Assembly (NCBI GenBank): GCA_964430885.1
Contig: CAYSHM010000007.1
Span: forward strand, 32,001 to 96,000
From: an uncultured archaeon
GTDB lineage: Archaea; Thermoplasmatota; Penumbrarchaeia; JASLWR01
Direction: 5' to 3'
DNA length: 64,000 nt
Below are positions 1-64,000 of the stretch, in pieces. Numbering within the stretch: the first letter of the stretch is position 1; every line of letters begins with the position of its first letter. A program made the position numbers and the translations under genes. The notes under the pieces are model-generated. The model was not told the DNA's origin and made no database searches. It saw only the letters and a list, made by a program, of their open reading frames with translations.

Positions 1-643
1 TACCTTTAGGCATGTAATTTAATTGAATTCTTCTCTTCCCCAACGGATAAAAATATTTGCCGATAAATAATCCCCATAGAACCAAACCGAACCAGGGCAG
101 CAGGGGGAAAAGATCGAAGGACTGGTGATCCGCGGGTTCCAAACCGAGCCATATGAAATAGGGAAATGAGAACTCCATATTCCAAAGCAGTGCTCCAGAT
201 ATCACAAACAGAGCGCCGAAAAACAGATTGGAGTAGTTCAATTTCAGGAAAGGTAAGATCATCACAAGTGATAGGCCAATGAGATGCAGAATGCCGAAGC
301 GCACATACCTTTCAGGAAAAAGAAAAAAAGTGATACCCGTTATCAGCATTCCCAGCATGAAGATCAGAAAACCCCTTTTTGCGAAAGACAAAAATAATTC
401 TGAGTCTTTGGCACCCTTTGATTTCATTCTACTGTACTTCAAGGCGGCCGACACACCTAGGACCGATAGAAACAAAACAGGAATACTCCTTCCGAATATC
501 CACCATCCCCAGCTTTCAAGGGAAAGGGGAATGATACCCAAGTAATCCATGTCGTATGCAGCATGATAGCAGATCATCATGACAACTGCGGCACCCCGAA
601 CAGCGTCGACCTCCCAGAATCTTCGTTTCTCCGAACCTTCCAT
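1..643 (-). CDS. DUF1624 / heparan-alpha-glucosaminide N-acetyltransferase-like membrane protein (3' end runs off window)
   Basis: Not in the ORF track. Manual translation from ATG 643 gives MEGSEKRRFWEVDAVRGAAVVMMICYHAAYDMDYLG, the R-x-x-E-x-D-x-x-R-G...H N-terminal motif of this family. The frame appears open to the window edge. Confidence 0.8.
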   Translation of the reverse strand, partial: MEGSEKRRFWEVDAVRGAAVVMMICYHAAYDMDYLGIIPLSLESWGWWIFGRSIPVLFLSVLGVSAALKYSRMKSKGAKDSELFLSFAKRGFLIFMLGMLITGITFFLFPERYVRFGILHLIGLSLVMILPFLKLNYSNLFFGALFVISGALLWNMEFSFPYFIWLGLEPADHQSFDLFPLLPWFGLVLWGLFIGKYFYPLGKRRIQLNYMPKG

Positions 644-707
644 GTGTACCTTCAATGGTCTTCAAACCCAATAATATTTTAGGCAGAAATGATTATAAAA
701 TTAACAA

Positions 708-733
708 GTCCCAATCAAATATCAAATTGGGAC
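708..733. terminator. Inverted repeat GTCCCAAT-N10-ATTGGGAC downstream of the cupin gene
   Basis: Perfect 8-bp arms about 40 nt after the cupin stop; function is inferred. Confidence 0.35.
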
Positions 734-769
734 CTGGGGCGAGACAATCTTAACGCCCGACCGATTATT

Positions 770-1108
770 TCAAAGTAACCGTGTTGATGTTTTCTGTCTG
801 GGTGATTTGACAACTAGAAATCGGAAATCGGATTCTCCCGAGTTCATCAAACGATGTTTTATCCCCTTCGGGCTCTCGATAAGAGTATCCGTTTCGACTT
901 CCCGGGTCTCATCACCCACCTCAACTGTCCCATTGCCTTCCAGTATATAGAAGAAAACTTCCGTTGGGGTGATATGGGGTAGGAGAGACTGCCCCGGCGA
1001 CAGTTTAATATGAACCGCCTGGGCATTGGGTTTATCGTAAAGCAGTCGGGCATCAACGTTATGCGGGTTCTTCTTTCCAGAAGCTTCCATGGTCTTGATG
1101 ATCTTCAC
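770..1108 (-). CDS. Cupin-domain protein
   Basis: Cupin_2 motifs L-x-PGQ-x-x-x-H...F-Y-I-L-E-G and P-x-G-x-x-H; GGAGGAG SD before the GTG start; directly downstream of hcp. Confidence 0.85.
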   Translation of the reverse strand: MKIIKTMEASGKKNPHNVDARLLYDKPNAQAVHIKLSPGQSLLPHITPTEVFFYILEGNGTVEVGDETREVETDTLIESPKGIKHRLMNSGESDFRFLVVKSPRQKTSTRLL

Positions 1109-1152
1109 ATGATCTCCTCCTGTTTTTAATTGTACTTCAGATGTTTTGGGAC

Positions 1153-2790
1153 CTATTTCATCATTTCCTCGATGTCCTTACCAACATCGGTGTTCGGCCC
1201 TATGTTAAAATTTTCAACCAATATTTTTAGGACATTGGGAGAAACAAATGCTGGAAGTGTGGGGCCTAATCGGATGTTCTTGACGCCAAGGTGCAATAGG
1301 GCCAGAAGAACCAGCACCGCTTTTTGCTCGTACCAGGCAATATTGTATTCAACGGGCAGATCGTTTATATCAACACCCAAATGGTCTGCTAATTTAACTG
1401 CGAAAAGTGCCAGGGAAAAGGAATCGTTACACTGCCCGGCGTCTATGACCCTGGGTATACCACCGATGTCATCGGTTATCAGTTTATTGTACCGGTATTT
1501 GGCGCACCCTGCTGTAAGAATCACTGCATCCTTGGGCAGGGCTTCAGCAAAATTCGAATAGTACTGGCGGGAACGATGCCTACCATCGCACCCTGCCATT
1601 ACCACGAACTTGCTTATCTTCCCCTCAGTTACTGCCTCAAGTACCGTATCCCGAAGGGACCAAAGAGTACGGTGATTGAAACCTCCGGTTATACTGCCTT
1701 TTTCGATTTCTACCGGGGGCTGACATCCCTTTGCGTGCTCAATTATCCCGCTGAAATCCTTTCCTCTCCCGTCCTCCCTGTCAGATATATGATTGAGACC
1801 GTCGAAACCAACCATCCCTGTAGTATATACCCTGTTTCTGTAACCATCTTTCGGTGGTACAAGGCAATTGGTCGTAAGCAGGACCGGACCGTTGAAAGAA
1901 TCGAATTCCGAGGTCTGCTTCCACCATGATCCCCCGTAATTTCCCGTCAGATGAGAATATTTCTTCAATTCAGGATAATAATGGGCCGGAAGCATCTCGC
2001 CATGGGTATATATGTCTACACCGCCGTCCTCTGACTGTTCCAATAGTTCCTTCAGATCCTTCAGGTCGTGACCAGAGACCAATATTCCCGGTCTATGGCC
2101 AACGCCTATATTGACCTCCGAGGGTTCAGGTATGCCATAGGTCGTGGTATTTGCTTCATCCAGAAGGGACATTGTTGTAACACCCAGTTCACCGCATTTC
2201 AGTACCAAACCTAGAAGCTCATCAACAGATTTTTTCTCATCGCCGTAGGCAAGAATGGCCTCATGGATAAATGCGAACAGGCCCGGGTCCCGGTATCCGA
2301 GGACCAAAGCATGGTGCAGGTAGGCTGCCATACCCCTGATGCCGTAAAGCAGAAGTGATGAAAGTGACCTCTTGTCCTCATCCATTATGGATAATTGGCC
2401 CACGCTTGCTGCTTTCATAAGAGCCTCATCCTCATTCACAAAGCTCCAAACAGCGTATTCTGGCAGCTCTCCATTGGATTCCCATCCGTTTTTCTCGAGC
2501 TCAGCTCTGAGAACATCTCTAAGTTTGATTGTTTCCAGGATATATTCTATCATCCTGTCTTTACTGAAATTGGCGTTTGTTATTGTAGAAAATAGATATT
2601 TTACCGCCATATCATCTGCTTCTTTTGAATTGGCTTTCTTTACAGTTAGTTCATTCTGGTAAAACGATAAACCCTTCAGAGCAAAAATAAGAAGATCCTG
2701 CAGATCGCTAACTTCTCCGGTCTTACCGCATACTCCCATTTTCTGGCATGCAATATTCCTACTTGTTTCCTGACATTGATTGCAAAACAT
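1153..2790 (-). CDS. hcp: Hybrid cluster protein (hydroxylamine/NO reductase)
   Basis: N-terminal CNQC-x8-C-x5-CGK cubane motif; hybrid-cluster motifs SGHD, THGEM, TTNC, GCDG, GCAK, GQCND and WYEQKA. Start placed at ATG 2790 after AGGTGA (track starts at 2805). Confidence 0.97.
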   Translation of the reverse strand: MFCNQCQETSRNIACQKMGVCGKTGEVSDLQDLLIFALKGLSFYQNELTVKKANSKEADDMAVKYLFSTITNANFSKDRMIEYILETIKLRDVLRAELEKNGWESNGELPEYAVWSFVNEDEALMKAASVGQLSIMDEDKRSLSSLLLYGIRGMAAYLHHALVLGYRDPGLFAFIHEAILAYGDEKKSVDELLGLVLKCGELGVTTMSLLDEANTTTYGIPEPSEVNIGVGHRPGILVSGHDLKDLKELLEQSEDGGVDIYTHGEMLPAHYYPELKKYSHLTGNYGGSWWKQTSEFDSFNGPVLLTTNCLVPPKDGYRNRVYTTGMVGFDGLNHISDREDGRGKDFSGIIEHAKGCQPPVEIEKGSITGGFNHRTLWSLRDTVLEAVTEGKISKFVVMAGCDGRHRSRQYYSNFAEALPKDAVILTAGCAKYRYNKLITDDIGGIPRVIDAGQCNDSFSLALFAVKLADHLGVDINDLPVEYNIAWYEQKAVLVLLALLHLGVKNIRLGPTLPAFVSPNVLKILVENFNIGPNTDVGKDIEEMMK

Positions 2791-2919
2791 TTTTTCACCT
2801 GTCAATAAGATATATTTTTTATACTAAATAGTTTAATGATACTTTGATATATAAATGAAGGAGTTACTATAAGTATACCGTGTACCACCAATATTTAATA
2901 ATAACTGAGGGAAAAATAA

Positions 2920-3231
2920 TTATTTCTTCGGTATAATCAAAGTCAATAGATCCCTCAACTCATCCTTTGTACTATTATCATCCCTATGATAGAAAAGCCA
3001 TATCTCAAGCTCCCCCTTGCGGGTCTTTTCCTTAGGAACTAATTTGCACTCGTATTCCTCCATGCCTGAACTTGAAAAACCATGAATGCGTTCTCCGAAA
3101 TCCGAAGAACGGAATATCTCCACCCGTCCCTTTTCACCTCCAATAATTATCACCCTTTGATTCTCATCTAGATCAACAGAATAGTTTTCAGGGTAATGGA
3201 TCGAGCAGAAATCATGATCAAAGGTCTTCAT
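2920..3231 (-). CDS. Hypothetical protein
   Basis: 103-aa ORF with an SD-like GAGGCTGA upstream, filling the gap; no motif recognised. Confidence 0.55.
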   Translation of the reverse strand: MKTFDHDFCSIHYPENYSVDLDENQRVIIIGGEKGRVEIFRSSDFGERIHGFSSSGMEEYECKLVPKEKTRKGELEIWLFYHRDDNSTKDELRDLLTLIIPKK

Positions 3232-3377
3232 ATCATCAGCCTCTCAATAACAATTTGGAATCCATATCTAATGGGGCTCAATGAATATAAATATTGGCCG
3301 CTGTTAAGTAGATATAAAATCCATATTAAGTAATTTTTGTATATCAATTATTAAATATAGAGTCAATTACACAGCAT

Positions 3378-3737
3378 ATGCATCGAAACTGTACGGTATA
3401 CCAAACCATAGATCTAGTAGCGAAGAAATGGTCCATGCTAATACTATTGGAGCTTTACAGAGAAGGTGGAGGGTGGAAAAGGTATTCCACTATCAAAAGG
3501 GGAGTTATGGGAATAACCCCGAAAATGCTCTCCGAAAGACTCAAGGAGCTCGAGGAAACTAGACTTATCAATCGGAAAGTAGACCATTCCAATATACCTA
3601 TCAAGGTCAAATATGAGCTAACAGAGATGGGTCTTGATCTTATAGATGTCATCAAGGGGTTTAAAAGCTGGGCCCACCGTTGGATCGTTGAGAACAAAGT
3701 CTGCGCTAGCCTAGACTGCAGTGAATGCACCCTTTGA
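3378..3737 (+). CDS. HxlR/DUF24-family winged-helix transcriptional regulator with Cys-rich C-terminus
   Basis: C-x-V...KKWSMLIL, ITPKMLSERLKELE and P-x-KVKYELT-x-x-G motifs; C-terminal C-x4-C-x2-C. Confidence 0.92.
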   Translation: MHRNCTVYQTIDLVAKKWSMLILLELYREGGGWKRYSTIKRGVMGITPKMLSERLKELEETRLINRKVDHSNIPIKVKYELTEMGLDLIDVIKGFKSWAHRWIVENKVCASLDCSECTL

Positions 3738-3825
3738 ATACCTACAGCTTTGTTTTCACCGCTGAAATAATCATACCGAATTTTTGCGATGGTTATTCTT
3801 TTATAATATCATAATAATCCTTAAC

Positions 3826-3854
3826 CGTAGCACGATTTTTATTAAGTTGCTACG
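3826..3854. promoter_or_regulatory. Candidate NikR operator CGTAGCA-N15-TGCTACG enclosing a TATA-like TTTTTATTAA
   Basis: Perfect 7-bp inverted repeat 35 nt upstream of the Ni/Co transporter. The GTA...TAC architecture resembles the E. coli NikR site GTATGA-N16-TCATAC, and nikR is at 59325. Confidence 0.6.
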
Positions 3855-3888
3855 ATTTGAAGAATCAATAAAACAGGTTCACAGGTGA

Positions 3889-4605
3889 TTGAATTTGACA
3901 TTATCATTCTCAGTTCTGGCAGGAACCGCTTTCATCATAGCACTGACCCACACCCTTTTGGGGCCTGACCATTATATGCCTTTCATCGTACTTTCAAAAT
4001 CCAGGGGGTGGAAAATAAAGAAAACACTTCTTATCACCCTTTTATGCGGAATAGGACATGTTCTCAGCTCAATACTTCTAGGGGCAATAGGTCTGGCCTT
4101 AGGTATCGCCCTTACAAGCCTTGAGACCATCGAATCATACCGAGGCGAGATCGCGGCATGGTTTCTCTTTATTTTCGGCATTACTTATCTAGTATGGGGA
4201 ATACACCGAGCTGTTAAGAATAAGCCTCATAAACATATCCATCATCATATGGACGGAACAAAGCACGCCCACGAGCATACTCACCGCGACATGCACACCC
4301 ACGTCCACCCGGACAAGAAGAAAAAACTGACCCCATGGGTGCTATTCATCATATTTGTTTTCGGGCCCTGCGAACCCCTGATACCGCTTCTCATGTTCCC
4401 TGCTCTCGACCACAGTCCTGTTACTGTAGTAGCTGTGGCTCTGATTTTCGGAATAACTACCATCGCTACAATGCTGGGTATAGTGACACTTTCCCATTAC
4501 GGGCTCTCAAGGATCGTCAGTCCCAAGGTAGAGAGGTTCGGCCATCCCATAGCAGGTGCAGTTCTGGTATTGTGCGGTGTTGCCATACTGTTTATTGGGT
4601 TGTGA
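3889..4605 (+). CDS. His-rich nickel/cobalt transporter (NiCoT/UreH/RcnA-like)
   Basis: H-x-x-x-G-P-D-H TM motif, His-rich loop (HKHIHHH...HAHEHTH...HTHVH), GPCE motif and about 6 TM helices. Confidence 0.85.
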   Translation: MNLTLSFSVLAGTAFIIALTHTLLGPDHYMPFIVLSKSRGWKIKKTLLITLLCGIGHVLSSILLGAIGLALGIALTSLETIESYRGEIAAWFLFIFGITYLVWGIHRAVKNKPHKHIHHHMDGTKHAHEHTHRDMHTHVHPDKKKKLTPWVLFIIFVFGPCEPLIPLLMFPALDHSPVTVVAVALIFGITTIATMLGIVTLSHYGLSRIVSPKVERFGHPIAGAVLVLCGVAILFIGL

Positions 4606-4649
4606 TCCGGGAGGATCCAATATGACTGAAATCTGCCCGGTAATGACTT

Positions 4650-5885
4650 CTAGACCCCTGCGAAGAGCGCGGCGAAAACTTTGCAGTCGCCCATTAGATT
4701 CTTTTTGTAGATGAACTCATTTGGTGCGTGCGCCTGATGAGCTATTCTGCTCCAGACCGCTGCGTTGAAACCAGCCCGTCTGAAAATGGCTCCGCATGTG
4801 CCCCCGCCTATGCCGCCGGGTTTGGGTTCCACCCTGTAAACGTATCTTATCGCGTCCATGAGCCGGGTCACAATAGGGGCATCGGCTGGGGTCGGAGGTG
4901 CTGCTCGGTCATAGTTCTCCTTCTCTACGGTGATCGTTACATTGAACTCCTTCTCTATCTCAAAGGCGAGCTCTTTCATATCTCTGAGAATATCCTCGGG
5001 ATCATAATCAGGCAAAATCCTCATATCGAAAAAGGAGATATCCTCACCGGGAATGGTGTTGATGTTTCCCACATTGGGTAGTCTTCTGGTAGGTTCGAAA
5101 GTGGATTCAGGCGGATCGAAGAGATCGTCCTGATAATTGTACTTGCTGTGGAGCATCTCATCTGCCTTTATCAGATATTTCATGGCTGCTCTGTTGGCAT
5201 TGTTGCCCTGATCGGGTGATGAGGCATGGCACTGCTTGCCTATGGTGGTGACTTTGAGCCACATTATACTCTTTTCTGATATCTCAATAAAACTTCCGTC
5301 TGGCAGTCCGAAATCAGGTACAAGTATCAGATCCTTTTCCTTGTTGAAAAGCTGGGTGTTCTTGACCAGGTATTTTATCCCGTAGGTTGAACCCACTTCC
5401 TCATCGGCCACAAATGCCAGACCTATATTGTAATCGTGTTTGATACCTGTATCCAAGATAGCTTTGGCAGCGAATAGAGAGGCGATAAGGGACTGTGTGT
5501 TATCCTCCACTCCCCGGCCTATTATCCGGTCCTCGGTTTCCACTGGTTCGTATGGGTCGGTATCCCAAAGTTTCATATCTCCCTCGGGGACTACATCGGT
5601 ATGAGCAACTGACCAGATGGTGCCTTTATCAGGCTGTTTTCCTGCTACAAGCGCTATGATGTTCGGCCTGAATTCAGCTGAGACCCTCTTGTCTGGAGCC
5701 TTAACTATCTTCACATCCTCAAAACCCATCTCCCGCATAATATGTACCAGATATTTTGCTTTTTCAAGCTCTCCGTCGCCTTCGTTCTCAGGAGCCAGTG
5801 CCTTGATCCTAACAACATTCATCAGCGTATCGTACATCTGCCTCTCGTAGCTGTTGATCTTCTCAAATACATTTTCCATGTTCAT
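4650..5885 (-). CDS. M20-family metallo-hydrolase (DapE/ArgE-like)
   Basis: AHTDVVP, GRGVEDN, DEEVGS, G-x-x-x-HAS-x-P, GGGT and AHAPNE motifs. Confidence 0.92.
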   Translation of the reverse strand: MNMENVFEKINSYERQMYDTLMNVVRIKALAPENEGDGELEKAKYLVHIMREMGFEDVKIVKAPDKRVSAEFRPNIIALVAGKQPDKGTIWSVAHTDVVPEGDMKLWDTDPYEPVETEDRIIGRGVEDNTQSLIASLFAAKAILDTGIKHDYNIGLAFVADEEVGSTYGIKYLVKNTQLFNKEKDLILVPDFGLPDGSFIEISEKSIMWLKVTTIGKQCHASSPDQGNNANRAAMKYLIKADEMLHSKYNYQDDLFDPPESTFEPTRRLPNVGNINTIPGEDISFFDMRILPDYDPEDILRDMKELAFEIEKEFNVTITVEKENYDRAAPPTPADAPIVTRLMDAIRYVYRVEPKPGGIGGGTCGAIFRRAGFNAAVWSRIAHQAHAPNEFIYKKNLMGDCKVFAALFAGV

Positions 5886-6123
5886 ACTACCACTCCGATA
5901 TCAAAAACTTCAATCTCTAACTGTCTAAACCAATAATGTTTTAATATTTCTCTTTTACCTATATAGTTGGTTCTCAATGAAGTAAGAAAGTTCCCGGCAT
6001 GCTTATCTAGATTCCTTTTTTCCTTCCAGGTACCCCCTTAACTCTAATAAGATTGGAATGATACCTTAATGACCATAATGTTTTATATAGAAGTTATAGC
6101 ATATTCCTGCCGAGGTGTTTTAT

Positions 6124-7749
6124 ATGATGGGAGGTCAACCAGTTATACTACTTAAAGAAGGTACTAGAAGAGACAGGGGCAAATCAGCCCAGAGCAATAA
6201 TATCAAGGCTGCAAAGGCCATATCCGAAGCGGTAAGATCAACCCTTGGACCCAAGGGCATGGACAAGATGCTAGTGGATTCAATGGGTGATGTAGTGATC
6301 ACAAACGACGGTGTTACCATACTCAAGGAGATCGATGTTGAGCACCCGGCCGCCAAGATGGTAATTGAAGTGGCCAAGACACTGGATGAGGAATGCGGCG
6401 ACGGAACCACCACTGCCGTTGTCCTGGCAGGGGAACTGTTGAAACGTTCAGAGGAACTCATCGAACAGAATGTCCACCCAACGCTCATCATTTCCGGTTA
6501 CAGGAAAGCTGCGGGGAAAGCAAGCCAGATATACAAGGAACTCGCTATAGAGATCGATTGGAATGACAAGGAAATGCTGGCCGCATTGTCCAATACTTCC
6601 ATGACAGGAAAGAACGCTGAAATAATCAAGGAACATCTTTCCAAACTGGCAATAGAGGCGGTTCTCAGTGTGGCAGAGAAGGAGGACGAAGGGTACATCG
6701 TGGACCAGGCCAATATCAAGGTGGAGAAGAAACAGGGAGCCACAGGTGAGGAATCCAGCATTATTGACGGCATTATAATCGACAAGGACAGGGTTCATTC
6801 AGGAATGCCCAGGAGAATCAGAGAAGCGAAGATAGCACTGGTCAACTCGGCCTTCGAGGTAAAGAAGACCGAGGTCGATGCAAAGATATCCATCAGGGAC
6901 CCGTCCCAACTGCAGGAATTTTTGGATCAGGAGGAAAGAGCTCTTAGGAAATACATCGATGTGATCAAGGAAGCAGGGGCAAATGTGGTCATATGTCAGA
7001 AAGGCATCGATGATCTGGCACAGCATTTCCTTGCCAAGGAAGGAATATTCGCAATAAGAAGGGCAAAGAAATCCGATATGGAAAAACTCTCCAAAGCCAC
7101 CAGTGCTAGGATAATCACCAGTATTACCGACATTGCCGCCGATGATCTGGGATATGCGGAGATCGTGGAGGAGAAAAAGATATCCGACGACAAGATGACC
7201 TTCGTCAAAGGCTGCAAGAATCCCAAAGCCGTTTCCGTCCTTATCAGAGGCACCACTGAACATGTGGTTGATGAACTGGAAAGAGCTTTTCAGGATGCGC
7301 TCGGAGTGGTAGCTACAGCTGTTGAGGAGAACAAGATCATCGCGGGAGGGGGATCCATGCATGTGGAGATCGCCCAGAGGCTCAAGGAATATGCTGCCTT
7401 TGTAGGCGGAAGGGAGCAGATGGCAATAGAGGAGTTCGCCAATGCCATAGAGATCATCCCAAGAACTCTAGCTGAGAATGCAGGTCTTGACCCGGTCAAT
7501 ACACTGATAGATCTGAGAAAGGCTCACAAGGAAGGAAATGTACACGCGGGTCTGGATGTGTTCACAGGCAAGGTCATCAACATGCTCAAGGCAAATGTGG
7601 TGGAACCCCTTAAAGTGGGACTTCAGACCATGGGCTCAGCAACAGAAGCATCGGTCATGATCCTCCGGATCGACGATGTCATTGCGGCAAAGGAGATGTC
7701 CGGACCTGTACCCGGTGGAGCAGGAATGGGCGGTATGCCTCCAATGTGA
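6124..7749 (+). CDS. ths: Thermosome (group II chaperonin) subunit
   Basis: [20 protein letters not shown] and GDGTTT motifs, GGM-rich tail; start after the GAGGTG SD. Confidence 0.98.
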
Positions 7750-7790
7750 TCGATATTGAAAAATATTATAATAATTCCGATTTGTAATAC

Positions 7791-7825
7791 CGGGGGTGAT
7801 AATTCACCTCCGCGTTATTTCTTTT
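7791..7825 (+). terminator. Hairpin plus T-rich tract between convergent thermosome and endonuclease IV genes
   Basis: CGGGGGTGA-TAAT-TCACCTCCG (one G-U pair) followed by TTATTTCTTTTT. Confidence 0.55.
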
Positions 7826-7833
7826 TACCATTC

Positions 7834-8667
7834 TTAATATCTCAATTCGTCATATAGGTTTTTCATGAGAATTGCATCATCCTCAATATTGGGACTTTCC
7901 GATATTGCCACACCTCTGCAGTCAAAATCACAGAGCGCACGGATTAGATCCCTGTAATTGAGATCGGAATCATCCAGTTCAAGGTGTTTCTGTTCGCCTT
8001 TTTCCCCGTACTGGACACCGGAAATGTGCATATGCATATCCCTTAGTTCCCCAGAGCCCAACCTGTCCTCTATGAGACCCAGAACCGTGGAGAACTCATC
8101 ATAGCTGTTGTATTCTCCTTTATATGCATGAAGATGAGCAAAATCAATACAGGGGTGGAGCCCTTCCAATTCATCGCATATTTCCAAGAGCTCATCAAGC
8201 TTTCCAAATGATTTGGCCTTTCCCATCAATTCCGGACATACCCTGATATCATTCCCCTCGTCCTCCAATACACTCAGCACTTCAGTAAGCCCTTTCTTTA
8301 CAAGCTCCAAGGTCTTACCCACATCATCCTTGTAATAATATCCCGCATGAAAAGTTATAGACCTAGCACCGCATTTCCAACCAGCTCTAGCGGTTCTCAA
8401 GATCCGCTCAACTGAACTCCTCCGGACATCCAGTTTAAGTGAAGCGAGGTTTATCCAATATGGACCATGGGCGGTAAGATGCACCCTGTTCTCCTCTGCT
8501 CTTCTTCTGACATCTTCTGCAAGGGTGTCACTCATCCTTACTCCCCTTACAAATTCAAGCTCCATAACATCCAGATCCAGTTCCCTCACCCTCCGTACAC
8601 CGTTCGGAGATGTAGGGTTCTTGGTTGACAGGGGTATTCCCGCACATCCGAAATATATTTTTTTCAT
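7834..8667 (-). CDS. nfo: Endonuclease IV (AP endonuclease 2, TIM barrel)
   Basis: Zn ligands in HGPYWINL, FHAG, PELMG, CIDFAH, HMHISG and ESP motifs. Confidence 0.9.
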   Translation of the reverse strand: MKKIYFGCAGIPLSTKNPTSPNGVRRVRELDLDVMELEFVRGVRMSDTLAEDVRRRAEENRVHLTAHGPYWINLASLKLDVRRSSVERILRTARAGWKCGARSITFHAGYYYKDDVGKTLELVKKGLTEVLSVLEDEGNDIRVCPELMGKAKSFGKLDELLEICDELEGLHPCIDFAHLHAYKGEYNSYDEFSTVLGLIEDRLGSGELRDMHMHISGVQYGEKGEQKHLELDDSDLNYRDLIRALCDFDCRGVAISESPNIEDDAILMKNLYDELRY

Positions 8668-8842
8668 TTTCTGCACCAAAGCTAACCGATTTATCGATAG
8701 AACGCGGCCCGATGGAAAAAGCAGTTCTTTTCGGTTACAATATAAAGGAATTATTATATATCTGTATCATATTAGCATTGATATATAATATTACTCAAGA
8801 ACAAAATTACAATATTACTAACTGAATATTACGGTGATGAAT

Positions 8843-9187
8843 ATGCCCAAGGAAGCGGATGACCTATCAGAAAAATACGATTCAGAACTATGGAGATATT
8901 TCAAAGGACAAAAGGTCAGGGCCTTGGTGGGCCTGCAGGTCAGGACTGAACGGGGAGATGAATTGGCCCGCGAACTTGTTGAGGAGGAGAGTATCACCGA
9001 CCTGTACATGGTTACTGGTGATGTGGACATCCTGATGATGGTTGAAGCCGATGACCTGCAGAAGCTGTCGGATTATATTATCAAAAAGATCGCCAAGATA
9101 GACGGTGTTCTGAAAACAAAATCAATGCTTATCCTTACTAGCTATAAAGAAAACGACAGGGTAATTCTCAATATCCCCGAAGAGTAA
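8843..9187 (+). CDS. Stand-alone Lrp/AsnC ligand-binding (RAM) domain protein
   Basis: Y-x-VTGDVDIL and I-x-x-IDGV-x-x-T-x-S motifs; no HTH visible. Confidence 0.85.
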   Translation: MPKEADDLSEKYDSELWRYFKGQKVRALVGLQVRTERGDELARELVEEESITDLYMVTGDVDILMMVEADDLQKLSDYIIKKIAKIDGVLKTKSMLILTSYKENDRVILNIPEE

Positions 9188-9272
9188 TATATCTTTTAGA
9201 AAAAGAGAAGGAATGAATGGTCATCCCCCCTCTGTTTTACCTATGATGGATATTCTTTTTTTTTTGAATATT

Positions 9273-9764
9273 CTAAAAGCCAGGTTTCTTCATGGCGGTC
9301 ATCTGGGGAACCAGCTGTACAATATCTTTGAGGACCGATTCCTTCTGAGCCATGATCTTTACGATGTCCTTGGCCATGGCCTCGTCGAATCCTGCTTCCT
9401 TGAGATGGGTATAATAGCTGTAGAAGAATTTAGCCCTGTGCTCCAGGTACTTTCCGTAGAAATACTTGTCCAGGGTTTCCTCGAGATGGGGGAGGAAAAT
9501 GTTGTCAATCATTGAGAAGAACATCTCCTTGTTCTCCAGCATGGGACCTACCTTGCTCATCATTCCTCCTATCTTCCCACCGGGCCCTCCGCCCATGGAA
9601 CCCATTCCCGGACCGAAATCGCCATCCCCTCCTCCTGGAGATCCTCCGAAATCAAAGGAATCCTGGGATTCGTTGACATCCTCATACTGCTCGTTCATCT
9701 CTTCCTCATTCTGTTCATTTTCATTGTTTTCGTCTAACATAATTGCCCTTAAGGAAATTGACAT
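9273..9764 (-). CDS. Hypothetical protein with acidic N-terminus and Gly/Met/Pro-rich linker
   Basis: 163-aa ORF with typical codon usage; start uncertain (9764 or 9740). Confidence 0.7.
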   Translation of the reverse strand: MSISLRAIMLDENNENEQNEEEMNEQYEDVNESQDSFDFGGSPGGGDGDFGPGMGSMGGGPGGKIGGMMSKVGPMLENKEMFFSMIDNIFLPHLEETLDKYFYGKYLEHRAKFFYSYYTHLKEAGFDEAMAKDIVKIMAQKESVLKDIVQLVPQMTAMKKPGF

Positions 9765-10007
9765 AATTAAATATTTCCTGAAGTGTTTCAGCTCATTAGA
9801 ATCTTCATAGGTGATGTGTGGACATTAATAATTACACGATAGGAAAAAAATATCTATATCTTATTCAGTATCGGAATTTGAAGGGGCTCATGTTAACATT
9901 ATTTCAAAGGTTATGAATGGGAAAATGAAATAATGACCCCAAAAGCATAAAATAATAAATTAACACACTTGAAGTTATCACATTAAATTCAGCATTTTTA
10001 CTAACGG

Positions 10008-11636
10008 ATGATGGCCATGGCAGGTTTTTTTGACACAAATAAAAAATTCCGGGTCCGTACGGGATCCATATCCTCATCAAAGGTGCAGGAAAGGGAACTG
10101 CGTGCAAAAGCAAAGAAATTGGCCAAGGACCCCGGACTGATCATTCCCAAATGCAGAGGGAAATGCTTCGGATGCCCTTTCAAGACTATAGAGAAAAAGA
10201 TCAGATCCATCCAGAAATACAGCGATAATCTGAAGAAGCTAAAAAGCGCTTCCAAAAGAGGCAACAAGGTTGCCCGGGCTTATGCTGGCACTCTCATGCT
10301 AGCTCACAAGGAATTCACTCCTTTCATGAAATTGTTCAAAACCCCGAGCGGGCAGATCCCTTTTGCCATAGTGGGTCAGAACGATCCTAGAAAGCTCATC
10401 GGAATACAGCATTTCGACAACCAGGAATACCGGCTCATGACCTTCATGGACCTGGCAATAAAAAAGAAAATATACATTTTCTCAGTAAAAGATGGAATGG
10501 TATGTACTGGGTCGGTAATGGCACCTCCTGAAGGGTTCATAAAGGATTGCGTTGACAGGCTAAAGGTAAAGTTGAGGCCTTCCAAAAAGGGATATATATA
10601 CTTAACCAAGAACCTCAGGCCAAAATTGATAAAAAACAGCAAACAGACAAGGGTGCCTTACATGGAACTGGTATGGACCCCTGCCAAGACAACTTTCGCA
10701 CTTGATGAGGTAACACTGCGTGGAACCAAGACCCATACAATGGCCACCTTGACTGGATTGGTGGCGGGGCCCAATATCAAGGACGGTTTTTCAGTAAAGG
10801 TCAAATACCTTCCCCAGTGTGCTGAAAAGTCGGATGACTGCACCCTTCTTGATCTGCACCCTGACCTCCAAGAGCATTACGGAGAATACAAGGATTTCAA
10901 GAGTATAGACCACCAGCTTATCAAGAAAAGCTATGAGGACATATTGGAAGCTTACTCTGATTCGGAAAGGAATATACTTCTTTATGACGGGTACTGCTTC
11001 ACCTCCAATATCAAGGGTTTTCTTGACCATGTGGGTGTCAAGGGAAGTGTAAGAACTGCATTGGAAGCGGTTCTGAAAAGGGTAAAGACCCCCAAGATCT
11101 ACAAGAAGAAGGAATCACCCCTGAACATTCTGCATAATCACTGGAAGGATTACGGATACTGGGCGCTGTTTGCGGTCTGCAAGGACAAAAAAGTGGCAAA
11201 GGAACTCCACACTGAAGATGACGTATCCACAACTTCAATCGTGGACCACCTTGAGGAAGCAAAGAAATCCGTGAGATCAATATCAATTCTAAAGGAATTC
11301 CCTGAATTCTCATCCAAGGACCTGCCCGAGCCCATTATCATTGCAGACAAAACCGCCAAACTATTCAAGAGCAGGGGGAAGAACGCTGCAGTGAACTATC
11401 TGGGCGGTTTGAGCCCAAAGGATAATCAATCCCACGGGACAATATATGCATTCCTTTTGGCCTTGAGCTCTACTTCGGGAAGGGAATGGAAATTCCAGGA
11501 GTCTCAGAGGGATGTGGGCGAATTTTTGAAACCCTTTGCCAAAGAGCTTCTGGAAGCCGGCCCGGAGAACTACACTGAAAAACTTCAGACCTTTTCCAGA
11601 TATACCGGGTCAACAGTAGAAGTGGTGTCCTTATGA
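10008..11636 (+). CDS. Hypothetical basic protein with N-terminal C-x3-C-x2-C cluster
   Basis: 542-aa Lys-rich ORF containing PKCRGKCFGCPF; function not recognised. Confidence 0.8.
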   Translation: MMAMAGFFDTNKKFRVRTGSISSSKVQERELRAKAKKLAKDPGLIIPKCRGKCFGCPFKTIEKKIRSIQKYSDNLKKLKSASKRGNKVARAYAGTLMLAHKEFTPFMKLFKTPSGQIPFAIVGQNDPRKLIGIQHFDNQEYRLMTFMDLAIKKKIYIFSVKDGMVCTGSVMAPPEGFIKDCVDRLKVKLRPSKKGYIYLTKNLRPKLIKNSKQTRVPYMELVWTPAKTTFALDEVTLRGTKTHTMATLTGLVAGPNIKDGFSVKVKYLPQCAEKSDDCTLLDLHPDLQEHYGEYKDFKSIDHQLIKKSYEDILEAYSDSERNILLYDGYCFTSNIKGFLDHVGVKGSVRTALEAVLKRVKTPKIYKKKESPLNILHNHWKDYGYWALFAVCKDKKVAKELHTEDDVSTTSIVDHLEEAKKSVRSISILKEFPEFSSKDLPEPIIIADKTAKLFKSRGKNAAVNYLGGLSPKDNQSHGTIYAFLLALSSTSGREWKFQESQRDVGEFLKPFAKELLEAGPENYTEKLQTFSRYTGSTVEVVSL

Positions 11637-11783
11637 GAACAGCACCGAAAAGGACTTTTCATTAATGGTTATTAGGAATTGCTCATAAATTATATATTCA
11701 ACAAGTGATATATCGTGCTAATCAATTCAATTGATAGGTTTCGTGCTAAAAAATAATTCCAAAACCTCCTTCAGGTGAAATCA

Positions 11784-12929
11784 ATGGCAAAGAAGAAAAA
11801 GAAAAAGAGTTCCGACAAGGATGATGTAGAGATTGTCTTCGAAGCAGTAGAGGACGAAAAAGAAAAGGAATCCGCAGAGGACCTGGACGAACTGGATGAT
11901 CTTCTAGACGATACCATTGATATTCTCTATGACAACCCCAAGAAAAAAGAGAAGAGTGGCGGGCGGAAAAAGAAGAAGAAAAAGAAGGTGAAAACCAATC
12001 TCCCACCTCCTAAGAAGAAAAAGAAATCGGTAAAGAAGGAAAAGAAAGAGGATGAAGAAGAAGAAGTAGAGAAGGATAAAAAGAAAGAAAAACCACCAAA
12101 AAAGGCCACAAAGAAGAAACCCAAGAAGACTGCCAAGAAGATCGCCAAGAAGAAAGAGGTGGTCGAAAAGGACGTTATGCTTGAGGTAGCGAACAAATGC
12201 GAACATCTGGAACTAGCTCTGGAGAACTTTAAGTACACCTATAATTCGGTCAAGGAGGAACTGAACAAACTCAAGGTTCAGAAGGACACCAACCAGGCGA
12301 AGATAGATAAATATGAGAAAAAGCTCGAGGTCTATAACAAGGATTTTGAGAAATACAAGAAGCGGGTCACCAAGAAGAGCAGTGAGATGGGGAAGAAGGC
12401 GAAGATAGAGATGATAGGGACAATGCTGGAAATATTCGACAACTTTGAGAGGGCTATATCCAACACCGATCCCGAATCGCCCTCCAAGGACCTGCTCAAA
12501 GGCCTTGAGATGATGAGCAAGAAATTCCTGAGCATTCTGGAAGGTGAGGGTGTTGAGCCTATCGAATCGGTGGGCAAGAAGTTCGACCCTCAACTCCACG
12601 ATGCATTAGCCATGCTTCATAATGATGACTACGACGACGGCATAATATGTCTGGAGATCCAAAAGGGCTTTGGTCTTCTGAACGATGAAGAGGACGAAGA
12701 GGATGAGAAAGAAGAAGAGAAGGATAAAAAGGGGAAGAAGGCGAAGAAAAAGATAGGTAAATATAAGAAGATCATTCGTCATGCCCGGGTTCATGTCTGC
12801 TCCAAGGATAAGGGAAATAAAGGAAAGGATAAGAAGGATAATGAGGACAAAAAGGGTGGGGATAAGAACAAGAAACCTGAAAAGAAGAAGACGTCTAAAA
12901 AGAAAAAGAAAGGATCTAGCAAGAAATAG
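11784..12929 (+). CDS. grpE: GrpE nucleotide exchange factor with long K/E-rich extensions
   Basis: Coiled coil then DFEKYKKR, DNFERA, GVEPI...FDPQLHDAL, QKGF and IIRHARVHV motifs. Confidence 0.88.
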   Translation: MAKKKKKKSSDKDDVEIVFEAVEDEKEKESAEDLDELDDLLDDTIDILYDNPKKKEKSGGRKKKKKKKVKTNLPPPKKKKKSVKKEKKEDEEEEVEKDKKKEKPPKKATKKKPKKTAKKIAKKKEVVEKDVMLEVANKCEHLELALENFKYTYNSVKEELNKLKVQKDTNQAKIDKYEKKLEVYNKDFEKYKKRVTKKSSEMGKKAKIEMIGTMLEIFDNFERAISNTDPESPSKDLLKGLEMMSKKFLSILEGEGVEPIESVGKKFDPQLHDALAMLHNDDYDDGIICLEIQKGFGLLNDEEDEEDEKEEEKDKKGKKAKKKIGKYKKIIRHARVHVCSKDKGNKGKDKKDNEDKKGGDKNKKPEKKKTSKKKKKGSSKK

Positions 12930-13250
12930 CTCATCTGAATGAAGCAAAATCCCTGTTCGACAAGCGATATATCATTCATATCTGAATATTTTACTATATT
13001 CGGGTTTTTATAAACTTATTGGAATAAACTAATCCCGCAGTTCACCCTTGGACAATAATTATTAAGGATAGTTTTTCGTTGGGATATGTCCCATTCAACC
13101 TTTTTATACAATGAACCGATTTACCCATTTTGACCGTCTTGAACATGCTGAATTCATTTCAGCAGAAGAGGGAAAATCAATTGCCCGAACCCGGTTTCAT
13201 GGACGGGAACTGAAAATAGTTTTCATTTACATATGCTAGGAGTTGTAAAA

Positions 13251-16200
13251 ATGGTAGAGCAGCAGGAAGAGCTTTTTTATTTTGATTATGACCTTGAGGA
13301 ATTTGACCATGAGGTCTCCCGGCTGATCAAGCTGGAAGAAGAGAGACAGCAGAGGAAGATTATCCTCATTGCCTCGGAGAGCATCAGCCCGGAACCGGTG
13401 AGAAAATGCCTTGGAAGCGTATATACCAACATATATGCCGAAGGTTATCCTTCTACCCAAATGGGATTGGATAAAAGGGAACTGCTGAAAGACCACAAAC
13501 ATCAGATGGCATATCTGAGAAGGTATTCCGATAAAAGGTACTATAAGGGAACTGAATTTGCCGATTTTGCCGAGGCCCTCGCACAGAAAAGGGTGGCTGA
13601 GCTCTTTGCCACTGAAAATGTACCCGCAGAGGATATATATGCCAATGTTCAGGCCCTTTCAGGCGCTCCGGCCAATAATGCGGTATTCACGGCATTCCTG
13701 AAACCCGGGGACACCGTCCTAAGTATGGCCCTCAACTGCGGAGGACATCTGAGCCACGGCAGCGAGGTGAACAGATCGGGCATTTTCCACAAGGTGATCC
13801 CTTACGGATTGGAAAGAGGACAGGATAAGCTCAACTACGACAGCATAGAAAAACTGGCATTGGAACACCTACCCAGGCTGATTATCGCGGGTTACAGCGC
13901 CTACCCCTGGGATATCAAATGGGATCGATTGAGGAATATTGCTGATAAGGTAGGTGACGGCTGTATATTGCTGGCCGATGTTTCACATATCTCAGCCTTC
14001 ATTGTTGCAGGCATCCTCAACAATCCCATCGAGCATGCCCATGTTGTGATGTTCACCACTCACAAGGCTATCGCAGGTCCGAGGGGGGCAGCGCTATTGA
14101 CCACTAATCCAGAACATGCCAGTCTTATTGATAGAGCGGTTTTTCCAGGGGAACAAGGCGGGCCCCACATCAATAATATAGTCGGCCAGGCGGTATGCTT
14201 CAAGATAGCCGCAACAGAGCAGTTCAGGAAATACGCAGAGAAGGTGGTGGAAAATGCCAAGTTCTTCTGTGAAGTGTCTAGAGAACTGGGATTGAAGATC
14301 GCCTACGGTGGTACGGAAACACATCTTTTCCTCATTGACCTGAAATGCCTGGGCAGGAAGAACGGATACTATGTGACCGGTGAAATAGCCACCAGGATAC
14401 TTGATCAGATAGGTATTACACTCAATAAGAACACCATATCCGGTGACGATAACTCCAACCATCCCACAGGTCTAAGGATCGGTGCACCCTGGATAACCCA
14501 GAGGGGTGTTTCAAAGGATGATATAAGGGAGATGGCGGAGATAATTGATTATGTTATCAGGAACATTCAGCCATTCCACTATGAAGGGATGGATGATGAG
14601 ATAGGCCGGGGAAAAATCAAGCTGGAGGTACTCCTGAAAGCTAGGAAAAGAACTCGAGACCTGATCAAGCGCATACATCAGAAGGATTATGATAAAGAGC
14701 GCGGGTATCCTTATTACCTAAACAATCCGGAGATCGGTGGTGAGTCCCCTCTTATGGACCTGCATGTTGAAAACGGGGCCGAAATGGAAGAGCGATGCGG
14801 GTGGCGGCTGCCCTTTTATAAGGCGGAATCATCTGGAGATATTAACGCTCCCGTTATAATCGATGCTTCATGCCAGCCTATCTTAAGGATTAGAGGAGAT
14901 GAGGAGAGGATAAGACCCTTCCTCGGGCAGATGTGCACCGGAGAGGTGCTCTTGGATATAGACGAATCAACAAGGACCTTTGTTCTGGATGAAAAGGGAA
15001 ATGTAATAGACGATGTGCTTATAACAAGGATCCATGACCCACGTCAGGGTTTCGCCTCTTATTATATGATAGGAAATGCCGAGAACGCCTATGTTCTCAG
15101 GGAATGGATCAGGGGCATAGCTGACGGTTACCTGATCTTTGATGAAGAGGACATCTACAGAAAAGTGGAGGGGCCAGCAGTTGTAGAGGATCTTCACAGC
15201 GACGATGATATCACCATCAGAAGAACCTGTCTTGTCATCATCGGAGACCACACTCTGAAAATCGCCGAAACCATCAGGAACAAATATCCAGGCATTATCA
15301 CAGCCTATGAAAAAATAGCTGGGAAAGATGTCGTCCACATCATCACTCCCTTGAAATCGATTGAAGAAATCTGGTCAGAAGTGAGTATAAAGGCCGGGCT
15401 GAAGCGAACTGATTCTCTGAGGAAGAAAGAAGGTTTGCCCTGCTATACTGAACTGGGAGAGGGGCAGGCAGTAATCGCTAAGGATATATTCCATGCACTT
15501 CCCGACCACTTCGCACTCCATAAACCCTATTTCGTCGGTCAGAAACCGATACTGAATGAGCTTGACCTGGAGGATGGGTCCATCAAAGAGAAAAAAACTT
15601 GGAAATGGACAGAGAAGGAAAAGGGTCTTCAGCGAACCGTTCTTTACCAGGACCATGTGGAATTGGGAGGACGTATGGTACCTTTTGCAGGATGGGAAAT
15701 GCCTGTATTCTACGAAGGTATAATGCCGGAGCATAAGGTTGTTCGAATCGGAGCGGGTCTATTTGATGTATCCCACATGGGAGTCATGGATTTCACCGGA
15801 AAATACGTGGCAGATTTCCTGGATATGCTTACTACAAATTATTCCCGATGGATTAGACCTGGGCAAACCCAATATGCCTATATCCTCGGACCCGACGGGA
15901 AGGTCCTTGATGACATATTCATCTATAGAAAGGCAGTTGATCGATATATGATGGTAGTGAATGCTGCCAATGCGGACAAGATATGGTCTTGGGTAAATGC
16001 GGTGAATTCCGGTCAGATCCTGCTGGACTCAAAGAATCCACATATTCGAATGCCTGAGGGAATTGTGATACGGAATCTCAAAGATAGAAGTTCGGGAGAT
16101 GAGATGAAGATAGATCTGGCCCTTCAGGGACCAACCGCCAGGGAAATACTGCTATCATTATGCAAAGAATCCCATTTGAGGGAGCTGAGAGAACTTGAAA

Positions 16201-16880
16201 AAGGCGATTTCGTCGAAGTGAATATCGCGGGTATTGAAGTAATGGTGGCTAGGACGGGTTATACTGGTGAGGAGATAGGCTATGAACTTTTCATTCACCC
16301 CGACAATGCCTGCAAGCTATGGCGTACCCTTCTTGAAAAGGGCAAGGAAAAGGGTATCGCAGCCACTGGTTTGGGATCGAGGGACTCCACCAGAACTGAA
16401 GCCGGTTTCCCCTTATACGGTCATGAGATCGAAGGAAAACTAGGCGTCTTCCCAATGGAGAACGGCTATTCCCAGTTCCTAAAGCTTCATAAACCCTTCT
16501 TTATTGGAAGACACAGGGCTGTGATACAGGCACAAGGAACTGAAATGGAGATTGCCAGATTCCAGATGATAAATACCAACATAAAGATGCTCAATACCGG
16601 TGATCCTGTTGCCAACCGCCAGGGCAGATGTGTAGGCTATGTGGCCAGCTCCGTATTGGTTGGTGACCGACAGATAGGACTTGCCTATCTAAAGAAGAAG
16701 GAGATAAGAACGGGAGCAAAGCTGAACATCTTCCCATTGGGCAGAAGCGGTCGGGCACCAAAGGAAACACCCCGGAACAGCTGGAAACCTGGAGATAGGA
16801 CTGTAATACCTGAAGAGTCAGTAATATTGACAAGATTCCCTGAAGACGGAGAGATGGAGGACCGGGCTCAAGGACTATGA
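13251..16880 (+). CDS. glyA-gcvT: Fusion: serine hydroxymethyltransferase + degenerate GcvT domain + intact glycine cleavage T protein
   Basis: SHMT motifs LIASES, YAEGYP, GGHLSHG, GYSAY, TTHK (PLP Lys) and QGGPH. GcvT motifs FAGWEMP, GLFDVSHMG, VVNAAN, ALQGP, RTGYTGE and GLGSRD...EAGFPLYGHE. Confidence 0.95.
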   Translation: MVEQQEELFYFDYDLEEFDHEVSRLIKLEEERQQRKIILIASESISPEPVRKCLGSVYTNIYAEGYPSTQMGLDKRELLKDHKHQMAYLRRYSDKRYYKGTEFADFAEALAQKRVAELFATENVPAEDIYANVQALSGAPANNAVFTAFLKPGDTVLSMALNCGGHLSHGSEVNRSGIFHKVIPYGLERGQDKLNYDSIEKLALEHLPRLIIAGYSAYPWDIKWDRLRNIADKVGDGCILLADVSHISAFIVAGILNNPIEHAHVVMFTTHKAIAGPRGAALLTTNPEHASLIDRAVFPGEQGGPHINNIVGQAVCFKIAATEQFRKYAEKVVENAKFFCEVSRELGLKIAYGGTETHLFLIDLKCLGRKNGYYVTGEIATRILDQIGITLNKNTISGDDNSNHPTGLRIGAPWITQRGVSKDDIREMAEIIDYVIRNIQPFHYEGMDDEIGRGKIKLEVLLKARKRTRDLIKRIHQKDYDKERGYPYYLNNPEIGGESPLMDLHVENGAEMEERCGWRLPFYKAESSGDINAPVIIDASCQPILRIRGDEERIRPFLGQMCTGEVLLDIDESTRTFVLDEKGNVIDDVLITRIHDPRQGFASYYMIGNAENAYVLREWIRGIADGYLIFDEEDIYRKVEGPAVVEDLHSDDDITIRRTCLVIIGDHTLKIAETIRNKYPGIITAYEKIAGKDVVHIITPLKSIEEIWSEVSIKAGLKRTDSLRKKEGLPCYTELGEGQAVIAKDIFHALPDHFALHKPYFVGQKPILNELDLEDGSIKEKKTWKWTEKEKGLQRTVLYQDHVELGGRMVPFAGWEMPVFYEGIMPEHKVVRIGAGLFDVSHMGVMDFTGKYVADFLDMLTTNYSRWIRPGQTQYAYILGPDGKVLDDIFIYRKAVDRYMMVVNAANADKIWSWVNAVNSGQILLDSKNPHIRMPEGIVIRNLKDRSSGDEMKIDLALQGPTAREILLSLCKESHLRELRELEKGDFVEVNIAGIEVMVARTGYTGEEIGYELFIHPDNACKLWRTLLEKGKEKGIAATGLGSRDSTRTEAGFPLYGHEIEGKLGVFPMENGYSQFLKLHKPFFIGRHRAVIQAQGTEMEIARFQMINTNIKMLNTGDPVANRQGRCVGYVASSVLVGDRQIGLAYLKKKEIRTGAKLNIFPLGRSGRAPKETPRNSWKPGDRTVIPEESVILTRFPEDGEMEDRAQGL

Positions 16881-17085
16881 CCAAAATCAGCTCGGACCCA
16901 AATAGGTCAATATATTAAAATATCAAATTAGCTAATTAGGTATGGACCTAGTATAATCAATAACAAAACGTTTGAATGGACAATAAGAGAATCATTGATG
17001 CATATTGGAAATCAAGGAAATAAAAAATCAAATAAAAGAAAAATTTAAAAATATAATTAGTAAAAACCCAAGGGGAAGTGGCGAC

Positions 17086-17487
17086 ATGAGTGAAGAATAT
17101 ACAGTGAAAGAAGACCTAAAATATACCAAATCCCATGAATGGATTAAGGTTGAAGGAAACCTAGGAACCATTGGAATAAGTGATTATGCCCAAAAACAGC
17201 TGGGTGACATTACCTATGTAGAATTTGAAGCCTTTGAGGATGATGAAGTTAGCCCAAAGGATGTCTTCGCAACCATTGAGGCAGTAAAATCTGCCTCCCC
17301 ATGTTATAGTCCCGTATCCGGGACCATTGCTGAGCTCAATTTTGAACTGGAAGATGAGCCCGAGGTCATAAACTCCGACCCATTTGGCAAGGGTTGGATA
17401 GTAAAGATAGAGATAACCGACCTTGGAGATCTTGACGGTTTGCTCACCAGCCAGGAATATGAAAAATTCTTAGAAGAGGGACAATAG
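17086..17487 (+). CDS. gcvH: Glycine cleavage system H protein
   Basis: Y-x-x-SHEW, GISDYAQ-x-x-LGD, EAVKS (lipoyl Lys) and INSDPFG-x-GW; start moved to ATG 17086. Confidence 0.96.
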   Translation: MSEEYTVKEDLKYTKSHEWIKVEGNLGTIGISDYAQKQLGDITYVEFEAFEDDEVSPKDVFATIEAVKSASPCYSPVSGTIAELNFELEDEPEVINSDPFGKGWIVKIEITDLGDLDGLLTSQEYEKFLEEGQ

Positions 17488-17687
17488 CTCCTCTGCTTGT
17501 GAGGAAAATAGGACTGTTGGAATGAAGCTATGATCTATCACATAGGTTCACTGAAACTAGTTGCCTGAAATTCCTCAAATGAACTCTTATCATTTCTCCC
17601 TTATCCCATAATGAGCTTTGTTTGTTACCTGAATAAACAGCTCTAAACCACAGGGAAGGTTTTTACTCTGGATGGTGTCATAATAGA

Positions 17688-18518
17688 ATGAATGACAGGC
17701 AATACAAAAAACTGATAAATGAACTCAAATTACCTGAAGATATCGAAAAGGTATCAAAACGTCACGGAATCACTAGAGAAATGGCCCTGGTCCTCTACAC
17801 CCAGAATGTGATCTATGACACGAAGAGGCGATTTTACAAGATAAAGGGCAGTTCAGCCAAGATGTACAAGAAATGGACAAAAGGTACCAGCCTTCTACAG
17901 CTGGCAGAAAGCCATTATTTTCCGCCTATCCTGACAGGCAAGCTCATATTGGCCCACCATGGTATACCCAGAAAGACCTACAATTCCTACGTCAGGGATC
18001 AGTCATTGGCAAAGGATCCCCGAATAAGACGGGAGATGACGGAGCTGGTGAAGAAAGATATTATATACTCTGAGGAAGGAAACCAAGTCCAGAGGGAACG
18101 GGGGCTCATGGCCGAGGCTGAAATAGGCATATGGTTAGAGGAGATGGGTGTTGGATATTATCATGAGAACGATCTCCGGGAAATGGGACACCAGAAAACC
18201 CCCGATTTCAAACTGAAGGTCCCAATTATCTACAAGGGTCTTGAACTCAATTGGATAGAGTCAAAGGCCAGCTTCGGAGATCGGAAGATTATGCGGGAGA
18301 ACTACACAAAGCAGTTAAAACCATACCGGCGGTTGTTCGGCCCGGGAATGGTCATATACTGGTTTGGTTTTATTGTTCCCTACAAGGAACATCAGAATAT
18401 CATTATCGCCAACAGGAGCGTCCTCATCGACTACGGTAATATATCCGTTAAAAAGGTCAAACCCGAGGATATGGATCAAGAAGCAGATACATCACAGGGT
18501 GAAATGAGAGTAAAGTGA
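17688..18518 (+). CDS. TPD-domain / C15orf41 (CDIN1)-family PD-(D/E)XK nuclease
   Basis: G-x-x-x-E, KTPDF, NWIESKASFGD, QL-x-x-Y-x-x-x-FGPG-x-VIYWFGF. Confidence 0.9.
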   Translation: MNDRQYKKLINELKLPEDIEKVSKRHGITREMALVLYTQNVIYDTKRRFYKIKGSSAKMYKKWTKGTSLLQLAESHYFPPILTGKLILAHHGIPRKTYNSYVRDQSLAKDPRIRREMTELVKKDIIYSEEGNQVQRERGLMAEAEIGIWLEEMGVGYYHENDLREMGHQKTPDFKLKVPIIYKGLELNWIESKASFGDRKIMRENYTKQLKPYRRLFGPGMVIYWFGFIVPYKEHQNIIIANRSVLIDYGNISVKKVKPEDMDQEADTSQGEMRVK

Positions 18519-18584
18519 GATAAGGGTAATCATACCCTCCTCTACCTGATTATTCAAACAGCTAGAAACCTTATCAGAAAAGTT

Positions 18585-18839
18585 CTATTGGGTCCAGCGC
18601 AGGGATTCCAGAGGAAATGCCAAAGAGGTCTTTATAGTGGCAACATCGGTGAACTGCACCACAAAATCCGAGGCGCATTTTTCATTCTCTGCTTCAAAAA
18701 GGATAAGGGCATCTGGCTGTCCGAACATCCCTACTGATTTTATTATCTCCACACCCTTCATCATGACGGGATTCTTTAGAAGTTTGATAGCTTCGGTATT
18801 CTTACCAGGAAGTGTATCTATGAAGGTTACGAACAACAT
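18585..18839 (-). CDS. Small ferredoxin-like-fold protein (GYD / Lrp ligand-binding-like)
   Basis: 84 aa with FG-x-x-D-x-x-x-x-FEA and T-x-x-AFP pattern; AGGTGAT SD. Confidence 0.7.
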   Translation of the reverse strand: MLFVTFIDTLPGKNTEAIKLLKNPVMMKGVEIIKSVGMFGQPDALILFEAENEKCASDFVVQFTDVATIKTSLAFPLESLRWTQ

Positions 18840-18931
18840 AATGGATCACCTTTCAGGGCCGGCCACCGGCGGGTACCAACCCTCATTAACCAAACTATTG
18901 TAGTATGTCATATTTATAGCTCATTGAATAA

Positions 18932-19438
18932 TTAGAGAAACTCAATTGAAACAAAATGTTTCTGACCCTCGTAGTTATTATTGACAAAACGCAATTCATA
19001 GCTTCCACCGTGCAGAACTATGGGTTTATCCCAGGTCTTGCTTGTCGCATAGAGATTAAGTTCGATATATCCTACCTTTTCACCATCCATCTTATACCGG
19101 ATCAGGGTTGCATATGGACTTGGGTCTGTTGAATCAAGTGGAAGGATGTTGTCGCCGATCTTCACATAATCCACTCCCGCCATGAGCCGGTCAGGTATGT
19201 TGACATCCAGATTTCTTGTAGTACCGTTACCGCTGCTGTAGACCCTCTGGATTGTTTCTTTGATCTTGTCAAGTTCCATTTCAAGCTCGAGCTTGGCCTG
19301 TTTTTCCTGGTAGGCATTGAAACCCCCTATTGCAGCGGGGAGCGCTATAGCCATTATAATAACGGTGATCAATAACTTCATTGGAAGCTCAAGAACACCT
19401 TCATCAGAATCCATCAATCTCGGTCGTTTTCCTTTCAT
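18932..19438 (-). CDS. Archaeal pilin-like protein (class III signal peptide-like N-terminus)
   Basis: Basic leader, DEG|VLELPMKLLI hydrophobic helix, then an amphipathic helix and G-x-G-T-x-R motif. Confidence 0.7.
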   Translation of the reverse strand: MKGKRPRLMDSDEGVLELPMKLLITVIIMAIALPAAIGGFNAYQEKQAKLELEMELDKIKETIQRVYSSGNGTTRNLDVNIPDRLMAGVDYVKIGDNILPLDSTDPSPYATLIRYKMDGEKVGYIELNLYATSKTWDKPIVLHGGSYELRFVNNNYEGQKHFVSIEFL

Positions 19439-19551
19439 GTTGATCACTATTAATAAAAAACTATAAGAGTGCCAGCCTTTCATCAAGAAACTGATGACCC
19501 ATTAGGATTTCTTATGCCATTATGGAAATAGGGTGGAAATTGGATAGGCAT

Positions 19552-20043
19552 CTATCCTCTAACAACAATTATGCTTCCGGTGTAGGACGAGTAACCTGAT
19601 TTCTCACATTTTACCTGCATTTGACAGGTTTGGGAACCGGGGGCCAATGTAACCTCTAGCCCGTTGAAGGTAACTGTGCCGTCATCAGCGGTCTTACCAG
19701 GTACCGCATTGCCGGTGGTACCGCATCTTGATAGGGATACGGTGGCGCCCTTTAATTTGGTATCACCAGTCCACACTGTTATTGTAAGATCGATCGTGGC
19801 TGAACCTTCAACATCCAGATCGGTGGGGGACACTGTTATCTGGGTGGCATCTGCCTGACCCGAGTTCACTCCTATCTTATCGATCTTGTTAGGGGACGTA
19901 TCCGCCATGCTGATCCATGCGACCAATATTCCCAGCCCGATCACGGTTATGATTATGATAATGAGCAGATACAGAGGCATTCCCAATATATCCGCTTCCT
20001 CGTCATTGTAGAATCTTTTGTTTTTATATCCCGTTCTAGGCAT
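19552..20043 (-). CDS. Pilin-like membrane-anchored Ig-fold protein
   Basis: Basic leader, DEEA|DILGMPLYLLIIIII helix, then a carboxypeptidase-regulatory-like beta domain (GATV...T-x-x-DG-x-V-x-F...K-x-GY). Confidence 0.7.
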   Translation of the reverse strand: MPRTGYKNKRFYNDEEADILGMPLYLLIIIIITVIGLGILVAWISMADTSPNKIDKIGVNSGQADATQITVSPTDLDVEGSATIDLTITVWTGDTKLKGATVSLSRCGTTGNAVPGKTADDGTVTFNGLEVTLAPGSQTCQMQVKCEKSGYSSYTGSIIVVRG

Positions 20044-20255
20044 GATTTCACCTGGAGATTATATGCCGGTAATTATATTTATAATTTGCTGGTCGCGATA
20101 TTTTGCTCAGATTAAATCGATGAACGTGATATGAAATGCCTTGTTTTTGCCTGGATTCCCCGTGACTGTCCAGTGACGGTTTTTCGATTTTCTTGCGTAT
20201 CTACAGTAAACCAAAAACAGTTATATTGACTGCCCGTATTATTAGGCAGATTGAA

Positions 20256-22556
20256 ATGAACCATCATAACAGTAGGACTTGTAAATTATTTAGTATTCTG
20301 ATCATTTTATGTACACTAGTAATGTATATACCCTTCAGTTCATTATTTGATACAAAGAAACTAGATACGGATTCAATTTCCATCTGTAACTATGATACAG
20401 CAGGATCAATTTCCCGCAATGGAGAACTATATATACAAATTACCATTAACCGTACAAATGTACCCTCGAGTGAAAACGCTACCGTCACAGTTAATGTCAC
20501 CGATGACCTCGCTCCAGTCCGCAATGTTTCTGTGGAACCCATTGTATCCCATGGAAATATCTCGGAGGAGGAACTCCTAACCGGCCTCAATGGAAAGGTT
20601 TCCTTCAATTATACCGCACCAGTGACCGAAATGACCCTTAAAGTGATTATGGCGGTAATAATCAACGGCGGCCAGCCCGACGAGGGATACGCCAATCTCA
20701 GATTTCTCGTAATTTCCTTTGAGGACGGGACATTTCCAACGGTCGAATTATCTGACCCAGCTGACGGAGATATGGACGTATCCAATGATACCCACATAAT
20801 GATCACCTTCTCCGAACCCATGAACATCACCAATATTGATGAAGTTATCAGAATCACTCCGAAAATCAGCTACAACTGGGGGCTTGTTGACCGTGTTCTT
20901 ACCCTGGTACCCCTTGAAATCCTCAGGGGATCGACTCATTACTTGGTAAATGTTCATGAGAATGCCACAGACCTCCATGGTAATCCGCTTCTGGAAGCGA
21001 ACTCGTTTGGTTTTACTGTCAAGAGCGATCCTGAATTCAGGATGGAACTGATCCTGACGCTCACAAGCAGTCAAATAATCGAAGGCAATACTGCCAGCCT
21101 GACGGTAAAGGCTGTGAACGAGGACGGGAGTCCGGTAATGAACGCTCTTGTGAGCATCGAATTCACAGGACCCATTCAAATATCCATACTTGAAGGGCTG
21201 ACCGATGCTGGTGGATTCCTGAACGTTACCGTATTCACATCCAATGTGTCACAGAATATCCTGGTGAATATCAATATCTCTGCCGGAAAGGACATATATT
21301 ACAACTCCAGAAATGAAACAATGATAACGATCCTAGATGATTCCTACCGAACTCAGCACCGCAGTCTGCTCCTTCAGAACAACATCTCCGTCATTTGGAC
21401 TTTTGGTTCCAGAGGTGTTGTTGATGTGAACATCACGTCTGTGGAAAATCCATCTTGGTTCAACAGCGGTTTTTTGGAACTATTCCTAGAGCTGCAAACC
21501 GCAGGGACGGGAGAGGTTTTTTGGACAAACATCACGATCACGGGATTGGATATTCCCCAGGGATTTGATATAGAAGATGGTCAGATGCTCTTTTTTACCC
21601 CTCCAGACGGACCATGGTCCAGATTGACCAGTATGGGTACGGTTCATGTAAACAGATCTATTTGGTGCAACATTTCCAAGAATGATCACTTGGACAGTAT
21701 CATCATCGCACCTAGATTGATTAATCTGACACCCAAGCTCAAGGGTGAAGTCAGGGGACGACTGGTTAATGGTACCGGTTCACCATTGAACAATACCAAG
21801 GTCCTTATGAAAGATTCAGGAACAACTGCCTACGAAATTATTACCGACAGTGATGGAGTATTTACCTTCCTTGATGTGGAAACTGGCATCTATCTGCTTT
21901 ATCTGGATAAGAAAGGGTATAACCTATCCGTTAGGACCAATGTACATGTTTCCAGCGGGGAGAGGGAAGAATTGGGTAACATAAGTGTAAAAAAGGAGGA
22001 AATTAACATAATCCCTGCAGACGGTAAGGATAAGGAAGATGGCAGGAAAGGTCTTCCGGTCTTATACATAGTTCTGCTCATTATATTCCTAATACTTGTT
22101 TTGATAGCCCTTTACAAGTTCGTCCAGGCAAAATATTCCCAAGATGACACCTCTGATAGAAAAGTGAGCAGGGCATTCCCAAAAAGCAGTAAATCCAGCA
22201 GCAGGCCCAGTACAGGCTTCTTCAATTCCAGTGATGAGGAGAGCTTTGAATGCCCCCTTTGCGGAAGCGATGTCGGTGAAAAGGACAATCGCTGTAATAC
22301 TTGCGGTGCTAGATTTGTCCCTAACAAACTTGTCTGTCCGGACTGTGGAATGATTGTTTTACCAGGTGATAAGTACTGCGAAATGTGCGGAACAGTTTTC
22401 GGAATGCAGGAGGGGAGAAACATAGATCTATCCGGGGATTGGGGGTCTGCAAACAGCCATTCCATCGACGGAAGGGTGGCTATCAGTGATTTCGAGGTGG
22501 TCGGGGATAATGAAATTTCCCTATATGATTTAATGAAGAAGAATTCAAGTAAGTGA
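20256..22556 (+). CDS. Cell-surface protein: signal peptide, Ig-like (Big_1/Big_5) and carboxypeptidase-regulatory domains, TM helix, cytoplasmic double zinc ribbon
   Basis: P-x-D-G...ITFSEPM...D-x-x-GNPL (Big_5); T-D-x-x-G-x-F; a C-terminal TM helix; four CxxC pairs; many N-x-S/T sequons. Start uncertain (20193 in track). Confidence 0.85.
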   Translation: MNHHNSRTCKLFSILIILCTLVMYIPFSSLFDTKKLDTDSISICNYDTAGSISRNGELYIQITINRTNVPSSENATVTVNVTDDLAPVRNVSVEPIVSHGNISEEELLTGLNGKVSFNYTAPVTEMTLKVIMAVIINGGQPDEGYANLRFLVISFEDGTFPTVELSDPADGDMDVSNDTHIMITFSEPMNITNIDEVIRITPKISYNWGLVDRVLTLVPLEILRGSTHYLVNVHENATDLHGNPLLEANSFGFTVKSDPEFRMELILTLTSSQIIEGNTASLTVKAVNEDGSPVMNALVSIEFTGPIQISILEGLTDAGGFLNVTVFTSNVSQNILVNINISAGKDIYYNSRNETMITILDDSYRTQHRSLLLQNNISVIWTFGSRGVVDVNITSVENPSWFNSGFLELFLELQTAGTGEVFWTNITITGLDIPQGFDIEDGQMLFFTPPDGPWSRLTSMGTVHVNRSIWCNISKNDHLDSIIIAPRLINLTPKLKGEVRGRLVNGTGSPLNNTKVLMKDSGTTAYEIITDSDGVFTFLDVETGIYLLYLDKKGYNLSVRTNVHVSSGEREELGNISVKKEEINIIPADGKDKEDGRKGLPVLYIVLLIIFLILVLIALYKFVQAKYSQDDTSDRKVSRAFPKSSKSSSRPSTGFFNSSDEESFECPLCGSDVGEKDNRCNTCGARFVPNKLVCPDCGMIVLPGDKYCEMCGTVFGMQEGRNIDLSGDWGSANSHSIDGRVAISDFEVVGDNEISLYDLMKKNSSK

Positions 22557-22616
22557 ATTACCGATAAACTGTATATCTGATTATTATGATAGAAATAATA
22601 GATATGCTTCAGCGAG

Positions 22617-23186
22617 ATGAATAAAATGGCCAGGGCCCATATTAAATTGAAATATATGACAACATCCTTACTTATAGTCGGCTGTATCTTATCCATGGGC
22701 TGTCTGGACATGGAGCTTATGGACGGTATGCTCCCCTATTCGAAAGAAGAGAGTTCCGGTTACCATCTGATTCAAAAGAAATCGGTGTATTATTCATTCA
22801 ACACTTCTGTCGGCGGGGCACCCTCTCAGTTCTACAAGACCATGGGGGGACAGGAGTTCCGTGTAGTTGATTCCACCAGATGGCTGAAGATCACCATCTC
22901 TGTGAACCTGGACAAGAACAATCTCGTCCAGGACCTTCTTGAGGCTTTGGGGATCAACAAAACCTTAACAAGATATGTAAAGGTCACCTTAACTGATTCC
23001 AATTCCACTGTGGTGTATAAGAGAGATTTTTATGAAACAACCACAATCGAACCAATTGTGTTGCAGTCCCCCGTATCCGGAATATGGAAATTGGACATAT
23101 CCGCCAAGGGTGTGGGTGGAGAGATACAGGGCTTTCAGGTATATGACGGTTTCAATATCAGGGTTCTATCCTACGAACCGATTTGA
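22617..23186 (+). CDS. Putative lipoprotein
   Basis: Hydrophobic stretch ending LSMGCLD (lipobox-like), then a beta-rich domain with P-x-x-G-x-W. Confidence 0.65.
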   Translation: MNKMARAHIKLKYMTTSLLIVGCILSMGCLDMELMDGMLPYSKEESSGYHLIQKKSVYYSFNTSVGGAPSQFYKTMGGQEFRVVDSTRWLKITISVNLDKNNLVQDLLEALGINKTLTRYVKVTLTDSNSTVVYKRDFYETTTIEPIVLQSPVSGIWKLDISAKGVGGEIQGFQVYDGFNIRVLSYEPI

Positions 23187-23250
23187 TAGATCAGCATCCT
23201 CTTTTTTTTGATCAGTTATTATTCATATTGATACATACGGGATGAGATAA

Positions 23251-23727
23251 ATGGAAGATAGCAGAGGATCGAGGAAGGTTAAAAAAAAGCTTAAGGTGGT
23301 CAAGAGAGCCAGTGATGAGGTATGTGACTGCAGGATTGATAAAAGCGGCATATCCGAACCAATAGCTGAAGCTGACGATCTGACCAAGGAACAAAAGGAT
23401 CAATTAATGTCGCTCCAGAGGATATGGATCGAGGACATGAGAAAAAATAATGCGGGAGAATGCAGTACAAGCAATGAAAAAAAGGACCCAATTGAATCGG
23501 TTGAACCCACTGAAGAAAAGGATTCAGAACTAATGAAATTGAAACCATCCCCTATTGACGAATTGGATGGTCTTACCCCAGAACTTTCCAAGGAAAGGGA
23601 AAGGATCAAATCTGTGATAATGGAGCTTTTAGATAAACAGAATGAATTCATCAAGACGTTCCTGAAAGAAGAGATAGGCCGGTCCTTCAGTTATCTTAAT
23701 GCAGAATTGCAGAAGAAAAAAAGATGA
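23251..23727 (+). CDS. Hypothetical protein
   Basis: 158-aa charged ORF with an SD-like site upstream. Confidence 0.6.
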   Translation: MEDSRGSRKVKKKLKVVKRASDEVCDCRIDKSGISEPIAEADDLTKEQKDQLMSLQRIWIEDMRKNNAGECSTSNEKKDPIESVEPTEEKDSELMKLKPSPIDELDGLTPELSKERERIKSVIMELLDKQNEFIKTFLKEEIGRSFSYLNAELQKKKR

Positions 23728-23956
23728 GGATAAGGATTAGTAATTCCCCTCTAATTGGATCATTCCGGGATTATGATAGATCGAAAGCCCATTTCAGCAA
23801 TATCATCTATTATATATTTTTGATAACCCAGAAAATGATTTCATTTTGAAAAAAATACAAATACCGATATTATTATATAACGAAAATACTATGTTCCATT
23901 CACAGCTAATATATTTGAATAAACTGTAATCTAATAATTTAAACGAGGCGATTATA

Positions 23957-24412
23957 ATGGCTCAGAAAAAAGTTGTAAAGAAAAGCGTCCCCAAGAGCAT
24001 GATGAAGGACCCCCAGGAAATGAAGGTGAATGACCTTGTCATCACAGACGAATTCAAGATGATAAATGTAAACTCCTCCGGAAAGGAAGCTGCAGCTCAG
24101 CTTATGCAAATACCCCGCGGAGTGGTCCTGGTCACTGATGATGCAAATGCCATCAAGGGAGTTCTCACCGCACGGGAATTCCTGGAGAGCATTGTTAAAG
24201 GGGAAAATCCAACTGATTGCACAACCGAAGCCCTTATGAATACAGATATCATGGAGATCAGTTACGATGCTGAGATCATGGATGTTGTTCCAGAGGTCAC
24301 CAAGAGAGATCCATACGCTGTAGTCGTAACCGATGGCGAAGGGAACTTCAAGGGATATTTCTCACCAAAGGATTATCAAGAAGCTCTGGCAAGGATCAAA
24401 CCAAGGGAATAA
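23957..24412 (+). CDS. CBS-domain pair protein
   Basis: Two CBS repeats (VLVTD...KGVLT; VVVTDGEG-x-FKGYFS). Confidence 0.88.
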   Translation: MAQKKVVKKSVPKSMMKDPQEMKVNDLVITDEFKMINVNSSGKEAAAQLMQIPRGVVLVTDDANAIKGVLTAREFLESIVKGENPTDCTTEALMNTDIMEISYDAEIMDVVPEVTKRDPYAVVVTDGEGNFKGYFSPKDYQEALARIKPRE

Positions 24413-24449
24413 GCATTTCCCCCATATCAACAATTGATACTTGAATGCC

Positions 24450-24494
24450 CTAGGGAATCGACAATTCAAAATTGATTCCCCTAGATATTTTTTT
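24450..24494 (+). terminator. Hairpin plus T-tract after CBS gene
   Basis: CTAGGGAATCGA...TTGATTCCCCTAG followed by ATATTTTTTT. Confidence 0.5.
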
Positions 24495-24581
24495 ACTACA
24501 ATCACAGCAGTGATACAGTACTGTTTTCATTTACAGATTTAACAAAAAACAATAACTGATTTCATTATGAAGGTGACCTAA

Positions 24582-25175
24582 ATGGAAGAAATTGATATTG
24601 AAGAGGAAAAGATAAAGGTCGGAGAGGTTTGGAAATCCGCGGAGGAGCTCAGAGAGGAGATAAAGGAAAGGATAGGAAAGGGGGATTTCGAGATAACTGA
24701 TGAAGCCCTGGCACTTAAAAAATTGAATAAAGCCTTACAGAACTATACCGAAATATCCATCAAATTACCTGCAGAGCTTATTGATACCTTCAAGGATATC
24801 GCTGAGAAGAACGACCTCAAGTTTCAAGATGTGATACGGAGAAAACTTCAAGCTGGACTCATGGATATGCCTGCATCTCTGGAAGAACCGGCCCAGGAGA
24901 ATTTCGACCGAGATAATGAAGAAGACGGCACTGAATGGGAGGAGAACGAAGGTGAAGAAGTCACATCCCAAGAGGAGACTCCCGTAATTGGTGTTGGAGA
25001 GGCCTTGCCTGCCGATACTGCCGAACAGCCCATTACCGATGCCGACAATGTTCAGGAACCTAAGGTAACAAGGGTCAGATGCCATAAATGTAAAAAACCC
25101 ATTACCATCACAACATCCGCAAGACCTCTAACTGTTACGTGTCCCTATTGCGGTGCCCAAGGTAAACTGGAATAA
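24582..25175 (+). CDS. Hypothetical protein with ribbon-helix-helix-like segment and C-terminal zinc ribbon
   Basis: ISIKLPAELIDTFKDIAEKNDLKFQDVIRRKL (RHH-like), acidic linker, CHKC-x15-CPYCG. Confidence 0.75.
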   Translation: MEEIDIEEEKIKVGEVWKSAEELREEIKERIGKGDFEITDEALALKKLNKALQNYTEISIKLPAELIDTFKDIAEKNDLKFQDVIRRKLQAGLMDMPASLEEPAQENFDRDNEEDGTEWEENEGEEVTSQEETPVIGVGEALPADTAEQPITDADNVQEPKVTRVRCHKCKKPITITTSARPLTVTCPYCGAQGKLE

Positions 25176-25376
25176 AAATTCCTAAAACTATTGACAATTC
25201 CCAATCTCATTATACTGATGAGCATTCGTTGTACCAACAATTCAAATTGTTTTAAGATCAACGCTTCAGGCATAACATGTCGTATACCGAAATTGATTTG
25301 TCACATATTATTATGAAATCTTTTTCCGAATTGTGCAGTTTTATGATTTGATTCGAATATTTTAGAAGGGGAAACC

Positions 25377-25988
25377 ATGGGAAAATTAAACCTGGAAGAA
25401 GGGTTAATTAGAAAAGAACTGGACTTATTGCTGAAGGTTAGGGACGACACCCTGACCCATAGCAGAGATCTCATTAGACTGTCCTCAAATCTGATCAATT
25501 CATATCAGAATCTATATTTTACTGGTATTGACGATACTGAAACCGATAAAATTATTTGGGCTCTGAAAGAAACAAAGGATAAAATGCTCTCACTGCTGAA
25601 GGACTATCCCAGGATCAGATACAATCGGGGAGTGGATGATGCACTTCAGGAATACTGTGAAGCAATGATCTTCATTTCACTTATCAAGGAGGCTGACATA
25701 CCTTCCATGGAAAAGCTTGATGTGGATGCAGTTCCCTATCTCATGGGTCTGTGCGATGTAGTGGGAGAACTGAGAAGACACATTCTGAACCTACTCCGTA
25801 TCGGTGAAATGGAGAGAAGCGAGAGATTCCTGATAAAAATGGAAAACCTTTATCATTTCATCCAATCATTCCATTACCCGAAATCCATAGTTGCCGTTAA
25901 AAGGAAAAAGGATGTCGCTAGGTCCCTTTTGGATAAGACCTTGGGTGAGGTTGTGGTCGCCAAGGTAAACCTGACTAAAAACGACTGA
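25377..25988 (+). CDS. Translin/Trax-family (C3PO-like) endoribonuclease
   Basis: QEYCEA and YLMGLCDVVGELRR motifs carrying the acidic catalytic residues; KRKKD motif. Confidence 0.9.
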   Translation: MGKLNLEEGLIRKELDLLLKVRDDTLTHSRDLIRLSSNLINSYQNLYFTGIDDTETDKIIWALKETKDKMLSLLKDYPRIRYNRGVDDALQEYCEAMIFISLIKEADIPSMEKLDVDAVPYLMGLCDVVGELRRHILNLLRIGEMERSERFLIKMENLYHFIQSFHYPKSIVAVKRKKDVARSLLDKTLGEVVVAKVNLTKND

Positions 25989-26012
25989 GGATTTAGCAGT
26001 AGGTGCTAATAA

Positions 26013-26855
26013 ATGGAAGAAAGCAGAACAATACGGCTTTACTATCCGGGTTCATCCCATGCTTCCCTATCAGTCACTGGAAACCGCTGTGCTCTAAGGT
26101 GTGAACACTGCAGAGGTCTGTTTCTAGAGAAAATGATCGATGGGTCCACACCTGAGAAATTCGATCATGCAGTGGAACTCCTCAGAAATAGGGGAACTAC
26201 TGGAATATTGCTCAGTGGAGGGTGCAACAGCAGTGGTCAGGTTGATTTCAGGCATCTTGAAGGGTCCATTAGGAAATTGACTAATGAGGGTAAAATCAAA
26301 TTGAATCTGCATTCAGGATTTGTCGATATGGAAGGGGTAAGACACATAAAGAATCTTGGAATTGAAAATGTGTGTGTGGATGTTGTTGGGAATCGGCAGG
26401 TCATCCAGAGGGTTTACGGGTTGAAAGATACGGATAGTGAAAAAACACTGAGGGCTCTGAGAATCTCCGGAATCATGGATATTACACCACACATCACTAT
26501 TGGATTGGACAGGGGAAACCTTGGACACGAGAAAGATGCTGTTAGAATGGTGAAAGAACAGCTTGGTGATGTGAGAAAATTGGTTCTTCTCACATTGATA
26601 CCAAAGAAGGGAACACCCTACCAGGGTGTTGAACCGGTTCCTGCAGATGAGGTAATAGAGATTATTGAATATTCCCGACACTATCTGCCACAATCAGAAT
26701 TGATCCTTGGATGCATGAGAACCCATTACACCGTTAATGAACTCACAAGGATGATCAGAGCAGGTATCGGCGGGATCGTGAATCCACCTGACAGACTGAA
26801 GACGATTATTGAAGATGATTTCATCCGCACCAGTGACGGCTGCTGCTGCTTTTAA
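26013..26855 (+). CDS. lipS1: Radical SAM protein, LipS1-type lipoyl synthase subunit
   Basis: SVTG-x-x-CALRCEHC radical SAM motif, LLSGGC, LGCMR and C-terminal CCC. These match the GC(M/A)R and CC signatures of Thermococcus LipS1. Confidence 0.8.
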   Translation: MEESRTIRLYYPGSSHASLSVTGNRCALRCEHCRGLFLEKMIDGSTPEKFDHAVELLRNRGTTGILLSGGCNSSGQVDFRHLEGSIRKLTNEGKIKLNLHSGFVDMEGVRHIKNLGIENVCVDVVGNRQVIQRVYGLKDTDSEKTLRALRISGIMDITPHITIGLDRGNLGHEKDAVRMVKEQLGDVRKLVLLTLIPKKGTPYQGVEPVPADEVIEIIEYSRHYLPQSELILGCMRTHYTVNELTRMIRAGIGGIVNPPDRLKTIIEDDFIRTSDGCCCF

Positions 26856-27162
26856 CTACCGCAACTGGGTCTTGTAGAGTTAAGTTATTATAACTGTTCA
26901 TTTATTTGGAATATCATTAATATCCCCTTTTTCAACCGTAGGGGAGGCTCTATTTCCAAATTAAAAATAAAAATATTGACGATAATAATAATTTCAAAAA
27001 GTGTATTCAATCCATTCAAATATCCTAAAAGACCTTTGGCCTTTGTTCAATTTCAAGGAGTGCAGCTGAGGCTTAGCTCCGCTTGATTTGACAGAATTTG
27101 CAGGACAAGAAAAGACCACATTAACTAACGGTTTCTTAGACCTGTTGTTCCGGGGGATGACT

Positions 27163-30100
27163 ATGGAATACTGTATGATATGCGGCAAGTACTACTGCAG
27201 CAAAGAGAACCTTTGCGATAATTGTCAAGGACTTAGAAATACTCCAATACACTCGGGGTCCGTGGAGCTTGCCAGGAAATTGACTGAATATAAAATACCT
27301 TTCCGCATGGCGGAAGATTTCCAGAGAGAACTCCAACAAAAGCAATGGGAGGCCATTGATTCTGAAATAGAAAATATATTCGATTCCTTATCTGACCCTG
27401 TAGAGGATAGTATTTCTCCAATGCTTCTCAATATCATTGGTAATTATTATCATATCAGGAATGAACCTATGACCGCACTTGACTATTATGAAAAAGCATT
27501 GGGGACCCGGAATGGATGTGTTTGGGCCCTTGAAGGGACAGCTTTGACAAATAAGGTTCAGGGATCCCGTAAAAAATCCAGAGAACTCCTGGCAGATTTT
27601 TATCGGAAACGGTTATCCCTGGAGGACAATATCCTACTGAACACCGAACTGCCCGACCCAGATGAACCTCCGCTTCCCCCGGGATTGGATAATCCTGAAA
27701 ATACGGTAAGAGTTTTCGAGGAGAAGCAAAGATTGCTTATGGATGAATATAAAAGTGAAATGCCTGCAAACAAGGATCTGGAGTTGATCAAAGATCAAAT
27801 GGTCGAATTGCTGCTGGAAAATGACTTATCTGGCCTGGAGGTTTGGAATCGGGTCGGTGAGGGAATACTCAATAATTTAGATGAAGTCAAAAAAGAAATT
27901 CCCAAGTTCATGAAATTTCGGAATGAGATCAAGAAGATGATCGAAAAGGAAGTAGATATTGGTGATATCCAATGTCAGGTGAAGATCGCGGAAAATGAAC
28001 TGGGTTTTTCAAATAACAATTTCAAGGAGAACTTTCAGAAGGCAAGGAAGAAATATTCCCGTTCCAAGAAGAACATTCTGATACAGGTAATGAAGAAAGC
28101 GCTTGAAAAGGTGGGGGAAGAACTTGGCGGGATCCTCTCTCTACCCTGGGAAGGCGAAAGAGTGGAAAAATGCATGCAGAGGCATCTGGAAACATTAAAG
28201 CTGATAGAGAAAGGGGATCTAGGCGGTACCAAGAAAGGATTGGACTGTCTGAAAAGTGATATCACTGAAATGATGAAAGGCTTGTTGAATAATATCTGTA
28301 ATAAAATTACTGATATGACAGAGAAGGCTGAAAAAGAGAAGCTACAAAAGCTTTCTGATAGTGCTGTAGAATACCTGGGAAAAAATGATAATCTTGCCGT
28401 ATTGAATATAATTAGAGATATCAAGAAAGGTTTGGAGAAGATATCTGATGTTGCCGAAACAGACCTGGATAATATCGAGGATACTGTTGATGATGTGATG
28501 TCCTTTCTGGAGGTTGTAGATGAAAAGGCAAGCTCTAAGGATGGAGAAATAAATGAATCTAGCTCTGAAAAACCTGAGCCCATCCATGCACCCGAAATTC
28601 CGGGACAATTTGAAAAGGAACATGGTGAAGAGAAAGGGGATGCTTTTGATGTTATAGGCGACATTGAAGGTCTTTTCCAGGATGGGACTGAGGAATATGT
28701 GCCTGATAAAGAAAATAAATATCAGGAAGAACCGCCTATCCCAATGGAGAAACCTGATGAAGCAGAGATGGACTTTTTCGACAACATTTCCGGATTAATT
28801 GAAGATGATACAGCCCCGGAAGATCATGACGATCCTGAACCTTTCGATCTATTGCATTCATCCTTCGACCCGGAACCCCTGCCATTGGAAGAACCTAATG
28901 AATCCGGACATGAGATGGCGGAGGAAACTTTTCCTCCACTCCCAGTCCCCGGGGATAAAGAACTGGAAGTTCTAAGCCTGGTAAAACCCCATGAAGAATC
29001 CCTTTTACCTCCCGATTCTGTCATCAGGGACGATATTGAGATGATATTTTCCCAACCGCCTCCTGATAATATAATCCCTGACGGAGAACCATTAACTGAT
29101 ACCATACCTGGAGATATACTACCGCCTCTCAACATAGAGCCTCCTGTGGAACCCAAAGAAGATATACTGCCCCCTGAAGTGATAGTAGCGAATCTTTTAA
29201 GGGATAAGATCGAGAGAAGAAGGGTCAAGTTGGAGACATGGAAAGAAAAGATGTATCGATCGGGCATGGACAATTCCCAGGTCATTCGACTGCTTGAGAT
29301 CCTTGATGACCCCAAAAGAGAAATGGAACTGAAAACCTCATTGGAAGAGATAGAAAGCGCCATAGCCTACTGCAAAGAACAGTGGGCAGAATGGAAACTG
29401 GATATGTCGAATATTCTTGACCATACTGAAGAAATGATAAGCCAAGCTTCACTTGAAGGACTTGAAACCCAGGATGTGGAACTTGCATTGAAGCTTACCA
29501 GGGATTCATTCAAATCAGGGAACCTTGTAGATGCAAAAGAGAGAGCGGAACTGATACAGGAGGAACTGGGAAACAAAAGAAAAAGACAGGTTTTCAGATC
29601 AAGGTTAGAGGATTTCCGTATTGCCATAGATGCTGAAAAGCATAACATCAAGAACATTGACATACCGGTGGTAAGGGAACTGGAGGAATTATTTCTGAAG
29701 GCTGACGAAGCCGAGGAAGAGGAAAACTTCGATGAGCTGGCCGGTTTATTGGATATAGGGGAAATAATCGTATCAAACATAATTGGAATAGAGGAAAGCC
29801 TTTTTGAATTCTATGACCAGAAAAAAGAGATTGAGAAATTGAGGGGAAAAGGGGTTTCCACAGGCAGCATATTGATGGAAATGGAATCTGCGGAAGATAA
29901 GATCGGTAAGGACAAGGATGCTTTCCTATATCATTATGAGAAACTTCTAACCCTATTCGGAAAAGCGAAAAGACAGGTTCTGGCCCAGTTGATCCGGGTT
30001 TCATTGGATAAGAGCAAAAGGGATCTGGACCTGGTCAAGGAGCTGGGTTTGGACAATATGATAATTGAACAGATAGAGGATATTTGGCTTACTGCCTCCT

Positions 30101-32031
30101 CCCACCTGGAAAGAGAGGAATATATCGCTGCTGAAAGAACCCTTGATAACCTGACCGCCAAGATAATGGAAGGATTTGATAGCAAACTCACTTTGTTGAA
30201 GAACGACATCACCCAGATAATTGACGGAGAAAGGATGACTGAACTTATCCATGAGCTGAATGCTGCATTGGACCTGTACTCGTCCCGGAATTTCGAAGAG
30301 CTTTTCAGACACATTGGCTCCTTGATTGAAAGGATAGATGTCGCCTCCTTTGAACAGAAAACCATTTCCATACTATCCCGGATCACTGAAGAGCTTTACA
30401 TCTACAAGGAAAAACTTGGAAATAATATAGTAATTGAGGACATCCAGAGATACAAAAAAGAGGCGCGGGAATTGGCCCGGGAAGGTGACGAGGAAGAGAC
30501 CAAGAACCGTATAGAACAGATACAGATCTCAATTGAAAAACTTGAAGAGATGGTAGAAGTTTTCGAGGAGATCAATAATTTCAAACATGGTATCTTGGCA
30601 GAGGACCATCCGGAGGAATTGACGAAAAATGTCCTGTATGAACTGGATATTGCTGAATCCATGCTGGATTCAAACATTGGATTTGCAAGAAGATATATAG
30701 CAAATGCCGAAAAGCTTATAGTCGAGGAGTCAAAGAAAATTGTTATCAGGGACATCAAAAGGATCCTCAAGGAGAGCAGATCAACCCAGAACATACTGAA
30801 AAATGAGGATTTTGATCTTAATAGCATTATAAAGCACCACATCGTAATAGAGGAACTTCTAAAGAACGACAAGGTAAATGATGCCCGCAATATGTCTTTG
30901 GTATTGAAACAGGAACTAGATTCAATCAAGAAGAGAGGTCTTACCCGAATACTGAAAAAAAGGATGGTTTCCCTTCAGAACCATGTTTCCAACCTGTTCC
31001 AATCCGGGTTTGAGCTCGGGGAAGTGGATGAGCTTCTTGAAAAGGTAGGAGCTGCTGTGGCCACCGGAGACATTGAGAGTGCGTTAATCGAGATGGAAAA
31101 GGCCGAAGAAAAGGTTGATGAACTCCTCACATACAAGGATATAATCCAGATGTTCAAACAGATAAGGCAGGAACTTGATGAGCTGAGCAATAAAGGTGTG
31201 GATGTCAGTCAGGGAGAGAAAATCCTTCACAGCTCCAGAGCACCGCTCCAGAAGGGAGATTATAATACTGTGATCCAGTATGGTGAACAGTGCCGAAAAT
31301 TGATAGAGCTGTATCACGAACAGGCTGAACTTCTCCAAAAGCTCAAATCCCTGGAAAGCGAGATCCGCGAAGCCAAACTGATAAGGGTCAATGTAAAGGA
31401 AGCTGCTGAAGAAGTTGAGAGAGCCCGGATACATATAACCGAATTCAAGTTCAAGGAAGCTAGAATTGCTATGGAAGCTACAAGGGAAAGGCTCAGGGAT
31501 TCCATAAAGATCTTCCATGAGACCATGGAACTGGTCAAAATGGCCAGGACGAAGATCGATGAATCCCGGAAAATTGGAATAGATGTGTCTGACCTGGAAG
31601 ACATGTTCATGAGACTTAAACGGATGCTGGGTGAGGAAAAATATGATCTTTCCAAACGCATCGCCAAGAATGTTATGGAAAAAGCTCTGTCAGCCCAGCT
31701 CCTGCAATTCTCACAGACCGAGCAGAAGGTCAAGGATACCAAATCAACTGAAGGGACCGAATTCGATGAGGAAACGGAGGATATCCTTAACTCTTTATAT
31801 AGCGATGACGATCAATTAGGGGCCGGACCTGCTGTATCACTGAAACCCATTTATAAAAGCTCTTCTGAAACCAAAACCGATATCGGAACAATGCCCACAG
31901 AAAGTTTGCTGTCAGATATCCAAAACAGATATCAGAACATGGACGACGATATTTCAGTCTGTCCCCACTGCTCAGGCAAGATAGCAAAGGGAAGCGCGTT
32001 CTGTTCAATGTGCGGGAAAAGGCTAAACTAG
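27163..32031 (+). CDS. Giant helical/coiled-coil repeat protein with terminal zinc ribbons, a TPR-like repeat and an acidic Pro-rich linker
   Basis: CMIC-x11-CDNC at the N-terminus, GNYY...ALDYYEKAL TPR-like segment, repeated G-V-D-V-S-type helical units, and CPHC-x10-CSMCG at the C-terminus. Confidence 0.85.
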   Translation: MEYCMICGKYYCSKENLCDNCQGLRNTPIHSGSVELARKLTEYKIPFRMAEDFQRELQQKQWEAIDSEIENIFDSLSDPVEDSISPMLLNIIGNYYHIRNEPMTALDYYEKALGTRNGCVWALEGTALTNKVQGSRKKSRELLADFYRKRLSLEDNILLNTELPDPDEPPLPPGLDNPENTVRVFEEKQRLLMDEYKSEMPANKDLELIKDQMVELLLENDLSGLEVWNRVGEGILNNLDEVKKEIPKFMKFRNEIKKMIEKEVDIGDIQCQVKIAENELGFSNNNFKENFQKARKKYSRSKKNILIQVMKKALEKVGEELGGILSLPWEGERVEKCMQRHLETLKLIEKGDLGGTKKGLDCLKSDITEMMKGLLNNICNKITDMTEKAEKEKLQKLSDSAVEYLGKNDNLAVLNIIRDIKKGLEKISDVAETDLDNIEDTVDDVMSFLEVVDEKASSKDGEINESSSEKPEPIHAPEIPGQFEKEHGEEKGDAFDVIGDIEGLFQDGTEEYVPDKENKYQEEPPIPMEKPDEAEMDFFDNISGLIEDDTAPEDHDDPEPFDLLHSSFDPEPLPLEEPNESGHEMAEETFPPLPVPGDKELEVLSLVKPHEESLLPPDSVIRDDIEMIFSQPPPDNIIPDGEPLTDTIPGDILPPLNIEPPVEPKEDILPPEVIVANLLRDKIERRRVKLETWKEKMYRSGMDNSQVIRLLEILDDPKREMELKTSLEEIESAIAYCKEQWAEWKLDMSNILDHTEEMISQASLEGLETQDVELALKLTRDSFKSGNLVDAKERAELIQEELGNKRKRQVFRSRLEDFRIAIDAEKHNIKNIDIPVVRELEELFLKADEAEEEENFDELAGLLDIGEIIVSNIIGIEESLFEFYDQKKEIEKLRGKGVSTGSILMEMESAEDKIGKDKDAFLYHYEKLLTLFGKAKRQVLAQLIRVSLDKSKRDLDLVKELGLDNMIIEQIEDIWLTASSHLEREEYIAAERTLDNLTAKIMEGFDSKLTLLKNDITQIIDGERMTELIHELNAALDLYSSRNFEELFRHIGSLIERIDVASFEQKTISILSRITEELYIYKEKLGNNIVIEDIQRYKKEARELAREGDEEETKNRIEQIQISIEKLEEMVEVFEEINNFKHGILAEDHPEELTKNVLYELDIAESMLDSNIGFARRYIANAEKLIVEESKKIVIRDIKRILKESRSTQNILKNEDFDLNSIIKHHIVIEELLKNDKVNDARNMSLVLKQELDSIKKRGLTRILKKRMVSLQNHVSNLFQSGFELGEVDELLEKVGAAVATGDIESALIEMEKAEEKVDELLTYKDIIQMFKQIRQELDELSNKGVDVSQGEKILHSSRAPLQKGDYNTVIQYGEQCRKLIELYHEQAELLQKLKSLESEIREAKLIRVNVKEAAEEVERARIHITEFKFKEARIAMEATRERLRDSIKIFHETMELVKMARTKIDESRKIGIDVSDLEDMFMRLKRMLGEEKYDLSKRIAKNVMEKALSAQLLQFSQTEQKVKDTKSTEGTEFDEETEDILNSLYSDDDQLGAGPAVSLKPIYKSSSETKTDIGTMPTESLLSDIQNRYQNMDDDISVCPHCSGKIAKGSAFCSMCGKRLN

Positions 32032-32195
32032 AAATCTATTTATTTTTTGGCTTACAAGAGTAGATCATTACTGAAACTCTGCCGGTTCAAGTTTTCCGCG
32101 GTTGGGCTGTAAAATTTTTACGAATTTGATTTAGTTGACATCCATATCCTGTAATCTGCAGTGGATAACTGCAGTTATGAAGTTATATTCAAAAT

Positions 32196-33035
32196 CTATT
32201 TAGGAGGTATCGGACGTTTGGGGGGCTGTTCATTGGCAGGCTTTTGACCTTGAGTGGGCTGTCGACGGGCTGGTTGGGCCTGAGCCGGTCTTTGACCTTG
32301 GGCGGGCTGCTGACGGGCTGGTTGGGCCTGAGCCGGTCTTTGACCTTGAGGCGGCATTACTCCCTGGGGCCGGGGCTGCTGGCCGGGTTGCATCTGTCCA
32401 GGCGGCGGACCTCTACCCATCTGATGTCTGGGTGTAGATCGTAATGATGACTGTATCTCCATCTCGATCTGCGCCATCTCCTTGTCGAGCGCTAGCCTTC
32501 TGTTCCTCCGTTCCTTCTCCAGCCTCTGCTCTTCCTTGACATCTGACATTATGAAAATGATAGCTGTGACAATTAGCGCCACACCCACTACAGCAATTGC
32601 GATCCCTATGAAACGATATCCAACTGTACCGGATACAGCTTTGCTGGGAGAACCATCCAGATAGGCACCCTCAGGACCCTGGGATGTTCCTCTGCGGTAA
32701 ACCAGTTTGATAACATTGGATGAACCCTCCTCTACTCCCAATTCGCTCGGATTATCTTCAACATCTGAAAAAAATACATCTCCAGTGGTGAATTCATATC
32801 GGTATTTCTGATAATCCCAGCTTTGATTTGCTTCATCAAAACCTGCAAAATAGTACTCATTTTTCGGAGGTACGTATTCAAGCTCGCCGTAGACCTCGAT
32901 CCTATCTCCAACCTTCATATCCCTGATGTCCTCAGGAGTATCGAACATTAAGGTAGGCAGAAATATCGCCAATACAATCCCGCCTAAAACCAGCACTGAG
33001 CCGACTATTATCAATATCAATGGTATTATTTTCAT
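32196..33035 (-). CDS. Two-TM membrane protein with Gln/Pro-rich cytoplasmic tail
   Basis: Hydrophobic helices near aa 3-28 and 142-163; QP-rich C-terminus. Confidence 0.8.
   Translation of the reverse strand: MKIIPLILIIVGSVLVLGGIVLAIFLPTLMFDTPEDIRDMKVGDRIEVYGELEYVPPKNEYYFAGFDEANQSWDYQKYRYEFTTGDVFFSDVEDNPSELGVEEGSSNVIKLVYRRGTSQGPEGAYLDGSPSKAVSGTVGYRFIGIAIAVVGVALIVTAIIFIMSDVKEEQRLEKERRNRRLALDKEMAQIEMEIQSSLRSTPRHQMGRGPPPGQMQPGQQPRPQGVMPPQGQRPAQAQPARQQPAQGQRPAQAQPARRQPTQGQKPANEQPPKRPIPPK
32243..32348. repeat. About 2.2 copies of a 48-bp in-frame tandem repeat (QGQRPAQAQPARxQPx)
   Basis: TTTGACCTTG...GACGGGCTGGTTGGGCCTGAGCCGGTC units begin at 32243, 32291 and 32339 (third is partial). Confidence 0.9.
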
Positions 33036-33307
33036 CAGAAACCCTCTGTTACCTATTTATTCTCCCAACGTCGATGAATAAGGGAACTACCTATTATCGA
33101 ATTTTGTTTATAAAATTTTCGCAGTGAAGTATTGTTTTTTTGAAACGGTAAATAATCCCTGATAAGGATGAAATCGAATGTTCTGGAAGAAATGATAAAA
33201 AACATACTCAATTTATTAATACCTTCTCCGCCATCAATTTACCCGGTGATATAACTCGCAATATTTGATCAATAACACCTAAAAACAACTATCAAGGTTG
33301 GAAATAA

Positions 33308-33499
33308 ATGAACACACTCTATCCGCCATGCGGGATCTGCAAGATCGGACACCTGATACCAGTAAATCTGGGTGAAGAAGGTATAAATGCTGTAATATAT
33401 ATGTGTACAAATCCGCGTTGTAATGTGAGGTTCGATCAGCATGGATATGAAAGATTTGATCCTGAGAACCAAGAATGGCGCAGGATATCGGGGGAGTGA
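33308..33499 (+). CDS. Small zinc-finger protein
   Basis: 63 aa with CGIC-x-x-G-x-L...CTNPRC; AGGTTGGA SD-like site. Confidence 0.75.
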   Translation: MNTLYPPCGICKIGHLIPVNLGEEGINAVIYMCTNPRCNVRFDQHGYERFDPENQEWRRISGE

Positions 33500-33505
33500 T
33501 GCCAA

Positions 33506-33754
33506 TTGTTGTTTGATCCGGTCATAAACACCTTATTCTCCAAAGACCGACAAATGCAACAAAAGACTGAAAAATTCACCGGACTCTACTGCGCCCATTG
33601 TTATCAAGCAATTATGGGCAAGGCCTTAAGGGTGGATAATTTATATCTGGACGCCTACTGTTATTCACTGCGGTACAGCATAGGTCTGGAGCGGCCGAAG
33701 GGTCAATTCATGAGTGACCGTGATGAAAATAAGCATTTTCAGAAAAGGCATTGA
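33506..33754 (+). CDS. Small putative zinc-finger protein (LIM-like spacing)
   Basis: CAHC-x16-DAYC; TTG start after GGGGAGTGA, directly behind the previous gene. Confidence 0.6.
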   Translation: MLFDPVINTLFSKDRQMQQKTEKFTGLYCAHCYQAIMGKALRVDNLYLDAYCYSLRYSIGLERPKGQFMSDRDENKHFQKRH

Positions 33755-34159
33755 TAAATTAACCCATATATGAAATAAGTTTTCAATGTACATCATATGA
33801 CGGAATTATAATTTGAAATTTATTTATTTATATATAGGTCTCATATATTGCTAGTACCGGCTTTCAGGGTATTTGTAATATCGGGAATGATGAAAAGATT
33901 TATTTATTAGTTTTCTTTATGAGAGAATTCGATATCATCCTTTATCGTACATGATTCCCATCATATACCAATATCAATTTAAGAGAGATTGAGTTGACAC
34001 ATTCAATACAATAATAACAGTACTCAATGATATGTTCACTCTGCTTAAGAAGGGAATGAATATCCAATCATAACAAAGAATTAAAAACAATCGCTAGTAT
34101 GACTACGGGGTTAATTACAGGCAACAGCAACGAAAAGCAATATAAATATTGGTGAATAC

Positions 34160-34429
34160 ATGGCAAATATTTCCAAATTAAACCGAATGATAGAGAAACA
34201 GGAAAAGAAAATCGCGATTCATATGGAAAAGATCATAAAGGCAAAGGAACTCAAGAACATGAATAAGATATCCAAAGCCAAATACTATGAAATTAAGAAC
34301 AAACACAACCAGCAAATTAGAGAACTCAGAAACGATATCCGGCGAAAGAAAAAAGCTCGCCAGATGCTCATGAAAAAAGAAAAGGAAGAAAAAGAGGAAA
34401 AGGATAAGAAAAAATCTTTCTTTTTCTGA
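34160..34429 (+). CDS. Small highly basic helical protein
   Basis: 89 aa, K/R-rich; GGTGA SD. Confidence 0.75.
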   Translation: MANISKLNRMIEKQEKKIAIHMEKIIKAKELKNMNKISKAKYYEIKNKHNQQIRELRNDIRRKKKARQMLMKKEKEEKEEKDKKKSFFF

Positions 34430-34485
34430 GAGATTCCAACAATTATCGATATATTGCGCAACCAAACTTACGGAGGTTCATATCT

Positions 34486-34653
34486 ATGGCAGAAGATCTT
34501 GAATATGAGATAGAGATAGTGAGGACCGCTAATAAATTCAGAGCAATAATTAATTCCAAATCCATACCTATCAGAGAAAGAGAAGCACAATCTCTTGAAG
34601 AACTCCTGGATAGGGTGGCTAGGGAGATACAGGAAGAAAATGAAGAAGGGTAA
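34486..34653 (+). CDS. 55-aa acidic microprotein (HicB-N-like), probable paralog of 46978-47163
   Basis: Below the ORF-track cut-off. GGAGGT SD at 34472; translation MAEDLEYEIEIVRTANKFRAIINSKSIPIREREAQSLEELLDRVAREIQEENEEG. Confidence 0.75.
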   Translation: MAEDLEYEIEIVRTANKFRAIINSKSIPIREREAQSLEELLDRVAREIQEENEEG

Positions 34654-34738
34654 CCTCGGATGAGAATACCTCCTGAAAGCTTCACCTCAATATCACGATT
34701 TCTTGCTTCAAAGGACAATTATCTATTTATCCAACAAT

Positions 34739-34794
34739 ATGATGATTATCGGCTACCCATATCCGATAGAGGGTAGGATCTGCGTACTTTCTGA
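34739..34794 (+). ncRNA. Possible C/D-box sRNA or structured element
   Basis: ATGATGA (34739) to CTGA (34791) spans 56 nt with an internal CCGA; the C' box is poor. Confidence 0.2.
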
Positions 34795-34859
34795 CAGATA
34801 CATTATCTATACATCTTACTCAGATTAGCAATCCAAATATTATGTAAAGAGCTGGTAAC

Positions 34860-37800
34860 ATGAATTCCTTCAAAAGATACGGTCTGATTTTAGTGATATT
34901 CACATTTCTCCTGCTACCAATATCCGCAACCTTCACAAATCAGCAAGAAAGCGGACTGAAACCCTGGATGAACGGAGAAAGGAACGGCACTTACTTCTCC
35001 AATGTTACTTCCTTATGCGGTCTAGAAGGTGTAAGCGGCAACTTCTTCTCATGGGGTGATTTCAACAATGACGAATATCAGGATCTCCTGGCCCAGAATA
35101 GGCTTTTCATGAACCTGGGCCCTCCTTCCTGGACATTTATCGAGGTCACCCAAACCTGCGGGATAACCGGAGGCGGACATGGAACCTGGGGTGATTTCAA
35201 TAATGACGGTTATTCCGACATATATATGGTCGGTGCGAATATACTTTGGATGAATAACGGGCCGGATCAGAACGGCAGATGCTCATTCACAGATGTTACA
35301 GAAAACTCAGGAATTCAGGACTTTTCACATACCACGGCCTCCGGATGGGGTGACTATGATAATGACGGTTTTGCAGATCTTTTCATTGCCAGAGGAGAGG
35401 ACTGGAACGACGGAAATCCCCGTTACTACCCAAATGTTCTATACAGGAACCGCGGGGACGGAAGCTTCGAGAATGTGACACTTTCAGCGGGTGTGGACGA
35501 AAGCGTAAGTCCCACATATTCAAGAGGGGTGGCATGGTGTGACTACAACATGGATGGTTGGCTGGACCTGTATATATCCAACTACCGCCAGCTGCCCAAC
35601 TACCTATACGAGAACCAGGGAAACGGAACCTTTGTTGATGTTGCCCCGGCAAAGGGCGTTGCAGACGGGATCCCGGATTATTCCAACAATCCCGACCCCT
35701 ATGACAGGGCGGGCCACAGCGTAGGTTCCATATGGGGTGATTTTGACCAGGACAATGATATGGATCTTTGGGTGACAAATCTCAATCACAAGGATTTCAG
35801 GACATCCGACGATTCCCTTCTCTATGAAAATCAGGGGGCACCCCTTTTCGAGTTCCGCAATGTCAGGGGAGACAAGGGCATACCTGTTAAACCCTACATC
35901 GCTCCTAACCAGGGTGACGAACTCTTCGTGGGCTGCGCCTGGGATGACATGGATAATGACGGGTCCCTCGATCTTTTTCTGCCTCAGGTATACGACGAGG
36001 TCAATTATGCCTATTCATTTCTTTACAAGGGTGGTGACCAAGGCACCTTTACAGATATTACGGAAGAGGCAGGGGTAAGGGTTTGGAATACCTATGCGTC
36101 ATCCTGGTGCGACTACAACAATGACGGAATGATGGACCTTCTTACCGCAGGAAAATATCCATTTCAGAACGGCAGTTATGAGATAAGACTGTTCAGGAAC
36201 AACCTTGAGAACACCAACAAGTGGCTGGGGGTGAACCTTCAGGGTACTGATCATAATACCAAGGGAATTGGTGCAATGGTCTCGGTGAGAACAACCGGAA
36301 AGGAGTTCTCTAAACAGGTGGAAGCGGGAATGGGCGCTCACGGACAGCAGAATCCATTCACACTCCATTTCGGTCTGGGTGATAACCAGGGTCCAGTGGA
36401 CCTGACCGTAACCTGGGGGCCAGGTAAGATCCAGAACCTTACCGGGATAGAACTTAACCAGATCGTAAACATAACTGAACCTCTGGACCTGCCGGATCTG
36501 GCGGTCAGGGATATAATTCCTTCTAGGATAAGCCCAATAATAGGGGAAAACATCACAATCCAATGCAGGATCATGAATATGGGTGCAAAGACCATCGAGA
36601 AGGGGAATTTCAGTCTGTATCTGGACAATATTGACCCTGAGAACACTATTGGAAGCACGATCATCATCAGTGACCTGGACACCATGGACAGCAGAATCCT
36701 GGAATTTTTTCTTAATACCTCAGGGATTGAGGATGAACATGAGCTTATTGCCGAGGTGAAGGATATTGTTCCCGAGGATTCAAAGGCTGAGAACAACATC
36801 AAGAGCCAGACCATCGACATCAGGGAGAAAAACCTACCCCCGGTTCCTGTGCTGAATTTGGACACTTATGAGATAATGATCCAGGAATCCCTCGATTTGG
36901 ATGCTTCAGATTCAAGTGATGATGAGATGATAACCCACTATGATTTCGATTTCGGGGACGGCAACAGCACAGGCTGGATCATTTCGCCGACCGTCCAGCA
37001 TACATTTATTTACCCTGGTACATTTACCATTTCCCTGAATGTGATGGACGGAGACGAAGAAGCTGCCAGATCTCCAGTTACCCAGGATATCGTTGTTACA
37101 GCTCCTGAGAACATGAAACCTTCTGCTTCAATAGTTTCAATAGAACCCCAAATCGCAAGGCAGGGAATCGATAGTGTGGTATTCCATGGTGAAGGTACTG
37201 ATGAGGATGGAGTTATTGTTGATCTCATATGGCGCTCAAGCCTTGACGGAACGCTGTCCCATGACGAAAAATTCCAGCTCAAGGCAGAAGAATTAACACC
37301 TGGAAAGCATGACATCTACCTCAGGGTAAAGGATGACAGAGAAAGCTGGTCGGACGAATCTCACGCCATGGTAGAGATACGGCCTCCAAACATGATGCCC
37401 ACGGCATTTATCGATCTCATTTATCCCAATCCTTCAAAGTTAGGGGGAAGGGTGGAATTCAGGGGTCACGGAGAGGACAGGGACGGAGCAGTGATCAGCC
37501 ATATTTGGACCTCCGATATGGACGGGCTGCTCTATAATGGAACTGAATTCTTCACATCAGCATTATCCTCGGGCAAACACAACATAAGTCTGGCGGTGGT
37601 AGATGACATGGGAAGTGTATCAGAACCGGCTGTTACCTCACTTACCGTGGGCGGACCAAACCTGGCACCTACCTGCAGGATACTTCTCATTGAACCCATA
37701 CCTGCATATATCAGAGAAGAAACCTACTTCTATGCCGAGGGCGAGGATGCTGACGGTGGGATTAGCCAATTCATTTGGACCTCCAACCTTGACGGCTATC

Positions 37801-38390
37801 TGGGCCAGGGTGAGAGCCTGATCCTTGAAAAAGGTCTATCTTTGGGTACTCATATAATATCCCTCAAGGCCTTGGATGACGGGGGACTTGAAAGCTCCGG
37901 TGATTCCATGGAATTGGAAGTGATAAAAAGGAACATCAAACCAGCACTGGAGTTTCTGAAAAGCAGTGATTCCAATGAGGATCCAGGTACGGTTAGCCGA
38001 ATTGCAGATTTCTCGGGATTGATCGTGGATGATCATACCAATCCAGTCACACTTCAGTTGAAGATAGGGGGTGGGAAGTGGCATACACTCGATGAAGATG
38101 AGGTCATCTGGACAATGCTTGATGAGGATACAAAAAGATGGATCGCTGAGATCGATGTTTCCGAGCTAGATAATGGAGCTTACCTCTTTCAGTTCAGGTG
38201 CAGCGATGGCCTTCACCTTTCGAACATAATCAAGACCCAGGTATATGTAGAGCGCTCAACAGACAATGGCAGAGCTGAAGAGGAAACAATAATTGAACCC
38301 ACAGTTTTTCTAATCATACTAGGAGTTATTGTTCTTGCCCTAATAATAGGTATTTCAATAATTTTAAGGCGGCCAAAGAATAAAAAGTGA
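34860..38390 (+). CDS. Cell-surface FG-GAP/CRTAC1 (ASPIC-UnbV) beta-propeller with CARDB and PKD domains, C-terminal TM
   Basis: Repeated WGD-x-x-NDG-x-x-DL motifs; GIGA-x-V...LHFGLG (UnbV); PDL-x-V (CARDB); FDFGDG and W-x-S-x-x-DG-x-L (PKD-like). Confidence 0.92.
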   Translation: MNSFKRYGLILVIFTFLLLPISATFTNQQESGLKPWMNGERNGTYFSNVTSLCGLEGVSGNFFSWGDFNNDEYQDLLAQNRLFMNLGPPSWTFIEVTQTCGITGGGHGTWGDFNNDGYSDIYMVGANILWMNNGPDQNGRCSFTDVTENSGIQDFSHTTASGWGDYDNDGFADLFIARGEDWNDGNPRYYPNVLYRNRGDGSFENVTLSAGVDESVSPTYSRGVAWCDYNMDGWLDLYISNYRQLPNYLYENQGNGTFVDVAPAKGVADGIPDYSNNPDPYDRAGHSVGSIWGDFDQDNDMDLWVTNLNHKDFRTSDDSLLYENQGAPLFEFRNVRGDKGIPVKPYIAPNQGDELFVGCAWDDMDNDGSLDLFLPQVYDEVNYAYSFLYKGGDQGTFTDITEEAGVRVWNTYASSWCDYNNDGMMDLLTAGKYPFQNGSYEIRLFRNNLENTNKWLGVNLQGTDHNTKGIGAMVSVRTTGKEFSKQVEAGMGAHGQQNPFTLHFGLGDNQGPVDLTVTWGPGKIQNLTGIELNQIVNITEPLDLPDLAVRDIIPSRISPIIGENITIQCRIMNMGAKTIEKGNFSLYLDNIDPENTIGSTIIISDLDTMDSRILEFFLNTSGIEDEHELIAEVKDIVPEDSKAENNIKSQTIDIREKNLPPVPVLNLDTYEIMIQESLDLDASDSSDDEMITHYDFDFGDGNSTGWIISPTVQHTFIYPGTFTISLNVMDGDEEAARSPVTQDIVVTAPENMKPSASIVSIEPQIARQGIDSVVFHGEGTDEDGVIVDLIWRSSLDGTLSHDEKFQLKAEELTPGKHDIYLRVKDDRESWSDESHAMVEIRPPNMMPTAFIDLIYPNPSKLGGRVEFRGHGEDRDGAVISHIWTSDMDGLLYNGTEFFTSALSSGKHNISLAVVDDMGSVSEPAVTSLTVGGPNLAPTCRILLIEPIPAYIREETYFYAEGEDADGGISQFIWTSNLDGYLGQGESLILEKGLSLGTHIISLKALDDGGLESSGDSMELEVIKRNIKPALEFLKSSDSNEDPGTVSRIADFSGLIVDDHTNPVTLQLKIGGGKWHTLDEDEVIWTMLDEDTKRWIAEIDVSELDNGAYLFQFRCSDGLHLSNIIKTQVYVERSTDNGRAEEETIIEPTVFLIILGVIVLALIIGISIILRRPKNKK

Positions 38391-38515
38391 TGGTTATTTG
38401 ACTGCAGGGTAGTTCTGAAGGAATGAAAAACACTATGATCTTCGCTTAGGAATATTGAATTATTGTTCCTGGATTCTTAGTTATTTGTTATTGATACTTC
38501 TTATGATCACAAGTA

Positions 38516-41500
38516 TCACTTTCTGTTTATTAGAGACATCTTCTCCTCTATGAAATGAACGCCTACACCCCTGGACTTCTGGTATTCAACCCGTTCCTTG
38601 AGATTTGCCAGAGCCTTTCGGTGTTTTTGCCTTTTCAATAAAAGCATCAGTACAAGTACTATTAATAATAGGATAAATGAAACAATCAGGGATAAATAAA
38701 CGGCCCCGACACCTGAAAGATCCCAGATTGGGTGATTCACCCCAATATTAACCTGTTCTTCAGCATGAATAATACCTCTTGAATCAAATATTTTCAGAGT
38801 AATATTATGCTCATCAGACTCTGCTTCCCACTGGAATTGAGTACTTATATTTGCAGAAGGCGGAATATGATAGAAAAAGAATTCGTTCAGGACAGTACCG
38901 TCCACTTCCGCTAAAATGGTGATATTGTTAATAGGTACCTGTGAAGGGTTTTCCAACCAAACCCCGATCTCTACCAAATCTCCAACCACCGGATCACTAG
39001 GTGTTACCACAAAATAACCTATTTTTATTAAAGGTTCTATCACCCATATCATCACGTTGGTATACTCGGACCAATCCCCATTGTCATCCATTACCCTGAA
39101 TTCAATGGAATGCTTGCCCGGGCTCAATCCCAAACCGCGGTCTATTTTCAATGTACTATTGCTGCCCAGCGGACCGTCGATGGAGGAAAACCACTGGTAT
39201 TCAGTTACAATTCCGTCAATATCCGTACCGAGACCCTTTAATATAACGTCATTTTCACCATTAAACAAGGAAGAAGAAGGGAGTATGGAAGATCTAGGCG
39301 GATCATTCACTGATTCAACTATTAGATCAATTGACATGAATCCCATACCCATTAATGGGTCAACTGCTGTGAGATTGAAAGTCTGATATCCGTACCAGTT
39401 AGGAGATGGTGTTAGTCTAAAGGTCCCGTTGCCAAGATACTTGTAGGCAATATTCGCAGAAATACCCGTGATAAAGCAGTTTATCTCTTTATCAATATGA
39501 TCCAGGTCTCCGAATAATTCGGTTGTGTTGATGAGTGCTGACGAATCTTCAGGTATTCTTAGTTCAAAGCTAGTGTTCAAAGGTTCTGGCGGGTCGTTTA
39601 CCGATATAACGGAAACCCTTACATCCATCTCATCGAAAAATAATGGATTCTCCTTTTCCGATACCCTGATTTTCACATTGAGGTCTCCAAAATAATCTTC
39701 CGGAGGATTCAGAATTAAAAAATCCGTACTGGGGTCTATTTGGGATGTGATTTCCAGGTCAGGATCATCAGGGTCCTCGGCGGTTATTTCTAAAAGCAGT
39801 TCGTCATCCTCAGCATCCTTCACCCTACCGAATATGCTGCCTGGAAATATTATTTCGTCCCCTTCGTAAACTGCTATATTCTCGTAGGGGCTGAACCACC
39901 AGGGAGGATCGTTCACTTCAATTACATTGACACTGAAAATGCTTGAAAGGGTTGGGAGGTCGAAACCGTTGACGTACCTGATCCTGATTTCTGTTTTCCC
40001 CGAATAATTATCCGCTAGATCAAATACTGATAGATTTGTGTCTACCAGAAGTATGGAAAGATTCCCTTCAGGTATTTCTGCAACAAGCTGGATCTCATAA
40101 CCCAATGATTCAGAGTAATCATCTACTATGTAATGTGAAAGATCCATCTCTTTTTTTCCCGGATCATCCTCAAGAATATCAATATCCGGTATAGGTCCTT
40201 TGAATGACGGATACCTTCCCCTCCATCCTATTCCCCAGGAACCTAAAACAGGCAGGTCACCCTGATCCGGTCTGAACTCTGCTCTCAATCTCACGCTGGA
40301 AAGGGAATCATTTATGAATTCCGTGATGTTGATACTGCTGTTTCCCAGGAGATCAAGGTTTCCGATGGTCGCATTCGTCCGAGGGTCCAGAACCGATGTC
40401 AGTATCCTGCTTTCACCGGGCTCTTCCTTTTCCAGGAATACAGTGTAATTGGCCATCTTCTCCGGCAGGACTATCTCCCTGCTCAGGACATACGGGAACT
40501 GTATATAGTTCTGAGTTTCAGGACCAATCTCGACCTCGGGTGCACCTGTGGAAAATCTCCTAACTCTTGGAGTGGAATATAGATTCTTGCCGAAATAACC
40601 GCTTCCAAGATAGAATCGGGATGCCACACCACCGGGACTTGTCCATGAGGCGCGAAGTATATCATTGAAGTAAAGCTCATGAGTGGTTCCGTTATAGGTC
40701 AATCTGAAATCGTACCATGTATTGTCATTCCAAGGGAAAGGCTGAAGGCCCGAACCACCGATGTAACAGATATGATTTCCCTGGTGGTGCCTGAATACTC
40801 CAGTAGCAGCAGAGGAGCCGAAAGCGCATAGATGCCAGGTTTGATAAAGGTTATTTCCATAAGCATTATTGGACATCACTCTCCCTTCGAAGATCCATTT
40901 ATTCATGGGAGAAACATCCCTGTATATTCTGGATCGACCCCCATGCGGCGGGTCCTGAGCCCAGTTGGGGACATACTGCCAGAATACATTGCCCAATCCC
41001 TGAATGTTCTCCATTCCGAACTGGTACTGACCCTCGGCGTCTAGATACCAACCGCCGGGAACACATCCCTGTCCGCAGTTATCATTCTCAAAATCATCGA
41101 AAAGGACGAACACATCTTCTCCTGAAGCCGCGGGATCCGCTTCCGGATTGCCGTAGAACATGTTCACCTTTATGACCCCCGATCCATTTCCTGGAAGGGA
41201 TAGATTCAGCCAAACCCTGCTTGAAGCCCCTATATTCCAGGTCTCCACCCAGTAAGGTACCATACTGCCGTTCTCATGGCAGAACCGCAGGTCAGCACCA
41301 TTATTCTGGGTAAGACGGTGATCAAAATCATCGCCTTTGAGTTCCAATAGGACCTGATGGTTCATTAAGGGCGGGCCGGAATAATTGAAGGTTAAAACCC
41401 TTTTGAACTGCCAGCCGGTACTGTGTAGATTGTTGTCCGATAAGGTCAGTCTATGCATGGTATCAATATCATCAGCATCCTCGAACCCGTCAAACCAAAG

Positions 41501-41740
41501 AGCATGAAACGGTGGCGAGTCACGTACAGCGCTTGGGGAGATAAGGTTGGAATAGGTTCCCACTCCATTCCGATCTTTCTCAGAAGAGACCCTTAAAGGA
41601 CTTGATAGATGAAGGGCCTGGTGCTCCGGCCTCAATTGGTGCAGCAAGGGGTAAGGCAGCATATTGAGCATTAAAAGTGATACCAATAAAATGGTTGTGA
41701 AGAAAAGGAAACAACTATCTTTTTTCCGCTTGCACCACAA
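38516..41740 (-). CDS. Cell-surface DUF2341 protein with cadherin-like repeats, PKD and CARDB domains, C-terminal TM
   Basis: W-x-x-KR...DLRF...PYWVE-x-W...MFYGN...FDDFE (DUF2341); repeated VNDPP; TTG start after GAGGTGAT. Confidence 0.88.
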   Translation of the reverse strand: MWCKRKKDSCFLFFTTILLVSLLMLNMLPYPLLHQLRPEHQALHLSSPLRVSSEKDRNGVGTYSNLISPSAVRDSPPFHALWFDGFEDADDIDTMHRLTLSDNNLHSTGWQFKRVLTFNYSGPPLMNHQVLLELKGDDFDHRLTQNNGADLRFCHENGSMVPYWVETWNIGASSRVWLNLSLPGNGSGVIKVNMFYGNPEADPAASGEDVFVLFDDFENDNCGQGCVPGGWYLDAEGQYQFGMENIQGLGNVFWQYVPNWAQDPPHGGRSRIYRDVSPMNKWIFEGRVMSNNAYGNNLYQTWHLCAFGSSAATGVFRHHQGNHICYIGGSGLQPFPWNDNTWYDFRLTYNGTTHELYFNDILRASWTSPGGVASRFYLGSGYFGKNLYSTPRVRRFSTGAPEVEIGPETQNYIQFPYVLSREIVLPEKMANYTVFLEKEEPGESRILTSVLDPRTNATIGNLDLLGNSSINITEFINDSLSSVRLRAEFRPDQGDLPVLGSWGIGWRGRYPSFKGPIPDIDILEDDPGKKEMDLSHYIVDDYSESLGYEIQLVAEIPEGNLSILLVDTNLSVFDLADNYSGKTEIRIRYVNGFDLPTLSSIFSVNVIEVNDPPWWFSPYENIAVYEGDEIIFPGSIFGRVKDAEDDELLLEITAEDPDDPDLEITSQIDPSTDFLILNPPEDYFGDLNVKIRVSEKENPLFFDEMDVRVSVISVNDPPEPLNTSFELRIPEDSSALINTTELFGDLDHIDKEINCFITGISANIAYKYLGNGTFRLTPSPNWYGYQTFNLTAVDPLMGMGFMSIDLIVESVNDPPRSSILPSSSLFNGENDVILKGLGTDIDGIVTEYQWFSSIDGPLGSNSTLKIDRGLGLSPGKHSIEFRVMDDNGDWSEYTNVMIWVIEPLIKIGYFVVTPSDPVVGDLVEIGVWLENPSQVPINNITILAEVDGTVLNEFFFYHIPPSANISTQFQWEAESDEHNITLKIFDSRGIIHAEEQVNIGVNHPIWDLSGVGAVYLSLIVSFILLLIVLVLMLLLKRQKHRKALANLKERVEYQKSRGVGVHFIEEKMSLINRK

Positions 41741-42161
41741 GACTATCACCTCAGATACTGATCAGGCCCTTTCCTAAAAAAATACTTAAAATATACTTCG
41801 GTCTGAAATCATCGAATAGTGTATATGAAACAGATCCGGCAGAATGGATCAATTTGAAGTAAAACCAATTATGAAAATGAACTTCACTACTTATAATGTA
41901 CCCCGTCACATTGAGCTCTGAGAATAAAAATCAATCTATCCAATCTGTTACCGCAGGTCAGCACCATAAGCCTGGATCAAATCGAAGTCATATTTTTCAC
42001 TCGGACTACTTCAAAAAAGCTAATTTTTTGTGAGCTGTTTCCTAAAAATAAAATATCATGTTATTATTAGGGAGAAAAAATCGTTTGTTCTTCAGCTTGA
42101 TTGAACATATGAGTAAATCAGACATAGAAAATCTAACATAGATATCTAATGAGGTTTTAAG

Positions 42162-43838
42162 ATGGTTAACCGAGAACTCAGCTATCATTTCACGAATTCG
42201 GAAGACCCCCTATTGTGGTGCACTACAGGGGAGCTATTGATGGAACAGAGGGACAGATTCCCGGACAATGAAGCCCTGGTATCATGGACCGGTGGGAGAT
42301 ACACTTACAAGGAATTCTATGATGTGTGCCTGAACACTGCAAAGGCATTCATGAGCATTGGGTTGGAAAAGGGCAGTAAGATCGCTGTCTGGGCTACCAA
42401 TTACCCCCAATGGGTCATATCCCAGTTTGCCTCGGCAATGATAGGAGCGGTCCTTATCCCTATCAATCCCGCATTCAGGGAGCACGAGATGGAATATGTT
42501 CTCAAGGATTCTGCTGCGAACACTCTTGTACTCATAGAGAGATTCAAGTATTCAGAATATCCTGAAATGCTTTACAACGTATGTCCAGAACTGAAAACTG
42601 CCGAACCGGGCAACCTACATTCAGAGAAACTGCCGCATCTTCGAAATGTGATAATACTCAAGGATGAGTCTCTTCCCGGTATGATGACATGGGATGAGAT
42701 GTGTAACAAATCAATCCGCGTCTCGGATGAGGATTACCTGAAAAGATGCGATATGCTCGATCCCGATGATGTCATCAACACCCAGTATACCTCGGGAACC
42801 ACCGGATTCCCCAAGGGAGCCCAGTTATCCCATTTCAATATCATTAACAACGGACATCTGATAGCAAAGAATCTGAAATTCACTCCGGCGGACCGACTCT
42901 GCATCCCTGTTCCATTCTATCACTGTTTCGGCATGGTCCTATCAAATCTGGTATGTGTTACCAGCGGTGCAACAATGGTGGTTCCAGGGGAATATTTCGA
43001 AGTGATACCCACACTGAAAGCGGTTTCGAATGAAAAATGCACCGCCCTTCATGGTGTACCAACCATGTTCATAGCTGAACTCCAGCATCCTGATTTCGAT
43101 AAGTATAATTATGACAGCCTTAGAACAGGCATAATGGCCGGTGCCCCATGCCCCATAGAGGTTATGAAAAAGGTAATGGACAAGATGGGAATGACCGAGA
43201 TAACCATATGTTACGGTCTGACAGAATGTTCACCTGTGACCAACCAGACAATGACCGACGATCCTGTGGACCTGCGAGTTGAGACCGTAGGCAAACCCAT
43301 ACAGCATACCCAAATAAAGATAATAGACCCTGGATCCCAGAAGGTCCTCCCAGTCGGTGAACAGGGAGAGCTGTGCTGCAGGGGGCCTCAGGTCATGCGG
43401 GGTTATCTGAACAAACCACAGGAGACCGCCGAGACAATTGAAGCAAGCGGATGGCTCCATACAGGGGATCTTGCCATAATGGATGAAAACGGATACTGCA
43501 AGATAACCGGCAGGATCAAGGACATGATAATTCGAGGTGGGGAGAACATCTATCCAAGGGAAATAGAAGAATTCCTTCATACCCACCCCAAGATAGAGGA
43601 CAATTATGTATTTGGTATTCCAGATGAAAAATACGGTGAAGAGATCGCTACTTGGATTAAACTCAAGGGAGACGCTACAGTCACCGTTGAAGAGATCAGG
43701 GAATTCTGCAAGAGCAAGATTGCTCATCAGAAATGGCCGCGATACATCAAATTTGTAGATGAATTCCCCATGACAGTGACAGGAAAGGTCCAGAAATTCG
43801 AGATGAGGAAAGCATATTCAAAGGAATTAGGCCTTTAG
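42162..43838 (+). CDS. AMP-forming acyl-CoA synthetase (FACL-like)
   Basis: YTSGTTGFPKG, YGLTE, WLHTGD, GRIKDMIIRGGENIYP and GKVQK motifs. Confidence 0.95.
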   Translation: MVNRELSYHFTNSEDPLLWCTTGELLMEQRDRFPDNEALVSWTGGRYTYKEFYDVCLNTAKAFMSIGLEKGSKIAVWATNYPQWVISQFASAMIGAVLIPINPAFREHEMEYVLKDSAANTLVLIERFKYSEYPEMLYNVCPELKTAEPGNLHSEKLPHLRNVIILKDESLPGMMTWDEMCNKSIRVSDEDYLKRCDMLDPDDVINTQYTSGTTGFPKGAQLSHFNIINNGHLIAKNLKFTPADRLCIPVPFYHCFGMVLSNLVCVTSGATMVVPGEYFEVIPTLKAVSNEKCTALHGVPTMFIAELQHPDFDKYNYDSLRTGIMAGAPCPIEVMKKVMDKMGMTEITICYGLTECSPVTNQTMTDDPVDLRVETVGKPIQHTQIKIIDPGSQKVLPVGEQGELCCRGPQVMRGYLNKPQETAETIEASGWLHTGDLAIMDENGYCKITGRIKDMIIRGGENIYPREIEEFLHTHPKIEDNYVFGIPDEKYGEEIATWIKLKGDATVTVEEIREFCKSKIAHQKWPRYIKFVDEFPMTVTGKVQKFEMRKAYSKELGL

Positions 43839-43844
43839 ACCGAT

Positions 43845-45110
43845 TCATATACTGGAAAGCGCTTCAACCATTTTTACAGCTGAGACCATCTCTTTAACAT
43901 CGTGTACCCTTATGATATCCGCTCCGTTCATGGCACAGTGTGTTGTAACTGCAACACTTGGGCTCAATCTCTCACCAACAGGAAGTTCAGTTATCTGTCC
44001 TATGAACCCCTTTCTAGAAGGACCTAATAACAACGGGAAGCCTAGAGAGGATAAGGATGCGGGATATCTCAGTATCTCTAGGTTATCACTGAGCCGTTTT
44101 CCGAATCCTATCCCGGGATCGATGATGATATTTTCCTGTTTTATACCTGCCTCCAAAGCGCTTTCGGTCCGGTTCTTTAAAAACAGGATGATCTCCCTGA
44201 CAGTGTCGGAATAAACCGGGTTATCCTGCATGTCCAAGGGCGTTCCCTTCATATGCATAAGCACCACCCCTGCATCATAACGGGCGATGATCTTTGCCAT
44301 ATTCTCATTATATCCAAGGGCGTAAACATCATTAATTATGTGTGCGCCGGCCTTCAAGGCCGCCTCTGCAACAACTGATTTATAGGTATCCACAGATATC
44401 AGTACATCGGTTTTTTCAAGAAGTTCTTCGACTACAGGTAGCACCCTAGCCATTTCCACCTCCGGAGAAACTGGTAAGGCGTAAGGCCTGGTGGATTCAC
44501 CGCCTATATCCAATATGTCAGCTCCTTCCTCGGCCATACGGACTCCTGCAGCCACCGCCGACTCGGTTGAATAATTCAAGCCACCATCAGAAAATGAGTC
44601 GGGAGTGACATTTATAATTCCCATTATTCTAACAGGAGGAAAATTCAGGGATCTCCCGCGGGCATTAAAGGTCCGGGTCTCATTGGATCCTGTCAGATTG
44701 CAAGAGATCTTATCGGCAATATCCGCCAGTCCAAAGGGCTGGAGTTTCAGTTTTTTAATTAAACGTTTGAATTGGACCATTGTCCCTGCCAGTACCACAT
44801 CTCCCTTGTCATCAAGGTCCACCAAAGCACTTCTGCTTATTCCCGCCTCACCCCCAATAGAAAGCATGTTCTGTTTCAGGATCAGTGCCGCACGGGAATT
44901 CACATTCAATACCTTAAAGACCTTGTGGACGTATTTTTCCCTCATTATGTCAATGCCCTTGCAGCTGCATCCTACTTCTTCCAAATATCTCTCCGACCAT
45001 GAACTTTTAACGGGATTCAGAGGATAAACCGCAAAGGGATCAGGGGTTTCAGAAACACAACTATCCACCTGAAATACCGAACTGCATTCACAATTTTCCT
45101 TCTCTTTCAT
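43845..45110 (-). CDS. folP: Dihydropteroate synthase with N-terminal dihydropteroate-reductase-like extension
   Basis: MGIINVTPDSFSDGG, DIGGESTRP, DPGIGFGK, SRK and RVHDV motifs, plus about 150 extra N-terminal residues containing LILKQ-x-x-LS-x-GG and QPFGL. Confidence 0.95.
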   Translation of the reverse strand: MKEKENCECSSVFQVDSCVSETPDPFAVYPLNPVKSSWSERYLEEVGCSCKGIDIMREKYVHKVFKVLNVNSRAALILKQNMLSIGGEAGISRSALVDLDDKGDVVLAGTMVQFKRLIKKLKLQPFGLADIADKISCNLTGSNETRTFNARGRSLNFPPVRIMGIINVTPDSFSDGGLNYSTESAVAAGVRMAEEGADILDIGGESTRPYALPVSPEVEMARVLPVVEELLEKTDVLISVDTYKSVVAEAALKAGAHIINDVYALGYNENMAKIIARYDAGVVLMHMKGTPLDMQDNPVYSDTVREIILFLKNRTESALEAGIKQENIIIDPGIGFGKRLSDNLEILRYPASLSSLGFPLLLGPSRKGFIGQITELPVGERLSPSVAVTTHCAMNGADIIRVHDVKEMVSAVKMVEALSSI

Positions 45111-45153
45111 AATAACACTCGTATAGCTGAATATATTAAAAATTATCGGATTT

Positions 45154-46809
45154 TTATTTTTTAAGGTTCGAATAACCTAGGTCAATGATCAAATACTTTT
45201 TCAAGTACTCAATATAAATGGACATTGTGTAAATGGACCCCGTGACCAGCAGAATATCCTCATCCATGGTATTGGACACGGCTGATTCTATACACCTTGC
45301 CGGATCCTTATAGATGTTAATGTTACGGACCTTTGCATCCGGGCCTTTCTTCCCCTGCTTTCTCAGAAGTGTATATTCATCGAATTTTTTTCTGAAAGCC
45401 AAATCCGCCCGCCCGCACAGCTCTTTTACGGTCACACTCCGGGGAATCGGTGTCTCGGATGCGTATATGTTGTTCCCGAAACCCAGCATGGTCTCCAGCA
45501 TGAACTCGATATCCTTATCTGCCATGAACCCGCAAACGATGTTAACATTTCTCTGGATGTGGGTTCCTTGAGGCCGCTCTGCTTCTCTATATCCACTGAT
45601 TATTCCTTTCATACCATTACCCAAGGCCGATATTCCGGCAGGATTATGCGCGCAGTCCAGTATGATCAAGGGCTTTAGCGATACAATCATGAACCTAAAG
45701 GGTATCTTTATAGAATCCAATGTTTTCTTGGTAAATGAGCGGGCAATATTCCAACCGGTCAGTTTACTCAAGAATATCAGGGACATAAAGGCCAATGAGA
45801 CATTGTACATCTGATATCTCGGACCGTTGATATGGAATTTTTCAACATGAAGCATTTGATCTGCGTTTTCGGTTATACCTGAACCTCCAAGGGCATTGTC
45901 ATTTTTAGTGAAGCCATCATTGATAATATCGCCCACGGATTTACTGGAAATGGGCGGGGGGCATTCGCCAGATAAGGGATTGGAACTACCGGCTCCGAAA
46001 AGATGATGTGAAAAAGAAGGAGAAATTAACAGGTCGAACTCGGTCTCCAAACCCGAGGTGCTGCGAAGTTCGGTAGAGAAATCCCTGTCCCTAAGGAGCA
46101 GTGGATATCCTTTCTTTCGGCAGTGATTCTCCATATATGCGTAAACACTGGAATCGGAAGTTTGGCCTATGATGGTCAATCCCTTCTTCCTGCAGATTCC
46201 CAGCTTGTTATCAGCTATCATCTCAAGGGCGGATCCAAGGTATTTTTCATGATCCATATCGATATTGGTAATCACCGACATGATGGGTTCCAGTATATTT
46301 GTGGCATCATATATTCCACCCAGACCAACTTCTACAACAGCAATATCAACATCGTTTCTGAAGAAATACAGGAAGGCAGCGGCCGTTAGTTTCTCGAAGG
46401 ACGAGGGCGAAATGCCTAAATGGTGCGACATTTCATCGATCTGGTTCAATAGTTCGTTCAGATCTAATAAGGATATGTTCTTGCCATTGACGGATATCCT
46501 CTCGGTGATGGATTCTACATGGGGTGAGAAATAGCTTCCGCATTTTATACCTGATGCTCTAAGACCTGCAGATATGTAATGGACTGTGGAACCTTTACCA
46601 TTGGTCCCCCCTACAAGGATAGAAGGATATTTCGATTGAGGATTCATAAAACCCTTCATCAGCACATAGATCCGGTCCAGTGTAAGATCGTAATCAGTAG
46701 ATGAAGCAATATCCAATCGGGAAAGGGTTCTTTCCTCCAGCGCAGCGTCTTCTGCAGGATCGCCATCAATTTCAAGTGCAATTCCCCGTTGATCTGGTGT
46801 TATTATCAT
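45154..46809 (-). CDS. folC: Folylpolyglutamate/dihydrofolate synthase with insertions
   Basis: GTNGKGST, SPH...ERI, EVGLGG-x-x-DATN, DH-x-x-x-LG, LDCAHNP and TGSIY motifs. Confidence 0.93.
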   Translation of the reverse strand: MIITPDQRGIALEIDGDPAEDAALEERTLSRLDIASSTDYDLTLDRIYVLMKGFMNPQSKYPSILVGGTNGKGSTVHYISAGLRASGIKCGSYFSPHVESITERISVNGKNISLLDLNELLNQIDEMSHHLGISPSSFEKLTAAAFLYFFRNDVDIAVVEVGLGGIYDATNILEPIMSVITNIDMDHEKYLGSALEMIADNKLGICRKKGLTIIGQTSDSSVYAYMENHCRKKGYPLLLRDRDFSTELRSTSGLETEFDLLISPSFSHHLFGAGSSNPLSGECPPPISSKSVGDIINDGFTKNDNALGGSGITENADQMLHVEKFHINGPRYQMYNVSLAFMSLIFLSKLTGWNIARSFTKKTLDSIKIPFRFMIVSLKPLIILDCAHNPAGISALGNGMKGIISGYREAERPQGTHIQRNVNIVCGFMADKDIEFMLETMLGFGNNIYASETPIPRSVTVKELCGRADLAFRKKFDEYTLLRKQGKKGPDAKVRNINIYKDPARCIESAVSNTMDEDILLVTGSIYTMSIYIEYLKKYLIIDLGYSNLKK

Positions 46810-46977
46810 AATAACTGCTATCCGTGAAGCGATAAATATAAATTAGGCCATGTGAAGGACCGCATCTTTATCAATTACAGAGGGATCAATGGTTCAGCCA
46901 AATATGAAATAGGGCATTCGGATCTAATGGTAAATATATACTTAGGTTTGCGACTGAGATGTCAAAAATAAATGATT

Positions 46978-47163
46978 TCACATCATGTCATCATCAAAAT
47001 CTACATCCTCGAACTCTTCCAGCAGATCATTGATCAATTCCTTGAGCATATTCTCATAATTGGATCCCCTGTATTCCCTAATCCCTCCCAGGTCAGACTG
47101 AACTTTGCTGACAATATCTTCGTCCTCTCTGTATATTTCTATGGTTACGAGTGATTCTTCCAC
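46978..47163 (-). CDS. 61-aa acidic microprotein (HicB-N-like)
   Basis: GGAGGT SD before the GTG start; similar pattern to 34486-34653. Confidence 0.75.
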   Translation of the reverse strand: MEESLVTIEIYREDEDIVSKVQSDLGGIREYRGSNYENMLKELINDLLEEFEDVDFDDDMM

Positions 47164-47724
47164 AGAATACCTCCTGAATGATGTCTAATTCATTTTTGAT
47201 AGTTTAAGATCCATACAATCATGTATAATGATCCAAATTTAAATTTAAGCTGATATCCATAATGATGAAGTGTCCATCCCGGATTCATCTATTTTTGACC
47301 CATTATTAGAAAGTAGTATTTTCCTTTTATGGTATTATTTCCTGGCAGTTTCATTGAAACAAATCCCTTTTTTCCCCTCCCTAATTCAATTTGCGGACAG
47401 AATGAAGCTATTTCCTAACGGATTTGGATAATAATTGCAGAGCGGAATATTCTGAAAGGGTGATTATAAAAACATATGCTGCAGTTTAGGCAGTATAGCC
47501 CTGGGCCAAGAAGTTGAGATTTCTGCTCAAATACAATTAATTGGATATAATTAAGTAGTAATTCATAACTATATATCTGAATTTTTATACCTAATATGAT
47601 CCAGGAACATTATCCGAGAATTGAAAGCAGCGATAATACAAAATCAATACCGTTCCGTCGTAGTTTCCGACATAAATTGGAAATATATCCATATTGACCG
47701 AAACCAATACCTCAGAGTGATCCC

Positions 47725-49350
47725 ATGGATCGAAAAGAGAAAAAAAAACCTGTCAAGAAAAGGAAACCTCTGGTTTCTCTTAGAACAATATTGTTCTGGG
47801 TCATACTCTTATTAATTTTATCCGCGGGGATCATAAGCGGGATCCTGATCTGGGGGCCTTCTGACAACAAAGGCCAAATGTCTGCATACGGATCCTCCTG
47901 GAACGATGTGTCAAATTTCAGAAAATCCATATCCGAAATGGGTGTTGGAGTAAATAACATAGTATCCTCGCCTATGCTTCTGGATACACTGAACAATACA
48001 ATGGAGATCCACAACACATTGTTCATCTCTTTGGGAGTGGAAAAGGAGTATACCCTCAGCGAAGCCTGGTCCATCTACAAATTCTTCCTAAACGGCGGCA
48101 AGATAATAATTGCCGATGATTTCGGTTATGGAAACTCCATCTCCAACAAGGATTTCAGCGGTGGATGGGATGGATTCGGACTGGAATTTTCCAATGCTCC
48201 TCTGTATGATGGCAGATATGTTAAAAACCCGCTGTTCGTAACTATTCCCATCAACTCCATGGACTTCGATTATGATTTCAAGGGAACCTACCTTTTCACC
48301 TTGAACAGTGAGTACAGCATCTATCTGGCCAACGGACCAATCATTCCCGAGCTCAAGAACGTCATAATAAAAAATGGATTGCAGATCGCCAATGAAGCAA
48401 AGGTAACCAAGGTAGGGGAGAGCACCTGGCAGATTACAGATGTGGACCTTTACAACCATTACAGGGAATACAGGCTTGAATTAACGGCGGAAGGTGTTGA
48501 GGTTTATTCTTACACAGTTGTACTCAACAAACCGTCAGCCTTTGTTCCGTCAAGAGGAAAAACCAAAAACGTCCTCGCCACTTCATCAGGTTTCGATATA
48601 GAGGACAATTTTCCTTTGTCCTGGCTGGACAAGAACGGCAATGGAGAACGGGATATTGCGGAATCCACCGATGCCCGGAGGTATCCCGGTGGATACCCCC
48701 TCATGTATGAGCTCACCTCCATAAGTGATGACGGAAAAAGAGGGAAAGCTCTTTTCATATCTGACCCGTCCCTTTTCATAAACGACATGTGGGAATTCAA
48801 TGAGGGGTTCTGTGAGGATCTGGTAAGGTACATGCTGGGAGAAGAGGAGCTGGAAAACGGGGATTACAATGTAGTGTTTGATGAATCCAGACATTTCCCG
48901 AATAACGTCGTCACCTCCTTCAGACAGGAATTGTACTTCACTTTGGTTTTCCTCTTTACAGAAACAAATCTGCGGATCCTTACACCTGTGATAATAATCA
49001 TGTTCCTTCTGGTTGTGATAATCGCTGTGGACGACCCTCTACGAAGGAGGCATATTTACAATATCAGACATAAGACCATTTACAACCTGCATAATCAGAA
49101 CATCAGAAGCGGAGACTCCAACCGCATTAGGCATTTGCTTTTGGAAAAGGTAAGGCTGGCCCTTGGAGTATCTAAGGAAGATTTCAGACAGATTAATACC
49201 CGACGATTGAAGATGCTTCTTAATGACGATGAGCTCATCCAATTTCTCCTGGGCCCGAGACAAAACCTTGAGGACAGGGAACTTGAGGACATTCTAATAA
49301 AAATAAGGGATTGGATTCCCGGAAGGGACGGTGATTATTATCTGGACTAA
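47725..49350 (+). CDS. DUF4350 (GATase-like) membrane protein
   Basis: TM helix, SAY-x-x-x-WND-x-S-x-F, F-x-x-x-GG-x-x-IIADDFG-x-GN, G-x-x-x-x-ISDPSLFINDM and VFDESRH motifs. Confidence 0.85.
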   Translation: MDRKEKKKPVKKRKPLVSLRTILFWVILLLILSAGIISGILIWGPSDNKGQMSAYGSSWNDVSNFRKSISEMGVGVNNIVSSPMLLDTLNNTMEIHNTLFISLGVEKEYTLSEAWSIYKFFLNGGKIIIADDFGYGNSISNKDFSGGWDGFGLEFSNAPLYDGRYVKNPLFVTIPINSMDFDYDFKGTYLFTLNSEYSIYLANGPIIPELKNVIIKNGLQIANEAKVTKVGESTWQITDVDLYNHYREYRLELTAEGVEVYSYTVVLNKPSAFVPSRGKTKNVLATSSGFDIEDNFPLSWLDKNGNGERDIAESTDARRYPGGYPLMYELTSISDDGKRGKALFISDPSLFINDMWEFNEGFCEDLVRYMLGEEELENGDYNVVFDESRHFPNNVVTSFRQELYFTLVFLFTETNLRILTPVIIIMFLLVVIIAVDDPLRRRHIYNIRHKTIYNLHNQNIRSGDSNRIRHLLLEKVRLALGVSKEDFRQINTRRLKMLLNDDELIQFLLGPRQNLEDRELEDILIKIRDWIPGRDGDYYLD

Positions 49351-50584
49351 GAAAGGAATTATCATCGCTTCCCTGGCCTTCTCCCTTGCAGCCGTGGGTA
49401 TCGTGACCCAATCGGTGCTCTTCATAATAACATCAATACTTTTTTCAAGCATTCTTTTCATTTCCTACGCCTCTCTAACTGAGAACCTAATAATAAAAAG
49501 AATAGTATACCATCCTAAGATATTTGAGGAAGATGTGGCGGATATCGGTCTGGAGATCGGCAATAAAGGGTTCTTCACCAGCCTAGTTGAGGTGTATGAT
49601 AAACTCCCCAAATCATTTTTGCTTGTGGAGGGAAAGAACAACATAGTTATGAGGCTGAAGCGGGGCGAGACCGCAAAGGTCATCTATTCCATATCATCCC
49701 CTCTAAGGGGATTTTACAACCTCGGTCCCATCTTCGTGAGATCCCATGACATGTTCGGCATATTCCACAGGGAAAGAGAGATCAATATGCTCTCCTCTAT
49801 GACAATATATCCCCGGATCGTGGAGATGAAACACCTCAAGGTTAGTACAAAATACAAGAAGATTAATCCCGGATCTGTGGTCATGAGAACCCTTGGGAAG
49901 GGCATGGATTTCCACTCAATACGTGATTATGTGACTTCAGACCCCTTTAACAGGATCAACTGGAAAGCCTCGGCCAGGAAGAGAAAGCTCATGGTGAACC
50001 AGTATGAACTTGAGGACGTATATGACCTCATGATATTCATCGATGCCCGTCACATAACAAGGATTGGTACACCGGTGGATAATCCGTTGGAGCATGCAGT
50101 GAAGGCCGCCGCTTCATTGGCCAATATCGCTGTAAGAAAGATGAACCGGGTGGGTTTGGTCACCTATGGGTCCGATATTAAGGTTATACCCCCTGGTAAT
50201 TCTGCCACCCATATGGAAACTATTCTAGCCAGTCTCACAAGCACATACTCCAAGGGGAAGAGGACATTCAAGGACGCCCTTGATATCAGCATGCCCTATC
50301 TGACGCCGAAATCCCCCATAATAATTATCACACCCATTCAGAACGATAATACCATAAATGACGCATTGGAGATAATGATCACAAAAGGATACCAGGTTTG
50401 TCTGATATCGCCCTCACTTATCGATTTTGAAAGGCATATTATGGGACGTTATTCGCCCAAGTACCTACTAGTGAAGATGGAGCGACATAATCAGCTGGCT
50501 ACCATAAAAGGACTCGGTGCTGATGTCATCGATTGGACCCCCGAAAGACCCCTGCAGAACATAATACAGGAGGTGGGCTTTTGA
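49331..50584 (+). CDS. DUF58 (vWA-like, MoxR-associated) protein
   Basis: RG-x-Y-x-LGP, G-x-DF-x-x-IRDY-x-x-x-D-x-x-x-x-INWKASAR and RVGL motifs. Confidence 0.92.
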   Translation: MIIIWTKKGIIIASLAFSLAAVGIVTQSVLFIITSILFSSILFISYASLTENLIIKRIVYHPKIFEEDVADIGLEIGNKGFFTSLVEVYDKLPKSFLLVEGKNNIVMRLKRGETAKVIYSISSPLRGFYNLGPIFVRSHDMFGIFHREREINMLSSMTIYPRIVEMKHLKVSTKYKKINPGSVVMRTLGKGMDFHSIRDYVTSDPFNRINWKASARKRKLMVNQYELEDVYDLMIFIDARHITRIGTPVDNPLEHAVKAAASLANIAVRKMNRVGLVTYGSDIKVIPPGNSATHMETILASLTSTYSKGKRTFKDALDISMPYLTPKSPIIIITPIQNDNTINDALEIMITKGYQVCLISPSLIDFERHIMGRYSPKYLLVKMERHNQLATIKGLGADVIDWTPERPLQNIIQEVGF

Positions 50585-52281
50585 GCCGGGACCGACGATC
50601 AGGACGCTACAGCACCCGAAGGGGCAGGGACAGGGATTCAGATATCAATTGGACCGAGGACGAGGCATATTCAACTGAGGAGTACTGGTTGAGCGATGCA
50701 GGGGAGGATGATTGGTTCGATGATGATGACGAATATCTTCCTTCTAGATCATCCGTAAGGGGAACTCAAAGGGGTAGAGACCAATGGGAGAATATTCCTG
50801 ATCAGAAAGGGGAGGAATATGAAGGGAAAGAAACGGATGAATGGCTCGGCTCCCGGTCATATGATGATAATGATTTCGAATATTATAGGGCCGCCAAGCA
50901 AGAGGAATACTCTCAGGCCCCTGGCGTTCAATACTATGAACCGGGGCGGCATCGGGTTTCCCCACGAAGATTCCCAGGCAGACTGAGTGATGTCAGATCC
51001 AGGAGAGAAGAGGATCACTACATTGATTATGATGAGCCAGTCTACCAGGAAAGCTACCATAGCCCTACCAAAAATGACCTTCTGGATACATCAGACATTC
51101 CAGTGCAGTGGGACTCGGAGTCCGATGAGGAAGAGTTATATTGGGATGAAGGTCTTTATGAGGAATACAGTCTAGGGGGAGATGAGGCCGTAGTAGTTGA
51201 ACCCTATGAAGAATCCATCAGAAAAGGCGGCCTTAAAGCACTAATGAGGGTTTTCTACAAACCCCATATCGTGGACAATTTCGGCTCATTCATATTTTCA
51301 ATGAACATTATAGCAACTTGCAGTCTGTTCCTTCTATTTATCATGTCCTCCAATCTGGGGGAGGAGGTTATCGACGGCCTTAGTGATCTATCCAACGGTG
51401 CTATTGTTACATTGCCAATATTTCATACGGCAGTCATCGGTATCTTTATGGGTCTGGGACTAACCATTTTCCTGAAGCTTAAAAACAGAATTAAACGAAT
51501 ATTGGGTTTCGGTTTACTGATCCTGCTAGGTGCAGTACTGCTGCTGTTGCCACTATTAACATTCCTTACCGGATTCGGCTTGGACAAGAGCCTAGACCAA
51601 TTCCTGGGCATGACTATGTTCCTGGGAAAGGTAATGGTAGTGCTCATCTATATGTCTCCAGCCATATTGGGGACGTTCTCCATTTGGTCCAGAAAGGCAC
51701 CTTGGCTGCTGTCCATGAGCGGAGTAATTGTGTTGCTTTCAATCGTAATCATATCAAACATTATTCAGATCAACGAAGACGGGAATATAAACGACAGCGG
51801 AGTAAATCTATTCGTATTCTTCCTTTATGCCGTTACACTGTATCTATATATCGAAACCCAGGCCTCCTCTGTCAAATACTATAAATTGGCCGAGGAAATA
51901 AATGAACCTAGAAACTCCGACAGGGTGAGATATTTCAGATATGCCCTGTCCTCATACTTCTACCATTTGATCTACCTTCTAGTACCCAGTATTATCGTGG
52001 CTTTGCTGATTATGAACCGGGCTGTCTTTATTGGGGCCATAGGATCACGGAGATTGGCTGAAAGCCTTGAGGTAAACTCCTTCCTGGGACTTATGGTGTC
52101 AACTATCCTCCTGTTCTCTATTCTGGCCCTTTTTGTGATAGTTTGGAGGAGACGACAACCGCTTATCAAATTATACAGGACCCTGAAAGTGAGCATTACT
52201 GGCATGGGTAAGAGAAGGAAGGAGCTTGCGGAAACCAGAAAGGAAATCAGAAGGCTCAAACAGCTTGAGCGGACCATGTAA
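50581..52281 (+). CDS. Multi-pass membrane protein with long acidic disordered N-terminus
   Basis: TTG start after GAGGTG, overlapping the DUF58 stop; about 220 aa D/E/R/Y-rich, then about 8 TM helices. Confidence 0.8.
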   Translation: MSRDRRSGRYSTRRGRDRDSDINWTEDEAYSTEEYWLSDAGEDDWFDDDDEYLPSRSSVRGTQRGRDQWENIPDQKGEEYEGKETDEWLGSRSYDDNDFEYYRAAKQEEYSQAPGVQYYEPGRHRVSPRRFPGRLSDVRSRREEDHYIDYDEPVYQESYHSPTKNDLLDTSDIPVQWDSESDEEELYWDEGLYEEYSLGGDEAVVVEPYEESIRKGGLKALMRVFYKPHIVDNFGSFIFSMNIIATCSLFLLFIMSSNLGEEVIDGLSDLSNGAIVTLPIFHTAVIGIFMGLGLTIFLKLKNRIKRILGFGLLILLGAVLLLLPLLTFLTGFGLDKSLDQFLGMTMFLGKVMVVLIYMSPAILGTFSIWSRKAPWLLSMSGVIVLLSIVIISNIIQINEDGNINDSGVNLFVFFLYAVTLYLYIETQASSVKYYKLAEEINEPRNSDRVRYFRYALSSYFYHLIYLLVPSIIVALLIMNRAVFIGAIGSRRLAESLEVNSFLGLMVSTILLFSILALFVIVWRRRQPLIKLYRTLKVSITGMGKRRKELAETRKEIRRLKQLERTM

Positions 52282-52395
52282 ACCAGATGGAACTCCGGCT
52301 TAAGGATTTTTGAAAAACGCAAGGTTAGAGCTCTGAATATAATCCTCAGATTAGTTTCGATAATATGACTAATAATAGTATTAACAATGGTATTA

Positions 52396-53895
52396 TTAAG
52401 AATTGCGTTTGAAGATGGTGCCTTCCTTGAGGTCCTGAAGCTCAACTCCTAATTCGGCCAGACCATCCCGGATCCTGTCTGACAATTCCCATTTCCTTTC
52501 TTTCCGGAGAGCCGTACGGATGTCGATCAACAGCTCAACAAGATCATCTTCTAATCCGGCCGAGTCAGGACTTTCATCATCCAGAGCTCTGGAATCAAGT
52601 ATCATTTCAAAGGTGAAACCTAAGATACCGAGATGATTCTCCAATTCTCTGAAGATCGTTTTCATTTCCTTGGGGTCCACCGAATCGTTCACACCTTTAT
52701 TCAGAAGCCGGCACATATTGAAAACCGCTGCAATAGCTTCCCTGGTATTGAAATCCTCATTCATAGAACTGATGAAATCCTTCGCATAACCCATCCCCTG
52801 AGAGATGAAAGCTGTTGAATCCTGGGATGTGTCCGCGGAAGAGGTAGAGTTAATCGGGGATATTTGAGCTTCCGAATCCTTTTCTTTTACCGTTATCTGA
52901 TCCAAATACCTTCTGACTGTGATTATGGTGTTCCTGATACGTTCCAGTGAGCGGGTGGCTTCTTCCAGATGTTCATCGCAAAAATCTATTGGACGCCTGT
53001 AATGGGTATAGGACAGGAAAAAACGAAGGACCGCCGGAGAGTACTTTTTCAGCACATCCCTTATTGTAAAGAAATTACCCAATGACTTAGACATCTTCTC
53101 ACTGTTGATGGTTACAAAACCGTTATGAAGCCAATACCTGCAGAATGCCTGACCAGTATAGCATTCAGACTGAAGTATCTCACTCTCGTGGTGTGGGAAA
53201 ATGAGGTCCCTGCCTCCGCCGTGAATATCAAGTGTAGGCCCTATGATATTGGTGGACATTGTAGAGCATTCTATATGCCATCCAGGGCGTCCTTTCCCCC
53301 AGGGAGAGTCCCAAAATATCTCCTCTCCTTGGGAACTCTTCCACAGGGCGAAATCCTTGGGATGCCGTTTCTCGGGATTAATATCGACCCGGGCTCCGTC
53401 CATCATATCCTCCAAAGGCTGGCGGGTCAGGGTCCCAACCTTGTCAGAAGCGGATTCCACTGAAAAATAGACATTGCCGTTGACCTCGTAGGCGAAATCG
53501 GATTGGATCAGGCCCTGAATTACATCTATCATCTCGGGCACTGTCTCTGATGCATAAGGATGATGGGTTCCGTCCCTGACCCCCAACATCTTCATGTCGG
53601 TATAATATTCATCAATGTAATGATGCGCTAATTCAAGGGGTGCCATTCCCTTTTCCCTAGCCCGGTTGATTATCTTATCGTCAACATCCGTGAAGTTCTG
53701 AACATAATTAACCTCATAACCCAGATACTCCAGATAGCGTCTGATGATATCAAAGGCCACATATACCCTGGCATGACCCACGTGGCAGAGGTCGTACGTA
53801 GTGGGGCCGCACACATACATACCTACCTTCCCAGGTATCTGCGGTACGAACTCTTCCATCTCTCTGCTTGCAGTATTAAAAACTCTCAAACCCAT
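52396..53895 (-). CDS. cysS: Cysteine--tRNA ligase
   Basis: YVCGPT...HVGH, DFALWK, GRPGWHIEC, FPHHE and KMSKS motifs. Confidence 0.98.
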   Translation of the reverse strand: MGLRVFNTASREMEEFVPQIPGKVGMYVCGPTTYDLCHVGHARVYVAFDIIRRYLEYLGYEVNYVQNFTDVDDKIINRAREKGMAPLELAHHYIDEYYTDMKMLGVRDGTHHPYASETVPEMIDVIQGLIQSDFAYEVNGNVYFSVESASDKVGTLTRQPLEDMMDGARVDINPEKRHPKDFALWKSSQGEEIFWDSPWGKGRPGWHIECSTMSTNIIGPTLDIHGGGRDLIFPHHESEILQSECYTGQAFCRYWLHNGFVTINSEKMSKSLGNFFTIRDVLKKYSPAVLRFFLSYTHYRRPIDFCDEHLEEATRSLERIRNTIITVRRYLDQITVKEKDSEAQISPINSTSSADTSQDSTAFISQGMGYAKDFISSMNEDFNTREAIAAVFNMCRLLNKGVNDSVDPKEMKTIFRELENHLGILGFTFEMILDSRALDDESPDSAGLEDDLVELLIDIRTALRKERKWELSDRIRDGLAELGVELQDLKEGTIFKRNS

Positions 53896-54070
53896 ATTCC
53901 TCACCTGTATTTACTCATGAATGGCGAAACTCTAACAGGAACAATATCACACCGATTATATAACTATTTTTCATCACTACTGGTATCAAATTAGTATTTA
54001 AACGGAGAATTTGTCATTCACATACTTACTTTTTAATAAGCAAAACTTTATTACATCACCGGTGCCTCAT

Positions 54071-54508
54071 TTGAACGAAAATATCTCCGCTAATAAATGC
54101 CCTTTCTGCTGTATATACAAGGATTTCATTGAAAGAAGACAAGATGAGAAGGGCAACACAACGAAAAGGGATGTTCTCATAGACCGCGGAAGATTCTTTG
54201 TTATTTTCGACAGTTTCCCTGCTTCACCTGGACATATGCTGATAATAACAAAGGACCACCGTAGAGATTTTTTTCAGTTGACAGAGGACGAACTAAGGGA
54301 ATTGGGGAAGATCATAGTGAAGGCTAAATTGTTCCTTGAGGAAAACGGTCATTCTCCTGATGGATACAATGTTGGAATGAACTGCGGAAGGTATGCAGGC
54401 CAAACAGTCATGCATTTTCACTGCCATCTCATTCCGAGATATAAAGGGGACGTGGATGACCCGCGGGGCGGTGTCAGATACTGTATACCCCATAAGGGTA
54501 AATATTGA
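54071..54508 (+). CDS. HIT-family nucleotide hydrolase
   Basis: CPFC, P-x-SPGH-x-L and GYNVG-x-N-x-G-x-x-AGQTVMHFHCHLIPR motifs. Confidence 0.93.
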   Translation: MNENISANKCPFCCIYKDFIERRQDEKGNTTKRDVLIDRGRFFVIFDSFPASPGHMLIITKDHRRDFFQLTEDELRELGKIIVKAKLFLEENGHSPDGYNVGMNCGRYAGQTVMHFHCHLIPRYKGDVDDPRGGVRYCIPHKGKY

Positions 54509-54511
54509 TGC

Positions 54512-55567
54512 CTATATAAGAAAATCCATATTCTCCACCGCTTCCAGGCTTCCGTATTCCTTTATTAGAACTTCCTGTATCGGTTCCATTAGGGAAACCA
54601 GGGTTTGAGCTACTGCCATCTTCAGGTCAAGTGGATGAAGATCGCCCTTTAGGTACGAGATTGTGAAATCTTCGAATGTTTCGTAGTGAATATCACCGCC
54701 CCATTTTTCAGGCCGTTTAATGTGAAATTCACCAGATTGGGGGAATATAATATATTTGAGGATGTCAACCACTGGGTTTCCCCTTATCTCATCGGCCGGG
54801 CAGAAGGCGGCTTTCAGCTTTTTCTCAAGTGATGCTTTGTCATCGTGGATGAAAAGACAGCTCTCGGCCTTGGATTTGGACATCTTACCCTCGACCATAT
54901 CCATTCTGCCGCCGGAATCAAGGCCTGCTAATATGGGAGTATGCAGTGCCACTGGTTTATCCCACTTCAATTTTTCAGCAAGGTCCAATGCCAGCATGTG
55001 AGCGCGGCGCTGATCCAAACCACCCAGGGCCAGATCCACGCCTAGCTGGAAAATGTCCGCCACCTGCATCGGCGGATAAAAGAACATCGATGCGTCCGCC
55101 TCGCTTTCCTCTTCGCTCCGGCCCATGATGGACATGGCTCTTTTCACACGGGCTAAACTGCAGTTCTTAGACATCTGGAACACTCTTTCCCAGTAGCTGT
55201 TCTTTATTATCAGCTCACTGGCGTACACAAAACTGTTCCTCTCCGTATCAACACCCAAGGCACCGAAGCATTTTTCCATATATTTCCCGCATTTTCTTAT
55301 CTTTTCCATATCTCCGCCGAACTTATCATTGATATAAGCGTGCCAATCCGCCAAATAAAGAATAACACTGAAACCACTATCGTTCAAATCCTTGATCTTG
55401 TTTGCAATTATTACCCATCCCAAATGCACCTTCCCAGAGGGTTCGAATCCGATGTAGGCTTTCCTCTTTTCCTTCTTGTTCAACAGTTCCCTGAGCTTCT
55501 CCTCGGTGACTACCTCTTCAGTATTGGATAGTATCCGGGCAATCTGGTCCTCTATATCCATGTTCAT
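54512..55567 (-). CDS. tyrS: Tyrosine--tRNA ligase (archaeal type)
   Basis: YIGFEPSG-x-x-HLG, ADWHA, YPPMQVAD, GG-x-DQR and KMSKS motifs. Confidence 0.97.
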   Translation of the reverse strand: MNMDIEDQIARILSNTEEVVTEEKLRELLNKKEKRKAYIGFEPSGKVHLGWVIIANKIKDLNDSGFSVILYLADWHAYINDKFGGDMEKIRKCGKYMEKCFGALGVDTERNSFVYASELIIKNSYWERVFQMSKNCSLARVKRAMSIMGRSEEESEADASMFFYPPMQVADIFQLGVDLALGGLDQRRAHMLALDLAEKLKWDKPVALHTPILAGLDSGGRMDMVEGKMSKSKAESCLFIHDDKASLEKKLKAAFCPADEIRGNPVVDILKYIIFPQSGEFHIKRPEKWGGDIHYETFEDFTISYLKGDLHPLDLKMAVAQTLVSLMEPIQEVLIKEYGSLEAVENMDFLI

Positions 55568-55843
55568 TTTGCCTTCCCCTTTCCTTGTTTTACTTGCTTG
55601 TCTTAATTATGGTGTTCAGCATTGATATTGTTTGTAAATATAACCCAATATAAAAAAGCTTTCTGTTATAATAGGTCTGCTTGTCTATCCCAAAAGGGTT
55701 TATTTCAAAATTGAAGGGCAACAATATATAATAGGTGTATTGTTACAAGGAAAAAAATTCCATTTATGGTACCTGCAGCAGTATTGGGTTCACTCTAAAT
55801 GGATTTACCAAAACGATTATAAGGCTTTGGAGGATTGAATCCT

Positions 55844-56149
55844 ATGGAGATATCAATAGATGAAGAGATCATCGAAAAACTACATAATTTTAAAAAAATA
55901 TTCGATGATATAATGGAAGAGGATACTGATTTCAATAAATATATCGAGATAGTTATATCCGAGGGTCTGGAAAAGATGCTTAGAGATATAATCCCTCCTG
56001 AACATGAATGGGACACCATTCGTGCAGCCTTCGAGGAAGATAACGAGTTCATGTCAACACTTATTAGAAACATCCTCATCAGAGGTGCCCAGATAGACGA
56101 TGAGGAGAAGAAATTGATGAAAGAGAAGATGTCCGCATATATTCAATGA
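55844..56149 (+). CDS. Hypothetical small helical protein (RHH-like N-terminus)
   Basis: GGAGG SD; a short beta strand then helices. Confidence 0.7.
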   Translation: MEISIDEEIIEKLHNFKKIFDDIMEEDTDFNKYIEIVISEGLEKMLRDIIPPEHEWDTIRAAFEEDNEFMSTLIRNILIRGAQIDDEEKKLMKEKMSAYIQ

Positions 56150-56188
56150 ATATTTGTAATTTACTTTTATACAGTAGAAAAATTTTAT

Positions 56189-56773
56189 TTAAAAATCGCC
56201 CTGGGAATCAATAAGGCCCTTCAGTATTATATCGGCTGATAGGTCAGGGGCAATTTCAGACGTATCAATTTCCAATTCAGCTTGGTTGTTCCTTTCATAG
56301 GGAACATCCACCCCAATGACATCTCCCAAACCCGGAAAATATTTGCCTGTAGCTTTTCTTTCAAAGGCTTTTTCATACAATTCTCTCATTATTTCACCTC
56401 CATTCCTTTTTCCTTCCCGTTCCATACAGGTTTCAATAGGCGCTATGACGGAAACTTCGAAAAATGACGACATCAGTTCCCTTGCTTGAACACGGTATTT
56501 TTTCCTGTGAGCTGTAGCATCAATAACTACATTGTTCCCCTTGGCTGTCAGAAGGTGAGCTATAAAAGTCAGCATTCCATAGGCTTTGTCCCTATCTTCA
56601 TCGGTATAGCGTGGTTGGTCGACCTCTGCAATCAACTCCTCCCTGAGAGAATCCATTTCCAGATGAATAAATCGGAAACCTCTATCCTTGGTCCTTCTTA
56701 TAAATTCCCGGCTGATAGTGCTCTTTCCACTACCCGGTAATCCCGTTATCCAGATACAGGTCCCTTTCCTCAT
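56189..56773 (-). CDS. cysC: Adenylyl-sulfate kinase-like P-loop kinase
   Basis: IWITGLPGSGKSTI, LY-x-KA and G-V-D-x-PYE motifs; start overlaps the radB 3' end. Confidence 0.8.
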   Translation of the reverse strand: MRKGTCIWITGLPGSGKSTISREFIRRTKDRGFRFIHLEMDSLREELIAEVDQPRYTDEDRDKAYGMLTFIAHLLTAKGNNVVIDATAHRKKYRVQARELMSSFFEVSVIAPIETCMEREGKRNGGEIMRELYEKAFERKATGKYFPGLGDVIGVDVPYERNNQAELEIDTSEIAPDLSADIILKGLIDSQGDF

Positions 56774-57473
56774 GGAATTCAACATCCCCAAAAAGACTGT
56801 CAGTGGAAATTCCCGAGTCCACTATCTCGAAATAGATGGAAATATTGCTCTTCATAGAACGATGTTTCAGAAGGATCGCTTTCCGTCTTCCCCCGGCAAG
56901 TCTCTTCAGCTGCATTACTGTTTTGGAGTTGTGGTCCACAACATGCCCGCCTATGGGTTTCAGTTTGTTCTCATCGATATCGGTATAAACCTGGTTAGTT
57001 ATTAGCACGGGTAAATATTTCTGTCTTGCTAAAGACAATGATTCGATCATCATCTTTGCGAGAATCCTCCTTCCTTTTCTTCCATCGTTTGAACTGTCGC
57101 TGTAATATTTCCTATAAAAATTGGTCATGGAATCAACGACCATCAGGCCGACGTCGGTGGTATCTACAAGTTTTTTAGATTTCTCAACCGCTTCATATTG
57201 CTGTTCAAATGTATAGGGCTTGAAGAAGAGAACATTCCTGTTGATCCTGTCCGATTCTTCACCGAAAATCTGCTGCATCCTTACTGCAGATACTCCCTCT
57301 GTATCAATATAAATAACCCTTTTACCCGACTCTATACACTTCTTGACGAATTGAAGGCATATGTTTGTCTTTCCTGAACCGCCTTTACCGAAGAATTGGG
57401 TTATGGTCCCGTTTTCCAAACCGCCGCCCAATAACTCGTCCAGAGGCTGACAACCGCTTTTTAGATGTTTGAT
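56730..57473 (-). CDS. radB: DNA repair and recombination protein RadB
   Basis: G-x-x-GSGKT, YIDTEG, VVDS, TNQVY and the RadB-specific KHRS. The conserved SGC-x-x-LD-x-LLGGG lies upstream of the track's TTG start, so the start is proposed at ATC 57473. Confidence 0.93.
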   Translation of the reverse strand: MKHLKSGCQPLDELLGGGLENGTITQFFGKGGSGKTNICLQFVKKCIESGKRVIYIDTEGVSAVRMQQIFGEESDRINRNVLFFKPYTFEQQYEAVEKSKKLVDTTDVGLMVVDSMTNFYRKYYSDSSNDGRKGRRILAKMMIESLSLARQKYLPVLITNQVYTDIDENKLKPIGGHVVDHNSKTVMQLKRLAGGRRKAILLKHRSMKSNISIYFEIVDSGISTDSLFGDVEFHEERDLYLDNGITG

Positions 57474-57662
57474 ATCCTCTCCTCCGTTTCACTGATGATT
57501 TTTTAAATATTTGAATAGCTATATCAGACCAGATTACAGGTCGGAACCAAGCATTATTTCTTCATACCAATAGATCGACCTTAGTTAGCGGTCACTTCTA
57601 TTCAGTCATCACGTTGAATCCGTCCTGAGGACTAACGGTCCATACCACCTTAGGGCACCAGG

Positions 57663-59075
57663 TCAATCAATACCTGGAATACCCTCCTGCTTGAACTTAT
57701 CCCACTCCACAATATCCAGATCCTTTCCGACAATATAGAGCATTGTAGCGTAATTGAATTTCTTCGATATCATAACACCCAGTGAGGTATGGTATTTATC
57801 AACAAGGTCCTCCAGATGCTTGATGTCATTCAGTTTGCACCTTTCCACCCATCCCACAAGAATTCGGCTACCGTCCCTTAATTGTGCCTTGAGAACCAAG
57901 TCATTTTCATCCCCAGTATCAAGATACATAACGTTTATTCCAGGCATATGTTCCTTGATCATTTCATATATATCCTTGTTCTCCGTGCTCCCGCCGTATG
58001 TTTCCTCCATCCATCCTTTTCGTTCACCTCTTGAGTGATCCATTAACGGTTCCAAGTTCGATAAAATATCCTGAATAGGCGGTTCAGATTTGGATATGGT
58101 CTCAATTTTACCGTAACTGTCTGATGCATGAGAATCCAGTTTTTGTTCAAGTGCTTTCTCTGAGCCTACATTTTTATGGGTATATTTGGGAAAACCGAAA
58201 TTCTGCTCATCAAGCATGGGCAGGGGAATTTTACTGAAATCAATATTCTGAAGAGCGCTCAATTGGCTAATGGGTATCTTCATTAGTGCCTGAGTTATAT
58301 CCACCCCCCGGGCTGATTTGTCAATACTGTCTTCCGGAACAGCTTTGGCGAGTTCATCGATAGTTCCTAATATAGAAGCAGATTCTATTGTATCCAATTC
58401 TTTTACTGGTGCGGGCATCTCGAAATCTACTTTCCTGGTCTCTATTGGCGGTTCGGCCTCACGGGGGACATCCCTAGGACTGGACTGAACATCAGCTTTG
58501 CCTTTGCCCTTGGGCTCCTCATCCGATGTACTAAAAATATCATCCCGGGATAATCGAAGGTATCCGTCATCTAAAAGGAAATAGAACAGGCTGACATCTT
58601 CTGCGATATGGTACATGTTATTGAGTATGTTCTCTATGGGCTGATTCTGAAACTCACTGCTGGTTAAGGGTACTCTGATCATCAGACGTATCAAACTGAA
58701 AGTATCCTCCTCATCAATGAACTCTTTGGTTATATAGGGCTTATCCAATATGGGTGAATAGAATTTGATATACTCCTTCTCACACCTTTCCCTCTCCACC
58801 GCAATCTCGCCCAATATCTCAGGAGGGATCAATTTATGGTCCTCACCGGATATCAAATAAACCCTGTCAAGGTCCATTAGGTCGTCAAGATTGAAAATTT
58901 CAACCATTGTTTCCAGATCATCGACTATATCCACATATTCCGATGCAGTTCTGATTACCAGAACCTCTGAACCCTCAATATTCCCCCGGGAATAATCCAA
59001 AGGCGCCATTCTGTCTCTTAATTGATTTATTTCCGACAAACTGAGAAGTGTTTCATCGCTGTCATGATAGACCAT
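57663..59075 (-). CDS. Hypothetical protein with C-terminal degenerate Mrr-like restriction-endonuclease-fold domain
   Basis: 470-aa ORF. The C-terminal D-L-V-L...G-x-RILV...GVMIS-x-x-F...DIVEW pattern resembles Mrr_cat. Confidence 0.7.
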   Translation of the reverse strand: MVYHDSDETLLSLSEINQLRDRMAPLDYSRGNIEGSEVLVIRTASEYVDIVDDLETMVEIFNLDDLMDLDRVYLISGEDHKLIPPEILGEIAVERERCEKEYIKFYSPILDKPYITKEFIDEEDTFSLIRLMIRVPLTSSEFQNQPIENILNNMYHIAEDVSLFYFLLDDGYLRLSRDDIFSTSDEEPKGKGKADVQSSPRDVPREAEPPIETRKVDFEMPAPVKELDTIESASILGTIDELAKAVPEDSIDKSARGVDITQALMKIPISQLSALQNIDFSKIPLPMLDEQNFGFPKYTHKNVGSEKALEQKLDSHASDSYGKIETISKSEPPIQDILSNLEPLMDHSRGERKGWMEETYGGSTENKDIYEMIKEHMPGINVMYLDTGDENDLVLKAQLRDGSRILVGWVERCKLNDIKHLEDLVDKYHTSLGVMISKKFNYATMLYIVGKDLDIVEWDKFKQEGIPGID

Positions 59076-59324
59076 ACTATTTCACACCCGCATAAAAAAT
59101 TGGATTGCTATGTTAGATCATAAGCCTGATTTAGGTTATGAATAATCATTCTTTTCTTAGCCCTAAGAAATCGGCTCTTTAATGATTATTAACTGTAAGT
59201 TATATCTTTTTGGGTCGTACTATCCAAAAACTTTTCAATGTTGTTTTTATGCAGATAATTAAGATAATGGATATAACATGTTTTATAAACTGATAGCGGT
59301 ATCAGATTATCAAGGAGGTATTAC

Positions 59325-59738
59325 ATGTCCCTGCAGAGAGTCGGCATCTCACTGGAAGATGAACTATTGAAAAAATTCGACGAACATATGCTGAATAAGG
59401 GTTATACCAATAGGTCGGAAGCAGTAAGAGATATTATCAGAAAAAACCTGATAGAAGGTGTGGTGATAAACGATAAGAATGTGAATGTTTTCGGTACGTT
59501 GACCATAATCTTCAATCATCATTCCAGTGAGGTCAACAAGAGACTGACCCAGCTTCAGCATCATAATGTTGAGCAGATAATATCTACAACACATATTCAT
59601 GTAGATGAGGACATGTGTCTAGAGGTTTTACTTCTGAAAGGAATGGGGGGGACAATAGAGGAGTTAGCCAACAGTATAATGGCCATAAAGGGAGTTTTGC
59701 ACGGCGGGCTGGTCATCACTGGATCAATAATTGGTTAA
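59325..59738 (+). CDS. nikR: Nickel-responsive regulator NikR
   Basis: RVGISL...GYTNRSEAVRD-x-IR (RHH), plus QH and HIH-x5-CLE nickel ligands. Confidence 0.97.
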   Translation: MSLQRVGISLEDELLKKFDEHMLNKGYTNRSEAVRDIIRKNLIEGVVINDKNVNVFGTLTIIFNHHSSEVNKRLTQLQHHNVEQIISTTHIHVDEDMCLEVLLLKGMGGTIEELANSIMAIKGVLHGGLVITGSIIG

Positions 59739-59903
59739 GGGGCGGTTTTTGATTTATCGATCGCCGCCAAGTTTTGGAACTATCTGTGAATTCTCGATTG
59801 AGATGATATTTGATTATCTTTCTGGAAGAAAAAAAACCACACTTTTTATAAAATATAACGGCGTTATATTGAAGTGTGCATGTTGTTTTCCTATAGGCTA
59901 ATT

Positions 59904-59921
59904 AGGGCTCTTATGAGCCCT
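59904..59921. promoter_or_regulatory. Palindrome AGGGCTC-TTAT-GAGCCCT upstream of the large surface protein
   Basis: Perfect 7-bp arms in an AT-rich intergenic region; role (operator or hairpin) unknown. Confidence 0.3.
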
Positions 59922-60044
59922 CTGGACATAGAATAAAATCATTAAATTAGGTTTATAACAACAATTTTAAATACATTATATTAGTGATGTACCGTGTTAT
60001 AATAGGAAAAAAACATGCCTGTACAAATAGGAGGAAATTATCAC

Positions 60045-63000
60045 ATGGTAAAGAGTTCAAGAATATTTTTCAATTATTTTTTATTAAGCGTTAGTATTGT
60101 CGTTTTGACCATGGGCGTGTTCAATATCGATCTTTCATCCAATGCGGATATCGATAAATTATCAGAAACGGATAATGTCAGCAGCATTGCAGATAAAATA
60201 GATAATAACATCCGTTCATCTGATAAGGTCACGGTCATGTTCGATGACGCCCATTTTCCAGCTTATACCGCCGACCCTGCCAATGATGCGGATGAATCGG
60301 TAGGCGGCTGTGCCGGGGGATACAGTGATTTCGCCGATGTCCTCAGGGACCCTCTGGGAATGCAGGCCTCCCACCCAGGCCACCAGTTCATAACTGACAA
60401 TACCTATGAAGTAATCTCCTTGATGGAAGGAGAGACTATGACCGATGAGGCGCTAAAGGACGTAGAGGTTCTCATCGTACCCTGTTCGTTCAATCAGTAC
60501 TCCACAAGTGAGGTGGATGCAATTGAAAAATTCGTAAAGGAAGGTGGAGGGCTTTTCCTCATAGCGGACCATTCCAACTTTGCCAACGCAATGGATGATA
60601 TCGCCTGGAGATTCCATGTGAGGTGGGCTCATGATGTGGTGACTGACAGCAACGATTATACTGGCCCCTACAACTACTGGATCGTTTGGGAGGATAACGG
60701 AATTCCCGGGGATGACAATATGCCACTCAACAACAACCCTGGATACCAGAACGACCCGGATGAGATCTGGCAGATCACTCAATATGCACCAACTGTACAA
60801 TACTATTGTTCCAACGCTTATGTCTATGAGAACCCTGCTGAATCCATAGCTGTCATTGCCACCGACACAGATGGAACATCCAATTATTATGGTGAACCGG
60901 CTTGTTTGGCTATACCCAATGGGAATGTTACTGGAGCTGGAAAGGCCGTATTTATCACTGACTCTAACGTTTTTGGAGATATGTGGTATCAGTGGGGCAA
61001 TCCGGACGGAGATTGTGATGATGATGGAATAAAGGATTTCTGGGACGAGCACAATGCCGAGTTCGGTCTTGGAGTTGTGGATTGGTTGGCTCCAGATGCC
61101 TATGAGATAGGTTTGATATCCGGCGAAAAGGATCCCGATTCAGGACTGCCAAAACCTCTGGTGCACATGTACGAACCCGGGGAAACACATACCTATAAGA
61201 TTGAGGTTTGGAACCTCGGATTGAGAAAAGACACAATCGAACTGGAGATCCCTGAGGTTGAGGAAGGTTGGTCGGCTTCACTGGATAAGTTGGTGACAAG
61301 GGAGATGGGGCCCCGCAACAAAGAGATCGTCAATCTAACTATCACAGCTCCCTGGACAAATCTCACTGACGGGGAATACGCTCTCATAAACGTTACCGCC
61401 ACTTCAATTAACGATCCTGAGAACGCCACCGATGATATTACCTCAACTAACATCGTCTCTGTTGATATCGGTTTCAATTTGGATTGGTCTGTGGAAGAGG
61501 ATGATTACGGTGAGAAAAAGAAGGAAGTGGATCCCGGAAAGACTTCCATCATATCTTTGGGAGTAAAGAATATCGGTAATGTGAATGATTCGTACGTTAT
61601 CCGTCTTCAGGGTGTTCCCAAGGGCTGGGACGTGTCCTTGGATACATCAGCAAATCCTGAATGGGACTTTAACGGTGTTACAAAGACTGTCAAGGGGGTT
61701 ACAGTTCCCGCAAGAAGTTTCGAGAACAATCAAACCTACCTGCGTTTCTCCGTAAGAGCGCCCATTGATGCACATGAAGGAATGAATGCTCTTATCAATG
61801 CCATTGGGGAATCAGTTCTGGCAAATTCCACAGGTCAGGATGCCCAAGGCGACCATGATGACGAAGTAAAATTGATCGTTTCATCAAATAGAATGGTTGA
61901 ACTTTATTGCGAAGATGATGAACTTCATGTTGATCCGGGCAAGAGCGTCAGCTTTCTGGTATCGGTCAAGAACAACGGCAATGGACAGGAAAAGGTTGAG
62001 CTGAGTATGGGGAGCCTTATAAGCGATTGGACCGGCAGTATTAGTTCTCCTACTGTCATCCTGCAGCCAAGACAGAAGAAGATCGTCCGGATAACCCTTA
62101 CAGCACCTGAAACGGCTCGGGAAGGATCCAGATGCGTGGTAAAACTGGAAGTGAGGATGCACCAGCAGAAAAATATTGCAGACGACCTCGCGCTGACAGC
62201 CATTGTCAACCAATATCAAAAGATCAATGCAACCATTATAGGGACCAAATCATTCAACGTTGACCCCGGAAAGGAATTCACCTTCAACATCTCCATATCA
62301 AATGAAGGGAACGGCATAGTCCAGGTCACTACTGATATGATTCAGCTGGCCGAAGGGTGGGAATACGAGTTCATATTCGATGGTGAAGAGGTAAAGAACT
62401 TCAAGATGGAAGCCTTCCAGACAATAGAGGTAACTGTCAGTATAAAGGTCCCATCTAATGCACTAGCAGATTCAGATCTATCCCTGCCGGGACTGAACGC
62501 CTATCCCATTGGACTCAATGTCACTTGCGATGAAAAATATATACAACTACTTGCTTCAGCTACGGTCAAGCGAAAATCTGATCTCGAAGTAATTTGGATA
62601 CCGGATACCGCCGAGAAGACCTTTGACGGCTATAAGCTAGTATCCGAACCCGGAGGGGAAGTGCAGTTCCTCATAAGAGTTAAAAACAATGGGAATGCCT
62701 GGGATGAGGTGAAACTTGACATCAAGGATACTCCATTGTATCTTGATCCCAATACCTTACTGGAGCGGCCGTGGGACATTTACTTCTCATCGCTATCTTT
62801 CAGGGAACATACATCGGTTGAATACGGAGTTACAGAGCTGGATTTCACCCGCCTTATCGATGTGACCGATTTGGACACTCGGCCTCAGTATATACCAAAC
62901 AACACTAAAACAGAGATGATGTCCACAACTGACATTTCACTCCGGATTCCTTACAGGACCACTTTATGGGTTTCAGTCACTGTAAAAATTCCGGACAGCG

Positions 63001-63545
63001 TTGCGGCCGAGGACACCTATTTCGTTGTGTCGTCCAAATGTATCAATAATGTTGCCCTGACCATTGATGATATAACCTGCCCTCTAAGTGTACGGAATGT
63101 GGAATTGACCATCAGTTCAAAGATCATACTTCCATCCAGCGTGAAGGCAGGGGAACTGGTCTCGGTCTCTGTTCAGGTAGGAAATATGGGTGAAATAATG
63201 GCCAAGAATGTCATCGTCCGCCTGTATGCTGATGGAAAGCTTGTAGAAAATATCCCTGTTGAAACCATACTCAAGGGGGAGACACAGCTCGTATCCTTCA
63301 TCTGGAAAGTCCCCGACAAGGAGGAATGCAAGCTCACTGTCACTGTGGACCCTGACAATTTCATAGTTGAGAAGAATGAGGGTAACAACACAAGGAGTAA
63401 AACAGTATCCATATCGGGCTCATCAGGATTTCTGAAATTCATGCAGCCTGACACAGTGGTGCCAGTCCTATTGGTCCTAGCTCTGCTTGGAGTTGGAATA
63501 TTCGGATTACTCCAATTGAAAAAAAGAGGATGGAGTCCGCTTTAG
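60045..63545 (+). CDS. Cell-surface protein: GATase-like (DUF4350/GIFT-like) domain, COG1470/NEW3-type Ig repeats, CARDB, C-terminal TM
   Basis: VMFDDAH...E-x-x-AI-x-x-FV-x-x-GGGL-x-x-IADH...GKAVF-x-x-DSN; repeated V-x-PG...V-x-N-x-GN-x-x-D; VDPDN-x-I-x-E-x-NE-x-NN. Confidence 0.88.
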   Translation: MVKSSRIFFNYFLLSVSIVVLTMGVFNIDLSSNADIDKLSETDNVSSIADKIDNNIRSSDKVTVMFDDAHFPAYTADPANDADESVGGCAGGYSDFADVLRDPLGMQASHPGHQFITDNTYEVISLMEGETMTDEALKDVEVLIVPCSFNQYSTSEVDAIEKFVKEGGGLFLIADHSNFANAMDDIAWRFHVRWAHDVVTDSNDYTGPYNYWIVWEDNGIPGDDNMPLNNNPGYQNDPDEIWQITQYAPTVQYYCSNAYVYENPAESIAVIATDTDGTSNYYGEPACLAIPNGNVTGAGKAVFITDSNVFGDMWYQWGNPDGDCDDDGIKDFWDEHNAEFGLGVVDWLAPDAYEIGLISGEKDPDSGLPKPLVHMYEPGETHTYKIEVWNLGLRKDTIELEIPEVEEGWSASLDKLVTREMGPRNKEIVNLTITAPWTNLTDGEYALINVTATSINDPENATDDITSTNIVSVDIGFNLDWSVEEDDYGEKKKEVDPGKTSIISLGVKNIGNVNDSYVIRLQGVPKGWDVSLDTSANPEWDFNGVTKTVKGVTVPARSFENNQTYLRFSVRAPIDAHEGMNALINAIGESVLANSTGQDAQGDHDDEVKLIVSSNRMVELYCEDDELHVDPGKSVSFLVSVKNNGNGQEKVELSMGSLISDWTGSISSPTVILQPRQKKIVRITLTAPETAREGSRCVVKLEVRMHQQKNIADDLALTAIVNQYQKINATIIGTKSFNVDPGKEFTFNISISNEGNGIVQVTTDMIQLAEGWEYEFIFDGEEVKNFKMEAFQTIEVTVSIKVPSNALADSDLSLPGLNAYPIGLNVTCDEKYIQLLASATVKRKSDLEVIWIPDTAEKTFDGYKLVSEPGGEVQFLIRVKNNGNAWDEVKLDIKDTPLYLDPNTLLERPWDIYFSSLSFREHTSVEYGVTELDFTRLIDVTDLDTRPQYIPNNTKTEMMSTTDISLRIPYRTTLWVSVTVKIPDSVAAEDTYFVVSSKCINNVALTIDDITCPLSVRNVELTISSKIILPSSVKAGELVSVSVQVGNMGEIMAKNVIVRLYADGKLVENIPVETILKGETQLVSFIWKVPDKEECKLTVTVDPDNFIVEKNEGNNTRSKTVSISGSSGFLKFMQPDTVVPVLLVLALLGVGIFGLLQLKKRGWSPL

Positions 63546-63721
63546 ATAAGGATACAGAACCAAGATGTTCAGAATTCATGAAAACAGGGTATGAAGTGCT
63601 CTCCTTATGAAGAATGGATTTTGTAGATTCTTTTTAAATTCGGACATTTTGTATTGGGACAAATATAAATATATTGTAATTGATATATAATTCCAAATCA
63701 AATAAAAATAAAGGTGATAAA

Positions 63722-63955
63722 ATGGCAATTGGTTTTGTACTTATCAGCACAGCTCCCGCAAAGGAACATGAAGTATATAATAAACTGAAGAAGCTCAAGG
63801 GCATAAAAGAACTCCATCCGCTTTTCGGAGAATATGATCTAATAGCTAAGATCGAATGCAAGAGCTTTGATGAACTAGGTGAGATAGTAGTTGACGGAAT
63901 AAGGACAATCCCAGGTGTTATCGATACGAAAACATTGACTGGTATAAGGTTCTGA
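63722..63955 (+). CDS. Stand-alone Lrp/AsnC ligand-binding domain protein
   Basis: MAIGFVLI...LFGEYDLIAKI...IRTIPGVIDTKTL; AGGTGAT SD. Confidence 0.92.
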   Translation: MAIGFVLISTAPAKEHEVYNKLKKLKGIKELHPLFGEYDLIAKIECKSFDELGEIVVDGIRTIPGVIDTKTLTGIRF

Positions 63956-64000
63956 TCAATAACTGCCACTTCTATCCAAAATTTTCCCGAAATGATAACT

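Follow-up and report, generated by a model that had tools for sequence, protein, structure and literature searches.

An SHMT–T′–GcvT fusion gene family of Thermoplasmatota and several bacterial phyla, predicted to combine serine hydroxymethyltransferase and glycine cleavage T-protein on one chain

One gene in the window (the whole 64,000-nucleotide stretch of an uncultured archaeon's contig that was analysed) joins three modules in a single reading frame: a serine hydroxymethyltransferase (SHMT), a degenerate copy of the glycine cleavage T-protein (GcvT), here called T′, and an intact T-protein. Judged from sequence, its product is probably one bifunctional enzyme that serves both as the organism's SHMT and as its glycine cleavage T-protein, with T′ as a pseudoenzyme spacer or interface. 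The probability of this reading is put at about 0.8. Both outer modules carry the signatures of their families and would place the two predicted activities on the same polypeptide.

The frame runs on the forward strand from 13233 to a stop at 16880 without internal stops, and codes for 1215 amino acids counted from its first ATG; residue numbers of the modules follow this 1215-residue count. The start is likely to be the ATG at 13251, giving 1209 amino acids, because AGGAG stands 9 nt upstream and because the public protein P0003, which is 100% identical to the fusion, has 1209 residues. Pfam recognizes SHMT in the whole protein (E 1.1e-111, residues 94-438) and GCV_T in two stretches (E 4.2e-80). 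The anatomy proposed by the first-pass annotation, an SHMT followed by a degenerate and then an intact T copy, is borne out by Pfam, NCBIfam and scans of the separate pieces, and its domain borders agree with the re-derived ones (Table 1) to about 60 nt.

Table 1. Features of the fusion gene and of the neighbouring gcvH in the window.
Feature	Position	Strand	Basis or remark
Fusion gene SHMT-T′-GcvT	13251..16880	+	1209 aa plus stop; P0003 match
SHMT module, aa 7-484	13251..14684	+	Pfam, NCBIfam
Family-specific SHMT-loop insert, about 23 aa, between AEGYPS and (Y)SDKRYYKG	13455..13523	+	gap versus PDB SHMTs
PLP lysine K278 in TTHK (putative)	14064-14066	+	invariant in 27 and in 118 sequences
T′ module, aa 485-795, degenerate duplicate of T domains 1-2	14685..15617	+	Pfam, hhalign, AF2/Foldseek
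T′ signature loop motif W625...L654	15105..15194	+	invariant or near-invariant columns in 27, 55 and 118 sequences
T-protein module, aa 796-1215	15618..16877	+	Pfam, NCBIfam, PDB alignments
T-module insert, about 30 aa	about 15975-16136	+	PDB alignments
gcvH, 133 aa	17086..17487	+	likely start ATG 17086; ORF listed from TTG 17005

The SHMT module scores 373.7 bits against PF00464 (cut-off 27) and 397.1 bits against the NCBIfam SHMT model NF000586 (cut-off 335). It contains T-T-H-K, which we take to be the motif of the PLP-binding lysine of SHMTs (VVMFTTHKAIAGPRG); T275, T276 and K278 do not vary among 27 sequences, nor do these columns among 118. The predicted fold is that of a fold type I SHMT, the full-length model matching 1dfo, 1kkj and others with TMt 0.93-0.95 and E about 1e-38. 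Compared with GlyA of E. coli (1DFO) and G. stearothermophilus (1KKJ), the module is 37-38% identical, reaches TMt 0.94-0.95 in the model and keeps TTHK, but differs in its fused T′-T part and in a conserved 23-residue insert in the EGYP/RYYKG loop. This insert has a consensus (RRY.DrR.Y) that is conserved across the fusion family, and stand-alone SHMTs break at the corresponding positions, 70-96, of the fusion-family HMM. The module does not resemble the archaeal-type SHMTs of same-class relatives, which score 163-189 bits with the family HMM; bacterial stand-alone SHMTs score 347-392 bits.

The C-terminal piece scanned alone matches GCV_T with E 5.4e-68. The T module scores 229-269 bits with PF01571; for the fusion, TIGR00528 (gcvT) gives 255.6 bits (cut-off 235.85) and NF001567 gives 297.6, slightly below its cut-off of 300. 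DVSHMG, DD, RTGYTGE, GLG(A/S)RD and HKPFFIGR are all kept, and the signature motifs are invariant or nearly so in 118 sequences. The module closes with a putative C-terminal barrel, after which comes a tail of about 50 residues ending in a conserved RFP. PF08669 scores only 16 bits on this barrel (cut-off 25.9); the phmmer alignment of the module extends to residue 344 of 364 in 1woo, and the region is modelled as beta strands with pLDDT above 90. Structures of GcvT from B. subtilis (1YX2), T. maritima (1WOO) and E. coli (3A8I) align over nearly the full length of the module (E 1e-55 to 1e-40). Unlike stand-alone GcvT, the fused T-protein sits behind SHMT and T′, has an insert of about 30 residues and carries the conserved tail of about 50. 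Fusion T modules form a clade apart from stand-alone T-proteins (support 100).

On its own, the middle piece (residues 485-800) matches positions 1-152 of the 255 in the GCV_T profile with E 4.6e-12, and T′ alone scores 46.2 bits with PF01571 (cut-off 25.6). Alignment of T′ with the T module by hhalign gives a probability of 100 and E 1.5e-61 over 269 columns, shared insert included, and an AF2 model of isolated T′ (pLDDT 88.6) finds 1yx2 in Foldseek (E 5e-15, TMq 0.65). T′ is a duplicate of domains 1-2 of the T module of the fusion family itself, with the T fold kept. It is not classed as a working T-protein, since its signature motifs and C-terminal barrel are gone. The equivalent of DVSHMG reads DASCQP (family consensus D..D.G), RTGYTGE is missing, the window's T′ has Thr for the Arg of GLGARD, and the hhalign match stops at T position 305 of 420, leaving T′ without the barrel. 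T′ has a signature loop motif with the consensus WlRgLsDgY..FD..D...Kv.GP.vv.Dl, whose first 20 residues have pLDDT 85 and 67 in the isolated T′ model as against 93-94 in the full-length model.

A domain-architecture search, proposed in the first-pass annotation, uncovered a conserved three-part family that is widespread among uncultured microbes: a two-motif scan found relatives of the fusion in 237 of 185,579 species genomes. They belong mostly to Chloroflexota, with some in Thermoplasmatota, the phylum of the window. The first-pass remark that SHMT/GcvT fusions occur in some anaerobic bacteria is in keeping with this, the same fusion being present in anaerobe-rich bacterial phyla. All 80 loci that were fetched have the order SHMT-T′-T; the three-part frame is complete in 66, truncated at a contig end in 11 and split into two frames in three (L049, L051, L077). 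By sequence, then, the architecture is that of a conserved gene family and not an artefact. Those three split loci would fit the idea that two or three separate genes were wrongly joined by assembly, or that the gene is a pseudogene. This can hardly be the explanation, because 66 independent assemblies, drawn from at least six phyla, share the same continuous frame, with conserved junctions and no stops. The integrity of the window's frame rests on this conservation in other assemblies.

The gene content of the genome is consistent with an enzyme that replaces two others. In the window's genome (G000, 91.6% complete), no SHMT or GCV_T match other than the fusion was found, and in five of five other fusion genomes the fusion alone exceeds the GCV_T cut-off. 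Among the Chloroflexota samples, neither a canonical T-protein of about 370 residues nor an SHMT scoring over 500 bits was seen in genomes with a long fused frame; the unpublished genome G443 is counted in both tallies. Next to the fusion lies gcvH, as had been annotated, with scores over the cut-offs of NF002270 (150.4 bits, cut-off 117) and TIGR00527 (138.8 bits, cut-off 115.85); its EAVKSAS is presumably the lipoyl-lysine motif. The genes for the P and L proteins are absent from the window, again as annotated. GcvPA (532 bits), GcvPB (681 bits), dihydrolipoyl dehydrogenase (709.6 bits, cut-off 592), an LplA-like lipoate ligase and Fhs are encoded elsewhere in the genome, so that of the genes the first-pass annotation had proposed to locate (gcvPA/PB, lpd, folD and fhs) all but folD were found. 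FolD was not detected in G000 but is present in five of five fusion-bearing relatives, and its absence is therefore read as an assembly gap. A search for an Fe-S serine dehydratase found none. By gene content, the fused T-protein would work with the H, P and L proteins.

Linkage to gcvH varies. The gcvH gene lies directly downstream of the fusion in only 14 of 66 loci; an orthologue of the window's gcvH directly follows it in L016, L017 and L098. In four Chloroflexota loci (L059, L064, L066, L069) the order is fusion-gcvH-gcvPA-gcvPB, the fusion there taking the place of gcvT in a gcvT-H-PA-PB operon.

Mean pairwise identity across the family is 0.60 for SHMT, 0.39 for T′ and 0.54 for T, so by this measure T′ evolves faster than its neighbours. 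Its length also varies: among 70 members, 48 have a long form and 22 a short one, a core of about 115 residues that has lost half the fold and always retains the loop motif. The short forms imply that most of T′ is dispensable. Rapid evolution, heavy deletion and the variable linkage to gcvH are what would be expected if the fusion provided nothing beyond 1:1 stoichiometry and co-regulation, with T′ an inert leftover of tandem duplication and no functional coupling between the sites. This plain co-expression fusion is possible, though doubtful: even the shortest T′ forms hold the invariant W, Y, FD and KV.GP, T′ is completely lost in none of the 80 loci, and the conserved inserts in both catalytic modules, together with the predicted compact fold, favour an integrated particle.

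Alternatively, T′ could be a binding or docking module, for folate (for instance its polyglutamate tail) or for H-protein, that regulates or feeds the catalytic sites. In most long forms T′ retains several residues that do not vary in T (the DD pair in 96-99 of 118 sequences, Arg in 88-90, Asn in 60-79), and the T fold is retained in the model with high confidence. Such a role is nevertheless improbable. The window's own T′ has lost further residues of this kind (T726, G570), the short forms lack half the fold, and there is no C-terminal barrel, a domain that contributes to H-protein binding in the T-H complex of E. coli.

In the preferred reading, T′ would instead be a pseudoenzyme that acts as an interface or a rigid spacer. 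In combination with the conserved SHMT-loop insert, the T-module insert and the tail at the C terminus, it may fix the position of T relative to SHMT. The full-length AF2 model has a pLDDT of 91.6 and a pTM of 0.90, pTM being the model's own measure of confidence, and predicts a compact particle. The SHMT module presumably dimerizes, as SHMTs do, and both folate-using sites would then lie on one particle in 1:1 stoichiometry. When the enzyme runs in the mode 2 glycine <-> serine + CO2 + NH3, methylene-THF made at one site would be used at the other, and proximity would help.

The first-pass annotation had described the two reactions as consecutive steps both of glycine-to-serine conversion and of the reductive glycine pathway. 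The first part stands, by way of methylene-THF, for the conversion of 2 glycine to serine or its reverse. The second does not, because in the reductive glycine pathway, and in the breakdown of serine and glycine, the two sites use folate in the same direction and nothing is handed over.

The same argument weighs against true channelling, in which methylene-THF or a tightly held folate would pass between the T and SHMT sites and bypass the free pool. The particle would then interconvert 2 glycine and serine with folate as a bound cofactor. Several features are compatible with such transfer: conserved elements specific to the family (the 23-residue insert of the SHMT loop, the paralogous inserts of T′ and T, and the C-terminal tail) lie at or near the folate-using parts, the predicted particle is compact, and both separate genes have given way to the fusion wherever it is present. 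In pea-leaf mitochondria, however, the unfused T-protein and SHMT reportedly showed no channelling, and channelling is considered unlikely here. A specific form of it, distinctly speculative and quite unlikely, would have T′ and the inserts build a closed path or grip the folate tail, with one bound folate shuttling between the two sites. If this were so, the conversion of glycine to serine, or of serine to two glycines, could leave the free, labile methylene-THF pool untouched. That could suit slow-growing anaerobes with small folate pools, and the unit could have passed ready-made between bacteria and archaea.

Bifunctional folate enzymes with reported channelling include DHFR-TS and formiminotransferase-cyclodeaminase. 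As in the fusion, these have two folate-using sites per polypeptide; their chemistry and fold differ, and the fusion is known from sequence and model. Dimethylglycine oxidase/dehydrogenase and the alpha subunit of sarcosine oxidase (1PJ5, 4P9S, 1VRQ), which are matched by the T module and by the T′ model, also join a T-like folate domain to another catalytic domain. Their partner is a flavin oxidase rather than a second folate enzyme, and they have no pseudo-T module. In enzymes of this type the intermediate reaches the folate site through an internal cavity.

One-carbon units enter folate metabolism mainly by two routes, SHMT and the glycine cleavage system, which also form the core of the reductive glycine pathway that is now being engineered. 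Whether methylene-THF passes directly between them is an old question that has been studied in plant mitochondria. The fusion would bring both enzymes together on one conserved, naturally occurring chain with a pseudoenzyme spacer built in, and the organism would have no further copy of either; the question thus becomes directly testable by comparing the fusion with its split modules. The family could also supply a compact part for synthetic C1 pathways. A literature search found no study of any SHMT-T′-T member, in line with the earlier statement that no biochemical characterization was known. Database entries of about 1200 residues from Anaerolineae, Aerophobetes and Thermoplasmata MAGs have the same three-part order at 43-64% identity. 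They are named either 'glycine cleavage system aminomethyltransferase GcvT' or 'serine hydroxymethyltransferase'. Because each name covers one of the two activities, automated pathway reconstructions will report SHMT or GcvT as missing.

The fusion family is common to Thermoplasmatota and several bacterial phyla, and in the window's lineage it would have replaced separate T and archaeal-type SHMT genes. It would be a case of two separate metabolic genes displaced by a single fused one, which archaea and bacteria share. Horizontal acquisition, which the first-pass annotation considered probable, has partial support. Within Thermoplasmatota the fusion has a patchy distribution, and same-class relatives without it have separate T and archaeal-type SHMT genes. 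The phylogeny of each domain, suggested as a check, gave a divided answer: a common origin of the T domain with the T genes of same-class relatives is rejected by an AU test (p 9e-8), whereas for SHMT the test does not reject a grouping of the fused archaeal sequences with those of the class itself (p 0.305). A test for archaea nested within bacteria was not significant (p 0.473). The host, a marine organism, is an archaeon, as a thermosome gene within the window also indicates.

The fusion encodes SHMT, a degenerate T-protein copy (T') and an intact C-terminal GcvT module (T) in one open frame. Its sequence and genomic setting identify it as a predicted bifunctional SHMT/T-protein, linked to the glycine cleavage genes and serving as the only copy of either enzyme. 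Coordinates are collected in the table; residue numbers follow the frame from the first ATG.

Over the whole fusion, Pfam finds SHMT (E 1.1e-111 at aa 94-438) and GCV_T (E 4.2e-80, in two stretches). When the parts are scanned separately, aa 1-484 match SHMT, aa 485-800 match GCV_T with E 4.6e-12 in an alignment confined to profile positions 1-152 of 255, and aa 791-1215 match GCV_T with E 5.4e-68, together with a weak GCV_T_C match. The two ends of the protein exceed the NCBIfam cut-offs of NF000586 (SHMT) and TIGR00528 (gcvT). Because the frame, the profile matches and the position of gcvH agree, the three-part anatomy, the gcvH neighbour and the coordinates described in the first-pass annotation are confirmed. 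The public protein P0003 is 100% identical to the 1209-aa product.

The window stretch occurs in 4 DNA runs of one marine-metagenome study, with all sampled words in 2, which may be its source; no RNA run is listed as containing it. Rfam gives no match over 12000-19000. A scan for bacterial promoters and terminators, which is ill-suited to archaea, finds sites no more numerous than in shuffled sequence.

Features of the fusion locus, of its genome (G000) and of compared loci (L) and genomes (G)
Feature	Location	Strand	Remarks
Large ORF	window 10008-11636	+	542 aa; no Pfam or NCBIfam match
GrpE	window 11775-12929	+	384 aa with ~160-aa N-terminal extension; Pfam match at aa 160-301
Fusion open frame	window 13233-16880	+	1215 codons
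Likely fusion start, second ATG	window 13251	+	AGGAG nine bases upstream; product 1209 aa
Fusion-gcvH spacer	window 16881-17085		205 nt; only ~20 nt in L016 and L017; no Rfam match
gcvH, next gene	window, likely ATG 17086 to 17487	+	profile matches
TPD-domain protein after gcvH	window 17688-18518	+	PF14811 E 5e-41; no NCBIfam match
Large ORF	window 27088-32031	+	1647 aa; no Pfam match
Surface-type giant ORFs	window 34860-41749		FG-GAP/PKD, DUF2341/cadherin-like domains
gcvPA	G000 contig 14		532 bits
gcvPB	G000 contig 14		adjoins gcvPA; 681 bits
Dihydrolipoyl dehydrogenase	G000 contig 33		709.6 bits, cut-off 592
LplA-like gene	G000 contig 8		exceeds Pfam cut-off
fhs	G000 contig 3		exceeds Pfam cut-off
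Divergent SHMT-like gene	L016:2969-4159	-
Divergent SHMT-like gene	L017:2949-4097	-
Divergent SHMT-like gene	G170 contig 11
FdhD/NarQ-family gene	L035:10769-11545	-	Thermoplasmata
FdhD/NarQ-family gene	L044:9190-9966	-	Thermoplasmata
Bacterial-type SHMT	G146 contig 1: 3120066-3121190

Among 118 sequences, the SHMT module is invariant at the TTHK lysine and at many other columns, and its model superposes on solved SHMTs with TMt 0.94-0.95. Relative to these, a conserved insert of 23 residues separates AEGYPS from YSDKRYYKG, in a loop that bears active-site residues in E. coli SHMT. The T module aligns over its whole length with solved T-proteins, apart from an insert of about 30 residues. The motifs DVSHMG, DD, RTGYTGE, GLG(A/S)RD and HKPFFIGR are conserved, as is a C-terminal tail of about 50 residues that ends in RFP.

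The middle module is of a different kind. A profile-profile comparison of T' with the family's own T gives probability 100 and E 1.5e-61 over 269 columns. The aligned region, positions 2-305 of the 420 in T, takes in the insert specific to the family, so T' is a copy of domains 1-2 of T that lacks the barrel. Modelled in isolation (pLDDT 88.6, pTM 0.86), T' matches T-proteins (1yx2, E 5e-15, TMq 0.65). The signature motifs of T are lost or changed in it; T-invariant residues are partly retained in most T' copies, for instance the DD pair, which 96-99 of 118 sequences retain. Compared with the family consensus, the copy in the window is more decayed. At a mean pairwise identity of 0.39, T' is evolving faster than the SHMT (0.60) and T (0.54) modules beside it. 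It is shortened to 184-230 residues in 22 of 70 complete members, and no member of the fusion family was found without it. One Chloroflexota genome (G420, contigs 263 and 604) carries two paralogous fusions (1112 aa and 1283 aa frames), one with a short and one with a long T'.

One loop motif, WlRgLsDgY..FD..D...Kv.GP.vv.Dl, is kept in the T' of all members. The first 20 residues of this motif have pLDDT 85 and 67 in the model of T' alone, compared with 93-94 in the model of the full-length fusion (pLDDT 91.6, pTM 0.90). Since the motif is kept throughout and is better scored in the compact full-length model, it may be read as an interface element of a compact particle. T' would then be a pseudoenzyme that acts as a spacer or interface and fixes both catalytic modules in that particle. 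A complex prediction for the SHMT and T modules as separate chains, run without controls, gives a score of 0.00 where the mark is 0.32, and is neutral on contact. Among solved structures, no chain spanning more than one module of the fusion was found. In the ESM Atlas, the best matches to T' reach 0.86, below the 0.9 line, and belong to clusters of GCV_T fragments.

The same architecture recurs widely. All of the 120 best full-length relatives contain both SHMT and GCV_T, and all are 1137-1282 aa long except P0011 (971 aa). Named entries among them come from Anaerolineae, Chloroflexi, Aerophobetes, Methanomassiliicoccales, Thermoplasmata MAGs and [Eubacterium] cellulosolvens. They are labelled "GcvT" or "SHMT", so that database names cover only one side of the protein. 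Searched with HMMER, 1.84 billion cluster representatives yield 201 proteins that match the T' piece at E <= 1e-3. Most of these are 1000-1340 aa long and match at about residues 480-800, and the shorter ones include contig-end fragments. Two T' motif patterns, searched in one genome per species, occur in at least 237 of 185,579 genomes, a lower bound.

Among the best 80 loci, 63 are from Chloroflexota, 9 from Thermoplasmatota, 2 each from Planctomycetota and Bipolaricaulota, and 1 each from Aerophobota, Spirochaetota, an unplaced archaeon and an unranked record titled Aerophobetes. The order SHMT-T'-T is found in 80 of 80 loci. The frame is complete in 66, cut by contig ends in 11 and split into two frames in 3. 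The break falls within SHMT in L051 and L077 and within T' in L049 (Thermoplasmata); the three may represent sequencing frameshifts or genuine split forms. The architecture is a family rather than an artefact. Among the 120 matches listed for each of the SHMT and T parts, the only closest relatives of stand-alone length are fusion fragments or split forms. No description of the fusion was found in full-text literature, in a search that lay largely outside subscription journals and outside supplements. The family can be classed as two textbook enzymes in a conserved three-part architecture that is undescribed in the literature searched.

In its own genome (3.13 Mb, 91.6% complete), SHMT and GCV_T each have a single match, the fusion. 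The fusion is likewise the only GCV_T above the cut-off in 5 of 5 other carriers. In the Chloroflexota samples, carriers of a long fused frame show neither a canonical T (~370 aa) nor an SHMT above 500 bits; the unpublished genome G443 counts towards both tallies, with none of its sequence drawn on. Three relatives of the same family as the window's genome encode an SHMT-like protein that is divergent (PF00464, full-length match at 81-92 bits) and about 390 aa long. In L016 and L017 its gene is on the opposite strand to the fusion, 2-3 kb upstream of it. This gene was not found in the window's genome.

Of the partner genes named in the first-pass annotation, gcvPA, gcvPB, lpd and fhs are present elsewhere in the genome, and FolD was not found in this 91.6% complete assembly. 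Because FolD is present in 5 of 5 fusion-bearing relatives checked, its absence is treated as an assembly gap. A search for an Fe-S serine dehydratase found none.

Gene order can be compared between loci. GcvH lies immediately 3' of the fusion in 14 of 66 loci with sufficient sequence. A Pfam scan of neighbours (20 loci, 65 proteins) finds the order fusion-gcvH-gcvPA-gcvPB in 4 Chloroflexota loci, where the fusion occupies the gcvT position of the classical operon, and gcvP genes near the fusion in 2 further loci. The block of GrpE, fusion, gcvH and TPD-domain protein is syntenic with L016 and L017. The TPD-domain protein keeps its position in both (57% identity), and the extended GrpE is also found in L016 (474 aa). 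In L035 and L044, a gene of the FdhD/NarQ family, a formate dehydrogenase accessory protein, lies directly after the fusion on the opposite strand, with a MobA-like gene between the two in L035.

Channelling of methylene-THF by the fusion was originally proposed for both glycine-to-serine conversion and the reductive glycine pathway. The two reactions are linked, with methylene-THF the product of one and the substrate of the other, only in the interconversion of 2 glycine with serine + CO2 + NH3. The proposal fails for the reductive glycine pathway, in which methylene-THF is consumed at both sites. During serine and glycine breakdown, it is produced at both.

The first-pass annotation also suggested horizontal acquisition, which the T domain bears out more clearly than SHMT. 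Of 401 genomes sampled from the phylum, 16 have T' matches. In 12 of them, one being the window's genome, the match lies in a frame of 1074-1366 aa; the other four matches are a contig-end fragment that also contains SHMT and three stand-alone T-like genes. Within the class sample (37 genomes), three families (f1, f6 and f8; 7 genomes including the window's) have the fusion and lack a separate T. The window's genome, L016 (genome G077, titled Thermoplasmatota archaeon) and L017 (G142) share one GTDB family. Stand-alone T is found in 28 of the other 30 genomes, with frames of 362-424 aa in 27 and contig-end fragments only in G150; the 2 without a T match are both incomplete.

A T tree of 59 rows was built by a quick method with SH-aLRT support. 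Fused T makes up one clade in it (100), with 12 of 12 archaeal fusions together as a clade inside (97), while the T-proteins of the class itself make up another (100). An AU test rejects grouping fused and stand-alone archaeal T (p 9.4e-8); this grouping was named after the tree was seen, though it derives from the hypothesis. A tree of T', fused T and stand-alone T gives three separate groups (100, 97 and 99) and is unrooted, so that the sister pair is undefined. Nesting of the archaeal fusion clade within bacteria was considered and dropped, because an AU test does not reject the bacterial fusions as one clade (p 0.473).

In the tree of SHMTs, the fused ones form a clade (99) beside bacterial-type SHMTs; support for the archaeal fusions as one group is only 87. 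Pfam bit scores are 336-381 for fused SHMTs and mostly 221-260 for the separate SHMTs of non-fusion families. A very long branch (2.46 + 1.51 changes per column) leads to the archaeal-type SHMTs, and the separation is not significant: grouping archaeal fusions with the class's own SHMTs is not rejected (p 0.305). Taken together, the trees lead to the conclusion that the fusion does not derive from this lineage's own T gene and that it is shared with bacteria via horizontal transfer. A bacterial source is likely, not proven, because the SHMT is of bacterial type and the fusion is commoner in Chloroflexota (9 of 41 genomes) than in the window's phylum (about 13 of 401). G146, a genome of the same class without the fusion, encodes a stand-alone SHMT of bacterial type (552 Pfam bits) alongside one of archaeal type, a further sign of SHMT gene traffic in the class.
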